A program made the position numbers and the translations under genes. A stretch of 40,488 bases of DNA from positions 1-40,488 of IMG/VR virus record IMGVR_UViG_3300049170_000065. One strand, written 5' to 3'. The notes beneath the pieces are model-generated. The model saw only the letters and a program-made list of their open reading frames with translations, made no database searches and was not told the DNA's origin. The first letter of the stretch is position 1. The number at the start of each line of letters is the position of its first letter. This document shows, one piece after another, positions 1 to 40,488 of this stretch. Source of the stretch: a virus (taxonomy: Duplodnaviria > Caudoviricetes).

Positions 1-693
1 GGCGACGGGTGATGCGGGGCGGGAGGTGGCGCGGGCGATGTCGGCGGCGGTGAGGAGCTGGTCGGCGGCGGTGGTGTGGAGCCATTCGCGTTGCTGGGCG
101 ACGTCCCAGGTGGTTCCGCATTCGCGGCAGGTGGCGGTGGGGGTGTCGGGTCGGGTGTAGACGTCGGTGCCGCAGGTGCAGGGGCCGGCGTAGGTGCGTT
201 CGGCGGGCCGGTCGATGACCGCGTGGGCGTGGCGGATGGCGGCGCGGATCTCGTCCACCGCCTGGGGGCCCCATTCGGCGTGGCGGATGAGTTCGGTGGC
301 CTGGGACAGCCACCGGGCCATGGGGGCGAGTTCTCTGGCGGGGCGTCCGTTGCGGCGGATTCGGCGGCAGGTGGCGTGCTGGCATTTGGCGCAGGCGGGC
401 CCGTGAACGCGGCGGGGGTCAGCTTGGTGGATGGTGGTGGCCCAGGCGGCGAGGGTGTCGGTGAGGACCTGCCGGGCGTCTGCGGCGGCGAGGTTGATGG
501 GGAGCGGGGTTTCGGCGGAGCGGGCGCGCGGCCCAGTAACGCTGAACACTGCCTGCTTCGCGGTGGCGGTGTCGAGGTCGTCTCCGAGTCCGCCGTGGGT
601 GATGGTGCGGAGTGCGGCGGTGAGGGCGCCGGTGCAGGTGGTGCAGACGGTGGCGGTGTCGCCGGTGGGCTGGCCGCAGAGCTGGCAGAGCAT
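1..693 (-). CDS. Zn-ribbon phage protein, probable late transcription regulator (runs off window)
   Basis: Not in ORF track; my translation MLCQLCGQPTGDTATVCTTC...HGPACAKCQH...IDRPAERTYAGPCTCGTDVY...ATCRECGTTW; multiple CxxC motifs; sits at the end of the early region. Confidence 0.7.
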   Translation of the reverse strand, partial: MLCQLCGQPTGDTATVCTTCTGALTAALRTITHGGLGDDLDTATAKQAVFSVTGPRARSAETPLPINLAAADARQVLTDTLAAWATTIHQADPRRVHGPACAKCQHATCRRIRRNGRPARELAPMARWLSQATELIRHAEWGPQAVDEIRAAIRHAHAVIDRPAERTYAGPCTCGTDVYTRPDTPTATCRECGTTWDVAQQREWLHTTAADQLLTAADIARATSRPASPVA

Positions 694-806
694 CAGATTT
701 CCCCCCGTAACCGGTTATACTGGGTTTGCGTCGATGCGACGCCAGCGCTTGCGGGGCGCTAAAGGGGATCATTGGGGCCGGTGGGGTGGAAGCCACCGGC
801 CCTTCC

Positions 807-1112
807 TCATGCCCCGGGCGGGGCGCAGATGTAGATGGGCCCGGTCGGCGGGGAGATTCGGTTGAGTGATGCCGCGTCCCAGCTCGCGAACTCGATCGGG
901 CCGTCGATCGTGTCGTCTTCGCCGTAGAGCGCCTCCACTGGGTGCCGTTGGATTGTCAGGTCGCCCCACGCCTCGGTGGCGTCTGGTCCGGGGATGTAAC
1001 CGCCGGACGCGAACTCGGGTGCGTCCGCGTCGGGCGTCCACCGCATGGCGTCGGTGGAGACGGTGTAGTCGGTCAGTGCCGCGTCGATGGCGGCGATGAC
1101 GTGATCAGTCAC
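807..1112 (-). CDS. Hypothetical acidic phage protein (101 aa)
   Basis: GTG with GAGGAGG RBS, overlapping the upstream TGA; MTDHVIAAIDAAL... Confidence 0.65.
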   Translation of the reverse strand: MTDHVIAAIDAALTDYTVSTDAMRWTPDADAPEFASGGYIPGPDATEAWGDLTIQRHPVEALYGEDDTIDGPIEFASWDAASLNRISPPTGPIYICAPPGA

Positions 1113-1729
1113 GGTGTCCTCCTCGGGGTGATGCGGCAGCGGCACCAGGGGTGGATGGGCGGCAGCCCGCGGAACCCGTCCCAGACGCGCATTCCGCGCG
1201 GGGCGGCGAACGTCCGGCCGGGGCCGACGGTGCGGCCGTGCATGGCGGCGCAGAGGACGCAGGCGCGGCCGTCCATGCGGGTGACCCATTCGAGTCGGGC
1301 GCCGATGGCGCGCGCGTACATGAAGGTGCCGCTCGATGCGGCTTGGTGGATTTTGATGACGGCGAGGCGGTGGAGCCGGCGGCGGGTGCGGGCCAGCTCG
1401 TCGGCGCGGTCGTCGGCGGCGTCGAGTCTGCGGGCGGCGTCGAGGAGCAGGGTCTCGACGTCGTCGGGGATCGGACTGGGGAGCGGCTGCGCGGTGAGGC
1501 GCTGCCGGGGTCTCCCGGCGGTGAGGGCGATGGCAGCGCCGACGGCGAGGGCGATCTGGGCGCCGGCCAGGATCGCGGCGGTGATCGCCCCTGCGGCGGC
1601 GAGGAGGGCGGCCCCGGTCGTGGCTCCGGCGAGGATGGCGTCGATCTCGCCGGCGGTGCGTTCCTCTGCGGCAGCCAGCCGGGCGGCAGGTGTGGCCTCC
1701 ACCGGCGCGGGCGGGGCCGGGGTGGTCAC
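1109..1729 (-). CDS. MuF-like (phage head morphogenesis family) protein
   Basis: EWVTRMDGRACVLC...GRTF...PPIHPWCRCRI matches the MuF signature W...D...C..C...PP.HP.CRC. Confidence 0.75.
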   Translation of the reverse strand: MTTPAPPAPVEATPAARLAAAEERTAGEIDAILAGATTGAALLAAAGAITAAILAGAQIALAVGAAIALTAGRPRQRLTAQPLPSPIPDDVETLLLDAARRLDAADDRADELARTRRRLHRLAVIKIHQAASSGTFMYARAIGARLEWVTRMDGRACVLCAAMHGRTVGPGRTFAAPRGMRVWDGFRGLPPIHPWCRCRITPRRTP

Positions 1730-1884
1730 AGCTCCTCCTGCTCGTAGCAGTCTCGGAGGTGGTTTTCGGCGGCGTCGTCGAGGTCGGCGAGGGCCATGCC
1801 GTGGAGTTCGGTGATGGTGGTGCCGCAGGTTTCGTGTACGAGGTGGTCGCCGTCGACGCGGATGCTGGCGGTGATGGCGGGCAC
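1726..1884 (-). CDS. Hypothetical 52 aa protein
   Basis: Not in track; MPAITASIRVDGDHLVHETCG...HLRDCYEQEEL; GAGGAGG RBS; stop overlaps MuF start. Confidence 0.6.
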   Translation of the reverse strand: MPAITASIRVDGDHLVHETCGTTITELHGMALADLDDAAENHLRDCYEQEEL

Positions 1885-2026
1885 TAGTCCTCCTCGGGGT
1901 GCTTGTTCATGTTTTGCCTCTGTGTTGACCTCTGCGTGACTGAGGGGTCGTTCTGATGTCCTTGCATGGGTTGGGCCGTGCGGGGCGCCCGTGGTCCACT
2001 GTGGGGCCGCACAGGCGCCTTGTGGG

Positions 2027-2323
2027 TCAACCGTCGGCGCCGATCTCCCGGAGCAGCCCTTCGTGGGCGTAGTCCGGGATGCCCGGCTGGTCCGCGACGA
2101 GCTGGAGGACAGCGGCCCGAGCAGCGTCGGCTGCCTGGTGCTCGCGGGCGGCCATCCACCGGGACCCGAGGACCATGTGCGCGATCTCGTCGGCGTCGTC
2201 GAGAGTGAGGCCCTGGTGGGCGGCGGACCACAGGACGTGGACGAGGGCGGTGTGGTCGGACTCCCAGTCCTTGAACGGGGGGCGGGTGCCGTGCTGGAGG
2301 GTGTCGGGGTCGGGTCGAGTCAC
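2027..2323 (-). CDS. Hypothetical phage protein
   Basis: GTG overlapping the upstream stop, GGAGG RBS. Confidence 0.6.
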   Translation of the reverse strand: MTRPDPDTLQHGTRPPFKDWESDHTALVHVLWSAAHQGLTLDDADEIAHMVLGSRWMAAREHQAADAARAAVLQLVADQPGIPDYAHEGLLREIGADG

Positions 2324-2889
2324 GCCACACCTCCTGCGATCTCGCGGGCGCGCGCCAGAGCGGCGTCCCGGTCGGGGTGGGTCTCCCACGTCTCGCGGAT
2401 GCGGCGCCCATCGAAGTCGCAGCGGTGCGTGGACCACTGCCGGGAGTCCAAGGCGGGGTCTTTGCGGACCTCGACGAACCCGAGGCCGGCCGGGATGCTG
2501 AACCGGGTCGCCGCGTCCAGGTCGGCGCGGAGCCGGGCGTTCTCGGCCGCCAGCTCGTCCACCCGATCGGCCGGGATGTACCGTTCCACGAACGCGACCG
2601 CTGCGGCCGCCCCTGCGGCACTCACCGACGGGTAGAAGTCCGCGACCCCGTCCAGGCCGGTGTCGGGCGCCAACCCGGCGATGGTGGTGGCGAGGACCCG
2701 GGTGCCGCCGACGCACGCCTGCCCGGCCATGCGGTTGGGGGCGAACCACACGGCGGCGGCGAGGTCCTCCATGAGGCGGGCGGCGACGGCGAACTCGTCG
2801 GTGGCCTCGTCGCGGAGCCGCGCAAGCTCGGGCCCGACCACGGCCATGACCGCGTCGGCGATGCGGGCGCGCAGCCCATCAGTGCTCAT
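2320..2889 (-). CDS. Phage protein with DUF433-like domain
   Basis: PNRMAGQACVGGTRVLATTIAGL...GVADFYPSVS resembles DUF433 (G.PCI.GTRI.V...YP.L). Confidence 0.6.
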   Translation of the reverse strand: MSTDGLRARIADAVMAVVGPELARLRDEATDEFAVAARLMEDLAAAVWFAPNRMAGQACVGGTRVLATTIAGLAPDTGLDGVADFYPSVSAAGAAAAVAFVERYIPADRVDELAAENARLRADLDAATRFSIPAGLGFVEVRKDPALDSRQWSTHRCDFDGRRIRETWETHPDRDAALARAREIAGGVA

Positions 2890-3101
2890 CGGGGGTCCTC
2901 CGTCAGCAGCACGCGTGCGACCGCGAACGCCTGCGGTTCGGATGCCTCGTGCCAGTCGGGCAGCGCCGTCGCGTCGAGCTGGGCGGCGACCGCCCGCAAC
3001 CAGGCGGCGACCGCAGCCCACCGGGGGTCGGGGTCGGCAGCGGCCACAACAGCGGCGCGGCGCAGCACGTCGTCTCGGGGCGGGCGCTTCCTGCGGGTCA
3101 T
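2886..3101 (-). CDS. Hypothetical phage protein (71 aa)
   Basis: ATGA-coupled on both sides. Confidence 0.6.
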   Translation of the reverse strand: MTRRKRPPRDDVLRRAAVVAAADPDPRWAAVAAWLRAVAAQLDATALPDWHEASEPQAFAVARVLLTEDPR

Positions 3102-3268
3102 CGGGCACCCCCGGTCGCGTCGAGCGCGCCGTTGTACCAGGCGCTGATCCGATCGACCTCGTCCTCCACACCGGGCATGACCTCGGCGGTGTTCAGCAGC
3201 GTCAGCAGATCGGGCAGCAGGTCGGCGGGGAACGGGGTGGCCGTCTCGGGTTCGGTGGGAGCAGACAT
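3098..3268 (-). CDS. Hypothetical phage protein (56 aa)
   Basis: AGGAGG RBS, MSAPTEPET... Confidence 0.55.
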   Translation of the reverse strand: MSAPTEPETATPFPADLLPDLLTLLNTAEVMPGVEDEVDRISAWYNGALDATGGAR

Positions 3269-3348
3269 CGGGTCCTCCTGGTGGTGGTGGTTAGGGTGGG
3301 GGTGGGCGACCCGCCTGTCGGTAGCAGGCGGGGCGCCCTTCGCGTGGG

Positions 3349-4626
3349 TCACGCGTGATGCGGAACGACAGTCGGGTTGAACCCCGCCGGCGGCGCCTGA
3401 ACCCACGGCCACCGGCCCCCCGACTCCAACTCCTCCGGCCACTCCCGCTCATCACGGTCACCACGCCACGGCACCAGCTCCACACGCCGGCCCCCGTACA
3501 CCGCCGGGTGATCCGAAGTCCGCACCCCGTAGCCGAACTCCGGCCACCCCATCAGCGATGCCGACCCGCGGGGGCGCAGGTCCCGCTTCCCACCGGTCCC
3601 CACCGCGTGCCCGGCGTGCGCCTCCATCAGCAGCGCCACCCCGCGCTCCCGCACCAGGTTCAGGGCCGCCAGCACCGGGGCGGTGTCGTCGTCGGTCTGC
3701 AACGCCCGCGGCACCAACTGGTACAGCGGCCCGATCACGAGCACGTCCGGGCGGATCAGCGCGATGCGCTTCAGCAGCCACGACACGGCCCGATCCTTGG
3801 ACAGGTCCATCGACCCGATGCCCGGCTCGATCCACAGCTTGTCCTCGGCGATCGGGAACCCCTGCAACCGGGCCTGCGCCACCATCGGCCGCATCTTGCG
3901 GCGGGTCTGGGTGTCGGAGTTCTCCGCGTCCACGATCAGCACCCGCTTCGGCGGGATCGGGGTGTGCTTAAACGGGTGGACCCCCGCGGCGATGCACACC
4001 GCGATCTGCCGCAGCAGCATCGACTTGCCGAGCCCCTCCATGCCGGTGAGCATGAGCCGGTCGCCGCGCTCCAGGAGGTCGGGGACGATCCAGTCGTAGG
4101 ACTCGTCTTCGACGGCGAGGAACTCCTCGATGGTCTGGGTGGGGATCTCCTCGCCGGACTCGAAGTCGCGGACCGCCTCCAGCTCCTCGATGGCGCGCTG
4201 CACAACCCCGGCGACCTCGGTGACGGTGTCGTCGGCCTCGATCTCGTAGCCGATCTGGGCGGTGGCCAGGCCGGCGGCGATGAGGCGTCGGCGGACGGCG
4301 AGGGCGCGGACCTTGTCGGCGAAGTAGGGGCCGTTGGCGGGGGTGGGGACGAACTCGACGAGGCTGTACAGGTAGGGCAGGCCGCCCATCTGCCGCACCT
4401 CGACGTTGTTGACGATGTACTCGGCGACGAACGCGGCGTCGGCGGACCCGTGCTCGGTCCGGGACTTGAGGATGGCGTCGTAGATGATCTGGTGGGCGGG
4501 CCGGTAGAAGTCGCCGGCGGTGACGATGCGGGAGACGCGTTCGGCGGCGTGTTCGGAGAGCATCATCGAGCCGAGGGCGATGGTTTCGGCGTCGATGTCG
4601 TGGGGTGGGACGCGGTGGTCGGTCAT
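3349..4626 (-). CDS. DnaB-like replicative helicase (DnaB N-terminal domain plus RecA/AAA_25 ATPase)
   Basis: PPHDIDAE...DFYRPAHQIIYDAI; Walker A GMEGLGKS; LRPRGSASL motif; coupled to the initiator gene. Confidence 0.88.
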   Translation of the reverse strand: MTDHRVPPHDIDAETIALGSMMLSEHAAERVSRIVTAGDFYRPAHQIIYDAILKSRTEHGSADAAFVAEYIVNNVEVRQMGGLPYLYSLVEFVPTPANGPYFADKVRALAVRRRLIAAGLATAQIGYEIEADDTVTEVAGVVQRAIEELEAVRDFESGEEIPTQTIEEFLAVEDESYDWIVPDLLERGDRLMLTGMEGLGKSMLLRQIAVCIAAGVHPFKHTPIPPKRVLIVDAENSDTQTRRKMRPMVAQARLQGFPIAEDKLWIEPGIGSMDLSKDRAVSWLLKRIALIRPDVLVIGPLYQLVPRALQTDDDTAPVLAALNLVRERGVALLMEAHAGHAVGTGGKRDLRPRGSASLMGWPEFGYGVRTSDHPAVYGGRRVELVPWRGDRDEREWPEELESGGRWPWVQAPPAGFNPTVVPHHA

Positions 4627-5444
4627 CGGCGGTTCATCCATTCGTTGCGGATTCCGGTGTGGACCTGTCCTCCGGGGAGGGCGCGAAGGTGGCCGCCGCG
4701 CTGGGAGGTCCACTGCTGCTGCTTGTTCATCCAGGTGCGCCAGGCGGCGGTCCAGTCCTTGAAGGTGGTGCCTTTGGCGCGGTGGTGGTCGAGGAAGATT
4801 TCGGTCTGGGCGTCGATGTCGACGAGGGGCGTTCGGGTGCGGGCCCACTGGCGGAGGGTGTCGGTGATGGGGAAGGTTTCGGGGGCGGAGGTGGCGCGCT
4901 TGGCGGCCTTGGGTGGGGTTGCGGGTTGCTCGAAGAGCACGTCGGGGTCGGGGGCGTCGCCCCCATGAGGAGATTGAGGAGACTGAGGAGGAGGGTCTGC
5001 CTCTCGTCCGACCTTTGCGGACCCTCGTCCGACCTTTGCGCCCTCTCGTCCGGGCTTTGCGTCCTCGAAGGTCTGCTTCTCGTCCGGGCTTTGGTCGCTA
5101 AGGTCGGACTCCCATCCGGGCTTTAGCTGCAGGTACTCCCGCTCCGGGAACACCGGGATGAGATACGTCGTGCGGTTGCCCTTCGCCGCGTACACCGGCT
5201 TGCCCGACTTGGACTTCCCGATCGGCACCCGGATCTCGAACCCCGCCTTGGCCAGGCGCCGCAGCGCCTTGCCGACCGTGTCCGGCTGCATGCCCGCCCG
5301 GTGCGCCAGCAGGGGCATGCCGAGGTAGCTCTTGCGGGTGCGCTCGTTGGCGTCATCGGCGATGACGGCCAGCACCAGGCGCGCCGCCGGGTCGAGGTCG
5401 TCCGGCGCGTGGTTGAGCACGTGGCGGTAGAGCTCGTAGCCCAT
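4623..5444 (-). CDS. Phage replication initiator (lambda O-like organisation, N-terminal HTH)
   Basis: ARLVLAVIADDAN...LAHRAGM..TVGKALRRL; internal tandem repeats; C-terminal F.DHHRAKG..FKDWTAAWRTW; directly upstream of helicase. Confidence 0.8.
   Translation of the reverse strand: MGYELYRHVLNHAPDDLDPAARLVLAVIADDANERTRKSYLGMPLLAHRAGMQPDTVGKALRRLAKAGFEIRVPIGKSKSGKPVYAAKGNRTTYLIPVFPEREYLQLKPGWESDLSDQSPDEKQTFEDAKPGREGAKVGRGSAKVGREADPPPQSPQSPHGGDAPDPDVLFEQPATPPKAAKRATSAPETFPITDTLRQWARTRTPLVDIDAQTEIFLDHHRAKGTTFKDWTAAWRTWMNKQQQWTSQRGGHLRALPGGQVHTGIRNEWMNRR
5003..5127. repeat. Iterons / putative origin within initiator gene
   Basis: CTCGTCCGACCTTTGCG at 5003 and 5024, CTCGTCCGGGCTTTGCG at 5045 (21 bp period); further copies at 5079 and about 5111. 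Confidence 0.8.
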
Positions 5445-5588
5445 CAGCGGCCCCCTCTCCGGCGTTGGTGCGAGCACGCGGGCGCGTGGTCGGCGTCGAC
5501 CATGTAGCGCACCCCCATCGATCCCCCTGGTTGGTAGTTGCGGTCGGTTCAGGGCTGGCGCGGCCGGGGCAGGGGCCGCGCCAGCGGG

Positions 5589-5798
5589 TCAGTCCTTGAT
5601 GTCCCAGCCGGCCCACCACTCCTGGCCGCAGTCGTGGCGGTAGCGGGCGACGAGGCCGCCGCGGGGCGACGGTTCGAGCTGGTACGGGGTGGCGACGTAG
5701 TAGGTGGGGTCGGCGGTGACGGGGCGGCAGTGGTCGCAGCCGTCGGTGTAGTCGGCGGGGTCGAGTACGCGGCCGGTGATGGTGGTGGCGGGTTTCAT
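5589..5798 (-). CDS. Small Cys/His-containing phage protein
   Basis: CDHC...RYRHDCGQEWW; ATGA overlap. Confidence 0.6.
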   Translation of the reverse strand: MKPATTITGRVLDPADYTDGCDHCRPVTADPTYYVATPYQLEPSPRGGLVARYRHDCGQEWWAGWDIKD

Positions 5799-6598
5799 GC
5801 CAGGGCCTCCTGTCGGGGTCCGGGTGCTGGGACGATGGGCCAGTCGCCGGGGATGACGGCGTTGGGGTCGTGCTTGTCGCCGGCCTTGGCGCTGCGGAAG
5901 TACTCCTGGAGCGATGCGCACTGCCGCGCCCGCCAGACGGTCTGCCAGGCGTGGAGCTGGGCGAGGGTGGCGCCGCCGATGCGCGGGTCCTTGCGGGCGA
6001 TGGCGATGGCGACGCGGGCGGCCATGAGGCAGTCGTAGAGGGCGCCGTGGCCCTGCTCGTCGTCCCAGGTGATGCCCCACGCCGCGGGCAGGAGGGCTTG
6101 GACGCAGGTCTTGAGGACGTGCGCGCCCTGCTCCGGGCTGACCCTCTTGCGGTAGGGGTCGATCGCCTTGGACAGGACGAGGGTGTCGATGACGGGGGCG
6201 ACCTCGCGGCCGATGACGCCGGTGAGGGTCTCGTTGAGGTGGCGGCGGCACTCGGCGTCGAGGACCGTCAAGTCGTAGCTGATGTTGTGGCCGACGAGGG
6301 GCTCCCCCGCGACGAGTGAGCCACCGATGGCCAGAGCGATCGCGGCGGTCGCCTCGCCAGCGTCGACCCCTTCGGCGCGGGCCTGCTCGTTGGTGATGCC
6401 GTGGACGTCGATGGCGCCCTGCGGGATCTCTACGCCGGGGTCGACGATCTGCTGGGTGGTGTCGGGGGCCTGTCCGCCGCCGAGGTGGGCGAGGGCGTAC
6501 TGGACGATGCGGGCCTGGTGCGGGTTGGGGGCTGTGGTCTCTAGGTCAAAGGCACAGAGGCGCAGTTGGTGCCACGGGGGCTGGGTGGGTTCGGCCAC
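5795..6598 (-). CDS. DnaQ/DEDDh 3'-5' exonuclease
   Basis: FDLETT, GHNISYDL, HGALYDC motifs; GAAGGAGG RBS before GTG. Confidence 0.88.
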   Translation of the reverse strand: MAEPTQPPWHQLRLCAFDLETTAPNPHQARIVQYALAHLGGGQAPDTTQQIVDPGVEIPQGAIDVHGITNEQARAEGVDAGEATAAIALAIGGSLVAGEPLVGHNISYDLTVLDAECRRHLNETLTGVIGREVAPVIDTLVLSKAIDPYRKRVSPEQGAHVLKTCVQALLPAAWGITWDDEQGHGALYDCLMAARVAIAIARKDPRIGGATLAQLHAWQTVWRARQCASLQEYFRSAKAGDKHDPNAVIPGDWPIVPAPGPRQEALA

Positions 6599-6708
6599 CT
6601 GTCCTCCTTCGGTCGGTCGGGTCTGGTGCTGGTCCCGCCTCCGGTCGTGATCCGGTGCGGCCCTAGGTGCGGGTGTGGCCCTAGGCCGGGCGGGTGTCGT
6701 GCGGGCGG

Positions 6709-7086
6709 TTAGGGCCAGTCGTCGGTGTCGGCGTCGTTGGGGGTGTAGGCGCGGGCGTGGTCGGTGCAGTCGGTGCAGAAGTGGGCGACGCCGCGTCGGG
6801 TCCACCCGGACTGTTCGGCGCTCTGATCGGCCTGGTCCTGGGTGTCGTGGTGTTCGGGTCCCTGGGCGTTGGAGTGGAGGCGGCCGCAGTAGGCGCAGGA
6901 GAGGGTGGCGCAGGGGGTGGGGAGCTGGGCGGGTTCGATGTGCTGTCCGGCGGCGTGTGCGTGTCCGGCCGCTTGGGTGGCTTCCTCGTGGGTGGCGAAG
7001 TGGGGGGCGCCGTAGTCGAGCTCGTAGGGCTGGCCCTTGGTGGGGCCGTCGGTGTGGATGAGGTGCCAGCAGGCGGTGGTGGCCAT
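6709..7086 (-). CDS. Cys-rich hypothetical phage protein
   Basis: CAYC...GW......HFCTDC; GGAG RBS. Confidence 0.6.
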   Translation of the reverse strand: MATTACWHLIHTDGPTKGQPYELDYGAPHFATHEEATQAAGHAHAAGQHIEPAQLPTPCATLSCAYCGRLHSNAQGPEHHDTQDQADQSAEQSGWTRRGVAHFCTDCTDHARAYTPNDADTDDWP

Positions 7087-7095
7087 GGGGGTCTC

Positions 7096-7254
7096 CTAGT
7101 GGTCGGTGTCGGCGGTGAGCGGGGTGGTGTCGGGGGTGAGCGGACCCCACTTGTTCTCGACTTCGTCGCGGGTGCGGGCCTGGCCGCCGTCGTCGGGTTG
7201 GAGGAGGACGATTTCTGTCCAGGTGTCGCCGTCGCGGTCGGTGTAGCGGGCCAT
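7096..7254 (-). CDS. Small phage protein (DRDGDTW...WGPLT type)
   Basis: Motif recurrent in actinophage early proteins; coupled start. Confidence 0.6.
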   Translation of the reverse strand: MARYTDRDGDTWTEIVLLQPDDGGQARTRDEVENKWGPLTPDTTPLTADTDH

Positions 7255-7796
7255 CAGGACTCCTCGGTGGTGGCCGGGGCGGGTGCGAGGGGGAGGTCGC
7301 GGATGTACTGGATGGCGAGGGTTGACCAGGTGGACACGACTTCCTCTTCGACGACCTCGATGGCGCGGGTGCGCATGTCCTCGGCGCCTCGGGAGTAGGC
7401 GGCGGCGGACTCCTCGGTGACTCGCTGGAGTTCGGCTTCGGCTGCGTCGGCGCGGGCCCGGTGCTTTTCCAGGGCGGCGCACGCGGCGTCGTAGGCGTGC
7501 TGGGTGGGGTAGGGCTGGGTGTCGTGGGCTACCGCGAGGTCGCGCTCCTCGGTGACCCGAGCCAGCTCGGATCGGAGCCGGTCGACCTCGGCGAGGAGCA
7601 CGGCGATGTCCTGGCGGGCGTTGATCAGGAAGTGGCCCACGGACCCGGCCCAGTCGGGCAGGACGGCGATGCGGTCGTCGTCGCCGGTGCGGATTTCGAT
7701 GGTGTCGTCGGCGGCGCGGTGGTCGGTCCACGGACCGGCGAGGTGCGCGATGTCGTTGCGGCGTTCGCGGATGTTGTTGAGGTCGAAGTCGGTCAT
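7254..7796 (-). CDS. Ead/Ea22-like coiled-coil phage protein
   Basis: GPW...FLINARQDIAVLLAEVDRLR pattern. Confidence 0.55.
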   Translation of the reverse strand: MTDFDLNNIRERRNDIAHLAGPWTDHRAADDTIEIRTGDDDRIAVLPDWAGSVGHFLINARQDIAVLLAEVDRLRSELARVTEERDLAVAHDTQPYPTQHAYDAACAALEKHRARADAAEAELQRVTEESAAAYSRGAEDMRTRAIEVVEEEVVSTWSTLAIQYIRDLPLAPAPATTEES

Positions 7797-8248
7797 CAGG
7801 ACTCCTCGGGTGCGATCATGCGGTCGGCGGCGCGGAGTACGGCTACGGCCTCGCCGACGAACTGGCGGAAGTCCTCCAGGTCGGGGAAGTACGCGGCGCC
7901 GACCTCGGCGGTCTCGTTGCTGTGGAAGACGACCCGGCCGGCGTACATGCGCTCGTCCTCGACCGTCACCTCCACCTGGGGGATGTCCACGGGGGCGTCG
8001 AACTCGGGGCGCTTGACGATGTCGCGGTGGCGGGCGACGGCGTCCTCCAGCTCGGTGATGGGCTGCGCGTTGTCGTCCCATTCGGGGTGCGCGAAGTCGA
8101 GGTGGACGCGAACCTCAGCCTCGGCGGCCTCAGGGGTGGGGTGCTCGGCGGTCTCCACGTAGCACCGGAAGCAGGCGTACCAGTAGGTGGCCTGTCCACC
8201 GAGAGAGATGGTGGTGAGCGAGACCCAGTCGGGGAGCTTGTTGGTCAC
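7796..8248 (-). CDS. Hypothetical protein with C2H2-like motif
   Basis: CFRC...HLDFAH; GGAGG RBS before GTG. Confidence 0.55.
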   Translation of the reverse strand: MTNKLPDWVSLTTISLGGQATYWYACFRCYVETAEHPTPEAAEAEVRVHLDFAHPEWDDNAQPITELEDAVARHRDIVKRPEFDAPVDIPQVEVTVEDERMYAGRVVFHSNETAEVGAAYFPDLEDFRQFVGEAVAVLRAADRMIAPEES

Positions 8249-8315
8249 GGGTTCCTCCGTTGTGGTTGGGTTGGGGTGGCGCACCGGCCTGGCTGCGACG
8301 GGCCGGTGCGCCCCG

Positions 8316-8549
8316 TCATGCGGTGGCCTTGGCGGCGCGTCGTGCGCGTCGTGCGTCCCGATCCAGTTCCCGCAGCCGCAGGAGTTCGGTCATGCAGTCG
8401 GGGCAGGTGACGTCGCCGAGGTACTTCGTCCACGTGTCGTGGTCGCCCCAGTCCTGTCGGCACGCCAGCTCGATCACGGGCTCGACCCGGATCGCGTGGA
8501 CCAGCACCCGTTCGGCCGTCACCCCGGGAAGGGTCGGCTGCTCGGTCAC
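8316..8549 (-). CDS. Small Zn-binding phage protein
   Basis: VH...AC...VTCPDC; GTGA overlap. Confidence 0.55.
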   Translation of the reverse strand: MTEQPTLPGVTAERVLVHAIRVEPVIELACRQDWGDHDTWTKYLGDVTCPDCMTELLRLRELDRDARRARRAAKATA

Positions 8550-8968
8550 TGGGCACCCCCGGCGAACGCGTCGACCCGGCGCCGCACCTCGCGTGCGCAC
8601 TCCTTGCAGTTGGCGTCCTCGACCCGGTTGACCAGGTGTGCGACCTCGCCGGCCGTCCCGCAGACGGGCCTCAGCGACGGCAGGTGCACGACGTGGACGG
8701 CGACCTCGCGGCGGTACCGCTCCAACCGCTCCTTCGCCTTGTCGCGGATCGCCGCGTCCAGGTCGATGCGCAGCCGGTTCGCAATGCCCTGGGTGACGAT
8801 GGCGGCGTCGGCGAGTTCCTGCGCGATCGCCTCGATGTCGCCCTTGCCGACCGCCTTGGCGACCTCGCCGGTCTCCTCGGTGAGCTTCATCAGCATCACG
8901 GGGAGGGGCTGCCGGTTGAGGCGCATCTCGATGAACAGGTCCGACACGAGGTCTTCGATCGTCATCAC
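8546..8968 (-). CDS. MazG-like nucleotide pyrophosphohydrolase with C-terminal Zn module
   Basis: KLTEETGEVAKAV...ELADAAIV motif. Confidence 0.82.
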   Translation of the reverse strand: MMTIEDLVSDLFIEMRLNRQPLPVMLMKLTEETGEVAKAVGKGDIEAIAQELADAAIVTQGIANRLRIDLDAAIRDKAKERLERYRREVAVHVVHLPSLRPVCGTAGEVAHLVNRVEDANCKECAREVRRRVDAFAGGAQ

Positions 8969-9372
8969 CGGGCGCCCCTCGTGGTGAGTCGGCGGGAGTC
9001 GAACTCGGCGCGCTCCTCGTCGGTCGCGCGGCGGGTCACGGTGAGCGTCATCCCGGGCGGAGGCGGCACCTGCACGGTCCCCGTCCGCCCGTCCGCGACG
9101 CGGACCGTGACCATCCCCGGGAGGATCGTGATGACGGTGCCGTGGTGGGTGCCGTGGTAGTCGGTGATGCGGACCTGGTCGGCGATGCCGACGCTCATCT
9201 CCTCAACGCGGGCGACCTCGGCGAGGGGGATGGTGACCATGTCGTCGGTGTCGGTGATGACGCGCATCAGGTCGGGGGTGATGCGCCACATGTGGCCGTG
9301 TACGGCGGGGGCGGCGGTGCGGGTCACGGTGACGGGGCGGCCGATGTGCTCGGCGTAGGGGCGGGCGGTCAT
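8965..9372 (-). CDS. Hypothetical beta-rich protein
   Basis: GGAGG-like RBS, coupled start; Val/Thr-rich. Confidence 0.55.
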   Translation of the reverse strand: MTARPYAEHIGRPVTVTRTAAPAVHGHMWRITPDLMRVITDTDDMVTIPLAEVARVEEMSVGIADQVRITDYHGTHHGTVITILPGMVTVRVADGRTGTVQVPPPPGMTLTVTRRATDEERAEFDSRRLTTRGAR

Positions 9373-9614
9373 CAAGCCACCACCCGGTGTCCGGTGCCGG
9401 ACAGGAGGGCGCGGGCGAGGTCGACCCTGGTGGCGGTGTCGTGGATGTGGACGCCGCAGGTCTCCTGGTCGTCCTCGCGGACGAAGAGGGAGGCGCCGTA
9501 GCGGTTGACGCTGACGGTGACTCGGCCCCCGTCGCCGTCGGCGTCCTCGATACGGCGGTCGAACACGGTGCGGGGGCGGTCGGCGAGGATCTGTTCGGTG
9601 GTGGGTTCGGTCAT
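9372..9614 (-). CDS. Hypothetical phage protein (80 aa)
   Basis: AAGGAG RBS. Confidence 0.6.
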   Translation of the reverse strand: MTEPTTEQILADRPRTVFDRRIEDADGDGGRVTVSVNRYGASLFVREDDQETCGVHIHDTATRVDLARALLSGTGHRVVA

Positions 9615-9689
9615 CGGGTTTCTCCTTGTGCGGGTGGGTGTCGTGCCCGCCCCGGTCTTGCACCGGGGCGCCGACCGGGTCCGGGCGGG

Positions 9690-9917
9690 CTAGTCGATGA
9701 GGGGGGCGGCGTCGAGCAGGGCGTCGCGGGTGGCGACCGCTGCGGCGAGGCGGGCGGTGCGGGACGCGAGGTTGACGGGGCCGGAGGAGCGGGTCAGTTC
9801 GGTGGAGGCGGCGAGGCTGCGGACGTCCTCGGCGGCGTCGGCGACGGCTTTCTCGGCGCGGGCGATGCGGTCCTGGTAGAGGCGGCGGCGGAGTTCGCGG
9901 TCGTCGGCGTCGGACAT
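9690..9917 (-). CDS. Hypothetical helical protein (75 aa)
   Basis: GAAGGAG RBS, MSDADDRELRR... Confidence 0.6.
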   Translation of the reverse strand: MSDADDRELRRRLYQDRIARAEKAVADAAEDVRSLAASTELTRSSGPVNLASRTARLAAAVATRDALLDAAPLID

Positions 9918-9946
9918 GTGGGTCTCCTTCGGGGGTTGGGTTCGGG

Positions 9947-10078
9947 CTAGTCGTCGGCTTCGGCTCCGCAGCGGCGGCATTCGCTGCCGTCGTCCTCGGG
10001 CGGGAAGTCGTGCTCGGGCCAGATGTCGCCGTCAGCGTCGACACAGTCGGTGTCGTCGGGCTCGTAGTCGCGGTCCAT
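9947..10078 (-). CDS. Very acidic 43 aa protein
   Basis: Not in track; MDRDYEPDDTDCVDADGDIWPEHDFPPEDDGSECRRCGAEADD; GAGGAG RBS. Confidence 0.6.
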   Translation of the reverse strand: MDRDYEPDDTDCVDADGDIWPEHDFPPEDDGSECRRCGAEADD

Positions 10079-10096
10079 GGCGGGCTCCTCGGGGGG

Positions 10097-10237
10097 TCAG
10101 GCGTCGGGGCCGACGAGCTCGGTGACCTCGATCGCGAACGGGACGTTCTCGCAGGCGTCGTAGAGGGCGTCGCGGATGTCGTCGGCGGTGAGGTCGTCGT
10201 CGGCCTCGACGCGAATGGTGAGCTGGAAGACCGTCAC
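10097..10237 (-). CDS. Acidic 46 aa protein
   Basis: GAGGAG RBS; first gene after the leftward promoter. Confidence 0.6.
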   Translation of the reverse strand: MTVFQLTIRVEADDDLTADDIRDALYDACENVPFAIEVTELVGPDA

Positions 10238-10269
10238 GGGGTGCTCCTCGGGGTTGTTCCGATGTCCTC

Positions 10270-10354
10270 TGGTGTACGTACACCACCGTAGCCCAGGTGT
10301 ACGTACACCACAAGCCCTTTCGGGGTTGAACTCCGTACGTACACCGCCTACGGT
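10270..10354. promoter_or_regulatory. Divergent promoters with three palindromic operators (GGTGTACGTACACC)
   Basis: Palindromes at 10270-10285 and 10296-10309, partial at 10335-10345; plus strand TTGAAC-17-TACGGT; minus strand TTGTGG-17-TACGGT. Confidence 0.75.
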
Positions 10355-10360
10355 TAGTGC

Positions 10361-10531
10361 ATGCCTGACGCCCCGAAAACCCAGCACCGGTCCGTCCGCG
10401 TGTCCGACGACGACTGGACCGAACTCGGCAAGGTCGCCGCCGAACAGAAGACCGACCGAGGAACCCTCATCAAGGAATTCATCGCGTGGTACCTGCGCCG
10501 CCCCAAGGCGAAGCTGCCGGCGCGCCCCTGA
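10361..10531 (+). CDS. Ribbon-helix-helix (CopG/Arc-like) regulator, probably leaderless
   Basis: Not in track; MPDAPKTQHRSVRVSDDDWTELGKVAAEQKTDRGTLIKEFIAWYLRRP; ATG 6 nt after the -10 box. Confidence 0.8.
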   Translation: MPDAPKTQHRSVRVSDDDWTELGKVAAEQKTDRGTLIKEFIAWYLRRPKAKLPARP

Positions 10532-10653
10532 CCCGCGCCCACCCGTAGCCCGTACCGCGTCGCGGCCGGGCGTCTTCGCGTGCGCTGGGATCAACGGGGC
10601 CTCCTTGGTGGCCCGCCCGGGGCATCGCGCACCCCGGGCGGGAGATAGTGGGG

Positions 10654-11376
10654 TCAGGGGGCGGTCGCGGCGAACGCCTCAGCGAGCACGTCGGCCGGGT
10701 AGAGGTTGAGGCTTCCGAACGTGGCGTCCTGGCGTTTGGCCGGCTCCTCGCCCCGCCTCTTCAGGAGCCGCGTCGCCTTCGCGCCGACCTTGGAGAGGTA
10801 CGCGCGATCCGCAGGGAATCCGTGGAGCTTTGCGTAGCCGAGCGCGGCGAACCAGTCGTGCCGCCCCTCGATCGCGTCCAGGCGGGCATCCACCACGTCC
10901 TGGCGGCCCTCGACCGCGACGATGCGCTGCCGGTTCTCACGGAGCCGGTCGAGCATCCCCTGGAGCAGGTCGAGATCGTCGCCGCCCTTCGCGGGCTCCA
11001 GCTCGGCTTCGCGGGTCTTCACGGCGAAGTAGGTCTGGGCGTTGGCGATCTCCGGCTTCCGCGGGTCGCCGTTCATCGCCCACATGTACGCGCCGTAGCG
11101 GGACAGGTGGAAGTCCTCGACGTCTCGCGTCGCCCCCTTGCCCGCCCGGATCTCATGCACCCCGGGGTCAATATGATCCTGAGCTGCGGTTTCTCCGATC
11201 GTGTTCGAGATGGCCGCTCTCGCTCGGGCGATGCCGTCCCGCACGTGCTCCCACCGGGCGTAACCGAAGTGGACCATCAACTCGCGCGCCGACCAGTACT
11301 CCCGGCCGTCCGCGGCGACCCGTCGGATCGCGTCGAACGGCGACGGGTGCTCGGCTCTCTGGATCTCGTTCTGCAC
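10654..11376 (-). CDS. Phage antirepressor (BRO-N/DinD-like N-terminus)
   Basis: SPFDAIRR...GREYWSARELM..FGYARWE...MNGDPRKPEIANAQTYFAVKTREAE. Confidence 0.82.
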   Translation of the reverse strand: MQNEIQRAEHPSPFDAIRRVAADGREYWSARELMVHFGYARWEHVRDGIARARAAISNTIGETAAQDHIDPGVHEIRAGKGATRDVEDFHLSRYGAYMWAMNGDPRKPEIANAQTYFAVKTREAELEPAKGGDDLDLLQGMLDRLRENRQRIVAVEGRQDVVDARLDAIEGRHDWFAALGYAKLHGFPADRAYLSKVGAKATRLLKRRGEEPAKRQDATFGSLNLYPADVLAEAFAATAP

Positions 11377-11440
11377 GGTGCTCCTTCTTCGTGGTGATGT
11401 GGGGGGTGCGCCCCGCCGGACAGCCCCCGGCGGGGCGCAC

Positions 11441-11965
11441 TCACGCGGCCGGAACCCGGTACCCGCGGCCCACCGGCTCCGGAACCTGCTCCGGGTAGCC
11501 CGCGTTCCGCCACCGCGCGTAGCAGGCCGAGATCAGCACCCCCTCATCCGGGCCGCGTCCGCCCCGCGACCCCTCCTGGCCGCAGTGGGCGCAGACGATC
11601 GGCGGCTGCGGGACGCGCCTCCGCTTCCTGGCCGGCGCCTTCTTGGTTGCGGGCTTCGGCCGGTCGCGGCGGGTGCGCCGGCGCCGCTCCGACACCCGCT
11701 CGTCCTCGTTCAGGCCACCGCGGATGCCGTACCGGTCGTTGGCCTCTATCGCCGAGTCCAGGCAGATGGTGCGGACGGGGCACCAGGAGCAGACCTCCTT
11801 GGCCAGGGCCTCGCGCTTCTCGCGCTCCGGCTGGCGTTCGCCGTCCGGCCCGAAGAACAGCAGCAGGTCGTCGCCCGCGCAGGCCGCTTCGTCCTGCCAC
11901 GCCCATGCGCCGCCTGCGACCCGCAGGGCCTCCCGCTGGTCATCAGCGCGGATCATGCGCGTCAC
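11441..11965 (-). CDS. WhiB-family transcription factor with C-terminal extension
   Basis: WQDEAAC...LFFGPDGE...AKEVCSWCPVRTICL...YGIRGGL. Confidence 0.88.
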   Translation of the reverse strand: MTRMIRADDQREALRVAGGAWAWQDEAACAGDDLLLFFGPDGERQPEREKREALAKEVCSWCPVRTICLDSAIEANDRYGIRGGLNEDERVSERRRRTRRDRPKPATKKAPARKRRRVPQPPIVCAHCGQEGSRGGRGPDEGVLISACYARWRNAGYPEQVPEPVGRGYRVPAA

Positions 11966-12750
11966 GCCGCCACCCCCCGACGGGCCATCTCCTTGGCCTT
12001 GCGGCGGCGCTGGTACTCCTGCGCGCCCGCCACGATCAGCGGCGACCGGTCACCTTTCCTGTGAACCCAGGGACACCGGCCCACCTCGGCATCCGACATC
12101 AGCGACGCGCGGCGCCGCAGCTCGGCATCGAGGAGTTCGTCGGGCAGGTCGATCAGGTCGTCATCCCACGCCAGCGGCGGCAACCAACCGAGGCGTTCGG
12201 CCGCTTTGCGTACCGGCCCACCGGAAGTGGGGACCGTCAGCGACAGCTGGTCGTAGGCACGCCGGATGCGCACCGCCGTGCCCGCCCGCACCCATCGCCG
12301 CCGTCCGTCGCGAATCGCAGACAGCGCTGTGGCAGCAACCCCGGAGGCTTCAGCTACTCCGCTCAGCCCATGCCCCAGGGCGGCCAGTGCGCGCAGTCGA
12401 CGCGTCGATCCGTCGGCAGCCAGATTCCCTGGCGGCATGCCGTTGCCAGTGGCGAGGAGCCGGGCGGCTACGTCTGCCTTCACCCGTCGGTCGGGATTGG
12501 ACGCCAGTCGGCGCAGGATGTCCTCGCTGACGTTCGCCGCTCGCGCGATGCCTGTCTGAGTCCACCCTCGGGACCGCAGGCGCCGGATGTGCTCTCGGAC
12601 CGCGTCGGCATCTCCCCATGGGTGCCACCGCCCGTAGGCCTGCTGTCGGGCCCTGTGGTTGTCGTAGTCGCGGTGGGCCTGGCAGCAGTCGGCGCACCGG
12701 CAGAGGTGGTACTTATATCCGGATCTGGTGCCATGCGGAATCGCACTCAT
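11962..12750 (-). CDS. HTH DNA-binding phage protein with N-terminal Cys motif
   Basis: HGTRSGY..H.CRCADC; two XRE-like HTH segments; GWLPPLAWDDD. Confidence 0.7.
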   Translation of the reverse strand: MSAIPHGTRSGYKYHLCRCADCCQAHRDYDNHRARQQAYGRWHPWGDADAVREHIRRLRSRGWTQTGIARAANVSEDILRRLASNPDRRVKADVAARLLATGNGMPPGNLAADGSTRRLRALAALGHGLSGVAEASGVAATALSAIRDGRRRWVRAGTAVRIRRAYDQLSLTVPTSGGPVRKAAERLGWLPPLAWDDDLIDLPDELLDAELRRRASLMSDAEVGRCPWVHRKGDRSPLIVAGAQEYQRRRKAKEMARRGVAA

Positions 12751-13262
12751 CACGCCACCGCCGCTTCCGGCCACGTGACCTTGTCGAGGCGGGCGATCTG
12801 GGCGGCGGGCAGGTCCACCACCGGGTGCCCGAGGTGCTGCAACCCGGCGGCGCGCAGCCACCAGGCGTCGCACTGGTCGCCGCCCTTGTCGCCCTCGAAC
12901 TCGACACCGGCCCGCTTGAGAGCGGCGATCGCCATCGGGGTTTTGTCGCCGGAACCCTTGCCGGTCGCGAACGCCTTCAACGTGGCGGGGGGAATCAGGG
13001 CGTAGGGGACGAGGTTCTCGGTGAGCAGTGCGCGCACCACGCCGTGGACCATGCCGGTGATCCCGGCGGACTTGGCGTGGGTCGGCAGGTCCTCGATCAC
13101 GGCCAGGTCGCACATCGTGATCGCCTCCGCGACGTGACTGCGGATCTCGGTCAGCCGGGCGTCGCCGGCGCGCTTCGGTCGGACGGTGCGGGTGCTTCCA
13201 TCCGCGTAGGCGATTCCGGTAGAGCACATCGACAGGTCTAGGCCGATGACGTGGGTTTCCAT
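12750..13262 (-). CDS. RuvC-like Holliday junction resolvase
   Basis: IGLDLSMCSTGIA, AVIED, PATLKAFATGKGSGDK, DQCDA. Confidence 0.85.
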   Translation of the reverse strand: METHVIGLDLSMCSTGIAYADGSTRTVRPKRAGDARLTEIRSHVAEAITMCDLAVIEDLPTHAKSAGITGMVHGVVRALLTENLVPYALIPPATLKAFATGKGSGDKTPMAIAALKRAGVEFEGDKGGDQCDAWWLRAAGLQHLGHPVVDLPAAQIARLDKVTWPEAAVA

Positions 13263-13328
13263 GTGGTCCTCCTTGGGAGGTGAGAGGGGGGCGCGCCCCG
13301 GCCCCTGACAGGGCGCGCCCCAGGGGGG

Positions 13329-14813
13329 TCAGGCGGCGAGATCGATTGGGTCCCCGGTCAACGCCTCCACCAGAGACGCCACCAGGTCGCGGGCGGCCGG
13401 CGGGGTCACCGCGTTCCCCGCGAGGCGCACCTTCTCCCGCTTGTTGCCGAGCAGGACGTAGCCGGACGGGAACTCCATGGCCGCCCGGTACTCATCCGGC
13501 GACAGCATCCGGAACCCCAGGTCCTCCACCGACGACACGCGCCCGCCCTCCAGCAGGGCATGCCGGTCGACGGTCGTGACAGTCGGGATCGGCTCACCGG
13601 CCGGTCGCAGCGCGCTCGACCCGTAGTAGGGGGCGATGAGGTTGGGGACGGTGAGCCCGTGGTGGTTCCCGGACGCGCACACGGTGGCGAGGGGGTCGGT
13701 GACGGGCCGGTGGGTGGAACCGCCGCCGCGCAGTTCGACGACGTAGGGCGGGATGGCCACGCCGGTTTCGTTGCGGGCGGTGCAGGTCCGCAGCGGCTCG
13801 GCAGCGGTCCGGGCGCGCTTGCCCTCCCTGCCCTCCACCGGGACCATCAGCGGCGGCACCGCCACGCCCTCGGTTTCGCGGGTGGTGCGCGTGCGCATGG
13901 GGTCGGTGACGGGGTAGGCGGTGTCGTTCCAGGTGCCGCCCGCGGGGACGAGCAAGGCGCGCGCGTAGGCGCGGAAGCCGTCGCGGATGCGCCTCATCGT
14001 CTTCTCCGCCAGCGGCTTGGCCCGCTCCCCGATCCGCACCGCGGGCAGCGACCAGTCGATCGCGTCAGCCGCCGGCCGCACCGAGGGTTCGACCACCTCG
14101 TGGCGGCACTCGGCGCGCGGACACCGCCACAGGTACTGGCTGCGGTACTTGCCGACCGTGCGCGACGGGTTCTTCCACCCCTGGATCGCCCGCACCCGCC
14201 CGTGGACCGAGCAGTCCGCCATGGGGCGGGTCCACTTGTCCAGGTCCGGGGCCCGCTCGCCCCGCCGCCACGCCACCACGTACAGGCGGTCCCGCGACTG
14301 CGGAGCCCCGGGCCCGAGCGCCTGGGCGTGCATGCTGTTCAGCGATACGACCCGGAAGTCGTAGCCCAGCGCGGTCAGCGCCGCCGACCACGCCGGCCAC
14401 AGCACCCACTCCTTGGCGTCGACGACGTTCTCCACGACGATCGCCCGGTAGCGGTGGTGCTCGGCGAACCTGATGACGTCCCACATGGTGGCGCGGGAGC
14501 GGTCGGCGGCCTCGTCGGGCAGCACCTCCCCGAACAAATCGGGAGTGGCGTCGACGTGGCGCTTCTTGCCGTTGGCGATGGAGTGGTTCGTGCAGGACGG
14601 CGACAGCCACGCGATGTCGGTTCGCGGGTAGCGGCGCGGGTCGACCTGGGAGAGGTCGGCGATGTCGTGCCTGGTGTTCGGGTGGTTGGTGTTGTGGGTG
14701 TCGACCGCCAATTGCCAGTGGTTGGCGGCCATCGCGACCGACACGCCGGGAACCTGGACGGCGCCCGTGGAGGACCCGCCGGCCCCGCAGAAGAAATCCG
14801 AAACGGTGATCAC
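13329..14813 (-). CDS. C5-cytosine DNA methyltransferase
   Basis: DFFCGAGG, SPSC, VENV, QSRDRLY, GNAV motifs. Confidence 0.92.
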   Translation of the reverse strand: MITVSDFFCGAGGSSTGAVQVPGVSVAMAANHWQLAVDTHNTNHPNTRHDIADLSQVDPRRYPRTDIAWLSPSCTNHSIANGKKRHVDATPDLFGEVLPDEAADRSRATMWDVIRFAEHHRYRAIVVENVVDAKEWVLWPAWSAALTALGYDFRVVSLNSMHAQALGPGAPQSRDRLYVVAWRRGERAPDLDKWTRPMADCSVHGRVRAIQGWKNPSRTVGKYRSQYLWRCPRAECRHEVVEPSVRPAADAIDWSLPAVRIGERAKPLAEKTMRRIRDGFRAYARALLVPAGGTWNDTAYPVTDPMRTRTTRETEGVAVPPLMVPVEGREGKRARTAAEPLRTCTARNETGVAIPPYVVELRGGGSTHRPVTDPLATVCASGNHHGLTVPNLIAPYYGSSALRPAGEPIPTVTTVDRHALLEGGRVSSVEDLGFRMLSPDEYRAAMEFPSGYVLLGNKREKVRLAGNAVTPPAARDLVASLVEALTGDPIDLAA

Positions 14814-15028
14814 GACGTGCCCTCCGGGTTGTTGATGCGTCGCCGCTGCAGTTGGTCGAGGACCCGGGCGAACCGCGCCTCCAACGCCAACCACTCCTCC
14901 TCGGTGGGCTCCGGCGGGAGCACCCTGGTGCGGGCGGGGATCTCGTCTCCGGGGCAGATCAGCAGGGCGAGCGCCGTCTCCTGCAGGGCCAGCGACCACG
15001 GCCTGTCAGCGAACCCGCGGGCGCTCAC
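14810..15028 (-). CDS. Hypothetical phage protein (72 aa)
   Basis: GTGA overlaps on both sides. Confidence 0.55.
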   Translation of the reverse strand: MSARGFADRPWSLALQETALALLICPGDEIPARTRVLPPEPTEEEWLALEARFARVLDQLQRRRINNPEGTS

Positions 15029-15753
15029 TCCGCACCACCCGGGGCGGCGGCCGGCCAGTCGGCGTCCTCGGCGTCCTGCGGCGGGGCCGCGGCGTCGCGG
15101 TCCACATGCCACGGGTCCTCCGCAGCCGGGGCGTCCGGCACCAGCTCGCGCACCGTCACCCGCGGCACCTGAGCGCTCCCGTCCGGAGCGCCCGAACCGT
15201 CCAGCTCCTCGCTGGTGTGCGGCATAGCGTGCAGCACGTCGGACGCGATCAACCGGCAGATCTCACCCGTGGCCCGATTGACCAGCATGGTCTTCGGCTG
15301 CTTCTTCCACTGCGGATTGCGGTCGACCACCCCGAGGCGCTGGGCGCGCTCCAGAGTCCAGGTCACCTCCTGCCACTCCTGCTCGCCACGGCGGCGGCCC
15401 CGCATCACGCAGTGCTCGTCGTCGGACTCCACGAGCTGCACCTCGTGCCCGCGGCCCTGCACCAGGCCCCGCATCGCGTGCGCCTTCAATCCGGGGGTTC
15501 CCTGGATGATGTCGATGCTGCGCAGCGCCGCCATCGGAGGGAGGCCGAGCTCGTCGCCGGCGAGGATCGCCGCAGTGATGTCGCCGGGCTTGCCCCTCAT
15601 GGAGGCGGGGACGAAGTTCGTCGCGGCGAGCTTGGTGGCGATCTGGTAGGCGCGGTCGGCGGCGAAGGCCCACCGCACCAGCGCGTCCTCCTGCGCCTCG
15701 TCCTGGGCGGTGGCGAGCTCGGTGCGCGGCTCGTCGGGGGTCGCAATCGTCAT
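15025..15753 (-). CDS. RecT-like ssDNA annealing protein
   Basis: FVPASMRGKPGDITAAILAGDELGLPPMAALRSIDIIQG...QWKKQPKTML; adjacent to RecE-like gene. Confidence 0.78.
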   Translation of the reverse strand: MTIATPDEPRTELATAQDEAQEDALVRWAFAADRAYQIATKLAATNFVPASMRGKPGDITAAILAGDELGLPPMAALRSIDIIQGTPGLKAHAMRGLVQGRGHEVQLVESDDEHCVMRGRRRGEQEWQEVTWTLERAQRLGVVDRNPQWKKQPKTMLVNRATGEICRLIASDVLHAMPHTSEELDGSGAPDGSAQVPRVTVRELVPDAPAAEDPWHVDRDAAAPPQDAEDADWPAAAPGGAE

Positions 15754-16649
15754 CAGATGAACTCCTCGTCGTGCTGGCGCTCCGCGTAGGCGGGAAGCGA
15801 AAGAACCTCGATGCCGTCCGAGTAGGAGGGCCACACGCCCGTCCTCTTGCAGTCGGCGTAGATCTCCAGGGCCCGGTTGTTGCGGTCCCGGCCGATACGG
15901 CGCGCCTCGTAGTCGAGCTCCACGACCTGGATCAGGTAGGGCGGCACCTTCGCGACGAACACGAACACGAACGAGGTGTCCGCGTCGCCGATCCCCAGCG
16001 CATGGCACCCGCGGCGGTAGAAGTCGTCCTGCTGGTGTAGCCCGTGCTCGTGGACGGCCTTCTGCAAGTCCCGCGGGGCCACCGACCGGGCCGACTTGAG
16101 GTCGGCGACGATCAGCCGCTTGCGGTCCTTGCCCGCGGTGAAGGCGTGCTCGGGAATCCAGTCGAGCCGCGCCCGGCAGATGACCTTGGTGTCGGGGTCC
16201 TTCCAGAACAGGGACTGCTCGGCGCGCCCGGTTCCGGGCTTGAACACCTGGGAGGCGATCGGGTGGCGTCGGATGGCATCGGCCATCTCCCGTACCTGCT
16301 GGTACTCGCCGGGCAGTAGCGGGGTCTTGCCGGCGGCGTAGGCGGCATCGCGGGCTTCGCGGGCGTCCTTGGTGCGCCAGTCGGGGGCGTCGACGACCTC
16401 GATGCCGGAGCCGACGCCGAGGACTTCCTCGTGGGCGGCGCGGCCGAGGTCGAACGCCTTCTTGTGGGGCTGTTTGTGGTCCTGCTCGTGCTTGAACAGG
16501 GCGGGGCAGGACGGGGCGAGCAGCTTGCGGGCGCCGGAGGACGACAGGGACCCGCCGGGGATGGGGTCGGCGTGGTAGACGCGTTCGGGGACCTGGTCGT
16601 AGACGCCGGGCCCGGTGATGGTGACGGGCCGCTCCTCGGTGACGGTCAT
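15753..16649 (-). CDS. RecE/exonuclease VIII-like PD-(D/E)xK nuclease
   Basis: YHAD...SLSSSGARKL, EQSLFW, RARLDW, ADLKS, HQQDDFY. Confidence 0.85.
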   Translation of the reverse strand: MTVTEERPVTITGPGVYDQVPERVYHADPIPGGSLSSSGARKLLAPSCPALFKHEQDHKQPHKKAFDLGRAAHEEVLGVGSGIEVVDAPDWRTKDAREARDAAYAAGKTPLLPGEYQQVREMADAIRRHPIASQVFKPGTGRAEQSLFWKDPDTKVICRARLDWIPEHAFTAGKDRKRLIVADLKSARSVAPRDLQKAVHEHGLHQQDDFYRRGCHALGIGDADTSFVFVFVAKVPPYLIQVVELDYEARRIGRDRNNRALEIYADCKRTGVWPSYSDGIEVLSLPAYAERQHDEEFI

Positions 16650-17299
16650 CAGAACGGCACCTCCACGTCGCCGCCAGAGACCAGCGGGTAGGACGGGTAG
16701 ACGCCGGTCGTGACCGCGTCATAGAGGTCGCGGACCCATCGGGCGTCGCCGAGTGCGGTGTGGGTGGGGTACCGGCGCAGGTCGACTCCCCAGCGCTCGG
16801 CGACGAGGCGAGAGCTCGGCGGCATTTCGATGGCGTGGGGGTCGTAATCGCCCTCGTGCGCCATGGCGCGCCCGGCGCCGAGCGTGACCACGTCCACGGT
16901 CCGGTAGTGCGCGCACCACGCCTGCCCGTGGCGGCGCAGCCAACGGGACAAGAACGCCTGGTCGAACGCCGGGTTGGAGCCGACCACGATGGCGCCGGCG
17001 AGGAACTCCGCAAGGTCCGCCGCGACGTAGGTGGCGGGCGGCGTCTCGCCCACCATCTCCGGGTCGAAATGACTCGTCACCATCGTGGTGCCGACCTCGT
17101 CACACGGGGTCTCGAAGCGCTCGTAGAACCCGCCGATCTCCAACGCCTTGGGGTCGGCGTGGGTGAGGTCGGGGCGGACCATCCACGAGTACTCGCGGTC
17201 AGTGCCGTGCTCGCGGACGACCGCGGCGATCTCCCACACGTCGTGCAGGTCCGGGTTCAGGCCCGTGGTTTCCGTATCGCAGAAGACGAACTTCGTCAT
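16649..17299 (-). CDS. Second DEDDh 3'-5' exonuclease
   Basis: CDTETTGL, GSNPAFD, HTALGDA. Confidence 0.88.
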   Translation of the reverse strand: MTKFVFCDTETTGLNPDLHDVWEIAAVVREHGTDREYSWMVRPDLTHADPKALEIGGFYERFETPCDEVGTTMVTSHFDPEMVGETPPATYVAADLAEFLAGAIVVGSNPAFDQAFLSRWLRRHGQAWCAHYRTVDVVTLGAGRAMAHEGDYDPHAIEMPPSSRLVAERWGVDLRRYPTHTALGDARWVRDLYDAVTTGVYPSYPLVSGGDVEVPF

Positions 17300-17583
17300 C
17301 GGGAGTCTCCCGTCTCGGGCAGGGCATCGATCTCCGCGATGGCCCCGGCCGGGGTCAGCTCGACCACCTCGGCGGCCATCCGGTCCACCGACTCCTCGTC
17401 GGCGTCGAACCGGCGGCGCGCGCACCGGGCGGTCGCGGCGATCTCGACCAGCAGGGCGCGGACCGAGGCTGCGTGGCCGTCCCCGGCCACCCACTCCCGG
17501 TACTCCTCGGAAACCCGGTCCAGCAGGTCGGACAAGTAGGTCTCGTGATCCACAAAGCTGGACCCGTCCATGAACTCGCTCAT
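17296..17583 (-). CDS. Hypothetical phage protein (95 aa)
   Basis: ATGA-coupled. Confidence 0.6.
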   Translation of the reverse strand: MSEFMDGSSFVDHETYLSDLLDRVSEEYREWVAGDGHAASVRALLVEIAATARCARRRFDADEESVDRMAAEVVELTPAGAIAEIDALPETGDSR

Positions 17584-17807
17584 CGGGCGTGCCTTCCTCG
17601 CGAGTGGTCGGACCGGATGAACCCGGAGTCCTCAGCGGCCTTGATGACGGCGTCCGCGGTGCGCAGATCCCGGACCCGGGCGTCGAGCTGGGCCCGCAGG
17701 TCCTCGGTGCGGCCGAGGTAGTGGGCGCGGGTCAAAGCCCACGCCAGAGCAGGCGGCGAGGTCAGCAGCGCCGCGACCGCGGCGGCCAACAGGGTCGAGT
17801 CACTCAC
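17580..17807 (-). CDS. Small membrane/coiled-coil protein
   Basis: Hydrophobic N-terminus; GTGA overlap. Confidence 0.55.
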   Translation of the reverse strand: MSDSTLLAAAVAALLTSPPALAWALTRAHYLGRTEDLRAQLDARVRDLRTADAVIKAAEDSGFIRSDHSRGRHAR

Positions 17808-18040
17808 CGGGCACCGTCCCGTCCGTGCCGGGCAGTCACGTGATCCCACGCCGCCCGCACCTCCGCGTGCACATCCGTCCACCCGTGGTGCGCCAACTGG
17901 TGGATCGTGCAGTACGACCACGGGCCATCGGCATCCCGACCAACCGTCATGAACGACGGCAGACCCTCAGCGGCCTCGACGTCGGCACCCGCAGGCATCG
18001 GCACCCCGTAAGCGAAACCGGGGAAAGCGGGGGCGGTCAT
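17804..18040 (-). CDS. Hypothetical phage protein (78 aa)
   Basis: ATGA-coupled. Confidence 0.55.
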   Translation of the reverse strand: MTAPAFPGFAYGVPMPAGADVEAAEGLPSFMTVGRDADGPWSYCTIHQLAHHGWTDVHAEVRAAWDHVTARHGRDGAR

Positions 18041-18384
18041 TCGACGTCACCGCCCTCGTCCAGCGTCGCGGTGACGTCGAACATCACCCCATCGGCCTCG
18101 TGGCGGAACCACGCGACGACCAGACCCGAGTCGTAGCGGATGACGGTGGTCCGGCCGCCCGGGACGACCGCAGCCGCGATCCGGTCCGCGACCTGCATCT
18201 TGTTCGCAACGGTGTGGCGCACCGAGATCGCGACGACGGGGCGGACGTTGGTGTGCTCGACGGTGACGCGGGCCTCGTCGGTCACGCCGGCGGCGTCGGT
18301 CACGGACGCGGCGGCGACGAGCAGGCGGGGGACGGTGTGGGTGCGGGGTTTCGTGGTGGTCGGTCGATCGGTCATGATTGTCAT
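18037..18384 (-). CDS. Hypothetical phage protein (115 aa)
   Basis: GAAGGAG RBS. Confidence 0.6.
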   Translation of the reverse strand: MTIMTDRPTTTKPRTHTVPRLLVAAASVTDAAGVTDEARVTVEHTNVRPVVAISVRHTVANKMQVADRIAAAVVPGGRTTVIRYDSGLVVAWFRHEADGVMFDVTATLDEGGDVE

Positions 18385-18461
18385 GGCCCTGACTCCTTCA
18401 CTGGATCACTGGTTGGGGCCTGCGCCCTGCCGGACCCTGAATCCGGTGGGGCGCGCTCATG

Positions 18462-18635
18462 TCAGGCGGCGGTCGAGTCGGCGTCCGAGTACTCCCGCGC
18501 CGACGGCGCGAGGATGACGCTGAGCCGGTCCGCGATCTCGCGGGTCAGAGGCGGCGCGCACGCGATGTGGTAGGCCACCCACTCCTCGACGGAGGCGTCA
18601 CGCCCCGGAAGCGAGAGCCCCTCGGCGGCGCTCAT
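18462..18635 (-). CDS. Small protein after cro (57 aa); candidate excision/directionality factor
   Basis: Not in track; MSAAEGLSLPG...EEWVAYHIACAPPLTREIADRLSVIL; ATGA overlap with cro; function inferred from position only. Confidence 0.55.
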   Translation of the reverse strand: MSAAEGLSLPGRDASVEEWVAYHIACAPPLTREIADRLSVILAPSAREYSDADSTAA

Positions 18636-18865
18636 GCCGCACTCTCAGTGGATTCGGTCTCAGTGAGGAGAGCTCCGCGGTCGAGGCCGTAGAGACGTTC
18701 GAGCTTGCGCCGGACGGAGGGGGGCGGGCTGACCGCGCGCTCCCCCTCGTAGGCGTAAATGCTCTTGATGGAGCGGCCGACCTTCTCGGCGACCTCTTCG
18801 ACGTCGAGGCCCAGCTCGACACGGCGGGCCTTGGCGAGTTGCCGGTTGAATCGTGGCTGCCTCAT
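18632..18865 (-). CDS. Cro-like XRE HTH regulator
   Basis: KARRVELGLDVEEVAEKVGRSIKSIYAYEG; divergent from repressor. Confidence 0.85.
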   Translation of the reverse strand: MRQPRFNRQLAKARRVELGLDVEEVAEKVGRSIKSIYAYEGERAVSPPPSVRRKLERLYGLDRGALLTETESTESAA

Positions 18866-19042
18866 GAGAAAAAATTAGCACTCGCGAGCAGCTTTGAGAA
18901 GTATGAGTCAGATATTTCCGCCCCAACTCTCCTAGCTAAGTGCTCGTCAGTGCTCACAGTGAGGCCACAGTGACCCCGTGGTGGCGACATGAGGTACGTT
19001 AGGGGGTACTAACTTAGAAGAAGTTGGAATAGATTAGCCCTC
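18866..19042. promoter_or_regulatory. Lysis/lysogeny switch intergenic region
   Basis: AT-rich gap between divergent HTH genes; repeated AGTGCT motifs. Confidence 0.65.
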
Positions 19043-19555
19043 ATGAGCACCGACCGAACCCCACTCGAGCGCGCCATGAACCAGCGCCGACTCGAACTCG
19101 GTCTTCAGTGGACGGACATCCTCATCGCCGCAGGCGACGGGGATCGGCGACTGGGACCGGAGACACTGCGACGCCTCCGCGTCCAAGGCACCCCCGACGC
19201 CATCAGCGAGCTACGGGTATCCCGCATCGAACGCGCACTGCGGTGGCTACCCGGGTCGATCGCCCGCGTCGCCGACGGACTCGAACCCCTACCCGAGCCC
19301 GATCGGCCAGTGGAGCCCGCCACGACCACTCCCGACCCCGACGTGACTCTGACCCGCGTGGAGCACCCCACTCTTCACGACGACGAGACCCTCGTGTACG
19401 TCCCCGGCAGGAAGCCCGGCACCCGCATCTACGGCTTGACGGTCGCCGACGAGACCGGAGCCCAGTACCGGTTCGCCAAGGACACCCCGCTCGAAACCGT
19501 CATCCGCGAGCTCCGCAAGCTGGCCGGCGTCGTGCGCGCGGCAAGTCCGGATTAG
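19043..19555 (+). CDS. Immunity repressor (XRE-like HTH)
   Basis: LERAMNQRRLELGLQW...RIERALRWLPGSI pattern typical of actinophage repressors. Confidence 0.75.
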   Translation: MSTDRTPLERAMNQRRLELGLQWTDILIAAGDGDRRLGPETLRRLRVQGTPDAISELRVSRIERALRWLPGSIARVADGLEPLPEPDRPVEPATTTPDPDVTLTRVEHPTLHDDETLVYVPGRKPGTRIYGLTVADETGAQYRFAKDTPLETVIRELRKLAGVVRAASPD

Positions 19556-19784
19556 GCCACACCGCCGGTAAACCCATATCGCCCATAAAGCGTCAAAAGC
19601 GCCGAGAAATCGGCGCCATTCACCCATGCCCATGCATGATCACACTGGGTTATCCCAGGTGAGAGCCGTGATCTTTTTTGGCGGACCATATGGACAGTTC
19701 GGGTCCATGCTCCTAAAGTGACATTGATCCCCAAATTCCCCCGGGGCCACAGGCGCCTGCGAAACCCAATTTGCAGGGGGCCAT

Positions 19785-20156
19785 ATGACCATCATCCGCT
19801 CGCGACTGGCCGTACTCGACCCGGTCGCCCTACCGGTAGCGATCGACATCCTCCCGCTCGCGCAGCCCGACATCTCCAAGGTCGCCCGCTGCGTCCGAGA
19901 CGGACATGCGATCGTCGCCATGCACCCCGACTGCACGACGGAAGAGGCGATCGACGACGGCATAGAGGCCATGCTGCCGGACGAAACCTGTGAGTGGATG
20001 CAGTCGTTCGGGGTCCCCGTAGGAATCACCATCCCCTACAAGGAGTTCACACAGGACCCCATGAGATACCTGCACCACCTCCGCCACCTGCGCACCCTGC
20101 CCGACGCAATCCCTCCGGGGTACGCACTGGCGGATCGCCTCAGAAAACGGAAATAG
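19785..20156 (+). CDS. Hypothetical lysogeny-module protein (123 aa)
   Basis: AGGGGG RBS; between repressor and integrase. Confidence 0.55.
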   Translation: MTIIRSRLAVLDPVALPVAIDILPLAQPDISKVARCVRDGHAIVAMHPDCTTEEAIDDGIEAMLPDETCEWMQSFGVPVGITIPYKEFTQDPMRYLHHLRHLRTLPDAIPPGYALADRLRKRK

Positions 20157-20192
20157 CAAACTGGCCGACCTGGAGGGGACCGACCAGCGAAC

Positions 20193-20223
20193 CAGCCCCC
20201 GCCGCCCCGACGGGGGCTTCTTC
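20193..20223. terminator. Hairpin terminator between convergent genes
   Basis: AGCCCCCG-loop-CGGGGGCT followed by TCTT. Confidence 0.65.
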
Positions 20224-20227
20224 GTGC

Positions 20228-21646
20228 TCAGGCGCCGGCGCCCTTCCACCGGATGCCCACCGTCTCCGGACGGAACGTCCTCGTGCCGCGCCCCGGAGGA
20301 AACACCCACACCTCCATGAGCGCGTCGATCGCGAGGCTCTTCCGGGCATCGGGGTACGCCTCCCACGCCGCCCGCACATCCTCCCCTCGAAGAAGAGGTT
20401 CGATCGCTGACACCCGGCCCGCGTCGGCCATCGTCGCCTCGACCTCCTCCAGGCGCGCCCGTATGCGGGTCGTCCCCTCCTGGAGCTGCGTGGCCGTGAG
20501 CGTGCCGTCCGCGAACAGCCCTGCGATTTCGGTCAGTCGCGTGCGAAGCGACATCGCCTCAGCGCGTAGCGCGGACGCGTCGGGCCGGTCATCGTCCACG
20601 AGAAGATCCCGGGCATCCGGGGCGCTCAGCCGCCCGATGGCGACCTCGAACACGTACTCCTCTACCGGCACGGCCGACCTGGCGATGTGCCCGTAGGCGC
20701 CGCTGCAGCGGTACATGCGGTACCCGCGGGTCGCCCCGCCGGAGTGGATCGTCGCCCCGCAGGCGTCGGCGCCCTCCGCCTCAAGGAACTGCGACCACGT
20801 CCGGTAGGGGTATCCGCACCGTCCTACGCGGGTGAGTACGGAACGGGGGCGCGCGGTGCGGCGCTGACGGCCGTCGAAGACGGCGCGCACCGCGCGCCAG
20901 GTCTCTTCCTCGACGAGAGCGGGCCATTGCGCGGGCCCCACGATCTCCCCGCGCAATGCTCGCAGTCCGGCGTAGCGGGGGTTTTTCAGAACCTGGCGGA
21001 CACCATACGCCTCCCACTGCCGGGTCTGAGCCCAGTGGCCGGCCGCATTCCACTGGCGGGCGATCTCGGCGAGGCTCACGCCGGCAAGGTAGTCGGCGTA
21101 GCCCTGGCGGATCGCCTTTGCTTCGGCGGGGCGGATGGTCATGCCGTCCTGCTCGTAGCCGAACGGGCGGCGGCCGCCGACGCGGCGACCCTCCTGGGCG
21201 GCCTGGGCATTGGCGTCGCGGTGTCGGCGTGATTTCGTCTCGATCTCGCCGCGGGCGACGGACGCGAGGATGCGGCCGACGAGGCGGCCGGCGTCGGTGG
21301 AGAGGTCAACGTCACCTGCGGCGGTGGCGACCCGGACGCCGGTGCGCTCAGACAGGCTGATGAGGTGCTCCAGCTCGGACAGCGAGCGGGTGAGGCGGTC
21401 CATACGGTAGGCGACGACGTAGTCGACCTGGCCGTCCTCGATCATCTGGAGGAGGCGCTGGTAGAGGGGGCGCGGCTTCTTGCCTGAGGCGGAGGTGTCG
21501 TTCTCGCGGAGGACGTCGATGATGGTGATGCCGCGGGTTTCGCAGAGCATGCGGCAGGGGGGTTCCTGGCGGGCGATGGCGAGTCCGCTGCCCTCGCGGT
21601 CGAGGCTCTGCCGGAGATAGATGACTCCTCGGAATTTTCCGCTCAC
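20228..21646 (-). CDS. int: Large serine integrase
   Basis: Catalytic YLRQS, DRLTRS, GGRRPFGY, NPRYAG, Zn-ribbon Cys and coiled coil; probable leaderless GTG 7 nt after TACTCT. Confidence 0.95.
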   Translation of the reverse strand: MSGKFRGVIYLRQSLDREGSGLAIARQEPPCRMLCETRGITIIDVLRENDTSASGKKPRPLYQRLLQMIEDGQVDYVVAYRMDRLTRSLSELEHLISLSERTGVRVATAAGDVDLSTDAGRLVGRILASVARGEIETKSRRHRDANAQAAQEGRRVGGRRPFGYEQDGMTIRPAEAKAIRQGYADYLAGVSLAEIARQWNAAGHWAQTRQWEAYGVRQVLKNPRYAGLRALRGEIVGPAQWPALVEEETWRAVRAVFDGRQRRTARPRSVLTRVGRCGYPYRTWSQFLEAEGADACGATIHSGGATRGYRMYRCSGAYGHIARSAVPVEEYVFEVAIGRLSAPDARDLLVDDDRPDASALRAEAMSLRTRLTEIAGLFADGTLTATQLQEGTTRIRARLEEVEATMADAGRVSAIEPLLRGEDVRAAWEAYPDARKSLAIDALMEVWVFPPGRGTRTFRPETVGIRWKGAGA

Positions 21647-21741
21647 ATCTGCTAGAGTAGCATCCAGCGCAACCTCAGGGTGAGCTAAAGGCAATCGTTA
21701 CACGTTGTAGTAATCGGCGTAACCGCAGGTGAGGTGGGGTT

Positions 21742-21939
21742 GTGGCGAACTGGCACAACGTTCACGTGTCTGAGACAGCCACGGCCGAGGAGCACCGGAT
21801 CGAGGCGGCGCGCCTGCTGGACGACGTCTGGCTGGTGGTCCACCAATCTCGCCACGACTGGGGGTCGGCGGCCGTCACGAACATGCTGACCGCCGCGCGC
21901 GCCCACCTGCAACTCGCCGAGTTGAAGAGCCGCAACTGA
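21742..21939 (+). CDS. Hypothetical helical protein (65 aa)
   Basis: GAGGTG RBS. Confidence 0.5.
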   Translation: MANWHNVHVSETATAEEHRIEAARLLDDVWLVVHQSRHDWGSAAVTNMLTAARAHLQLAELKSRN

Positions 21940-22012
21940 AAACGCCCCCGGCCGGCGTTCGCGCGCCGAACCGAGGGCTGACCCAACCGCCTGCCAGTAC
22001 AGGAGTTGAGCT

Positions 22013-22237
22013 GTGATGACCGTACCTGACGTGGCCCCTGTGGTCGACGCCGACGCGCTCTCCCCCGCCATGGACTTCTTCGCGTCCGCCTCCTCGTTCT
22101 TCGCCCCCTCCGAATGGTTCGCCCTCACCGTCGCCCTTGCCGTGGTGGCCTGCCTGGCGCCGGGTGGGTGGCGTGACGCCCGCTGGCAGGAGATGACCGC
22201 CCGGCAGCGCGCCGAGGCGGGTCTCCCGCGCGCCTGA
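22013..22237 (+). CDS. Small membrane protein
   Basis: AGGAG RBS; one hydrophobic segment. Confidence 0.5.
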   Translation: MMTVPDVAPVVDADALSPAMDFFASASSFFAPSEWFALTVALAVVACLAPGGWRDARWQEMTARQRAEAGLPRA

Positions 22238-22323
22238 CCCGTGTGGTGCCTGTGCCTGCCCGCCGTCCTCGGGCGGGCGCGGGGACCGAACGGTTCACCC
22301 CCTACGCCACGCAGGAGAGCAGC

Positions 22324-23121
22324 ATGATCTTCACGGAGACGGCGTTCGTCGCCGACCTCGACCGGGTCCTCGGACCCGACCCTGGCCTGAACAACCTCGC
22401 CGACCATGCCCCCGACCCCTATCAGCGGCGGTATCAGCGGGCGTGGGCCAGCACCATGATTGCCCTGCACCAGGGCGGCGCTTTCTACGAGTACCGCGCC
22501 TACGCCGCCAAGCGGTCCAAGGCCATGAGCCACCTGAAGCTCGATTCGTGGACCCAGCTCGAACCCGACGTGCTCCGCACCTGGCGGCAGGACCTCTACG
22601 GTTTCCTGTGCGACGGGTGCGGTGGTGCGACGCCGCGCGTGCTGAACGCCGACATCGAGCAGATGTGCCGGGAGTGCGCCGAGCAATTCGGAGCCCGGCC
22701 GGTCGACGTGTCGCCCGTGTGGCGCCCGGCGTGCCACAGCGTGTTCGCGTGGCCGGGCCCGGACGTGAACGACCCCACCGCCAACACCAAGCCGCTGGTC
22801 ACCACGGACTGGAAGTCCGGGGACCGCCGGGTGTACGGGGCGGGCCACCTGACTGCGGTCCACCCCGGATCGACGGGCATCCCGGGCCTGGAGGTGCAGC
22901 ACAGCACCGCCACGGGCGACATGGACGCGCCGACGGTGTCGATGGGGGCGACGGCCGACCGGGGTGTGTCGATGACGGCGGAGTTCGTTTACGAGGGTGA
23001 CGACTTCCGGTTCGTGTCGGGGTTCGTGCGTACCGACAGCGGGGTTTCCGCGTTCGATGAGGTGCATGCGTTTCTCGGCGCGGTCCTGGACGGATCGGTT
23101 TCTGAGGATGGCAAGCGATGA
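22324..23121 (+). CDS. Hypothetical protein with CxxC...CxxC
   Basis: AGGAG RBS; CDGC...CREC; stop overlaps the next ATG. Confidence 0.6.
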   Translation: MIFTETAFVADLDRVLGPDPGLNNLADHAPDPYQRRYQRAWASTMIALHQGGAFYEYRAYAAKRSKAMSHLKLDSWTQLEPDVLRTWRQDLYGFLCDGCGGATPRVLNADIEQMCRECAEQFGARPVDVSPVWRPACHSVFAWPGPDVNDPTANTKPLVTTDWKSGDRRVYGAGHLTAVHPGSTGIPGLEVQHSTATGDMDAPTVSMGATADRGVSMTAEFVYEGDDFRFVSGFVRTDSGVSAFDEVHAFLGAVLDGSVSEDGKR

Positions 23122-23681
23122 GCACCCTGGCCGCTGCGGGCGGCGTGTACATGCTCCTCAGTCTGGGGCACCGGTGGGGCGACCACGGGCTGCAGACCAC
23201 CCACCAAGCCGTCACCAAGGGCAAGCCCGGCGGCGTGGGGAGGGCGGCGTGTGTCCGCCACGTTGCGACCCTCACCGTCACCCAGGCCGGGCTCCTCGCC
23301 GGCGCCGACCTCCTCCTCGGAACCGTTGGGGAGAGCGTGGGCAGCCGGGGCGCGGTCGCTGCGGCCCTGACGCTGAACGCCATCACCCACTACTGGGCGG
23401 ACCGCCGCACCACGCTCGACGGGCTCGCGTCCGCGATGCGGCAGGCGGAGTTCTACCGGTTCGGCACCGCCCTAGCGTCCGGGGCCTACGTCCTCGACCA
23501 GGACTGGCACCGGGTCTGGCTCGTACTGGCCGCCCTGCTGATCGTCGCCCCGACGTTCGCGTTCGGCGCCGCCATCGCCGTGGTGTCCCTGGTCCTGTTT
23601 GCCGCCGCGGTCGCCGCGTCCCGGTACGGGCGGCGCATGGACATCACCCCCCAGCTCAACGCACGCGAGGAGACGTCATGA
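23118..23681 (+). CDS. DUF3307-like membrane protein
   Basis: H..GDH.LQT..QA..K, HY.ADRR, LDQ.WH motifs. Confidence 0.7.
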   Translation: MSTLAAAGGVYMLLSLGHRWGDHGLQTTHQAVTKGKPGGVGRAACVRHVATLTVTQAGLLAGADLLLGTVGESVGSRGAVAAALTLNAITHYWADRRTTLDGLASAMRQAEFYRFGTALASGAYVLDQDWHRVWLVLAALLIVAPTFAFGAAIAVVSLVLFAAAVAASRYGRRMDITPQLNAREETS

Positions 23682-24244
23682 CCACCACCACCAAGAAGAC
23701 CAAGCAGTGCTGCGGCACGTCCGTCGGCGCCATCATCACCGACGAGGCCGGCCGCATGCTCATGGTCACCCGCGGCTGGCACCCCATCGGCATCGCCCCC
23801 GTCGCCGGCCACGCCCGCGACGTCCACTCCAGCGTCCTCGACGCGCTCGTCGCCGAGGTCCGCGAGGAAGTCGGCCTCACCGTCACCGGTCATCAGCAGG
23901 TGTGGGAGGGCCGCCTCGACAACCTGTGTTCCAACATGCCTGCGTCGCCCGCTGGCCACTACTGGTGGGTGCATGACGTCACCGCCTCCGGGACCGTGTC
24001 GGCTGCCCCCGTGGAAACCCGGGGTGCCGACTGGTACACGCCCGATCAGGTGCAGGCCCTCGCTGAACGGACGCTCGACCACGCCCACTCCGGGTTGGCC
24101 GCCGCCGACCAGCCGGTCGCCTCGCTGGAGGCGGTGTGGATCGAGTTGCTGCACCAGGCGGGGCGCATCCGGGTGCGCGACTTCGATCTGGAGGCCGCCC
24201 GCCGCCTGTACACGACCCCGCCCGCGACGTACTGGCGCGGCTGA
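23678..24244 (+). CDS. Nudix hydrolase
   Basis: SVGAII...AGH...AEVREEVGL (variant Nudix box). Confidence 0.82.
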   Translation: MTTTTKKTKQCCGTSVGAIITDEAGRMLMVTRGWHPIGIAPVAGHARDVHSSVLDALVAEVREEVGLTVTGHQQVWEGRLDNLCSNMPASPAGHYWWVHDVTASGTVSAAPVETRGADWYTPDQVQALAERTLDHAHSGLAAADQPVASLEAVWIELLHQAGRIRVRDFDLEAARRLYTTPPATYWRG

Positions 24245-24247
24245 CTC

Positions 24248-24394
24248 GTGCTGGAAACCGAGATCAACCTCGTGCTGACGTTGGCAGTCGTCGTGATCCT
24301 CGCGATCGCGGGATGGGTGCTCACCGGGAACCTGATCGTCGCCCTGATCGGCGCCGGGATCGGATTCATCATCAGTTTCGCATTCGACGTCTAG
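24248..24394 (+). CDS. 48 aa two-TM membrane protein
   Basis: Not in track; MLETEINLVLTLAVVVILAIAGWVLTGNLIVALIGAGIGFIISFAFDV. Confidence 0.6.
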   Translation: MLETEINLVLTLAVVVILAIAGWVLTGNLIVALIGAGIGFIISFAFDV

Positions 24395-24403
24395 GAGGAC
24401 GAC

Positions 24404-24580
24404 ATGGCGAAGGACAAGAAGAACGAAGCCAAGGACGTGAACGGTGCTGCGGTGCAGGCCGACCAGGTCAAGGGCGACGTCACTCAGAAGAAGATCAACG
24501 GCGGCATCGTCAACTACGGCGGCACCAACACCATCACCGGGTGCGTCGTCGGCGACGGCGCGACCATCATCAACCGCTGA
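24404..24580 (+). CDS. 58 aa G/N/V/I-rich beta-type protein
   Basis: Not in track; AGGAGG RBS; MAKDKKNEAKDVNGAAVQADQVKGDVTQKKINGGIVNYGGTNTITGCVVGDGATIINR. Confidence 0.7.
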   Translation: MAKDKKNEAKDVNGAAVQADQVKGDVTQKKINGGIVNYGGTNTITGCVVGDGATIINR

Positions 24581-24676
24581 ACGCAGCGCGGCCCGCCCCG
24601 ATGTCTGCACGACCGGGCGGGCCGCCGAATCCCCCTGATCACCACACGCACAGACGCGCACGGAAGGAGACTCCCC

Positions 24677-24928
24677 ATGATGCTAACCGCTGACGAGGGG
24701 CCCCCCATGCGCGTCGTGCTGTCCATCTACATCGTCACCGCCGCGATCACCGCATGGCGCTACCAGGACGAGTACTGGTTCATCGTGCACGGCGTCGGCG
24801 CTGTGGCTGGGTTCATCGCCCTGTGCTACGGGGTTCACCTCGCTGGACTGGTTGGTGATCTGGAGCGCGAGATCCACGGCCCGGACGAAGACGAAACCGA
24901 CCGATACCTGGAGGGTTGGGATGACTGA
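24677..24928 (+). CDS. Small membrane protein
   Basis: AAGGAG RBS; two hydrophobic segments. Confidence 0.6.
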   Translation: MMLTADEGPPMRVVLSIYIVTAAITAWRYQDEYWFIVHGVGAVAGFIALCYGVHLAGLVGDLEREIHGPDEDETDRYLEGWDD

Positions 24929-26483
24929 GCCCACCGACACCCCGGCCCCCGCGGCTCCCGCCCCGGTGGTCGTCCCCGAGCCACCGAAGGCGGACGACAC
25001 CAAGACCACCAAGGACAAGGAGGAGCCGGGCGCATTTCCGGCCGGCCAGGTCGCCGTCGGCGGGGTCGGAGCCGCTGTGCTCGGGTCCGCCGCCGTCGCG
25101 TCCGTCGTCGGCCCGATCGGGTGGCTGGCCGCACCGGTCGCCGCGGGGGTGGCCGGCGCCGGGTACGTGGCGTACAAGACCCGCCGCCGCGGTCGTGGCG
25201 GTCGTGACGGTTCTGGCCGCCAGGGCCGGTCGCAGTCGGGTTCGCCCCGGCGTGCTGCGGCCGGGTCCCGCATGGGCGGGGTCGGTGGTTCGTCTGGCAC
25301 CCGGAGCGGCGGGGCGGCGGGGCGGTCGCCGTCAGCGGCTCCGGCTCTGCGTCGGTCGGGTGGCGGGGGTTCCGTGTCGTCGCGGCCGGGCGCCCGCGGT
25401 TCTGGTGGCGGTCAGCGCGGCACCTCGCCCCGCCCCGGCGGCGGGGGTCGTGCGGTGAACCCGCGCCCCGCGCCGCGCCTGGGCGGGTCGCGGCCGGCGG
25501 GCGGGGGCAACCGGCCCGGGCCCGGCGGTACGTCGAGCACTAAGCCCCGCGCCACCACTCCCCGCGGCGGCCAGGACCCGTCGTCCTCGAAGCGCTCGAC
25601 GCGGGCCGACCGCCCCGGCTCCGGTCCCGCGCCCTCTCCGCGACCTGCTGGAGGGTCCATGCCCAAGAACCGGTGGGGCGGCGCTGCCGGCCCCACCACC
25701 CGCCCCGAGGGCCGGGTCAAGCGGGCCGCGAAGTCCGCGCGCGACTGGGCGGATGACCGCACCGGCCGCAAAGCGTCCACCGCGTGGCGTGCGGCGCGGG
25801 GTGAGCGCGGGTTCCGCGCCCGGTCCCGTGCGGCCCGCCACGCTGTGCGCCAGTCGGGCGGGGGCCGGGTCATCTCCGGCCTCGTCGGCGCCCTCGCCGC
25901 AATCTTCGCCGGATTCTCCGCCCTGTTCGGCCCCCGCACGGTGCGGTCCGCGAAGGCGGACGCTGAGGCTGCCGCCCAGGAGCAGGCCGCACAGGCAGCG
26001 CAGGACCAGGCCACCGACGCGTCCCCGGGCCCCGCGGGCGCGGCCGGCCAGCCCGCCGCCGCCCAGCCCGCCGGGCACACCCCGAACGCCCAGAAGCAGA
26101 CCACCACCGCGGCTACGGCCGCACCCACCACAGGAGGAACCACCATGGCCGGACTGCCCGCCGCTCAGATCGCCCACGACATGGCCAGTTCCATGTCCCG
26201 CTATGAACCCGTCGACGCCTGGCAGGTCGTCGCGGAGTCCCGGCAGTGGACCGACGTGCCCATGCAGGTCGCCATGTCCGTGAAGGCCTACGCCGACCGC
26301 CTCGACGGCGCCCGCTTCCCTCTGAACCCCGCAGTAGTGGAGAAGCTCCGCGAGTTCTTCCAGGCGATCGCTGCCACCCGGTCCATCGCCGAGGAGATCG
26401 AACCGCTGCTGCGCCGCGCCCACGAAGACGACATCGCCCGCCGCGAGTCCCCCCGCGGCGACGAGACCAAGTGGAACATCTGA
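24921..26483 (+). CDS. Membrane-anchored low-complexity transfer-associated protein (TraA-like position)
   Basis: TM segments, G/R/S/P-rich linker, helical C-terminal domain; immediately upstream of the TraB-like gene. Confidence 0.6.
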   Translation: MTEPTDTPAPAAPAPVVVPEPPKADDTKTTKDKEEPGAFPAGQVAVGGVGAAVLGSAAVASVVGPIGWLAAPVAAGVAGAGYVAYKTRRRGRGGRDGSGRQGRSQSGSPRRAAAGSRMGGVGGSSGTRSGGAAGRSPSAAPALRRSGGGGSVSSRPGARGSGGGQRGTSPRPGGGGRAVNPRPAPRLGGSRPAGGGNRPGPGGTSSTKPRATTPRGGQDPSSSKRSTRADRPGSGPAPSPRPAGGSMPKNRWGGAAGPTTRPEGRVKRAAKSARDWADDRTGRKASTAWRAARGERGFRARSRAARHAVRQSGGGRVISGLVGALAAIFAGFSALFGPRTVRSAKADAEAAAQEQAAQAAQDQATDASPGPAGAAGQPAAAQPAGHTPNAQKQTTTAATAAPTTGGTTMAGLPAAQIAHDMASSMSRYEPVDAWQVVAESRQWTDVPMQVAMSVKAYADRLDGARFPLNPAVVEKLREFFQAIAATRSIAEEIEPLLRRAHEDDIARRESPRGDETKWNI

Positions 26484-26517
26484 CCCCTTAGCTGCACCTG
26501 AACGGAAGGAGCCGACG

Positions 26518-28491
26518 ATGAGTACCCGCGCCCGCGACTGGCACCTGGCCACCGACAGCGTCCTCGGCAACGCCGTGACCGCCGGGGTCGGCATAGCGGC
26601 CACCACGGCCGCCATGGACGCCGCGCAGATGCACCCGGTCGCAGGCGCGGGCTTCGCTGGGATCGGCGCCCTGACCAGCCTCCTGTCCGGCGGCATGGAC
26701 ACCCCGGAACGCGTCACGGCCAACCTGGCCCGGTGGAGTGCGGCCGGAGCCTGGATGTCGTGGGGGATGCTCGACGGGAAGTGGGGGGCGATCCTGCACT
26801 CCGACCCGTGGAGCATCCCCGCGCTGGGCACCCTCGCCGCCGGCTCGGCAATCGGGGCATCCCTGGGGCCGTGGCTGCGGCGCCGCTCCCAGGCCCCCAA
26901 GGGCCAGCCGGGCGGCCTGGTGCTGGGGTCGGCGGCACGGGAGAACGCCGACTGGCAGCAGCGCATCCTGGAACGCGGCGGAATCGGGTTCCGCGGCGTC
27001 GTGGTGGAGTCGGTTACCCGGTGGGGCAACGGGCTCGGCGAGGACGTGCGGGTGGTGCTGCCGAAGGCGGGCGCCACCGTCGACCAGCTCCGCCACCAGC
27101 TCCCCGGGCTGGCCGCGGACGCGAACCTGCCGCACGGGTGCACCATCGAGACGATCGAGCCGAAGGGTGAGGGGCAGCGGGTGGTGACCCTGCGGGTGCC
27201 GACGCGGATGCTGGACAACCTCAACGAGATGCACCCGCTGTGGGATGAGCAGCGGTCCATCCTCGACGGGGTTCCGATCGGGATCCGCCCGAACGGCGAC
27301 ATCGCCGAGGGGCCGATGCGGGAGGAGTCGTGGCTGGTCGTCGGGAAGAAGGGCGCCGGCAAGACGACGTTGCTGCATGGGATCACGGCGACGGTGGGGA
27401 TGTGCTCCGACGCGCTGGTGTGGCACATCGACCTCAACGGGGGCGGCATGACGCAGCCGTGGGTGGATGTGTGGCTGGACGGGCGCGTGGAGCGGTGTCC
27501 TGTCGACTGGTCGGCGCCCACGATCGACGAGGCGCTGCGGATGACTGAGGTCGCAGTGCGGATCGCACTCCACCGCAAGGGCGCGTACCGCAAGCGGAAG
27601 AAGGCCCACAATACGAACCTGCTGCCGATCGGCGCGGACCTGCCGGAGATCGTCATCATGCTCGACGAGGGCGCCGAGGCGATGGCAGCAGGCGGCAAGG
27701 GCGCCGTGGGTCAGCTCGCCGCGAACCTGGAGAAGATTCAGCGCATCGCCCGAAACGAAGCCGTGAACCTCGTCCTCAGCGTGCTGCGCGGGACCGGGGA
27801 TCTGGTGCCCGCGGCGATGACCACCCAGACCGGGGTGGGCATCTGCATGAAGGTCCGCCAGCAGAAGGAAATCGCCTCGGTTTTCGAAGTGGCCTACGAG
27901 CTGAAGATGAAGCCGGAGCACCTGATCGCGAAGGGCGCCGGGTGGATCGGGGTCGACGGCGACCTGCCGTCCCGCTACCAGACGTGGAACATCCTGCCCG
28001 ACGACATGGAACAGATGGCGCTCCGGATCGCCCGTCAGCGCCCGGACCTGGATGAGGCATCGGCGAAGGTCGCCGGGGAGGACTACGCGACCCGCTACGA
28101 CCGGATGCGGGAGTTGTTCGCGGAGGACGCCGAGATCGTCGAGGCGCCCGCCCGGGTGTCGACCGCGGCGGCAACGTCGTCGTCGGTGACCGCCGACTGG
28201 GATACGGGGTTCACTGCGACCGTCACCGAGGTCCGCCCCGCCCTCCCGCCGGCTGCGGCCGACGACATCCTCGCCGAGGCGTTGCGGGTGATGGATGCGG
28301 CGGGGGTGGACCGGATGGGCCGGGAGCAGCTCGCCGCGGAGCTGACGGGCGGGGACGAGGACGCGCTCCGCCGGGCGATGGTCAACGCCGGTGCGGGTGC
28401 CCCGCATTCGATCCGGTTGGCGGATGGAACCCCGGCGCGGGGTTGGTATCGGCGTGAGGTTGAGGCGGCGACGGCTGTGACGGCGGCGTGA
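26518..28491 (+). CDS. TraB-like FtsK/SpoIIIE conjugative DNA translocase
   Basis: N-terminal TM segments, Walker A GKKGAGKT, WHIDLNGG, Walker B IVIMLDEG, C-terminal winged-helix ending RGWYRR. Confidence 0.82.
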   Translation: MSTRARDWHLATDSVLGNAVTAGVGIAATTAAMDAAQMHPVAGAGFAGIGALTSLLSGGMDTPERVTANLARWSAAGAWMSWGMLDGKWGAILHSDPWSIPALGTLAAGSAIGASLGPWLRRRSQAPKGQPGGLVLGSAARENADWQQRILERGGIGFRGVVVESVTRWGNGLGEDVRVVLPKAGATVDQLRHQLPGLAADANLPHGCTIETIEPKGEGQRVVTLRVPTRMLDNLNEMHPLWDEQRSILDGVPIGIRPNGDIAEGPMREESWLVVGKKGAGKTTLLHGITATVGMCSDALVWHIDLNGGGMTQPWVDVWLDGRVERCPVDWSAPTIDEALRMTEVAVRIALHRKGAYRKRKKAHNTNLLPIGADLPEIVIMLDEGAEAMAAGGKGAVGQLAANLEKIQRIARNEAVNLVLSVLRGTGDLVPAAMTTQTGVGICMKVRQQKEIASVFEVAYELKMKPEHLIAKGAGWIGVDGDLPSRYQTWNILPDDMEQMALRIARQRPDLDEASAKVAGEDYATRYDRMRELFAEDAEIVEAPARVSTAAATSSSVTADWDTGFTATVTEVRPALPPAAADDILAEALRVMDAAGVDRMGREQLAAELTGGDEDALRRAMVNAGAGAPHSIRLADGTPARGWYRREVEAATAVTAA

Positions 28492-28650
28492 CGCCTGGCC
28501 GTCACGGTTGTGACGGTGTCACACGCGTGACACCCGTTGTGACGCTCTGACCTGCTGTAACACCGTGACGGTCGGGTGCGACAACCCCGGTTTCCGGCCC
28601 TCAGGGCCCCTGAACCCCCCACCCCATGCGGCGGTGTCACACCGTCACAC
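28476..28650. repeat. clt-like short repeat cluster (YGTGACRS)
   Basis: GTGAC at 28477, 28488, 28510, 28527, 28539, 28565; GTCAC at 28501, 28518, 28636, 28644. Confidence 0.7.
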
Positions 28651-28721
28651 GACAAAGCGAAGGGCCCGCCCCGAACCGTCAAGCACCGGGCGGGCCCACC
28701 CCATAGAGAGGCACCACCATC

Positions 28722-30107
28722 ATGGCATCCAGCATCCTCGACGCCGCACGGCAGGCCCTGGCGTGGGCCAGCGGCCCTGTGCTCAGCGGTGTCCTCACGC
28801 TCACCATGAGCGTGGTCCTGCTGTCCGGCGCCCTGTGGCTGCTGCGCAGGACCACCCGGAAATGGGCTGACCGACCGCCCCGCGACGGGGCGTTCTCCCG
28901 AGGCGACATCGCCGCGATCGCGTCCGTCCTCGGACTGGCCCTGCTGTTCGTGTCGGTGGCGTTCGCCATGAGCGCGGCCACCCTGTACTCCTCCGCGACC
29001 TGGTTGAAGTCCACCCCGATCCCGCTCAACGGCGGTGACCTGCGGTTCCTGTTCCCGCTGGTCCTCGACGGGCTCATCGTCATGTTCCTGGCGCTGGACC
29101 TGTGGACCGAGTGGAAGCACATCCGCCACCCCTACTACCGGTGGGTGGCTTACGGGTTGTCCCTGCTCACCCTGTACCTGAACGTGCGCCACGGCGGCGG
29201 CGGGTCGCTGATCGGGCATGCCGCCCCGCCCCTCGGGGTCATCGTCATCAGTGAGGGCTTGGCGATCTGGATCCGGTCTATGGCGGGCCTGGTGGAGACG
29301 GGCCGGACACCGGACCGGGTGCCGATGGGCCACTGGATCGCCCGTCCCGCGTCGGCGTTTCGGGTGTGGCGGCTGATGCTCGGCTGGAACATCACCAGCT
29401 ACGGGGACGCGGTGGAGATGGAGCGGCGCCGGTCGATGGCCTATGCGATGCTGCGCGAGCAGTACGGCGACACCTGGCGGGAGGCGACACCGGAGCATGT
29501 CCGGTGGATGCTGAACAACGGACACGACCTGGATGTCGCCTACGACATCACCCGGGCGCTGACGGAGGAGCGCGTCGCCCTGTCCGCCGAGGAGGTGTCC
29601 GGGCGACGCGACACCGTCCGGCCGGCGGTCGCGTCCGGCGACGTGCGACACGACGCCGACGGTGCGACACCGGACCCCGGGGCGGGGGGCGACAGCGACA
29701 CGACGCCCGTGGGCGACACCGATGTCGCGGTGGTGGTGGCGTCGGACACGGCGGTGGATGTCGCCCCCGACAGCGACATGGGCGACGCGACAGCACCCCG
29801 GCCTGCGGATGTCGCCTCCTCGGGCACGCTGGTGTCGCGGGGCGACGTGTCGCCTGTCGTGCCGGAGACGCCTGTCGTGTCGCTGTCGGACATGGCGGAG
29901 CGCGACCGGCAGGTCGTGGAGTGGCTGCGACAGGACCCGGACATGTCCGGTGCGGAGATCGGGCGTCGCATCGGGGCGACAGCGAAGACCGGACAGCGAC
30001 TCAAGAGCAAGCTGGCCCCTGTCGCGCGACAGGCCGCCGAGGGCGACGTCCCGGCGGACGCGACGGCGGACAGCGACAGTGACGCGGCGGACACCGCCGT
30101 CGTGTGA
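28722..30107 (+). CDS. DUF2637 / Spd-like membrane protein with C-terminal HTH
   Basis: FAMS...LFPLVLDGLIV...LYLNV.H...HAAPP.....E; C-terminal PDMSGAEIGRRIGATAKTGQRL. Confidence 0.78.
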   Translation: MASSILDAARQALAWASGPVLSGVLTLTMSVVLLSGALWLLRRTTRKWADRPPRDGAFSRGDIAAIASVLGLALLFVSVAFAMSAATLYSSATWLKSTPIPLNGGDLRFLFPLVLDGLIVMFLALDLWTEWKHIRHPYYRWVAYGLSLLTLYLNVRHGGGGSLIGHAAPPLGVIVISEGLAIWIRSMAGLVETGRTPDRVPMGHWIARPASAFRVWRLMLGWNITSYGDAVEMERRRSMAYAMLREQYGDTWREATPEHVRWMLNNGHDLDVAYDITRALTEERVALSAEEVSGRRDTVRPAVASGDVRHDADGATPDPGAGGDSDTTPVGDTDVAVVVASDTAVDVAPDSDMGDATAPRPADVASSGTLVSRGDVSPVVPETPVVSLSDMAERDRQVVEWLRQDPDMSGAEIGRRIGATAKTGQRLKSKLAPVARQAAEGDVPADATADSDSDAADTAVV

Positions 30108-30359
30108 GGTGTCGTCTCTCTGGTGCCGCAGCGGTGTCGCGGCGCTGGGGAGGGGGCGCGTCGTTCGAAGAGTAGAGGAGCGCGATGTTGCACGACCCGT
30201 CCGCAGTCCTGGCCCTTCTGTACGCCTCCCCGGATGCGGCTGTGGTGTTGCGTTCGGGTCGTTTGGTGGTGGCGGTGCCCGAGCCTGGGGAGCGGGTGGT
30301 GTTGACCCGGGAGGGGTTGCTGCACGGCGGGTGGGGGGCGCTGTGGGAACTGGTGGCGT

Positions 30360-30423
30360 AATTTCCGGTACCGCTTATTGACAGCAGGGGTCGCCACCCC
30401 TAGATTAAGCGGTACCGGAAATT
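30360..30423 (+). promoter_or_regulatory. Near-consensus promoter flanked by a perfect 18 bp inverted repeat
   Basis: AATTTCCGGTACCGCTTA (30360-30377), TTGACA-17-TAGATT, TAAGCGGTACCGGAAATT (30406-30423). Confidence 0.85.
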
Positions 30424-30442
30424 CCTGACCTGGGGAGACCAG

Positions 30443-30892
30443 ATGGCCACCTTCACCTACCGCATCGAAACCAACTACGCCGACACCGGCGACATCCCGC
30501 GCTGGGCCATCGAGAACGACGACGCCCGAGGAACCGAGCACATCACCGACGCGACCGCCGCCGACGTCGCCCGCGAGATCGCCGACAACCGCCGCGCCGA
30601 CCTCGAAGCGAACCAGGAGACCGGCGAGTGGCGGGTCCTGGTGTGGGAGCGCGACACCGAAGGCGACGCCGACCACATCCCCGCCACCGTCCACTTCGCC
30701 CTCACCGAGGACGACTACCGGCGCGGCCGGGGACGCCCCGCGATCGGCCCCGAGGTGAAGACGCGCCTGGCCGACCACGAGGTGGCGCAGGTCGACGCGA
30801 TCGCGGCGTCCACCGGGCTGTCGCGGGCGCAGGTCATCCGCCAGGCCGTGCAGGGCTACCTCGCACAGCAGGTCCGCACCTATCAGCTCTGA
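30443..30892 (+). CDS. Acidic domain fused to C-terminal ribbon-helix-helix
   Basis: RGRGRPAIGPEVKTRLADHEVAQVDAIAASTGLSRAQVIRQAV. Confidence 0.78.
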   Translation: MATFTYRIETNYADTGDIPRWAIENDDARGTEHITDATAADVAREIADNRRADLEANQETGEWRVLVWERDTEGDADHIPATVHFALTEDDYRRGRGRPAIGPEVKTRLADHEVAQVDAIAASTGLSRAQVIRQAVQGYLAQQVRTYQL

Positions 30893-30917
30893 CCATAGGA
30901 AAGCGAAGGAGAACAGC

Positions 30918-31400
30918 ATGCTGACCGACATCACCGTCACCATCGACGACGTCGACCTGGCGGACAAGAGGAACGCGTGGCTCCTCGCCGCCGAGGCGGC
31001 CGGGTACACCATCGAGACAGCGGGGACCGACGACCTGGGGCGCCCGATCGTTGAGCACGATGGCACCACCTACGTCCTGGACAGCTACTACAAGCACCCG
31101 AACCGCTGGGTGGTCATCGCGAGGCAGCCGCCCTACCTGCGGGTGGAGATCATGGCGTCCAACGGCAAGGAAGTCGGGGACGAGAGCGTGCAGACCTGGG
31201 GCATCACCGACGGCCGCGATTCGTTCGCGGATCAGGTCCCCTACTACGAAGACGACACGATCACCGACGCCATCGACCGGTTCCGCGCGAAGGGGGCGCT
31301 GCCGGAGGGCGAGACCGAGGTGATCGACGAGGAGGACACCAGCGACGTCTTCTGGGCCGTGGAGGGGCACGGCCGCTACATCGTGGAGATCACCGGATGA
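30918..31400 (+). CDS. Very acidic hypothetical protein (160 aa)
   Basis: AAGGAG RBS; D/E-rich. Confidence 0.7.
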   Translation: MLTDITVTIDDVDLADKRNAWLLAAEAAGYTIETAGTDDLGRPIVEHDGTTYVLDSYYKHPNRWVVIARQPPYLRVEIMASNGKEVGDESVQTWGITDGRDSFADQVPYYEDDTITDAIDRFRAKGALPEGETEVIDEEDTSDVFWAVEGHGRYIVEITG

Positions 31401-31430
31401 CGCCAGCGGCGAGCGAGTAGGCACCGCCTC

Positions 31431-31463
31431 CGGCCCGGCCCCCACGACGGGGGCCGGGCTTCG
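31431..31463. terminator. Hairpin terminator between convergent genes
   Basis: GCCCGGCCCCC-loop-GGGGGCCGGGC. Confidence 0.7.
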
Positions 31464-31468
31464 TGCTG

Positions 31469-32509
31469 TCAGGCGCCTGCGCGCGCGGGCGGTAGGAGGG
31501 GTTCGTCGTACACGGACTGGTCCGCCGGGTTGGCGAAGGGCGTGTAACCGCCGTTGCGGGGTTTGTTGATGCTGCGCCAGTAGGCGCCCATGTCGGTGTC
31601 GGCGAGGCTGCGAGGCGCCTCTGCGGGGGCGCCGAGGGCGGTTACGAGATCGGGTCGGGCGTCCCCGCCGACCTGGGCGAGGTGGGCGCGGATCACGTCG
31701 GCGTCGCCGGCTTTGATGTCGCCCATGCACAGGGAGCATCCGCCGCCGTGGAGTGTGGTGGCGTGCAGACCGCACTTGGCGGCGGTGGGCCGGGTCCGGC
31801 GGCGGGCGGCGGCGAGGTCGCGTTGGAGGTCGCGGTCGGGGCGTCCGGTGATCCAGGTGGTGATGGAGCGGATGCGGGTCCCTGCTGCGGCGGCTTGGGT
31901 TTCGATGAGGTCGACGACGGCGGCGGCCTCGTCCTCGGTGCAGCCGGTGCGTTCGGTGACGATCTGTTCTGGTGTCTTCCTCTTCCTCGTCGCCTTCTCA
32001 GCGGCGGGCTCCGAAGAGGATGACGGATCCCCTGAGGGATCACCTGACGGATCTACTGATGGATAGGGGTCACCGGAGGTACCTTCGTTGGTACCTCCCA
32101 GGTACCTTTGCCGGTCCCCACGGGAACCATTGGTGTGCCCCACGGGGACCTTTGCCCCCTCCTCGGTGTCCTCTTCGAACCCGAGTCCGGGCACCAGGTT
32201 GTCGTCGTAGACCCGGTCGGGGCGCCGCATCGACTCCAGCCGCTTCACGTTGATGCGGGAGGCGTTGGTCGTCCGGCCGCCGCCCGACTTGCCGCGCTTC
32301 ACGGTCACGAGGAGGCCCACGTCGAGAAGCTGCTTGCGGACCTTCTTCACGCCGCTGACGGACAGCCCGGTCATGTCGGCGATGCGCTCGACGCCGGGCC
32401 AGCAGTACCCGTGCGGGTCGGTGAAGTTGCAGTAGGCCAGCAGGACCGCCTTCTGGGGGGCGGTGAGGTCTTGGGCGTCGAAGACCGTCTGCATGTGCTG
32501 GATGCTCAT
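31469..32509 (-). CDS. Second replication initiator-like protein (N-terminal winged HTH)
   Basis: QKAVLLAYCNFTDPHGYCWPGVERIADMTGLSVSGVKK; internal DNA repeats; PSVDPSGDPS linker. Confidence 0.78.
   Translation of the reverse strand: MSIQHMQTVFDAQDLTAPQKAVLLAYCNFTDPHGYCWPGVERIADMTGLSVSGVKKVRKQLLDVGLLVTVKRGKSGGGRTTNASRINVKRLESMRRPDRVYDDNLVPGLGFEEDTEEGAKVPVGHTNGSRGDRQRYLGGTNEGTSGDPYPSVDPSGDPSGDPSSSSEPAAEKATRKRKTPEQIVTERTGCTEDEAAAVVDLIETQAAAAGTRIRSITTWITGRPDRDLQRDLAAARRRTRPTAAKCGLHATTLHGGGCSLCMGDIKAGDADVIRAHLAQVGGDARPDLVTALGAPAEAPRSLADTDMGAYWRSINKPRNGGYTPFANPADQSVYDEPLLPPARAGA
32021..32156. repeat. Iteron-like repeats within the second initiator
   Basis: Four ~22 bp units starting at 32068, 32090, 32113 and 32135 (core GGNACCTTTG-like), preceded by four 12 bp GANGGAT units. 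Confidence 0.65.
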
Positions 32510-32759
32510 CGCGCGCCTCCCTGGGGGAGGTACGCGAACGTGTCTCGCTGAGTAGCGTCCCGGTTCCGGGTACGGGCTACCATGTGACTAGGATTCATCC
32601 CTAGCCGCCTTCCTGAGTACGCAGGTCGGTGGTCAGAGGCCGTTTGGGTGTTACCAGCACCCGGCGGCCTCGCTTTATGTAGTTGTGCCCCTAGTTTACC
32701 TGCGCCGCAGGCGATCCCGGGCGGAACCGGCCCCGCGGCCGGGCACTAGGGTGTCCGGC

Positions 32760-33293
32760 GTGACCGACTCGAAATGGACCATCCGCGGCGAACGCCTCGT
32801 CGACGAGAACCGCCACATCCGCCTCACCCAGGTCGACATCACCCTCCCCGACGGGATCGAGTTCACCCAGTACGTCGCAACCCTCCCGCCAGCCGCGATG
32901 ACCCTGGTCATGAACGAACAGCGGGAGATCCTGCTGATGCGCCGTCACCGGTTCATCATCGACCGGTGGGTGTGGGAGTTGCCCGGCGGCTACGTCGACC
33001 CCGCCGAGGACATCGCGGTCGCGGCGGCCCGGGAGGTCGAGGAGGAAACCGGGTGGCGACCCCGCAGCATGGAGCACCTGGTGACGTTCCAGCCCGCGAT
33101 CGGCAGCGTGGACCAGCCGCAGATCGTCTACCTCGCCCGCGGCGCCGACCCCACCGGGGCGGCCCCCGACATCAACGAGGCCGAGGAGATCCGGTGGTGG
33201 CCCTTGGAGGAGGCGGTCGCGATGATCGACCGGGGTGACCTCGTCGGCGCCGCTTCCGTGGTGGCCGTGTACCGGGCGCTCACGCTGCCGTAG
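32760..33293 (+). CDS. Nudix hydrolase (ADP-ribose pyrophosphatase-like)
   Basis: WELPGGYVDPAEDIAVAAAREVEEETGW canonical Nudix box; probable leaderless GTG after TAGGGT. Confidence 0.9.
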   Translation: MTDSKWTIRGERLVDENRHIRLTQVDITLPDGIEFTQYVATLPPAAMTLVMNEQREILLMRRHRFIIDRWVWELPGGYVDPAEDIAVAAAREVEEETGWRPRSMEHLVTFQPAIGSVDQPQIVYLARGADPTGAAPDINEAEEIRWWPLEEAVAMIDRGDLVGAASVVAVYRALTLP

Positions 33294-34632
33294 TCAGCTC
33301 CCCGGCGCGCATCTGAAACGCCGCGACCTCCGGCATCCCGCAGTGGGGGCGGAGCCGGTGCTGGACGTCGCGCAGGTAGGACACCGCCCGCCGCGACTCC
33401 AACCCCTCCACCAGCGACAGGGCCTCCTCGCCGACCCGCGCCGCCTCCACCGGGTCCTCGGCCGCGCGGGCGCCGGCGAGCATGAGCAGGTTGAACGCGC
33501 GGCCGCGCACGAAGCTGTTGTCCATGTCGAGGGACCGGTCGGCGTACCGGGCGGTCTGGGCGTCGGAACCCATGGACCGGAAGCAGTGCGCGATCCTCGC
33601 GCTGAGGTAGGCGTCGTCGAAGAACCGCAGCCACTCCGGGGCGTTGGGGTCGTCGCGGTCGAACGCGCGCTCCCCGGCCGCCAGCGCGGTCGAGCACGCG
33701 CGGCCATCCAGCCGGACGGCGTGCCCGTGCGCCTCGATCAGCAGGCACTCCGCCATCAGCGCCGGGTGCCCCGCGCGGCGGGCCGCGGTCTGGGCGGCGC
33801 GCGCCAGGTCGACGGCGTCCCCGCCGCGGCCGACGTAGGTGGCCTGGTGGCCCATGGCGGCAAGCACCTCGGCGCACAGGGCGTCGTCCCCGGCGGTCTG
33901 CGCCATCCGCAGGGACTGGACGAGGTAGCGCTGGGCGATGCCGTGCTCCTCCAGGTCATACGCCATCCACCCGACTTCGCGGGTCAGCTCGGCGGCGGCG
34001 GAGAACAGCGCCTTGCCGATCTCCTCGGTGTAGGTGCCACGCAGCAGGGGGGCGACGTTGGAGTGGAGGTACTGCACGACGGTGGCCCGGACCCTTCCGC
34101 CGCCGAACTCGTTGTCGAGCGCGCGGAACGCCCGCGTCATCTGCCGCAGGGCGGCGATCTCGGGGCGGCCCACACGGGACCGGCCGCGGTGGGCGGGCAC
34201 GTCGCCTCCTGGCAGGGTCAGCCACCGCACCGCGGTGGAGGGGTAGGCGGCGGTGGAGTAGGCCGCGGTGGTGAGCGCGCGTCGGCGTTCGGCGTCGGCC
34301 CGGTAGAGGGCGTCAGCCGCGGCGATGCCGTCCGTCCACGACATCCCGAACTCCAGGGCGACGTCGACACTCCCGCCGGCGAACCCGCAGGCGTCGGGGG
34401 TGATGGTGCGCCCGAGGTGCTCGGAGATGACCTCGGCGATGAGGTGCGGGGCGGGCGGGAGCGGCTGCTCCCCCTCCAGCCACCGCCGGACGCTGTTGTG
34501 GTCGTAGCCGAGGTCGACGCCGCGGTCCGCGCCGCGGGCGACGACCCGGCGCGCCAAGCCCTTGGCGGGGAGGCCGGTCTCGGCGAGGAGGTCGGCGAGC
34601 AATCGGTTCGGGGCCTTCGGCTGTCGCGGCAC
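33280..34632 (-). CDS. XRE-like HTH plus TPR-like regulator (NsdA/sporulation-associated type)
   Basis: PNRLL...YDHNSVRRWLEGEQP; ALDNEFGGGR; VGWMAYD...AQRYLVQSLR; GAGGAG RBS. Confidence 0.8.
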   Translation of the reverse strand: MPRQPKAPNRLLADLLAETGLPAKGLARRVVARGADRGVDLGYDHNSVRRWLEGEQPLPPAPHLIAEVISEHLGRTITPDACGFAGGSVDVALEFGMSWTDGIAAADALYRADAERRRALTTAAYSTAAYPSTAVRWLTLPGGDVPAHRGRSRVGRPEIAALRQMTRAFRALDNEFGGGRVRATVVQYLHSNVAPLLRGTYTEEIGKALFSAAAELTREVGWMAYDLEEHGIAQRYLVQSLRMAQTAGDDALCAEVLAAMGHQATYVGRGGDAVDLARAAQTAARRAGHPALMAECLLIEAHGHAVRLDGRACSTALAAGERAFDRDDPNAPEWLRFFDDAYLSARIAHCFRSMGSDAQTARYADRSLDMDNSFVRGRAFNLLMLAGARAAEDPVEAARVGEEALSLVEGLESRRAVSYLRDVQHRLRPHCGMPEVAAFQMRAGELTTAA

Positions 34633-34817
34633 GGTGGTCTCCTCGATCAGGGTTGTCCGCAGTGTGACACGGGTCATGGCCTGCGCCTACACCCTCGGCG
34701 TTTCTCACTCCCGGTGCGCACGCCCCCTCCCGTCGTGCACGCCTAGGCGGGGGTTGCGCGCCTTCCCCGGTGCTGGTCGCCGGGGGTTGTGTGGGGTGTA
34801 GACCACGGGAGGTGGAG

Positions 34818-35171
34818 ATGGCGCACGCGGAGATGGCGGCGCTCCTCGCGGAAGCGGCCGGGGCGGCTGCGGATCTGGCGGACGAGCAGCAGGCGGAGGC
34901 CGAGCGGGAGCTGGAGCGGTTGGTCGCGGACTACGGCGACGAGTGGCTGGTGCATCGGACCTACGGTGCGGACGGCCGACCGCGGGGGTGGGTGGCGACG
35001 CGGTCCGTCGATGACGATGTGGCGCCGACGGTGCATGCGGACACGGTGGTGGAGCTGGAGCGGCTGATGCGGTCGCCGGGTCGGCGGTACGGGCGGGTGC
35101 TGCCTCCAGCGCAGCGGGCGGCTCTGCTGGCCGAGCTTGCTGACGTGGACCCGTCGGGGTCGTCGTGCTGA
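34818..35171 (+). CDS. Hypothetical protein divergent from the regulator
   Basis: GGAGG RBS; W.ATR...PTVHADT..EL. Confidence 0.6.
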   Translation: MAHAEMAALLAEAAGAAADLADEQQAEAERELERLVADYGDEWLVHRTYGADGRPRGWVATRSVDDDVAPTVHADTVVELERLMRSPGRRYGRVLPPAQRAALLAELADVDPSGSSC

Positions 35172-35419
35172 GCTGGGACGGGCCGTCGCGGTTCTGTCCG
35201 CCGCCGCTGGTGCCGCCGGTGCCGGACGGCCTCGCGGAGGAGTACCCGGCCTGGGAGCTGTTCGGCGGTATCCAGTGCAACGCGGTCCGCCGCGATCCCT
35301 ACGGGACGCCGCAGGAGCAGCGGCCGGGAGTCTTCGACTCGGTTGTCGCGAAGAACTGGGACGCGCTTCGGGAACGGTTGGAGCAGCAGGTCGAGGCGGA
35401 GGCGCGTATGGGCCAGTGA
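35165..35419 (+). CDS. Hypothetical protein (84 aa)
   Basis: Overlaps the previous stop; EEYPAWELF. Confidence 0.55.
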   Translation: MLSWDGPSRFCPPPLVPPVPDGLAEEYPAWELFGGIQCNAVRRDPYGTPQEQRPGVFDSVVAKNWDALRERLEQQVEAEARMGQ

Positions 35420-35534
35420 GGGGGGAGTTGCGGGCGGGCGGGAGGTCTGAGATTGCGCGCCGGTCCCCGGGGGAAGCCGCCCGCCACCAAGCCCGTCGCC
35501 GGGGGGCGGCGGGCTTCTCCGTTTTCGAAGAATT

Positions 35535-35576
35535 ATCTACCCCCCTCTAGACATCGCATCTAGAGGGGGGTAGATT
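35535..35576 (+). promoter_or_regulatory. Promoter embedded in a perfect 17 bp inverted repeat
   Basis: ATCTACCCCCCTCTAGA-7 nt-TCTAGAGGGGGGTAGAT; TAGACA-17-TAGATT. Confidence 0.82.
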
Positions 35577-35607
35577 CATGTCATCGGCAGGCGAGAGGAG
35601 CCCGGAG

Positions 35608-36111
35608 ATGGACACCACCACCGCAGCGCAGCAGGCCAAGGTCACCACCGCCACCATCCGCACCTGGTGCCGGATCGGCGCCGTCGCCGCCACCAAGCAG
35701 GCCGGCCGGTGGACCATCGACGCCGCCTCCCTCGCCCGCCGCATCGCCCTCACCCCCCGCAAGACCCCCAAGAAGATCATCTACAGCGTCGAGACCATGA
35801 CCGCCATCGGCGGCAGCCGCTGGACCAAAGCCGGACACGACCGCGTCTACATCAACAACTGGGCCGACTTCGCCGGGCTGGAGATCACCCGCTACAACAC
35901 CGGCAACATCTCCGGCGCCTCCTGGCAGGGCCAGGGCATCTCCAACTCCCAGGGCGCCAAGCTCGCCGCCTCCATCGACAAGATCTGGTTCGACGCCGCC
36001 ACCGGCAAGATCCACTGCCGCTACGGCTACACCGAATCCCGCGTCGCCACCCGGGACGAGGTCTTCGACGCCACCGTCGCCGGCATCCGCCGCGCCATCG
36101 CCGCCCTCTAG
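35608..36111 (+). CDS. N-terminal excisionase/MerR-type HTH fused to an unknown domain
   Basis: MDTTTAAQQAKVTTATIRTWCRIGAVAATKQAGRWTID; GAGGAG RBS. Confidence 0.8.
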   Translation: MDTTTAAQQAKVTTATIRTWCRIGAVAATKQAGRWTIDAASLARRIALTPRKTPKKIIYSVETMTAIGGSRWTKAGHDRVYINNWADFAGLEITRYNTGNISGASWQGQGISNSQGAKLAASIDKIWFDAATGKIHCRYGYTESRVATRDEVFDATVAGIRRAIAAL

Positions 36112-36122
36112 AAAGCTACGGA

Positions 36123-36671
36123 ATGGACGAGTACTACACCATCCACTGGGACAAGCTCCGCGCCCTGGACGACCGCGCCCAGCTCGACGTCCTCGCCCGC
36201 CTCGGCGCCCACGCCACCGCCGAAGCCAAAGCCGAACGCGCCCGCATCGTCGCCCGCACCGTCCTCAACCTCGGGTCGCAGCGCGCCGCCGCCGCCCACC
36301 TCCACATGAAGACCGCCCGCCTGGGGCAGATCTGGAAGGACCACGAGAAGATGACCCTCACCTACACCGCCGCGATCTGCACCGACTCCAGCACCGTTGC
36401 CGGCGACTACTGCGACGTGTCCGTCGCCGCCGACGAGCTCGTCGGCTACCGGGAGGACGACGACGGCAACGCGACCCCCCAGTACGCCATGGGGTCCACC
36501 GTGGTCCTGGAGGCCATCGAGACCGGCGTCCGGGTGGACGACGACGACAAGCTGGAGAAGGCCGAGAAGGCCGCCGAGAAGATCCTCGAAGACCAGGGGT
36601 GGACGGTGACCGGCCCCTGGAAGGCCTCCGACAACGCCATGTACGCCCAGGTCGAGCGTAACGACAACTAG
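36123..36671 (+). CDS. HTH-like N-terminus plus acidic C-terminal domain
   Basis: GSQRAAAAHLHMKTARLGQI; acidic second half. Confidence 0.7.
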   Translation: MDEYYTIHWDKLRALDDRAQLDVLARLGAHATAEAKAERARIVARTVLNLGSQRAAAAHLHMKTARLGQIWKDHEKMTLTYTAAICTDSSTVAGDYCDVSVAADELVGYREDDDGNATPQYAMGSTVVLEAIETGVRVDDDDKLEKAEKAAEKILEDQGWTVTGPWKASDNAMYAQVERNDN

Positions 36672-36696
36672 TCGAGACCCACAGAAGGAGCCCCCC

Positions 36697-36984
36697 ATGA
36701 TCACGAAGATCACTGCCGACGACATCCGCGACCTGTACGACGCCAACCTGCGGTTCGAGGCGTCCGGTGGCGCCCCGTCCGGCCACAACGACCAGCTCGG
36801 ACCCGTCCTCGCTCTGCGCGACGGGCAGGTGCAGGTGATGCCGGAGCTGACGGCCGTCGCCCAGCGCGCCCGCATCCTCTACACCGGCGACCAGCTCGAC
36901 TCCTGGCTCGACGGCACGGAGCTGCGGAACGGCGAGGCGGAGACGATCGCCGCCGAGGCGACGGCGGATCTCACGAATCCCTGA
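36697..36984 (+). CDS. Small acidic hypothetical protein (95 aa)
   Basis: GAAGGAG RBS. Confidence 0.7.
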   Translation: MITKITADDIRDLYDANLRFEASGGAPSGHNDQLGPVLALRDGQVQVMPELTAVAQRARILYTGDQLDSWLDGTELRNGEAETIAAEATADLTNP

Positions 36985-37009
36985 CACGCGCGCCCCCGCC
37001 GGTTAGAGT
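36981..37009 (+). promoter_or_regulatory. Candidate promoter for the mini-array
   Basis: CTGACA-17-TAGAGT. Confidence 0.55.
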
Positions 37010-37042
37010 GGCACCCACAGACCCGAGACCCGCGCACGCGGG

Positions 37043-37193
37043 AATGCCCCGCCTCGCGCGGGAGTGGACCAGATGCCGGCGGCTGAGCCGTCTACTGCAC
37101 GGTCAATGTCCCGCGCACGCGGGAGTGGACCCGATGCTAGAGACCGCGGCGTCTAAAGCATGGTCAATGTCCCGCGCACGCGGGAAGATCACC
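37043..37193 (+). CRISPR. Type I-E-like mini-array: 3 repeats, 2 spacers, no cas genes in window
   Basis: Repeats 37043-37071 (degenerate), 37104-37132 CAATGTCCCGCGCACGCGGGAGTGGACCC, 37165-37193 (degenerate 3' end); 32 nt spacers; 61 bp period; extra hairpin copy at 37029-37042. Confidence 0.85.
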
Positions 37194-37194
37194 G

Positions 37195-37230
37195 GAAGCC
37201 CCGGCTCCACGGCCGGGGCTTTCCCCTTTT
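37195..37230 (+). terminator. Intrinsic terminator closing the mini-array
   Basis: AAGCCCCGGC-TCCACG-GCCGGGGCTT followed by TCCCCTTTT. Confidence 0.8.
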
Positions 37231-37269
37231 CCCAGGACGTGCGCGCTCCGCCGGATGCACCATGGGGAC

Positions 37270-37422
37270 ATGGACGACGACCTGCCCGACGACGAGTGGT
37301 TCGCCTGGTTCCGGGAGCAGGCGGGAATCCACGAGGAGGACCTGCCGCCGATGACGCTGGCCGCGCGCGAGCAGGCCATGGCCGCGTACACGGACCGCAA
37401 AGACCGCGCCAAGGAGCGCTGA
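37270..37422 (+). CDS. 50 aa acidic protein
   Basis: Not in track; MDDDLPDDEWFAWFREQAGIHEEDLPP...; possibly leaderless. Confidence 0.5.
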   Translation: MDDDLPDDEWFAWFREQAGIHEEDLPPMTLAAREQAMAAYTDRKDRAKER

Positions 37423-37451
37423 GGCGACGGCAGTGAGGGCAGCGGGGGCGT

Positions 37452-37829
37452 ATGCCGACCTGGCTGCCGCCCTACGACGACTCCGACCGGTGGGCCCGAC
37501 GCGCCGCCGCGTGGGCCGCATCCCTGCTCCCGCCGGAACTCACCCGCGCCGTCCCCGAACTCGCCACCCGCCCCCGCGCGGCCGGCCGGGTCGCCTGGTA
37601 CTGGATGCTCGCCACCCTGGCCGCACGGGGCCGCGACCAGGAGACCCTGTCCATGTCCGCCGTCATCCCCTGCGGCGCGCTCGACGGGCTCCTCGGCGAG
37701 GACGACACCGCGATGCTGCGGGCCTTGGAGGTGCCCCTCGACCGGGACACCCCCGCGAGCGAGCTGGAGAAGCGGCTCGAAGAGCTGCGGGAGGTCGGGC
37801 ACCGGTTGCCGGTGAAGTTCCCGCAATAA
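37452..37829 (+). CDS. Hypothetical protein (125 aa)
   Basis: Open frame followed by a hairpin at about 37835-37866. Confidence 0.55.
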   Translation: MPTWLPPYDDSDRWARRAAAWAASLLPPELTRAVPELATRPRAAGRVAWYWMLATLAARGRDQETLSMSAVIPCGALDGLLGEDDTAMLRALEVPLDRDTPASELEKRLEELREVGHRLPVKFPQ

Positions 37830-37949
37830 GAAGAGCGCCCCGCCCTCCGTGAGGAGGACGGGGCGGGAGAGGCGGCCGAAGCACGTCTCCGGGGGGAACC
37901 ACAACCGTAACCCGGGGCGCGGCGAAGAGCTAGAGGTGGCCGAGGGCGG

Positions 37950-38291
37950 TCACACCACCGGCGCGGACGGGGTGGCGGGCGAGGACTGGGCGCGACCCAA
38001 CAGCGCCAGCCCGGACACGATGACGGCGTTCAGGCCGCCGATCAGCTCCGGCGACGCCTCGAACCCGAACGATGAGGTCAGCGCCGCCACCGTCGCGACC
38101 ACCCCCACGAACGCCTGCGGCGCCACCGGCCTGGTCGCCGCCGCGGCCACCGCACCAAACACCGCCGACACGACCGCGACGGCCAGGCCGGCCTGCTCCG
38201 TCGACAGCGGCAACCCGAGGGCGATACCCAGCGACAGGACCGCGCCGATCGACTGGAGGATAAGAGCGGGCTCCCGCCCGAAGATCTTCAC
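37950..38291 (-). CDS. Holin
   Basis: KIFGREPAL..., multiple TM segments, directly after endolysin. Confidence 0.78.
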   Translation of the reverse strand: MKIFGREPALILQSIGAVLSLGIALGLPLSTEQAGLAVAVVSAVFGAVAAAATRPVAPQAFVGVVATVAALTSSFGFEASPELIGGLNAVIVSGLALLGRAQSSPATPSAPVV

Positions 38292-38361
38292 AATGACTCC
38301 TGACATGCGAAAACCCCGCACGCGGGCGGGGCAACGGTCAATCTCGGGTTGATGCTTCGGG

Positions 38362-39348
38362 CTACTTGTCGGCGAGATAGAGGGTGGCCTTGCCGCCGCG
38401 CCACTCGGCGCCGTCGACCAGTGCGGTGACGTAGACGCGCAGCCGCTCGTCGTCGTGCGTCACCTCGGTGACCGGAACGGCGAACTCGGTGGTCGTCTGC
38501 ACCACCCCGCGGAACACCGGGTCAGGTGTGGCGTCCGCACCCGCCGCGCCCTTCACCTTGCCCAGCTCGACCTTGTACGCCACGGGCACGAGAGCCCCGG
38601 CGGCGTCGAGGGCGACGACCTGGCCGCGCACGTCGCCCAGGACCTTCTTGTTGGCGAAGGCGATGGTCGCGTACCGGTCGTCCTTGCTGATCTTCTTCTC
38701 GGTGCCGTTGTCGAAGAGCACGCACACCCGCTCGCCCTTGGGGAGCTTCTGCGTGATGGACGAGGAAAGCCAGGTCAGATCGGCCATGTCGAGATGATCC
38801 TCCGGTTCGGGGTCGGGCGCCGGCGCCGCACTGCCGTGCGCGGGCGAGCGGGTGAAGGTGCCGTTGCGGACCATGGCGTAGGCCGCATTACCCGGGCACG
38901 ACGTGGCGATGAAGTCTCGGTGGCCCTTCACGGTCCCCGCGATGCTGGTGACCGGCTCCATCAGCCACTGCCGCAGCTCACGGACGGCGTTGATCTGCTC
39001 GTCGGTGATCGCGTCCTTCGGCCCGGTCGCCAGCGTGCAGGAGTAGTAGGTCGAGTTGCCGCCCGGCTGCGCCGCCTGGGTCTTGAACAGGCCGCGGCCC
39101 TCCAGTACGTTCCCGTGCGGGCAGGCCATGAACGAATATCCGATGTCCGCCCACCCGCGTGACGGGCCGGTGTGGAACGTGCGGGTGGCCTTCCAGTACG
39201 CGACGCATGCCGAGTGGGGCTTGTTGGCGAGGTTCTGGTTCGCCGAGTCGTAGTGGATGACCAGGCCCGACTTGGGGTCGGCGTAGCCCGCCGGGGACGC
39301 CCCCCACCCGAGGTCGGACCGGGACACGTACTTGCTGGGTCGAGGCAC
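38362..39348 (-). CDS. Endolysin, N-acetylmuramoyl-L-alanine amidase (Amidase_2/PGRP)
   Basis: VIHY, GWADIGYSF, LEGRG, GHRDFIATSCPG. Confidence 0.92.
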   Translation of the reverse strand: MPRPSKYVSRSDLGWGASPAGYADPKSGLVIHYDSANQNLANKPHSACVAYWKATRTFHTGPSRGWADIGYSFMACPHGNVLEGRGLFKTQAAQPGGNSTYYSCTLATGPKDAITDEQINAVRELRQWLMEPVTSIAGTVKGHRDFIATSCPGNAAYAMVRNGTFTRSPAHGSAAPAPDPEPEDHLDMADLTWLSSSITQKLPKGERVCVLFDNGTEKKISKDDRYATIAFANKKVLGDVRGQVVALDAAGALVPVAYKVELGKVKGAAGADATPDPVFRGVVQTTTEFAVPVTEVTHDDERLRVYVTALVDGAEWRGGKATLYLADK

Positions 39349-39387
39349 GACCCCTCCTTGGAAACAGACGTATGTGGAGAAATCGGG

Positions 39388-39708
39388 TCAGCGCCGGTGG
39401 CGGGCGCGCTCGGCGCGGGCAGCGCGCTGCGTACTCACCAGCAGCACCACCGCACCAACGAAGATCGCGAGGATGCCGAGAAGCAGCGCACTGCGCACCC
39501 ACACGAAGAACACGAACTCGCCGAACACCACCCGCAGCGCGCCCAGCGTCATCATCAGCGCCACGATCAGCATGAACGCGAACAAGCCGCGCCCCACCGT
39601 GGTGACCTCCCACCTCACCCGGAAGAAGAAGTAGCCAAGAAACGTCCACGACGTGACGGCCAGCGCGAACACCACAACATTCCCGACGGCGTCCGCGAGC
39701 ACGGTCAT
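39388..39708 (-). CDS. Three-TM lysis-cassette membrane protein
   Basis: Hydrophobic segments; W..T.VGR motif; upstream of endolysin. Confidence 0.7.
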   Translation of the reverse strand: MTVLADAVGNVVVFALAVTSWTFLGYFFFRVRWEVTTVGRGLFAFMLIVALMMTLGALRVVFGEFVFFVWVRSALLLGILAIFVGAVVLLVSTQRAARAERARHRR

Positions 39709-39911
39709 CGCCCCTCCCTCAACGCAGCCAGGATCAACTGGCTGAAGTGGTTCTCCTCCCGCTGCGCCTTGAGCCGGCGGGCGATACTGCGGGCCTCATG
39801 GCCCTCCTCGCGGGCCTCTCGCAGTGCCTGCTCGGCGCGCTCCCGCGCCTCACGGGCCTCGTCAGCGTCACCCGGAGGTGGCTGCTGGCGCTTCCGGAAC
39901 CGCCACTTCAT
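39705..39911 (-). CDS. Lysis-cassette coiled-coil protein
   Basis: REENHFSQLI motif; ATGA overlaps. Confidence 0.7.
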   Translation of the reverse strand: MKWRFRKRQQPPPGDADEAREARERAEQALREAREEGHEARSIARRLKAQREENHFSQLILAALREGR

Positions 39912-40183
39912 CCGCGACCACCCGCCCCCGCACTGTCCCGCAGCGCCTCCAGGATCTGCACCGTCGTGCGCCCCATCTCCAACAGCTCCCGCTGCTGCTC
40001 GTCGCGCTCCGCAGCCCGCCGCTCAGACGCCTCCGCCGCGGCCTTCCAGTCGGCGACCCGGTCGTCCATGACGCTGCGCGGCACGAGCCGACCGGTGAGC
40101 ACCAGCAGCACGACCAGGGAGACGATGCCGGACAGCCCCAGGCCGGACCACGGCAGCAGTTCGGTCAACTCGGCCACAATCAC
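39908..40183 (-). CDS. Lysis-cassette membrane protein
   Basis: One TM then GRLVPRS...WKAA coiled coil. Confidence 0.7.
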   Translation of the reverse strand: MIVAELTELLPWSGLGLSGIVSLVVLLVLTGRLVPRSVMDDRVADWKAAAEASERRAAERDEQQRELLEMGRTTVQILEALRDSAGAGGRG

Positions 40184-40195
40184 CTCCGGTGGGGT

Positions 40196-40435
40196 CTACG
40201 GTTCGGGGTCGGGGGCGACGTCGGTCGACCACGGGGTCGACTCGTCGGTGGTCTCGACAGTGCGGGTGCGTACCCGCACCTGGTAGAAGCCCTTGAGGAC
40301 GCCGACCAGTGCCACGGTCAGGGCGTCGGCGTCCGGCCCCTCGTGGACCACGATCTGCTGCGGGTCCTCCTGCGGGTACTCGTTGTGGACGCCGGCGTAC
40401 TCGATGTACCGCCGGGTGTCGGTGTTCGTGGTCAT
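40196..40435 (-). CDS. Hypothetical phage protein (79 aa)
   Basis: AGGAG RBS. Confidence 0.6.
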   Translation of the reverse strand: MTTNTDTRRYIEYAGVHNEYPQEDPQQIVVHEGPDADALTVALVGVLKGFYQVRVRTRTVETTDESTPWSTDVAPDPEP

Positions 40436-40488
40436 AGGTCTCCTACTCGGGTTCGCCGGGGTTGGACCCGCCGGGCGGGGGCGGCGGC

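Follow-up and report, generated by a model that had tools for sequence, protein, structure and literature searches.

A type I-E mini-array in a phage cassette as a very probable mimic of a host regulatory CRISPR guide

What use could a phage have for a short CRISPR array that stands without cas genes directly behind a small operon: does it occupy the Cas proteins of the host, or does it guide them to a chosen site? The cassette described here raises this question. It lies in a single virus record of 40,488 nucleotides (nt) and about 71% G+C (the whole of which we call the window), which encodes a serine integrase, an NsdA-like regulator and an amidase lysis gene. An earlier note on this DNA had read the cassette as a candidate locus of combined protein and RNA anti-CRISPRs. 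We asked which parts of that reading hold, and found that the array very probably mimics a regulatory guide of the host.

Organization of the cassette

The cassette is flanked by two terminator-like hairpins and adjoins the lysis genes (Table 1). In keeping with what is expected of the phage RNAs known as Cracrs, the array lies on a mobile element, with integrase and lysis genes, and away from cas genes: tblastn with 13 Cas queries gave no match in the window. The cassette is kept as a unit in contigs from three other studies, which we count as its relatives (X2, X3 and X4; X1 was left out because it may be the source of the window). X2 carries it from 35434 to 37225, together with 70 other letters, X3 carries it from 35490 and X4 in pieces, and the match of the relatives to the window ends at 37225. 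A joint in X3 that would skip 35517–37255 was discarded because its short side has 23 letters only.

The earlier note had placed the promoter inside a perfect palindrome, and the palindrome is there, with arms of 17 bp around a loop of 7 nt; among the perfect inverted repeats listed for the window, one other has 17-bp arms (30360–30423) and the rest have 11 bp. A scan for sigma-70-like promoters found two sites against 0.1 expected. The promoter-like site directly before the array is absent from the earlier account, and its region is kept in the relatives with a 1-nt insertion. Because the array has this promoter-like site of its own, co-transcription with the protein genes is not required. 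The claim that a clear terminator comes only after the array also stands: the hairpin at 37194–37223 folds at −25.9 kcal/mol and the intergenic gaps fold more weakly, at −3.2 between genes 1 and 2, −4.8 between genes 2 and 3, and −14.1, without a U tract, between gene 3 and the array.

Table 1. Features of the cassette, in window coordinates
Feature	Position	Strand	Evidence
Terminator-like hairpin at the end of the preceding operon, forming the left cassette edge	35489..35516	+	Fold and terminator scan
Perfect palindrome of two 17-bp arms and a 7-nt loop; likely operator	35535..35575	.	Inverted-repeat listing; core motif at 2 of 29 gene 1 loci
Sigma-70-like promoter-like site inside the palindrome	35548..35576	+	−35 at 35548, −10 ends at 35576
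Gene 1, 167 aa, basic (pI 10.1): Xis/BldC-like HTH (1–54) and unnamed phage alpha/beta domain	35608..36111	+	Pfam, model, fold search
Gene 2, 182 aa: N-terminal region basic and likely an autorepressor; fused cargo domain acidic (pI 4.05)	36123..36671	+	Homologues
Gene 3, 95 aa, acidic	36697..36984	+	ORF; pI 4.2
Second promoter-like site, directly before the array	36981..37009	+	Consensus promoter scan
Extra repeat-like hairpin without handle	37028..37043	+	Inverted-repeat listing
Repeat 1, degenerate, 8-nt handle kept	37042..37071	+	Repeat comparison
Spacer 1, 32 nt, matching the regulatory guide of G021 at 20 of the first 21 nt	37072..37103	+	Guide alignment
Repeat 2, 24/29 identical to the G021 type I-E repeat, hairpin and handle kept	37104..37132	+	Comparison with the G021 repeat
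Spacer 2, 32 nt, paralogue of spacer 1	37133..37164	+	Alignment
Repeat 3, degenerate, hairpin intact, handle degenerate (18/29)	37165..37193	+	Comparison with the G021 repeat
Terminator-like hairpin and U tract	37194..37230	+	Folding; hairpin 37194–37223

Elsewhere in the window, a second cassette at 30360–31459 is another candidate anti-defence operon: a perfect inverted repeat with 17-bp arms encloses an inner palindrome and is followed by a pair of acidic ORFs (30443–30892, with a C-terminal repressor/RHH-like match, and 30918–31400) and then a hairpin. The NsdA-family TPR regulator (33280–34677, minus strand) is convergent with a NUDIX hydrolase (32685–33293, plus strand), and large membrane-associated ORFs at 26518–30107 resemble actinomycete transfer genes as judged by eye. 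At 10270–10345 a short palindromic motif, likely an operator, occurs three times before a small RHH-like ORF (10361–10531).

The mini-array and a host regulatory guide

Directly after the three genes stands, as the earlier note had described, a CRISPR mini-array. It is cas-less and of type I-E, with two 32-nt spacers. Its repeats consist of 5 nt, a 6-bp stem, a 4-nt loop and an 8-nt handle, which we take to be the type I-E layout, and the repeat of the draft genome G021, that of a putative host, confirmed it. Repeat 2 resembles that host repeat (24/29), as a Cracr repeat should. The array RNA folds better than 200 of 200 shuffled versions (z = −4.8). Rfam gave sub-threshold chance matches only; in IMG/VR the exact phage repeat returned no match, and the 16-nt hairpin pattern occurred at 24 loci, none with a mini-array resembling that of the window.

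An independent case of a Cracr-type RNA is seen in another phage array. The spacer of a single-spacer prophage array (L035:6945–7020, in G001:C33) matches the CreR-like guide of its own host at 20 of 32 positions and also matches an AAG site before casA in the same genome (G001:C135:15950–16110). By scanning 28 cas3 loci we found both a guide and a target for spacer 1 of the window, in G021, whose locus is of type I-E by Pfam (Cas3, Cse1, Cas7, Cas5 and Cas1). Spacer 1 is identical to the regulatory guide beside cas3 at 20 of its first 21 nt, where a Cracr spacer is expected to share at least nine PAM-proximal bases with a host CreA or CreR spacer. The guide sits in an antisense mini-array on contig C80, 283 nt from an AAG-flanked target, and this same site (G021:C80:24202–24220) is the target of spacer 1; Cracrs, too, are marked by incomplete pairing with a PAM-flanked site that precedes cas or creT. 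Spacer 1 pairs with it at positions 1–5, 7–11, 13–16 and 18–20, the same pattern as that of the host guide. Positions 6 and 12 are flipped out in type I-E. The same two flip-out positions are given for type I-F1 in a preprint (10.1101/2023.03.03.530964).

The expectation by chance is 1e-5 for the guide match and 1e-4 for the target (168 cas loci, 447 kb), and, with one mismatch allowed, the PAM-plus-seed pattern has a single site in G021 and none in two congeners. The sequencing run X3 also contains a contig with a guide of the G021 type. Upstream of casA, no target of either window spacer was found in 139 loci; an 8-nt seed match before the casA gene in locus L227 was rejected as too short. 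When loose patterns were applied to 401 and 301 genomes, chance matches predominated; one of the two lists held the G021 guide, with one mismatch.

Taken together, these data indicate that the array is very probably a Cracr-type mimic of a host regulatory guide. The earlier comparison with Racrs and solitary repeats has therefore given way, because the array has three repeats and two spacers, one of them with a target, to that of a Cracr-type, promoter-targeting guide; the target of spacer 1 supports, at the level of sequence, the suggestion that the guides may redirect host Cascade.

Spacer 2 is identical to spacer 1 at 22 of 32 positions (counted by hand). It matches the G021 target at positions 1–6, 8 and 10 only, with seed mismatches at 7 and 9, and the G021 guide at positions 1–5, after which the match is broken and falls short of at least nine bases. 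A search with its exact seed gave no site in three genomes; in a set of 216 it gave 20 sites, spread over 16 genomes and never in the neighbourhood of cas3 or cse1. Neither the 139 casA loci, nor the 28 cas3 loci, nor these seed searches yielded a target linked to cas genes. According to the Cracr preprint (10.1101/2024.10.29.618823), Cracr arrays target variants of one type; by analogy, spacer 2 would likely serve a related strain.

A candidate guard peptide in the host CRISPR locus

What does the copied guide control? The host module (G021:C80:23860–24260, locus L325) runs in the order array, target, hydrophobic ORF of 31 aa, 14-bp hairpin, antisense guide, promoter-like motif and cas3, and similar modules occur in L187, L190, L216, L248 and L293. 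Among 166 cas loci we found 15 distinct guide–target pairs, seven of them short (66–92 nt between guide and target) and eight long (185–248 nt). A hydrophobic ORF of 31–52 aa is present in six of the eight long modules, against 5 of 800 shuffles, and in each of the six a hairpin follows it; the other two lack such an ORF at the threshold used, and the peptides, which are unlike one another in sequence, may be incidental. By layout, the guide is aimed at the promoter region of the small gene beside it, as in CreTA-like modules; a consensus scan detected no promoter at the target in L325, where this role is assigned by position and analogy. The motif before cas3, which we take to resemble a mycobacterial DNA-damage promoter, also precedes the phage arrays L036, L155 and L156, but not the window array. 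In two further loci (L305 and L306), degenerate sense-strand mini-arrays upstream of cas3 have near-identical spacer starts that apparently match a site just upstream.

Because the target precedes a hydrophobic ORF and a hairpin, because cas3 has a separate promoter-like site and because six of the eight long modules share the ORF, silencing of a peptide guard is the most likely role: by analogy, the host guide would silence a CreTA-like guard peptide, a putative membrane toxin. CreTA guard modules are said to go back to Li and colleagues in 2021. As in CreTA and CrePA, the host module has a degenerate mini-array, and the guide from it is partly complementary to the promoter region of a small neighbouring gene in the cas locus. 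The candidate here, however, is a hydrophobic peptide of 31–52 aa in type I-E, whereas the toxins of CreTA and CrePA, in the accessible parts of the sources, are codon-sequestering RNAs (I-B and I-F) or the division-blocking CreP (10.1101/2023.03.10.532045; 10.1101/2024.01.05.574328; PMC12737573). The literature searched, which does not extend to most subscription papers or to the supplements of the Cracr preprint, yielded no peptide-toxin guard of type I-E.

The main rival to peptide silencing is that the targeted promoter reads through to cas3–casA, so that spacer 1 would silence cas expression in the manner of CracrIE1 and the ORF would be incidental. The target does lie on the same strand, about 450 nt upstream of cas3; seven of the 15 host pairs are short CreR-like modules with no room for an ORF; and the tested type I-E Cracr acts on the casA promoter (10.1101/2024.10.29.618823). 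However, a 14-bp hairpin and the convergent guide gene stand between target and cas3, and cas3 has a promoter-like motif of its own. We regard cas silencing as fairly unlikely.

The cassette proteins

For gene 1, the start in Table 1 agrees with the database protein of 167 aa, an upstream ATG (35578) being without a ribosome site. The earlier note had called two of the genes HTH fusions. This stands for gene 1: Pfam matched its N-terminus to HTH_17 below the cut-off (E = 0.003), and its HTH model (pLDDT 94.8) superposes on Pukovnik Xis (Z 7.8, r.m.s.d. 2.0 over 49 residues). The C-terminal domain matches unnamed viral proteins and has no usable match in Atlas, and gene 1 as such has many homologues (450 proteins). 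A likeness to AcrIF14 (E = 0.026, likely chance) was rejected because the secondary structures conflict: residues 1–77 of AcrIF14 form a four-helix bundle (PMC8464039), whereas the matched stretch of gene 1 is largely beta strand in the model. AcrIF14 was also missing from the matches listed in three fold searches of gene 1, in which the C-terminal domain was folded together with the rest of the protein.

For gene 2, the HTH is putative: the protein matched no family in Pfam, PHROG or NCBIfam, its Atlas leads were below 0.8 and its structure model was poor and unfit for a fold search. Its halves occur apart, the N-terminus in L067 and L069 and the acidic C-terminus as a standalone protein in P0124 (59% identity) or leading an HTH fusion in L003. 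The core motif of the operator is present exactly in both of the loci with a homologue of the gene 2 N-terminus and in none of the other 27 of 29 gene 1 loci; gene 2, and not gene 1, is therefore the likely autorepressor, whose N-terminus would bind the palindrome, although two cases are few. The small acidic gene of the earlier note is gene 3 (95 aa, pI 4.2), among whose six distant relatives is a fusion to a C-terminal domain like that of gene 2.

No known Acr or Aca family was found among the three proteins in Pfam, PHROG or NCBIfam. Three of 29 neighbour proteins of gene 1 homologues match Aca2/YdiL, two of them over the cut-off. The cassette resembles acr–aca operons in its promoter within a palindrome, its small acidic genes, its HTH and the Aca2-like domains near gene 1 homologues, but differs in that its proteins match no Acr or Aca family and its likely repressor is fused to cargo. 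By this context (the operator, the small acidic shuffled domains and the Aca2-like neighbours in homologous cassettes), the proteins have the look of anti-defence cargo and are candidates for Acrs.

The earlier note had named conserved linkage of such genes to repeats as a check. Type I-E mini-arrays lie near five of 29 gene 1 homologue loci and are lacking at the other 24, so the linkage is loose; the full-length homologues have arrays at 2 of 12 loci, and the farther flanks hold none in 134,968 nt. The 29 loci leave out duplicates or re-fetched copies (L002, L004, L038, L040–L062, L084) and weak or C-terminal-only matches (L006, L007, L039, L065); L049 gave no match. Other phage type I-E mini-arrays (L036:5717–5875, L063:2324–2440, L070:4344–4460, L033:7260–7325 and L156:2500–2660) have spacers of 14–21 nt, the 14-nt type recurring in L036, L063 and L156, and had no targets in the 139 casA loci.

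Spacers against the phage in G021, a putative host

Three of 78 type I-E spacers from G021 match the window with an AAG PAM, at 31/32, 30/32 and 30/32; the 78 are the sum of two readings (64 and 14) over a subset of contigs of one draft genome. The 31/32 spacer, on the contig that carries the guide, matches 31743–31774 with its sole mismatch at position 6, and the two 30/32 spacers match 30006–30037 and 36232–36263, the latter inside gene 2. A fourth type I-E spacer matches at 26/32 with AAG, and in another array type of G021 one of 13 spacers matches 37377–37412 at 33/36; the reversed window as a control never gave fewer than 8 mismatches. Two of the G021 spacers against the window carry seed mismatches. 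The lysis genes of G021 match those of the window at 78–88%, and together with the spacer matches this argues for encounters between the phage lineage and G021 or a close relative of it. G021 is a near-host at best. Three G021 prophage stretches yielded no mini-array. A separate type I-E array at G021:C147:3940–4900 (L378) has a repeat stem closed by the same T–A pair as the phage repeats; 13 Cas queries gave no match there, and two of its 14 spacers match the window.

How the array may act

We think it probable that host type I-E Cascade takes up the array RNA and is thereby led to repress the promoter of the suspected guard-toxin peptide in the host CRISPR locus. Either the array's own promoter or read-through would supply the RNA, which host Cas6 would then process; with partial pairing, Cascade would bind but would not recruit Cas3. 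The phage guides would crowd out immune crRNAs. Normally such competition, like an Acr protein, would at the same time dislodge the host guide and set the peptide free, but spacer 1 would keep the peptide promoter shut, with the result that immunity is blunted and the trap is not sprung. Spacer 2 would act likewise on a variant promoter in related strains. Meanwhile the N-terminus of gene 2 would act at the palindrome as a repressor of the protein operon, and the cargo domains would be anti-defence proteins, perhaps, though we hold this tentatively, Acrs.

Could the array instead be a sponge only, which like a Racr ties up Cas6, Cas5 and Cas7, its spacer sequence a relic of a captured host mini-array? 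Competition for Cas proteins belongs to the Cracr mechanism (10.1101/2024.10.29.618823), and spacer 2 has no target found. Spacer 1, however, retains the host sequence at positions 1–21 and drifts in its 3′ part. In the relatives it differs at 37095, 37096 and 37100, taking there the 3′ letters of spacer 2, and spacer 2 differs at 37141; among the differences listed (6 of about 12), none falls within positions 1–21 of spacer 1. The kept positions and the exchanged 3′ letters argue for selection on the pairing end, and we consider a pure sponge improbable. That the spacers cut related viruses through host Cascade–Cas3, in competition between phages as reported for many viral mini-arrays (PMC11656645), is very improbable, because IMG/VR holds no match to the first 21 nt of spacer 1 or to the merged seed pattern, 50,697 phage records gave chance-level matches only, there is no PAM-flanked self target and the best match is the host guide.

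Discussion

The reading that we prefer, repression of the guard-peptide promoter by a copied guide, sets the window array beside the Cracrs described in a preprint (10.1101/2024.10.29.618823), which has Actinomycetota entries in its tables S1 and S2. Like them it is phage-borne, cas-less and multi-spacer, with degenerate repeats, one spacer that copies a regulatory guide of the host, nine or more PAM-proximal matches to a promoter region of the CRISPR locus, and protein genes alongside. Unlike them, its spacers have the full length of 32 nt, whereas those of CracrIE have 24 and 21 nt and those of type I-F are shortened and escape AcrIF24; its guide likely aims at a toxin-like peptide gene, whereas the tested type I-E Cracr represses casA; and no known Acr is linked to it. 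With Racrs (Camara-Wilpert et al. 2023, PMC10651486) it shares a viral repeat mimic adjoining a promoter and candidate anti-CRISPR genes, but Racrs are solitary repeats that act by sequestration, whereas the window has three repeats and a targeting spacer.

Because the spacers are full length, the size trick that spares I-F guides from AcrIF24 cannot apply, and an Acr that blocks Cascade would also block the spacer 1 guide. Any cassette protein that is an Acr must therefore work beside full-length guides, which suggests a mechanism other than blocking Cascade DNA binding. That the cassette is a counter-kit to a type I-E membrane-peptide guard, combining new Acrs that spare Cascade DNA binding with a full-length antitoxin mimic, seems to us possible but on the whole doubtful.

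Since Cracrs have already been described, the interest of this locus lies in the candidate guard peptide and in a set that is rarely complete in sequence: the phage guide with its host model, the site that both target, and host spacers directed at this phage. With this set in hand, the mechanism is open to immediate testing. Should the peptide prove toxic, type I-E CRISPR would gain a peptide-toxin guard, together with a phage counter-measure.

Follow-up and report, generated by a model that had tools for sequence, protein, structure and literature searches.

A two-guide type I-E array in a phage genome is predicted to park host Cascade on a regulatory site upstream of cas3

Virus record IMGVR_UViG_3300049170_000065 belongs to a soil actinobacterial phage and is linear, 40,488 bases long, and 69% complete. 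The whole record was analyzed and is referred to below as the window. We propose, with a probability of about 0.8, that it carries a two-guide Cracr array of type I-E and that guide 1 parks host Cascade on an AAG-flanked site, thereby repressing the adjacent gene. Judged by its sequence, the array belongs to the Cracr class through spacer 1. In the proposed mechanism, the array would be transcribed into an RNA of about 215 nt, and host Cas6e would cut this RNA 3' of each hairpin to release two guides. Guide 1, which copies a crRNA-like regulatory RNA of the host, would load on host Cascade, and the complex would bind the AAG site by a partial R-loop without calling Cas3 or cutting. Binding without cleavage is expected because spacer 1 ceases to match beyond position 20, and Cas3 requires a complete R-loop. 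Binding would repress the small ORF located just downstream, a predicted guard toxin, and possibly also the cas operon beyond it, and the phage guides would compete with immune crRNAs for Cascade. The likely benefit for the phage would be to keep the guard toxin off while Cascade is drained or inhibited.

A wider reading, which we hold tentatively and at slightly below even odds, is that an undescribed Cascade-repressed membrane-peptide toxin, encoded upstream of cas3, guards actinobacterial type I-E systems. The phage would disarm it with multiplexed copies of antitoxin guides, acting as a type I-E Cracr that silences a toxin, likely in combination with anti-CRISPRs encoded among the acidic ORFs directly upstream of the array.

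Organization of the array and its genomic context

All features of the array are located on the plus strand. Three repeat hairpins have 3' arms ending at positions 37063, 37124, and 37185, with a period of 61 nt. The window contains three copies of the 14-nt hairpin motif (at 37029, 37110, and 37171) versus 0.56 expected, and none of 100 shuffled sequences reached three occurrences. The original prediction of three 29-nt repeats at this period holds for the hairpins, but only repeat 2 (37104 to 37132) is intact, repeats 1 and 3 being degenerate. Repeat 1 (37042 to 37071) keeps the 5' handle GTGGACCA and has an altered hairpin, with 5 nt in the loop and C-A as the stem's basal pair. Repeat 3 (37165 to 37193) keeps the stem and hairpin and has lost the handle (AGATCACC). 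The handle assigned to each repeat is accordingly present in the first two only, and repeat 2 is the sole repeat displaying both the stem and the handle as first described. The extra 5' copy of the repeat hairpin was recovered as an exact motif (37029 to 37042). Repeat 1 is predicted to pair with this copy in a longer stem instead of folding by itself (alternative fold, z = –3.3), a folding that could hinder the release of guide 1.

The candidate promoter CTGACA-17-TAGAGT (36981 to 37009) has 9 of 12 consensus matches and was found again as the sole such site between 36000 and 38500 (mean of 0.1 in shuffled sequences). It overlaps the stop codon of the upstream ORF, and the predicted start site is near position 37016. 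Downstream from repeat 3, a G+C hairpin followed by a short T tail (37194 to 37232) is terminator-like, as judged from its fold and from shuffling: the hairpin proper (37194 to 37223) has a folding energy of –25.9 kcal/mol (z = –3.7), and none of 200 shuffles was as good. The terminator initially proposed is supported by the strength of this hairpin, but the T-run is short and the hairpin does not appear in the list returned by the terminator scan. The proposals that the array is a stand-alone transcription unit and that its RNA would load host Cascade both fit the sequence and the host comparison presented below.

Spacers 1 (37072 to 37103) and 2 (37133 to 37164) are both 32 nt long and are identical at 22 of 32 positions. 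This similarity, absent from the original prediction, was reached by none of 100,000 shuffles and by 2 of 16,653 pairs of host spacers. Because it is so rare, the two spacers are homologous and not independently acquired. No AAG-plus-seed site for self-targeting was detected within the window.

The array is placed between an operon of small uncharacterized genes and convergent lysis genes, in a window with a G+C content of 70.7%. Families identified among 60 selected ORFs of the window comprised phage replication, recombination, WhiB, lysis, head morphogenesis, FtsK/SpoIIIE, and DUF2637. No cas family was found among these 60 ORFs and no cas6e by a six-frame search of the linear, 69%-complete record, in agreement with the cas-less character attributed to the array. 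Within the limits of this record, the array belongs to a mobile element and lies apart from CRISPR-cas loci. The window had no Rfam match at gathering thresholds. The region from 22243 to 34677, inside the phage genome, encodes FtsK/SpoIIIE, DUF2637, RHH, and NUDIX proteins and a second replication initiator, a gene set which we take to resemble an actinomycete conjugative element module.

The operon directly upstream of the array (35578 to 36984) encodes an HTH_17-like basic protein followed by two acidic uncharacterized proteins (pI of 4.8 and 4.2). Directly in front of the HTH gene at 35578 is a perfect inverted repeat (35535 to 35575) with 17-bp arms around 7 central nt, and a related inverted repeat also precedes the homolog of this gene in locus L072. 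The inverted repeat is likely to be the operator of a self-regulated operon. The layout resembles that of anti-CRISPR operons, and these genes are candidate anti-CRISPR genes; the upstream ORFs had no match to a known anti-CRISPR family in any search run. Type I-E anti-CRISPR proteins of actinobacteria could be sought in this operon.

Contigs from three other sequencing runs, belonging to three other studies, align across the array region. The alignments extend from 35434 to 37225 (70 other letters and 21 gaps), from 35490 to 37225 (67 and 17), and from 36518 to 37225 (35 and 13). All three end at 37225, at the terminator-like hairpin, and a joint from 37225 to 37365 is found in three of the four runs. 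No joint skipping a 61-nt unit is listed among the related contigs, and no RNA dataset is listed among the sequencing runs holding the array. Exact repeat or spacer motifs returned no locus in viral, genome, or metagenome contigs. A looser two-hairpin pattern returned 11 viral loci, which were set aside as mostly unrelated inverted repeats or long arrays. Matches of the array region to phage and plasmid records were limited to short ones due to chance, and searches with the neighboring proteins revealed no array-carrying relative, the fetched loci containing neither repeat hairpins nor repeats. In a different virus (L002, IMGVR_UViG_3300007272_000064), we observed a three-repeat, type I-E-like mini-array on the minus strand (~1490 to 1650). 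Eleven of the first 12 bases are identical between its two spacers, and this mini-array is a candidate Cracr array.

Likely host and origin of spacer 1

Thermobifida phage P1312 encodes the closest relative of the endolysin (71% across the amidase domain), together with two Nocardiopsis genomes (74% and 70%). For this reason, the family of one of these (G001) was searched, and the two-hairpin repeat pattern matched 7 of 201 family genomes. Genomes G030 and G119 contain long arrays with the same T-A stem pair as the phage repeat. This pair had been regarded as compensatory relative to the canonical stem; it is present, but a phage-specific change was rejected since the host arrays carry it too. 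In G119, the array is located directly after cas3, cse1, cse2, cas7, cas5, cas6e, cas1, and cas2. Repeat 2 of the phage is identical to the G119/G030 array repeat at 26 of 29 positions and thus resembles a repeat found beside a complete type I-E operon. This comparison with host repeats, which the original prediction had suggested, fits the type I-E assignment.

Two type I-E loci are present in a third genome, G017, and the locus on contig C80 belongs to the same lineage: the identity of its Cas3 N-terminus reaches 68–69% with the G119 and G030 counterparts and does not exceed 50% with the other matches among 401 genomes. The G017 locus contains cas3, cse1, cse2, cas7, cas5, cas6e, and cas1. 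From the fetched G017 loci, 73 type I-E spacers were extracted and compared to the window. Four of them matched beside AAG, three with few mismatches (1, 2, and 2) and one with 6; among 185 spacers taken from other genomes, the best had 7. Because its spacers match the window, G017 is the likely host of close kin of this phage, as judged from these sequence matches.

Upstream of cas3, G017 (locus L067) contains a degenerate repeat-spacer-repeat, crRNA-like unit, with a spacer starting at 18923. Spacer 1 is a near copy of this regulatory guide, with 20 of the first 21 bases identical and a sole difference at position 6. The last 11 bases have diverged from the G017 guide, and every pairing base of positions 1–20 is kept. 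In type I-E Cascade, every sixth base is unpaired. An equivalent statement has been made for type I-F (PMC10120712). Spacer 1 shares with the host CreR/CreA-like spacer the at least 9 PAM-proximal bases expected of a Cracr array, and sequence identity indicates that it derives from the host regulatory unit. One of the runs with related contigs also has a contig with a 30-nt loose end identical to the 5' flank of the G017 unit. Streptomyces plasmid matches to the host unit were rejected as ordinary arrays.

The site of spacer 1 was found by scanning the fetched loci for PAM-anchored seeds, which returned one long run. It is located at position 19206 of L067, in non-coding DNA, and is flanked by AAG; positions 1–16 match except 6 and 12. 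At 19203 to 19221, AAG is followed by positions 1–5, 7–11, 13–16, and 18–20, paired identically by spacer 1 and the host guide. AAG followed by positions 1–16 of spacer 1 (6 and 12 free) occurs once, in 1 of 401 family genomes, versus no occurrence of the reversed-pattern control, a result to be read with the 16-base length having been picked after the match was seen and with the site match not being independent of the homology to the host guide. When 80,912 32-mers of the window were compared with the six AAG sites of the interval, spacer 1 alone ranked first (run of 16 versus 12 for the next), and G017 is the sole one of 30 cas3-upstream regions with such spacer 1 matches. Gene repression, one of the functions first envisaged for the array, is thereby provided with a specific predicted target, the host regulatory site matched by spacer 1 with an AAG PAM. 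The spacer search with an AAG PAM proposed at the same time identified this G017 site, but no convincing protospacer in phages or plasmids.

The same layout of the unit is found in G030, where the guide differs and has an AAG site of its own, matched at positions 1–17 except 8 and 12. G119 has a related cas operon without the regulatory unit. In G119 (L065, ~4480 to 4560), the 5' flank of the unit is kept, the unit and the small ORF are absent, and the upstream sequence is unrelated. Two-repeat units were also seen away from cas genes in G102 (L027) and G049 (L029), at ~1500 to 1580, with no cas6e match in G049. In G017, a spacer from an array with non-I-E repeats (L116, ~1490 to 1540) matches positions 37374 to 37413 of the window at 93%, and a G017 spacer targets the second gene of the operon upstream of the phage array (36232 to 36263).

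The small hydrophobic ORF and alternative explanations

In G017, a ribosome-binding site and a hydrophobic ORF of 31 residues (96 bp) are located 76 nt downstream of the AAG PAM. G030 similarly contains, downstream of its AAG site, a ribosome-binding site and a hydrophobic ORF of 32–34 residues. The two peptides (GRAVY of 1.63 and 1.24) are 42% identical (pairwise E-value of 5e-8), and the differences between the ORFs fall at the first, second, and third codon positions in 14, 11, and 23 of 31 codons, i.e. mostly at the third. The order in both hosts is small ORF, conserved strong hairpin, antisense guide unit, and cas3. A profile search of 1.84 billion proteins returned two matches, a clear 38-residue homolog and a repetitive protein. 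A peptide search of 151 genomes returned seven matches at an E-value of 0.05, with short ORFs only at the two known loci. The peptide had no family above cut-off (a Pfam match at an E-value of 0.062 was dismissed as far below it), and no relatives were found in viral contigs. The third homolog of the peptide, protein P0011, is encoded on a JGI/IMG contig (12 kb at most), and the target of spacer 2 might lie in its surroundings. In G017 and G030, a crRNA-like RNA encoded in the cas locus partially matches a PAM-flanked site just upstream of a small gene, as in CreTA modules. This layout is CreTA-like, and the small ORF is a candidate membrane-peptide guard toxin, with toxicity predicted from sequence and position.

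A first alternative is that the array is a Cracr of the CreR type only: the site would control the cas3-Cascade operon, and the small ORF would be a harmless passenger or a leader. Such a role is consistent with the location of the AAG site, which shares its strand with cas3 and precedes the first cas3 start codon by 381 nt, and with the repression of casA by the tested Salmonella type I-E Cracr (bioRxiv 10.1101/2024.10.29.618823) and also by the tested type I-E CreR (bioRxiv 10.1101/2023.03.10.532045). However, a conserved ORF with a ribosome-binding site comes first, a strong conserved hairpin lies between this ORF and cas3, and the ORF is conserved at the protein level, making control of cas3-Cascade alone rather unlikely. 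The sigma-70 scan returned no promoter in the host intervals of G017 and G030; next to the G030 site, a TG-n-TATAGT motif was noticed by eye only. Since the scan found no promoter in either host, guide 1 may repress the cas operon instead of, or in addition to, the small ORF.

Alternatively, the RNA could be a pure decoy, as are the Racrs, merely sequestering Cas6e and Cas7, with the spacer sequence as a leftover of the capture. The extra 5' hairpin, devoid of an upstream handle, is like a solitary repeat, and both spacers can form hairpins, albeit weakly (z = –0.9 and –1.6). Type I-E Racrs inhibit Cascade (PMC10651486), and Cracrs also compete for Cas proteins (bioRxiv 10.1101/2024.10.29.618823). 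In contrast, both guides have full 8-nt handles, and spacer 1 retains all the pairing bases of the host guide in positions 1–20 while its last 11 bases have diverged, which renders a pure decoy improbable. The three repeats at a 61-nt period and the extra hairpin also differ from a solitary repeat, which is single and without neighboring repeats. Conserved structure of the spacer hairpins was ruled out, the two stems being in different registers with weak z-scores. A decoy effect, also considered originally, may occur as a side action.

Guides killing rival phages or plasmids, as in inter-viral mini-arrays, would account for the full-length 32-nt spacers and the intact middle repeat. Virus-targeting viral mini-arrays have been described (PMC10120712), and sequence collections are incomplete. 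However, spacer 2 had no match in 50,697 phage records, none in viral contigs, and only six weak matches in plasmids (E-values of 0.7–9). A parA match of spacer 2 in a plasmid was rejected as a target since it is flanked by GCC and not by AAG. Spacer 1 had 17 short matches (E-values of 0.3–3), none covering more than 69% of the spacer, and it derives from the host regulatory unit. In the collections searched, the spacers do not match other mobile elements as those of inter-viral mini-arrays do. Killing guides are accordingly very improbable, and competition between elements, which the original prediction had listed, found no support in the phage, viral-contig, and plasmid searches.

Returning to the repressing array, spacer 2 is homologous to spacer 1 and to the host regulatory guides. 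It is identical to the latter at 18 and 16 of 32 positions, and to the G017 site at 19 of 32. Its first five bases and a motif in the middle are also those of spacer 1 and of the host guides, but the seed differs; it lacks the run of at least 9 PAM-proximal bases in common with either of the two host guides found. One-mismatch matches of spacer 2 numbered five in three genus genomes versus two in the control, and no target was found in five chosen genomes. Its single AAG match in 401 genomes (G009) was judged to be due to chance, being on another contig than the cas3 match of that genome. No cognate locus was found in 30 cas3-upstream regions or 401 genomes. The collection holds one genome per species, with three for the genus of G017, and a strain variant of the target would consequently be missed. 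We infer from the homology of the spacers that guide 2 may serve a variant of the G017 site in another strain; in Cracr arrays, stacked spacers are directed at different variants of a single system. A captured host unit that was duplicated and now decays as an inert relic might explain the degenerate repeats 1 and 3 and the missing target of spacer 2, but this is hardly credible given the intact candidate promoter and terminator, a degeneration that follows a functional handle/hairpin pattern, and a block kept in relatives from three other runs that align across the region.

Comparison with known systems

The closest counterpart of the phage array is the CracrIE1/2 array of a Salmonella prophage, which is also viral, located away from cas genes, of type I-E, and composed of three repeats and two spacers (bioRxiv 10.1101/2024.10.29.618823). 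A further feature in common is a spacer with a match to a host CreR/CreA and to the PAM-flanked site of the latter (bioRxiv 10.1101/2024.10.29.618823). The spacers of CracrIE1/2 are 24 and 21 nt long versus 32 nt here, and the likely first target here is the small-ORF toxin candidate, whereas the type I-E Cracr of the preprint was tested against the casA promoter (bioRxiv 10.1101/2024.10.29.618823). The same preprint reports 16 two-spacer type I-E arrays and candidates directed against Actinomycetota, and the phage array may be among its 219 candidates (bioRxiv 10.1101/2024.10.29.618823). Its main text mentions neither Nocardiopsis, Thermobifida, nor Streptosporangiales (bioRxiv 10.1101/2024.10.29.618823). 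We found no description of this actinobacterial module in the literature, although the candidate tables of the preprint may list the array.

The retention of the handle in repeat 1 and of the hairpin in repeat 3 follows the CreR pattern (bioRxiv 10.1101/2023.03.10.532045). The units of G017 and G030 resemble CreR and CreA in being degenerate guides made of two repeats and in partially matching an AAG site (bioRxiv 10.1101/2023.03.10.532045; PMC12055562). The type I-E CreTA of Citrobacter rodentium includes a translated toxin ORF of 96 bp, the size of the G017 ORF, a likeness in length (PMC12055562). The C. rodentium module is located between cas3 and casA, with the guide upstream of the ORF, whereas the G017 and G030 modules are upstream of cas3, with the guide downstream of the ORF and convergent to it (PMC12055562).

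The viral mini-arrays matching host regulatory mini-arrays described by Shmakov et al. resemble the phage array, with the difference that the worked examples are of types I-B and I-F and that the actinobacterial case has no confident target (PMC10120712). Racrs, including RacrIE1-2, are phage RNAs mimicking the host repeat, as here, and would likewise compete for Cas6 and Cas7. They are single repeats with an active product devoid of a 5' handle, in contrast to an array with handles and a targeting spacer (PMC10651486). Type I-E is not mentioned in the passages of bioRxiv 10.1101/2024.12.27.630466 compared here.

The class is thus known from the Cracr preprint, and the present case adds a complete actinobacterial set: a phage guide, the host guide that it copies, a host site, a likely host, and a candidate toxin. 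Repression of CreT by a Cracr was tested in type I-F (bioRxiv 10.1101/2024.10.29.618823). In the parts of the literature compared here, the casA promoter is the sole target on which a type I-E Cracr was tested, and toxin silencing was tested in type I-F alone. If the peptide is toxic, toxin-silencing Cracrs would extend from type I-F to type I-E, and the peptide would define a new CreT family.
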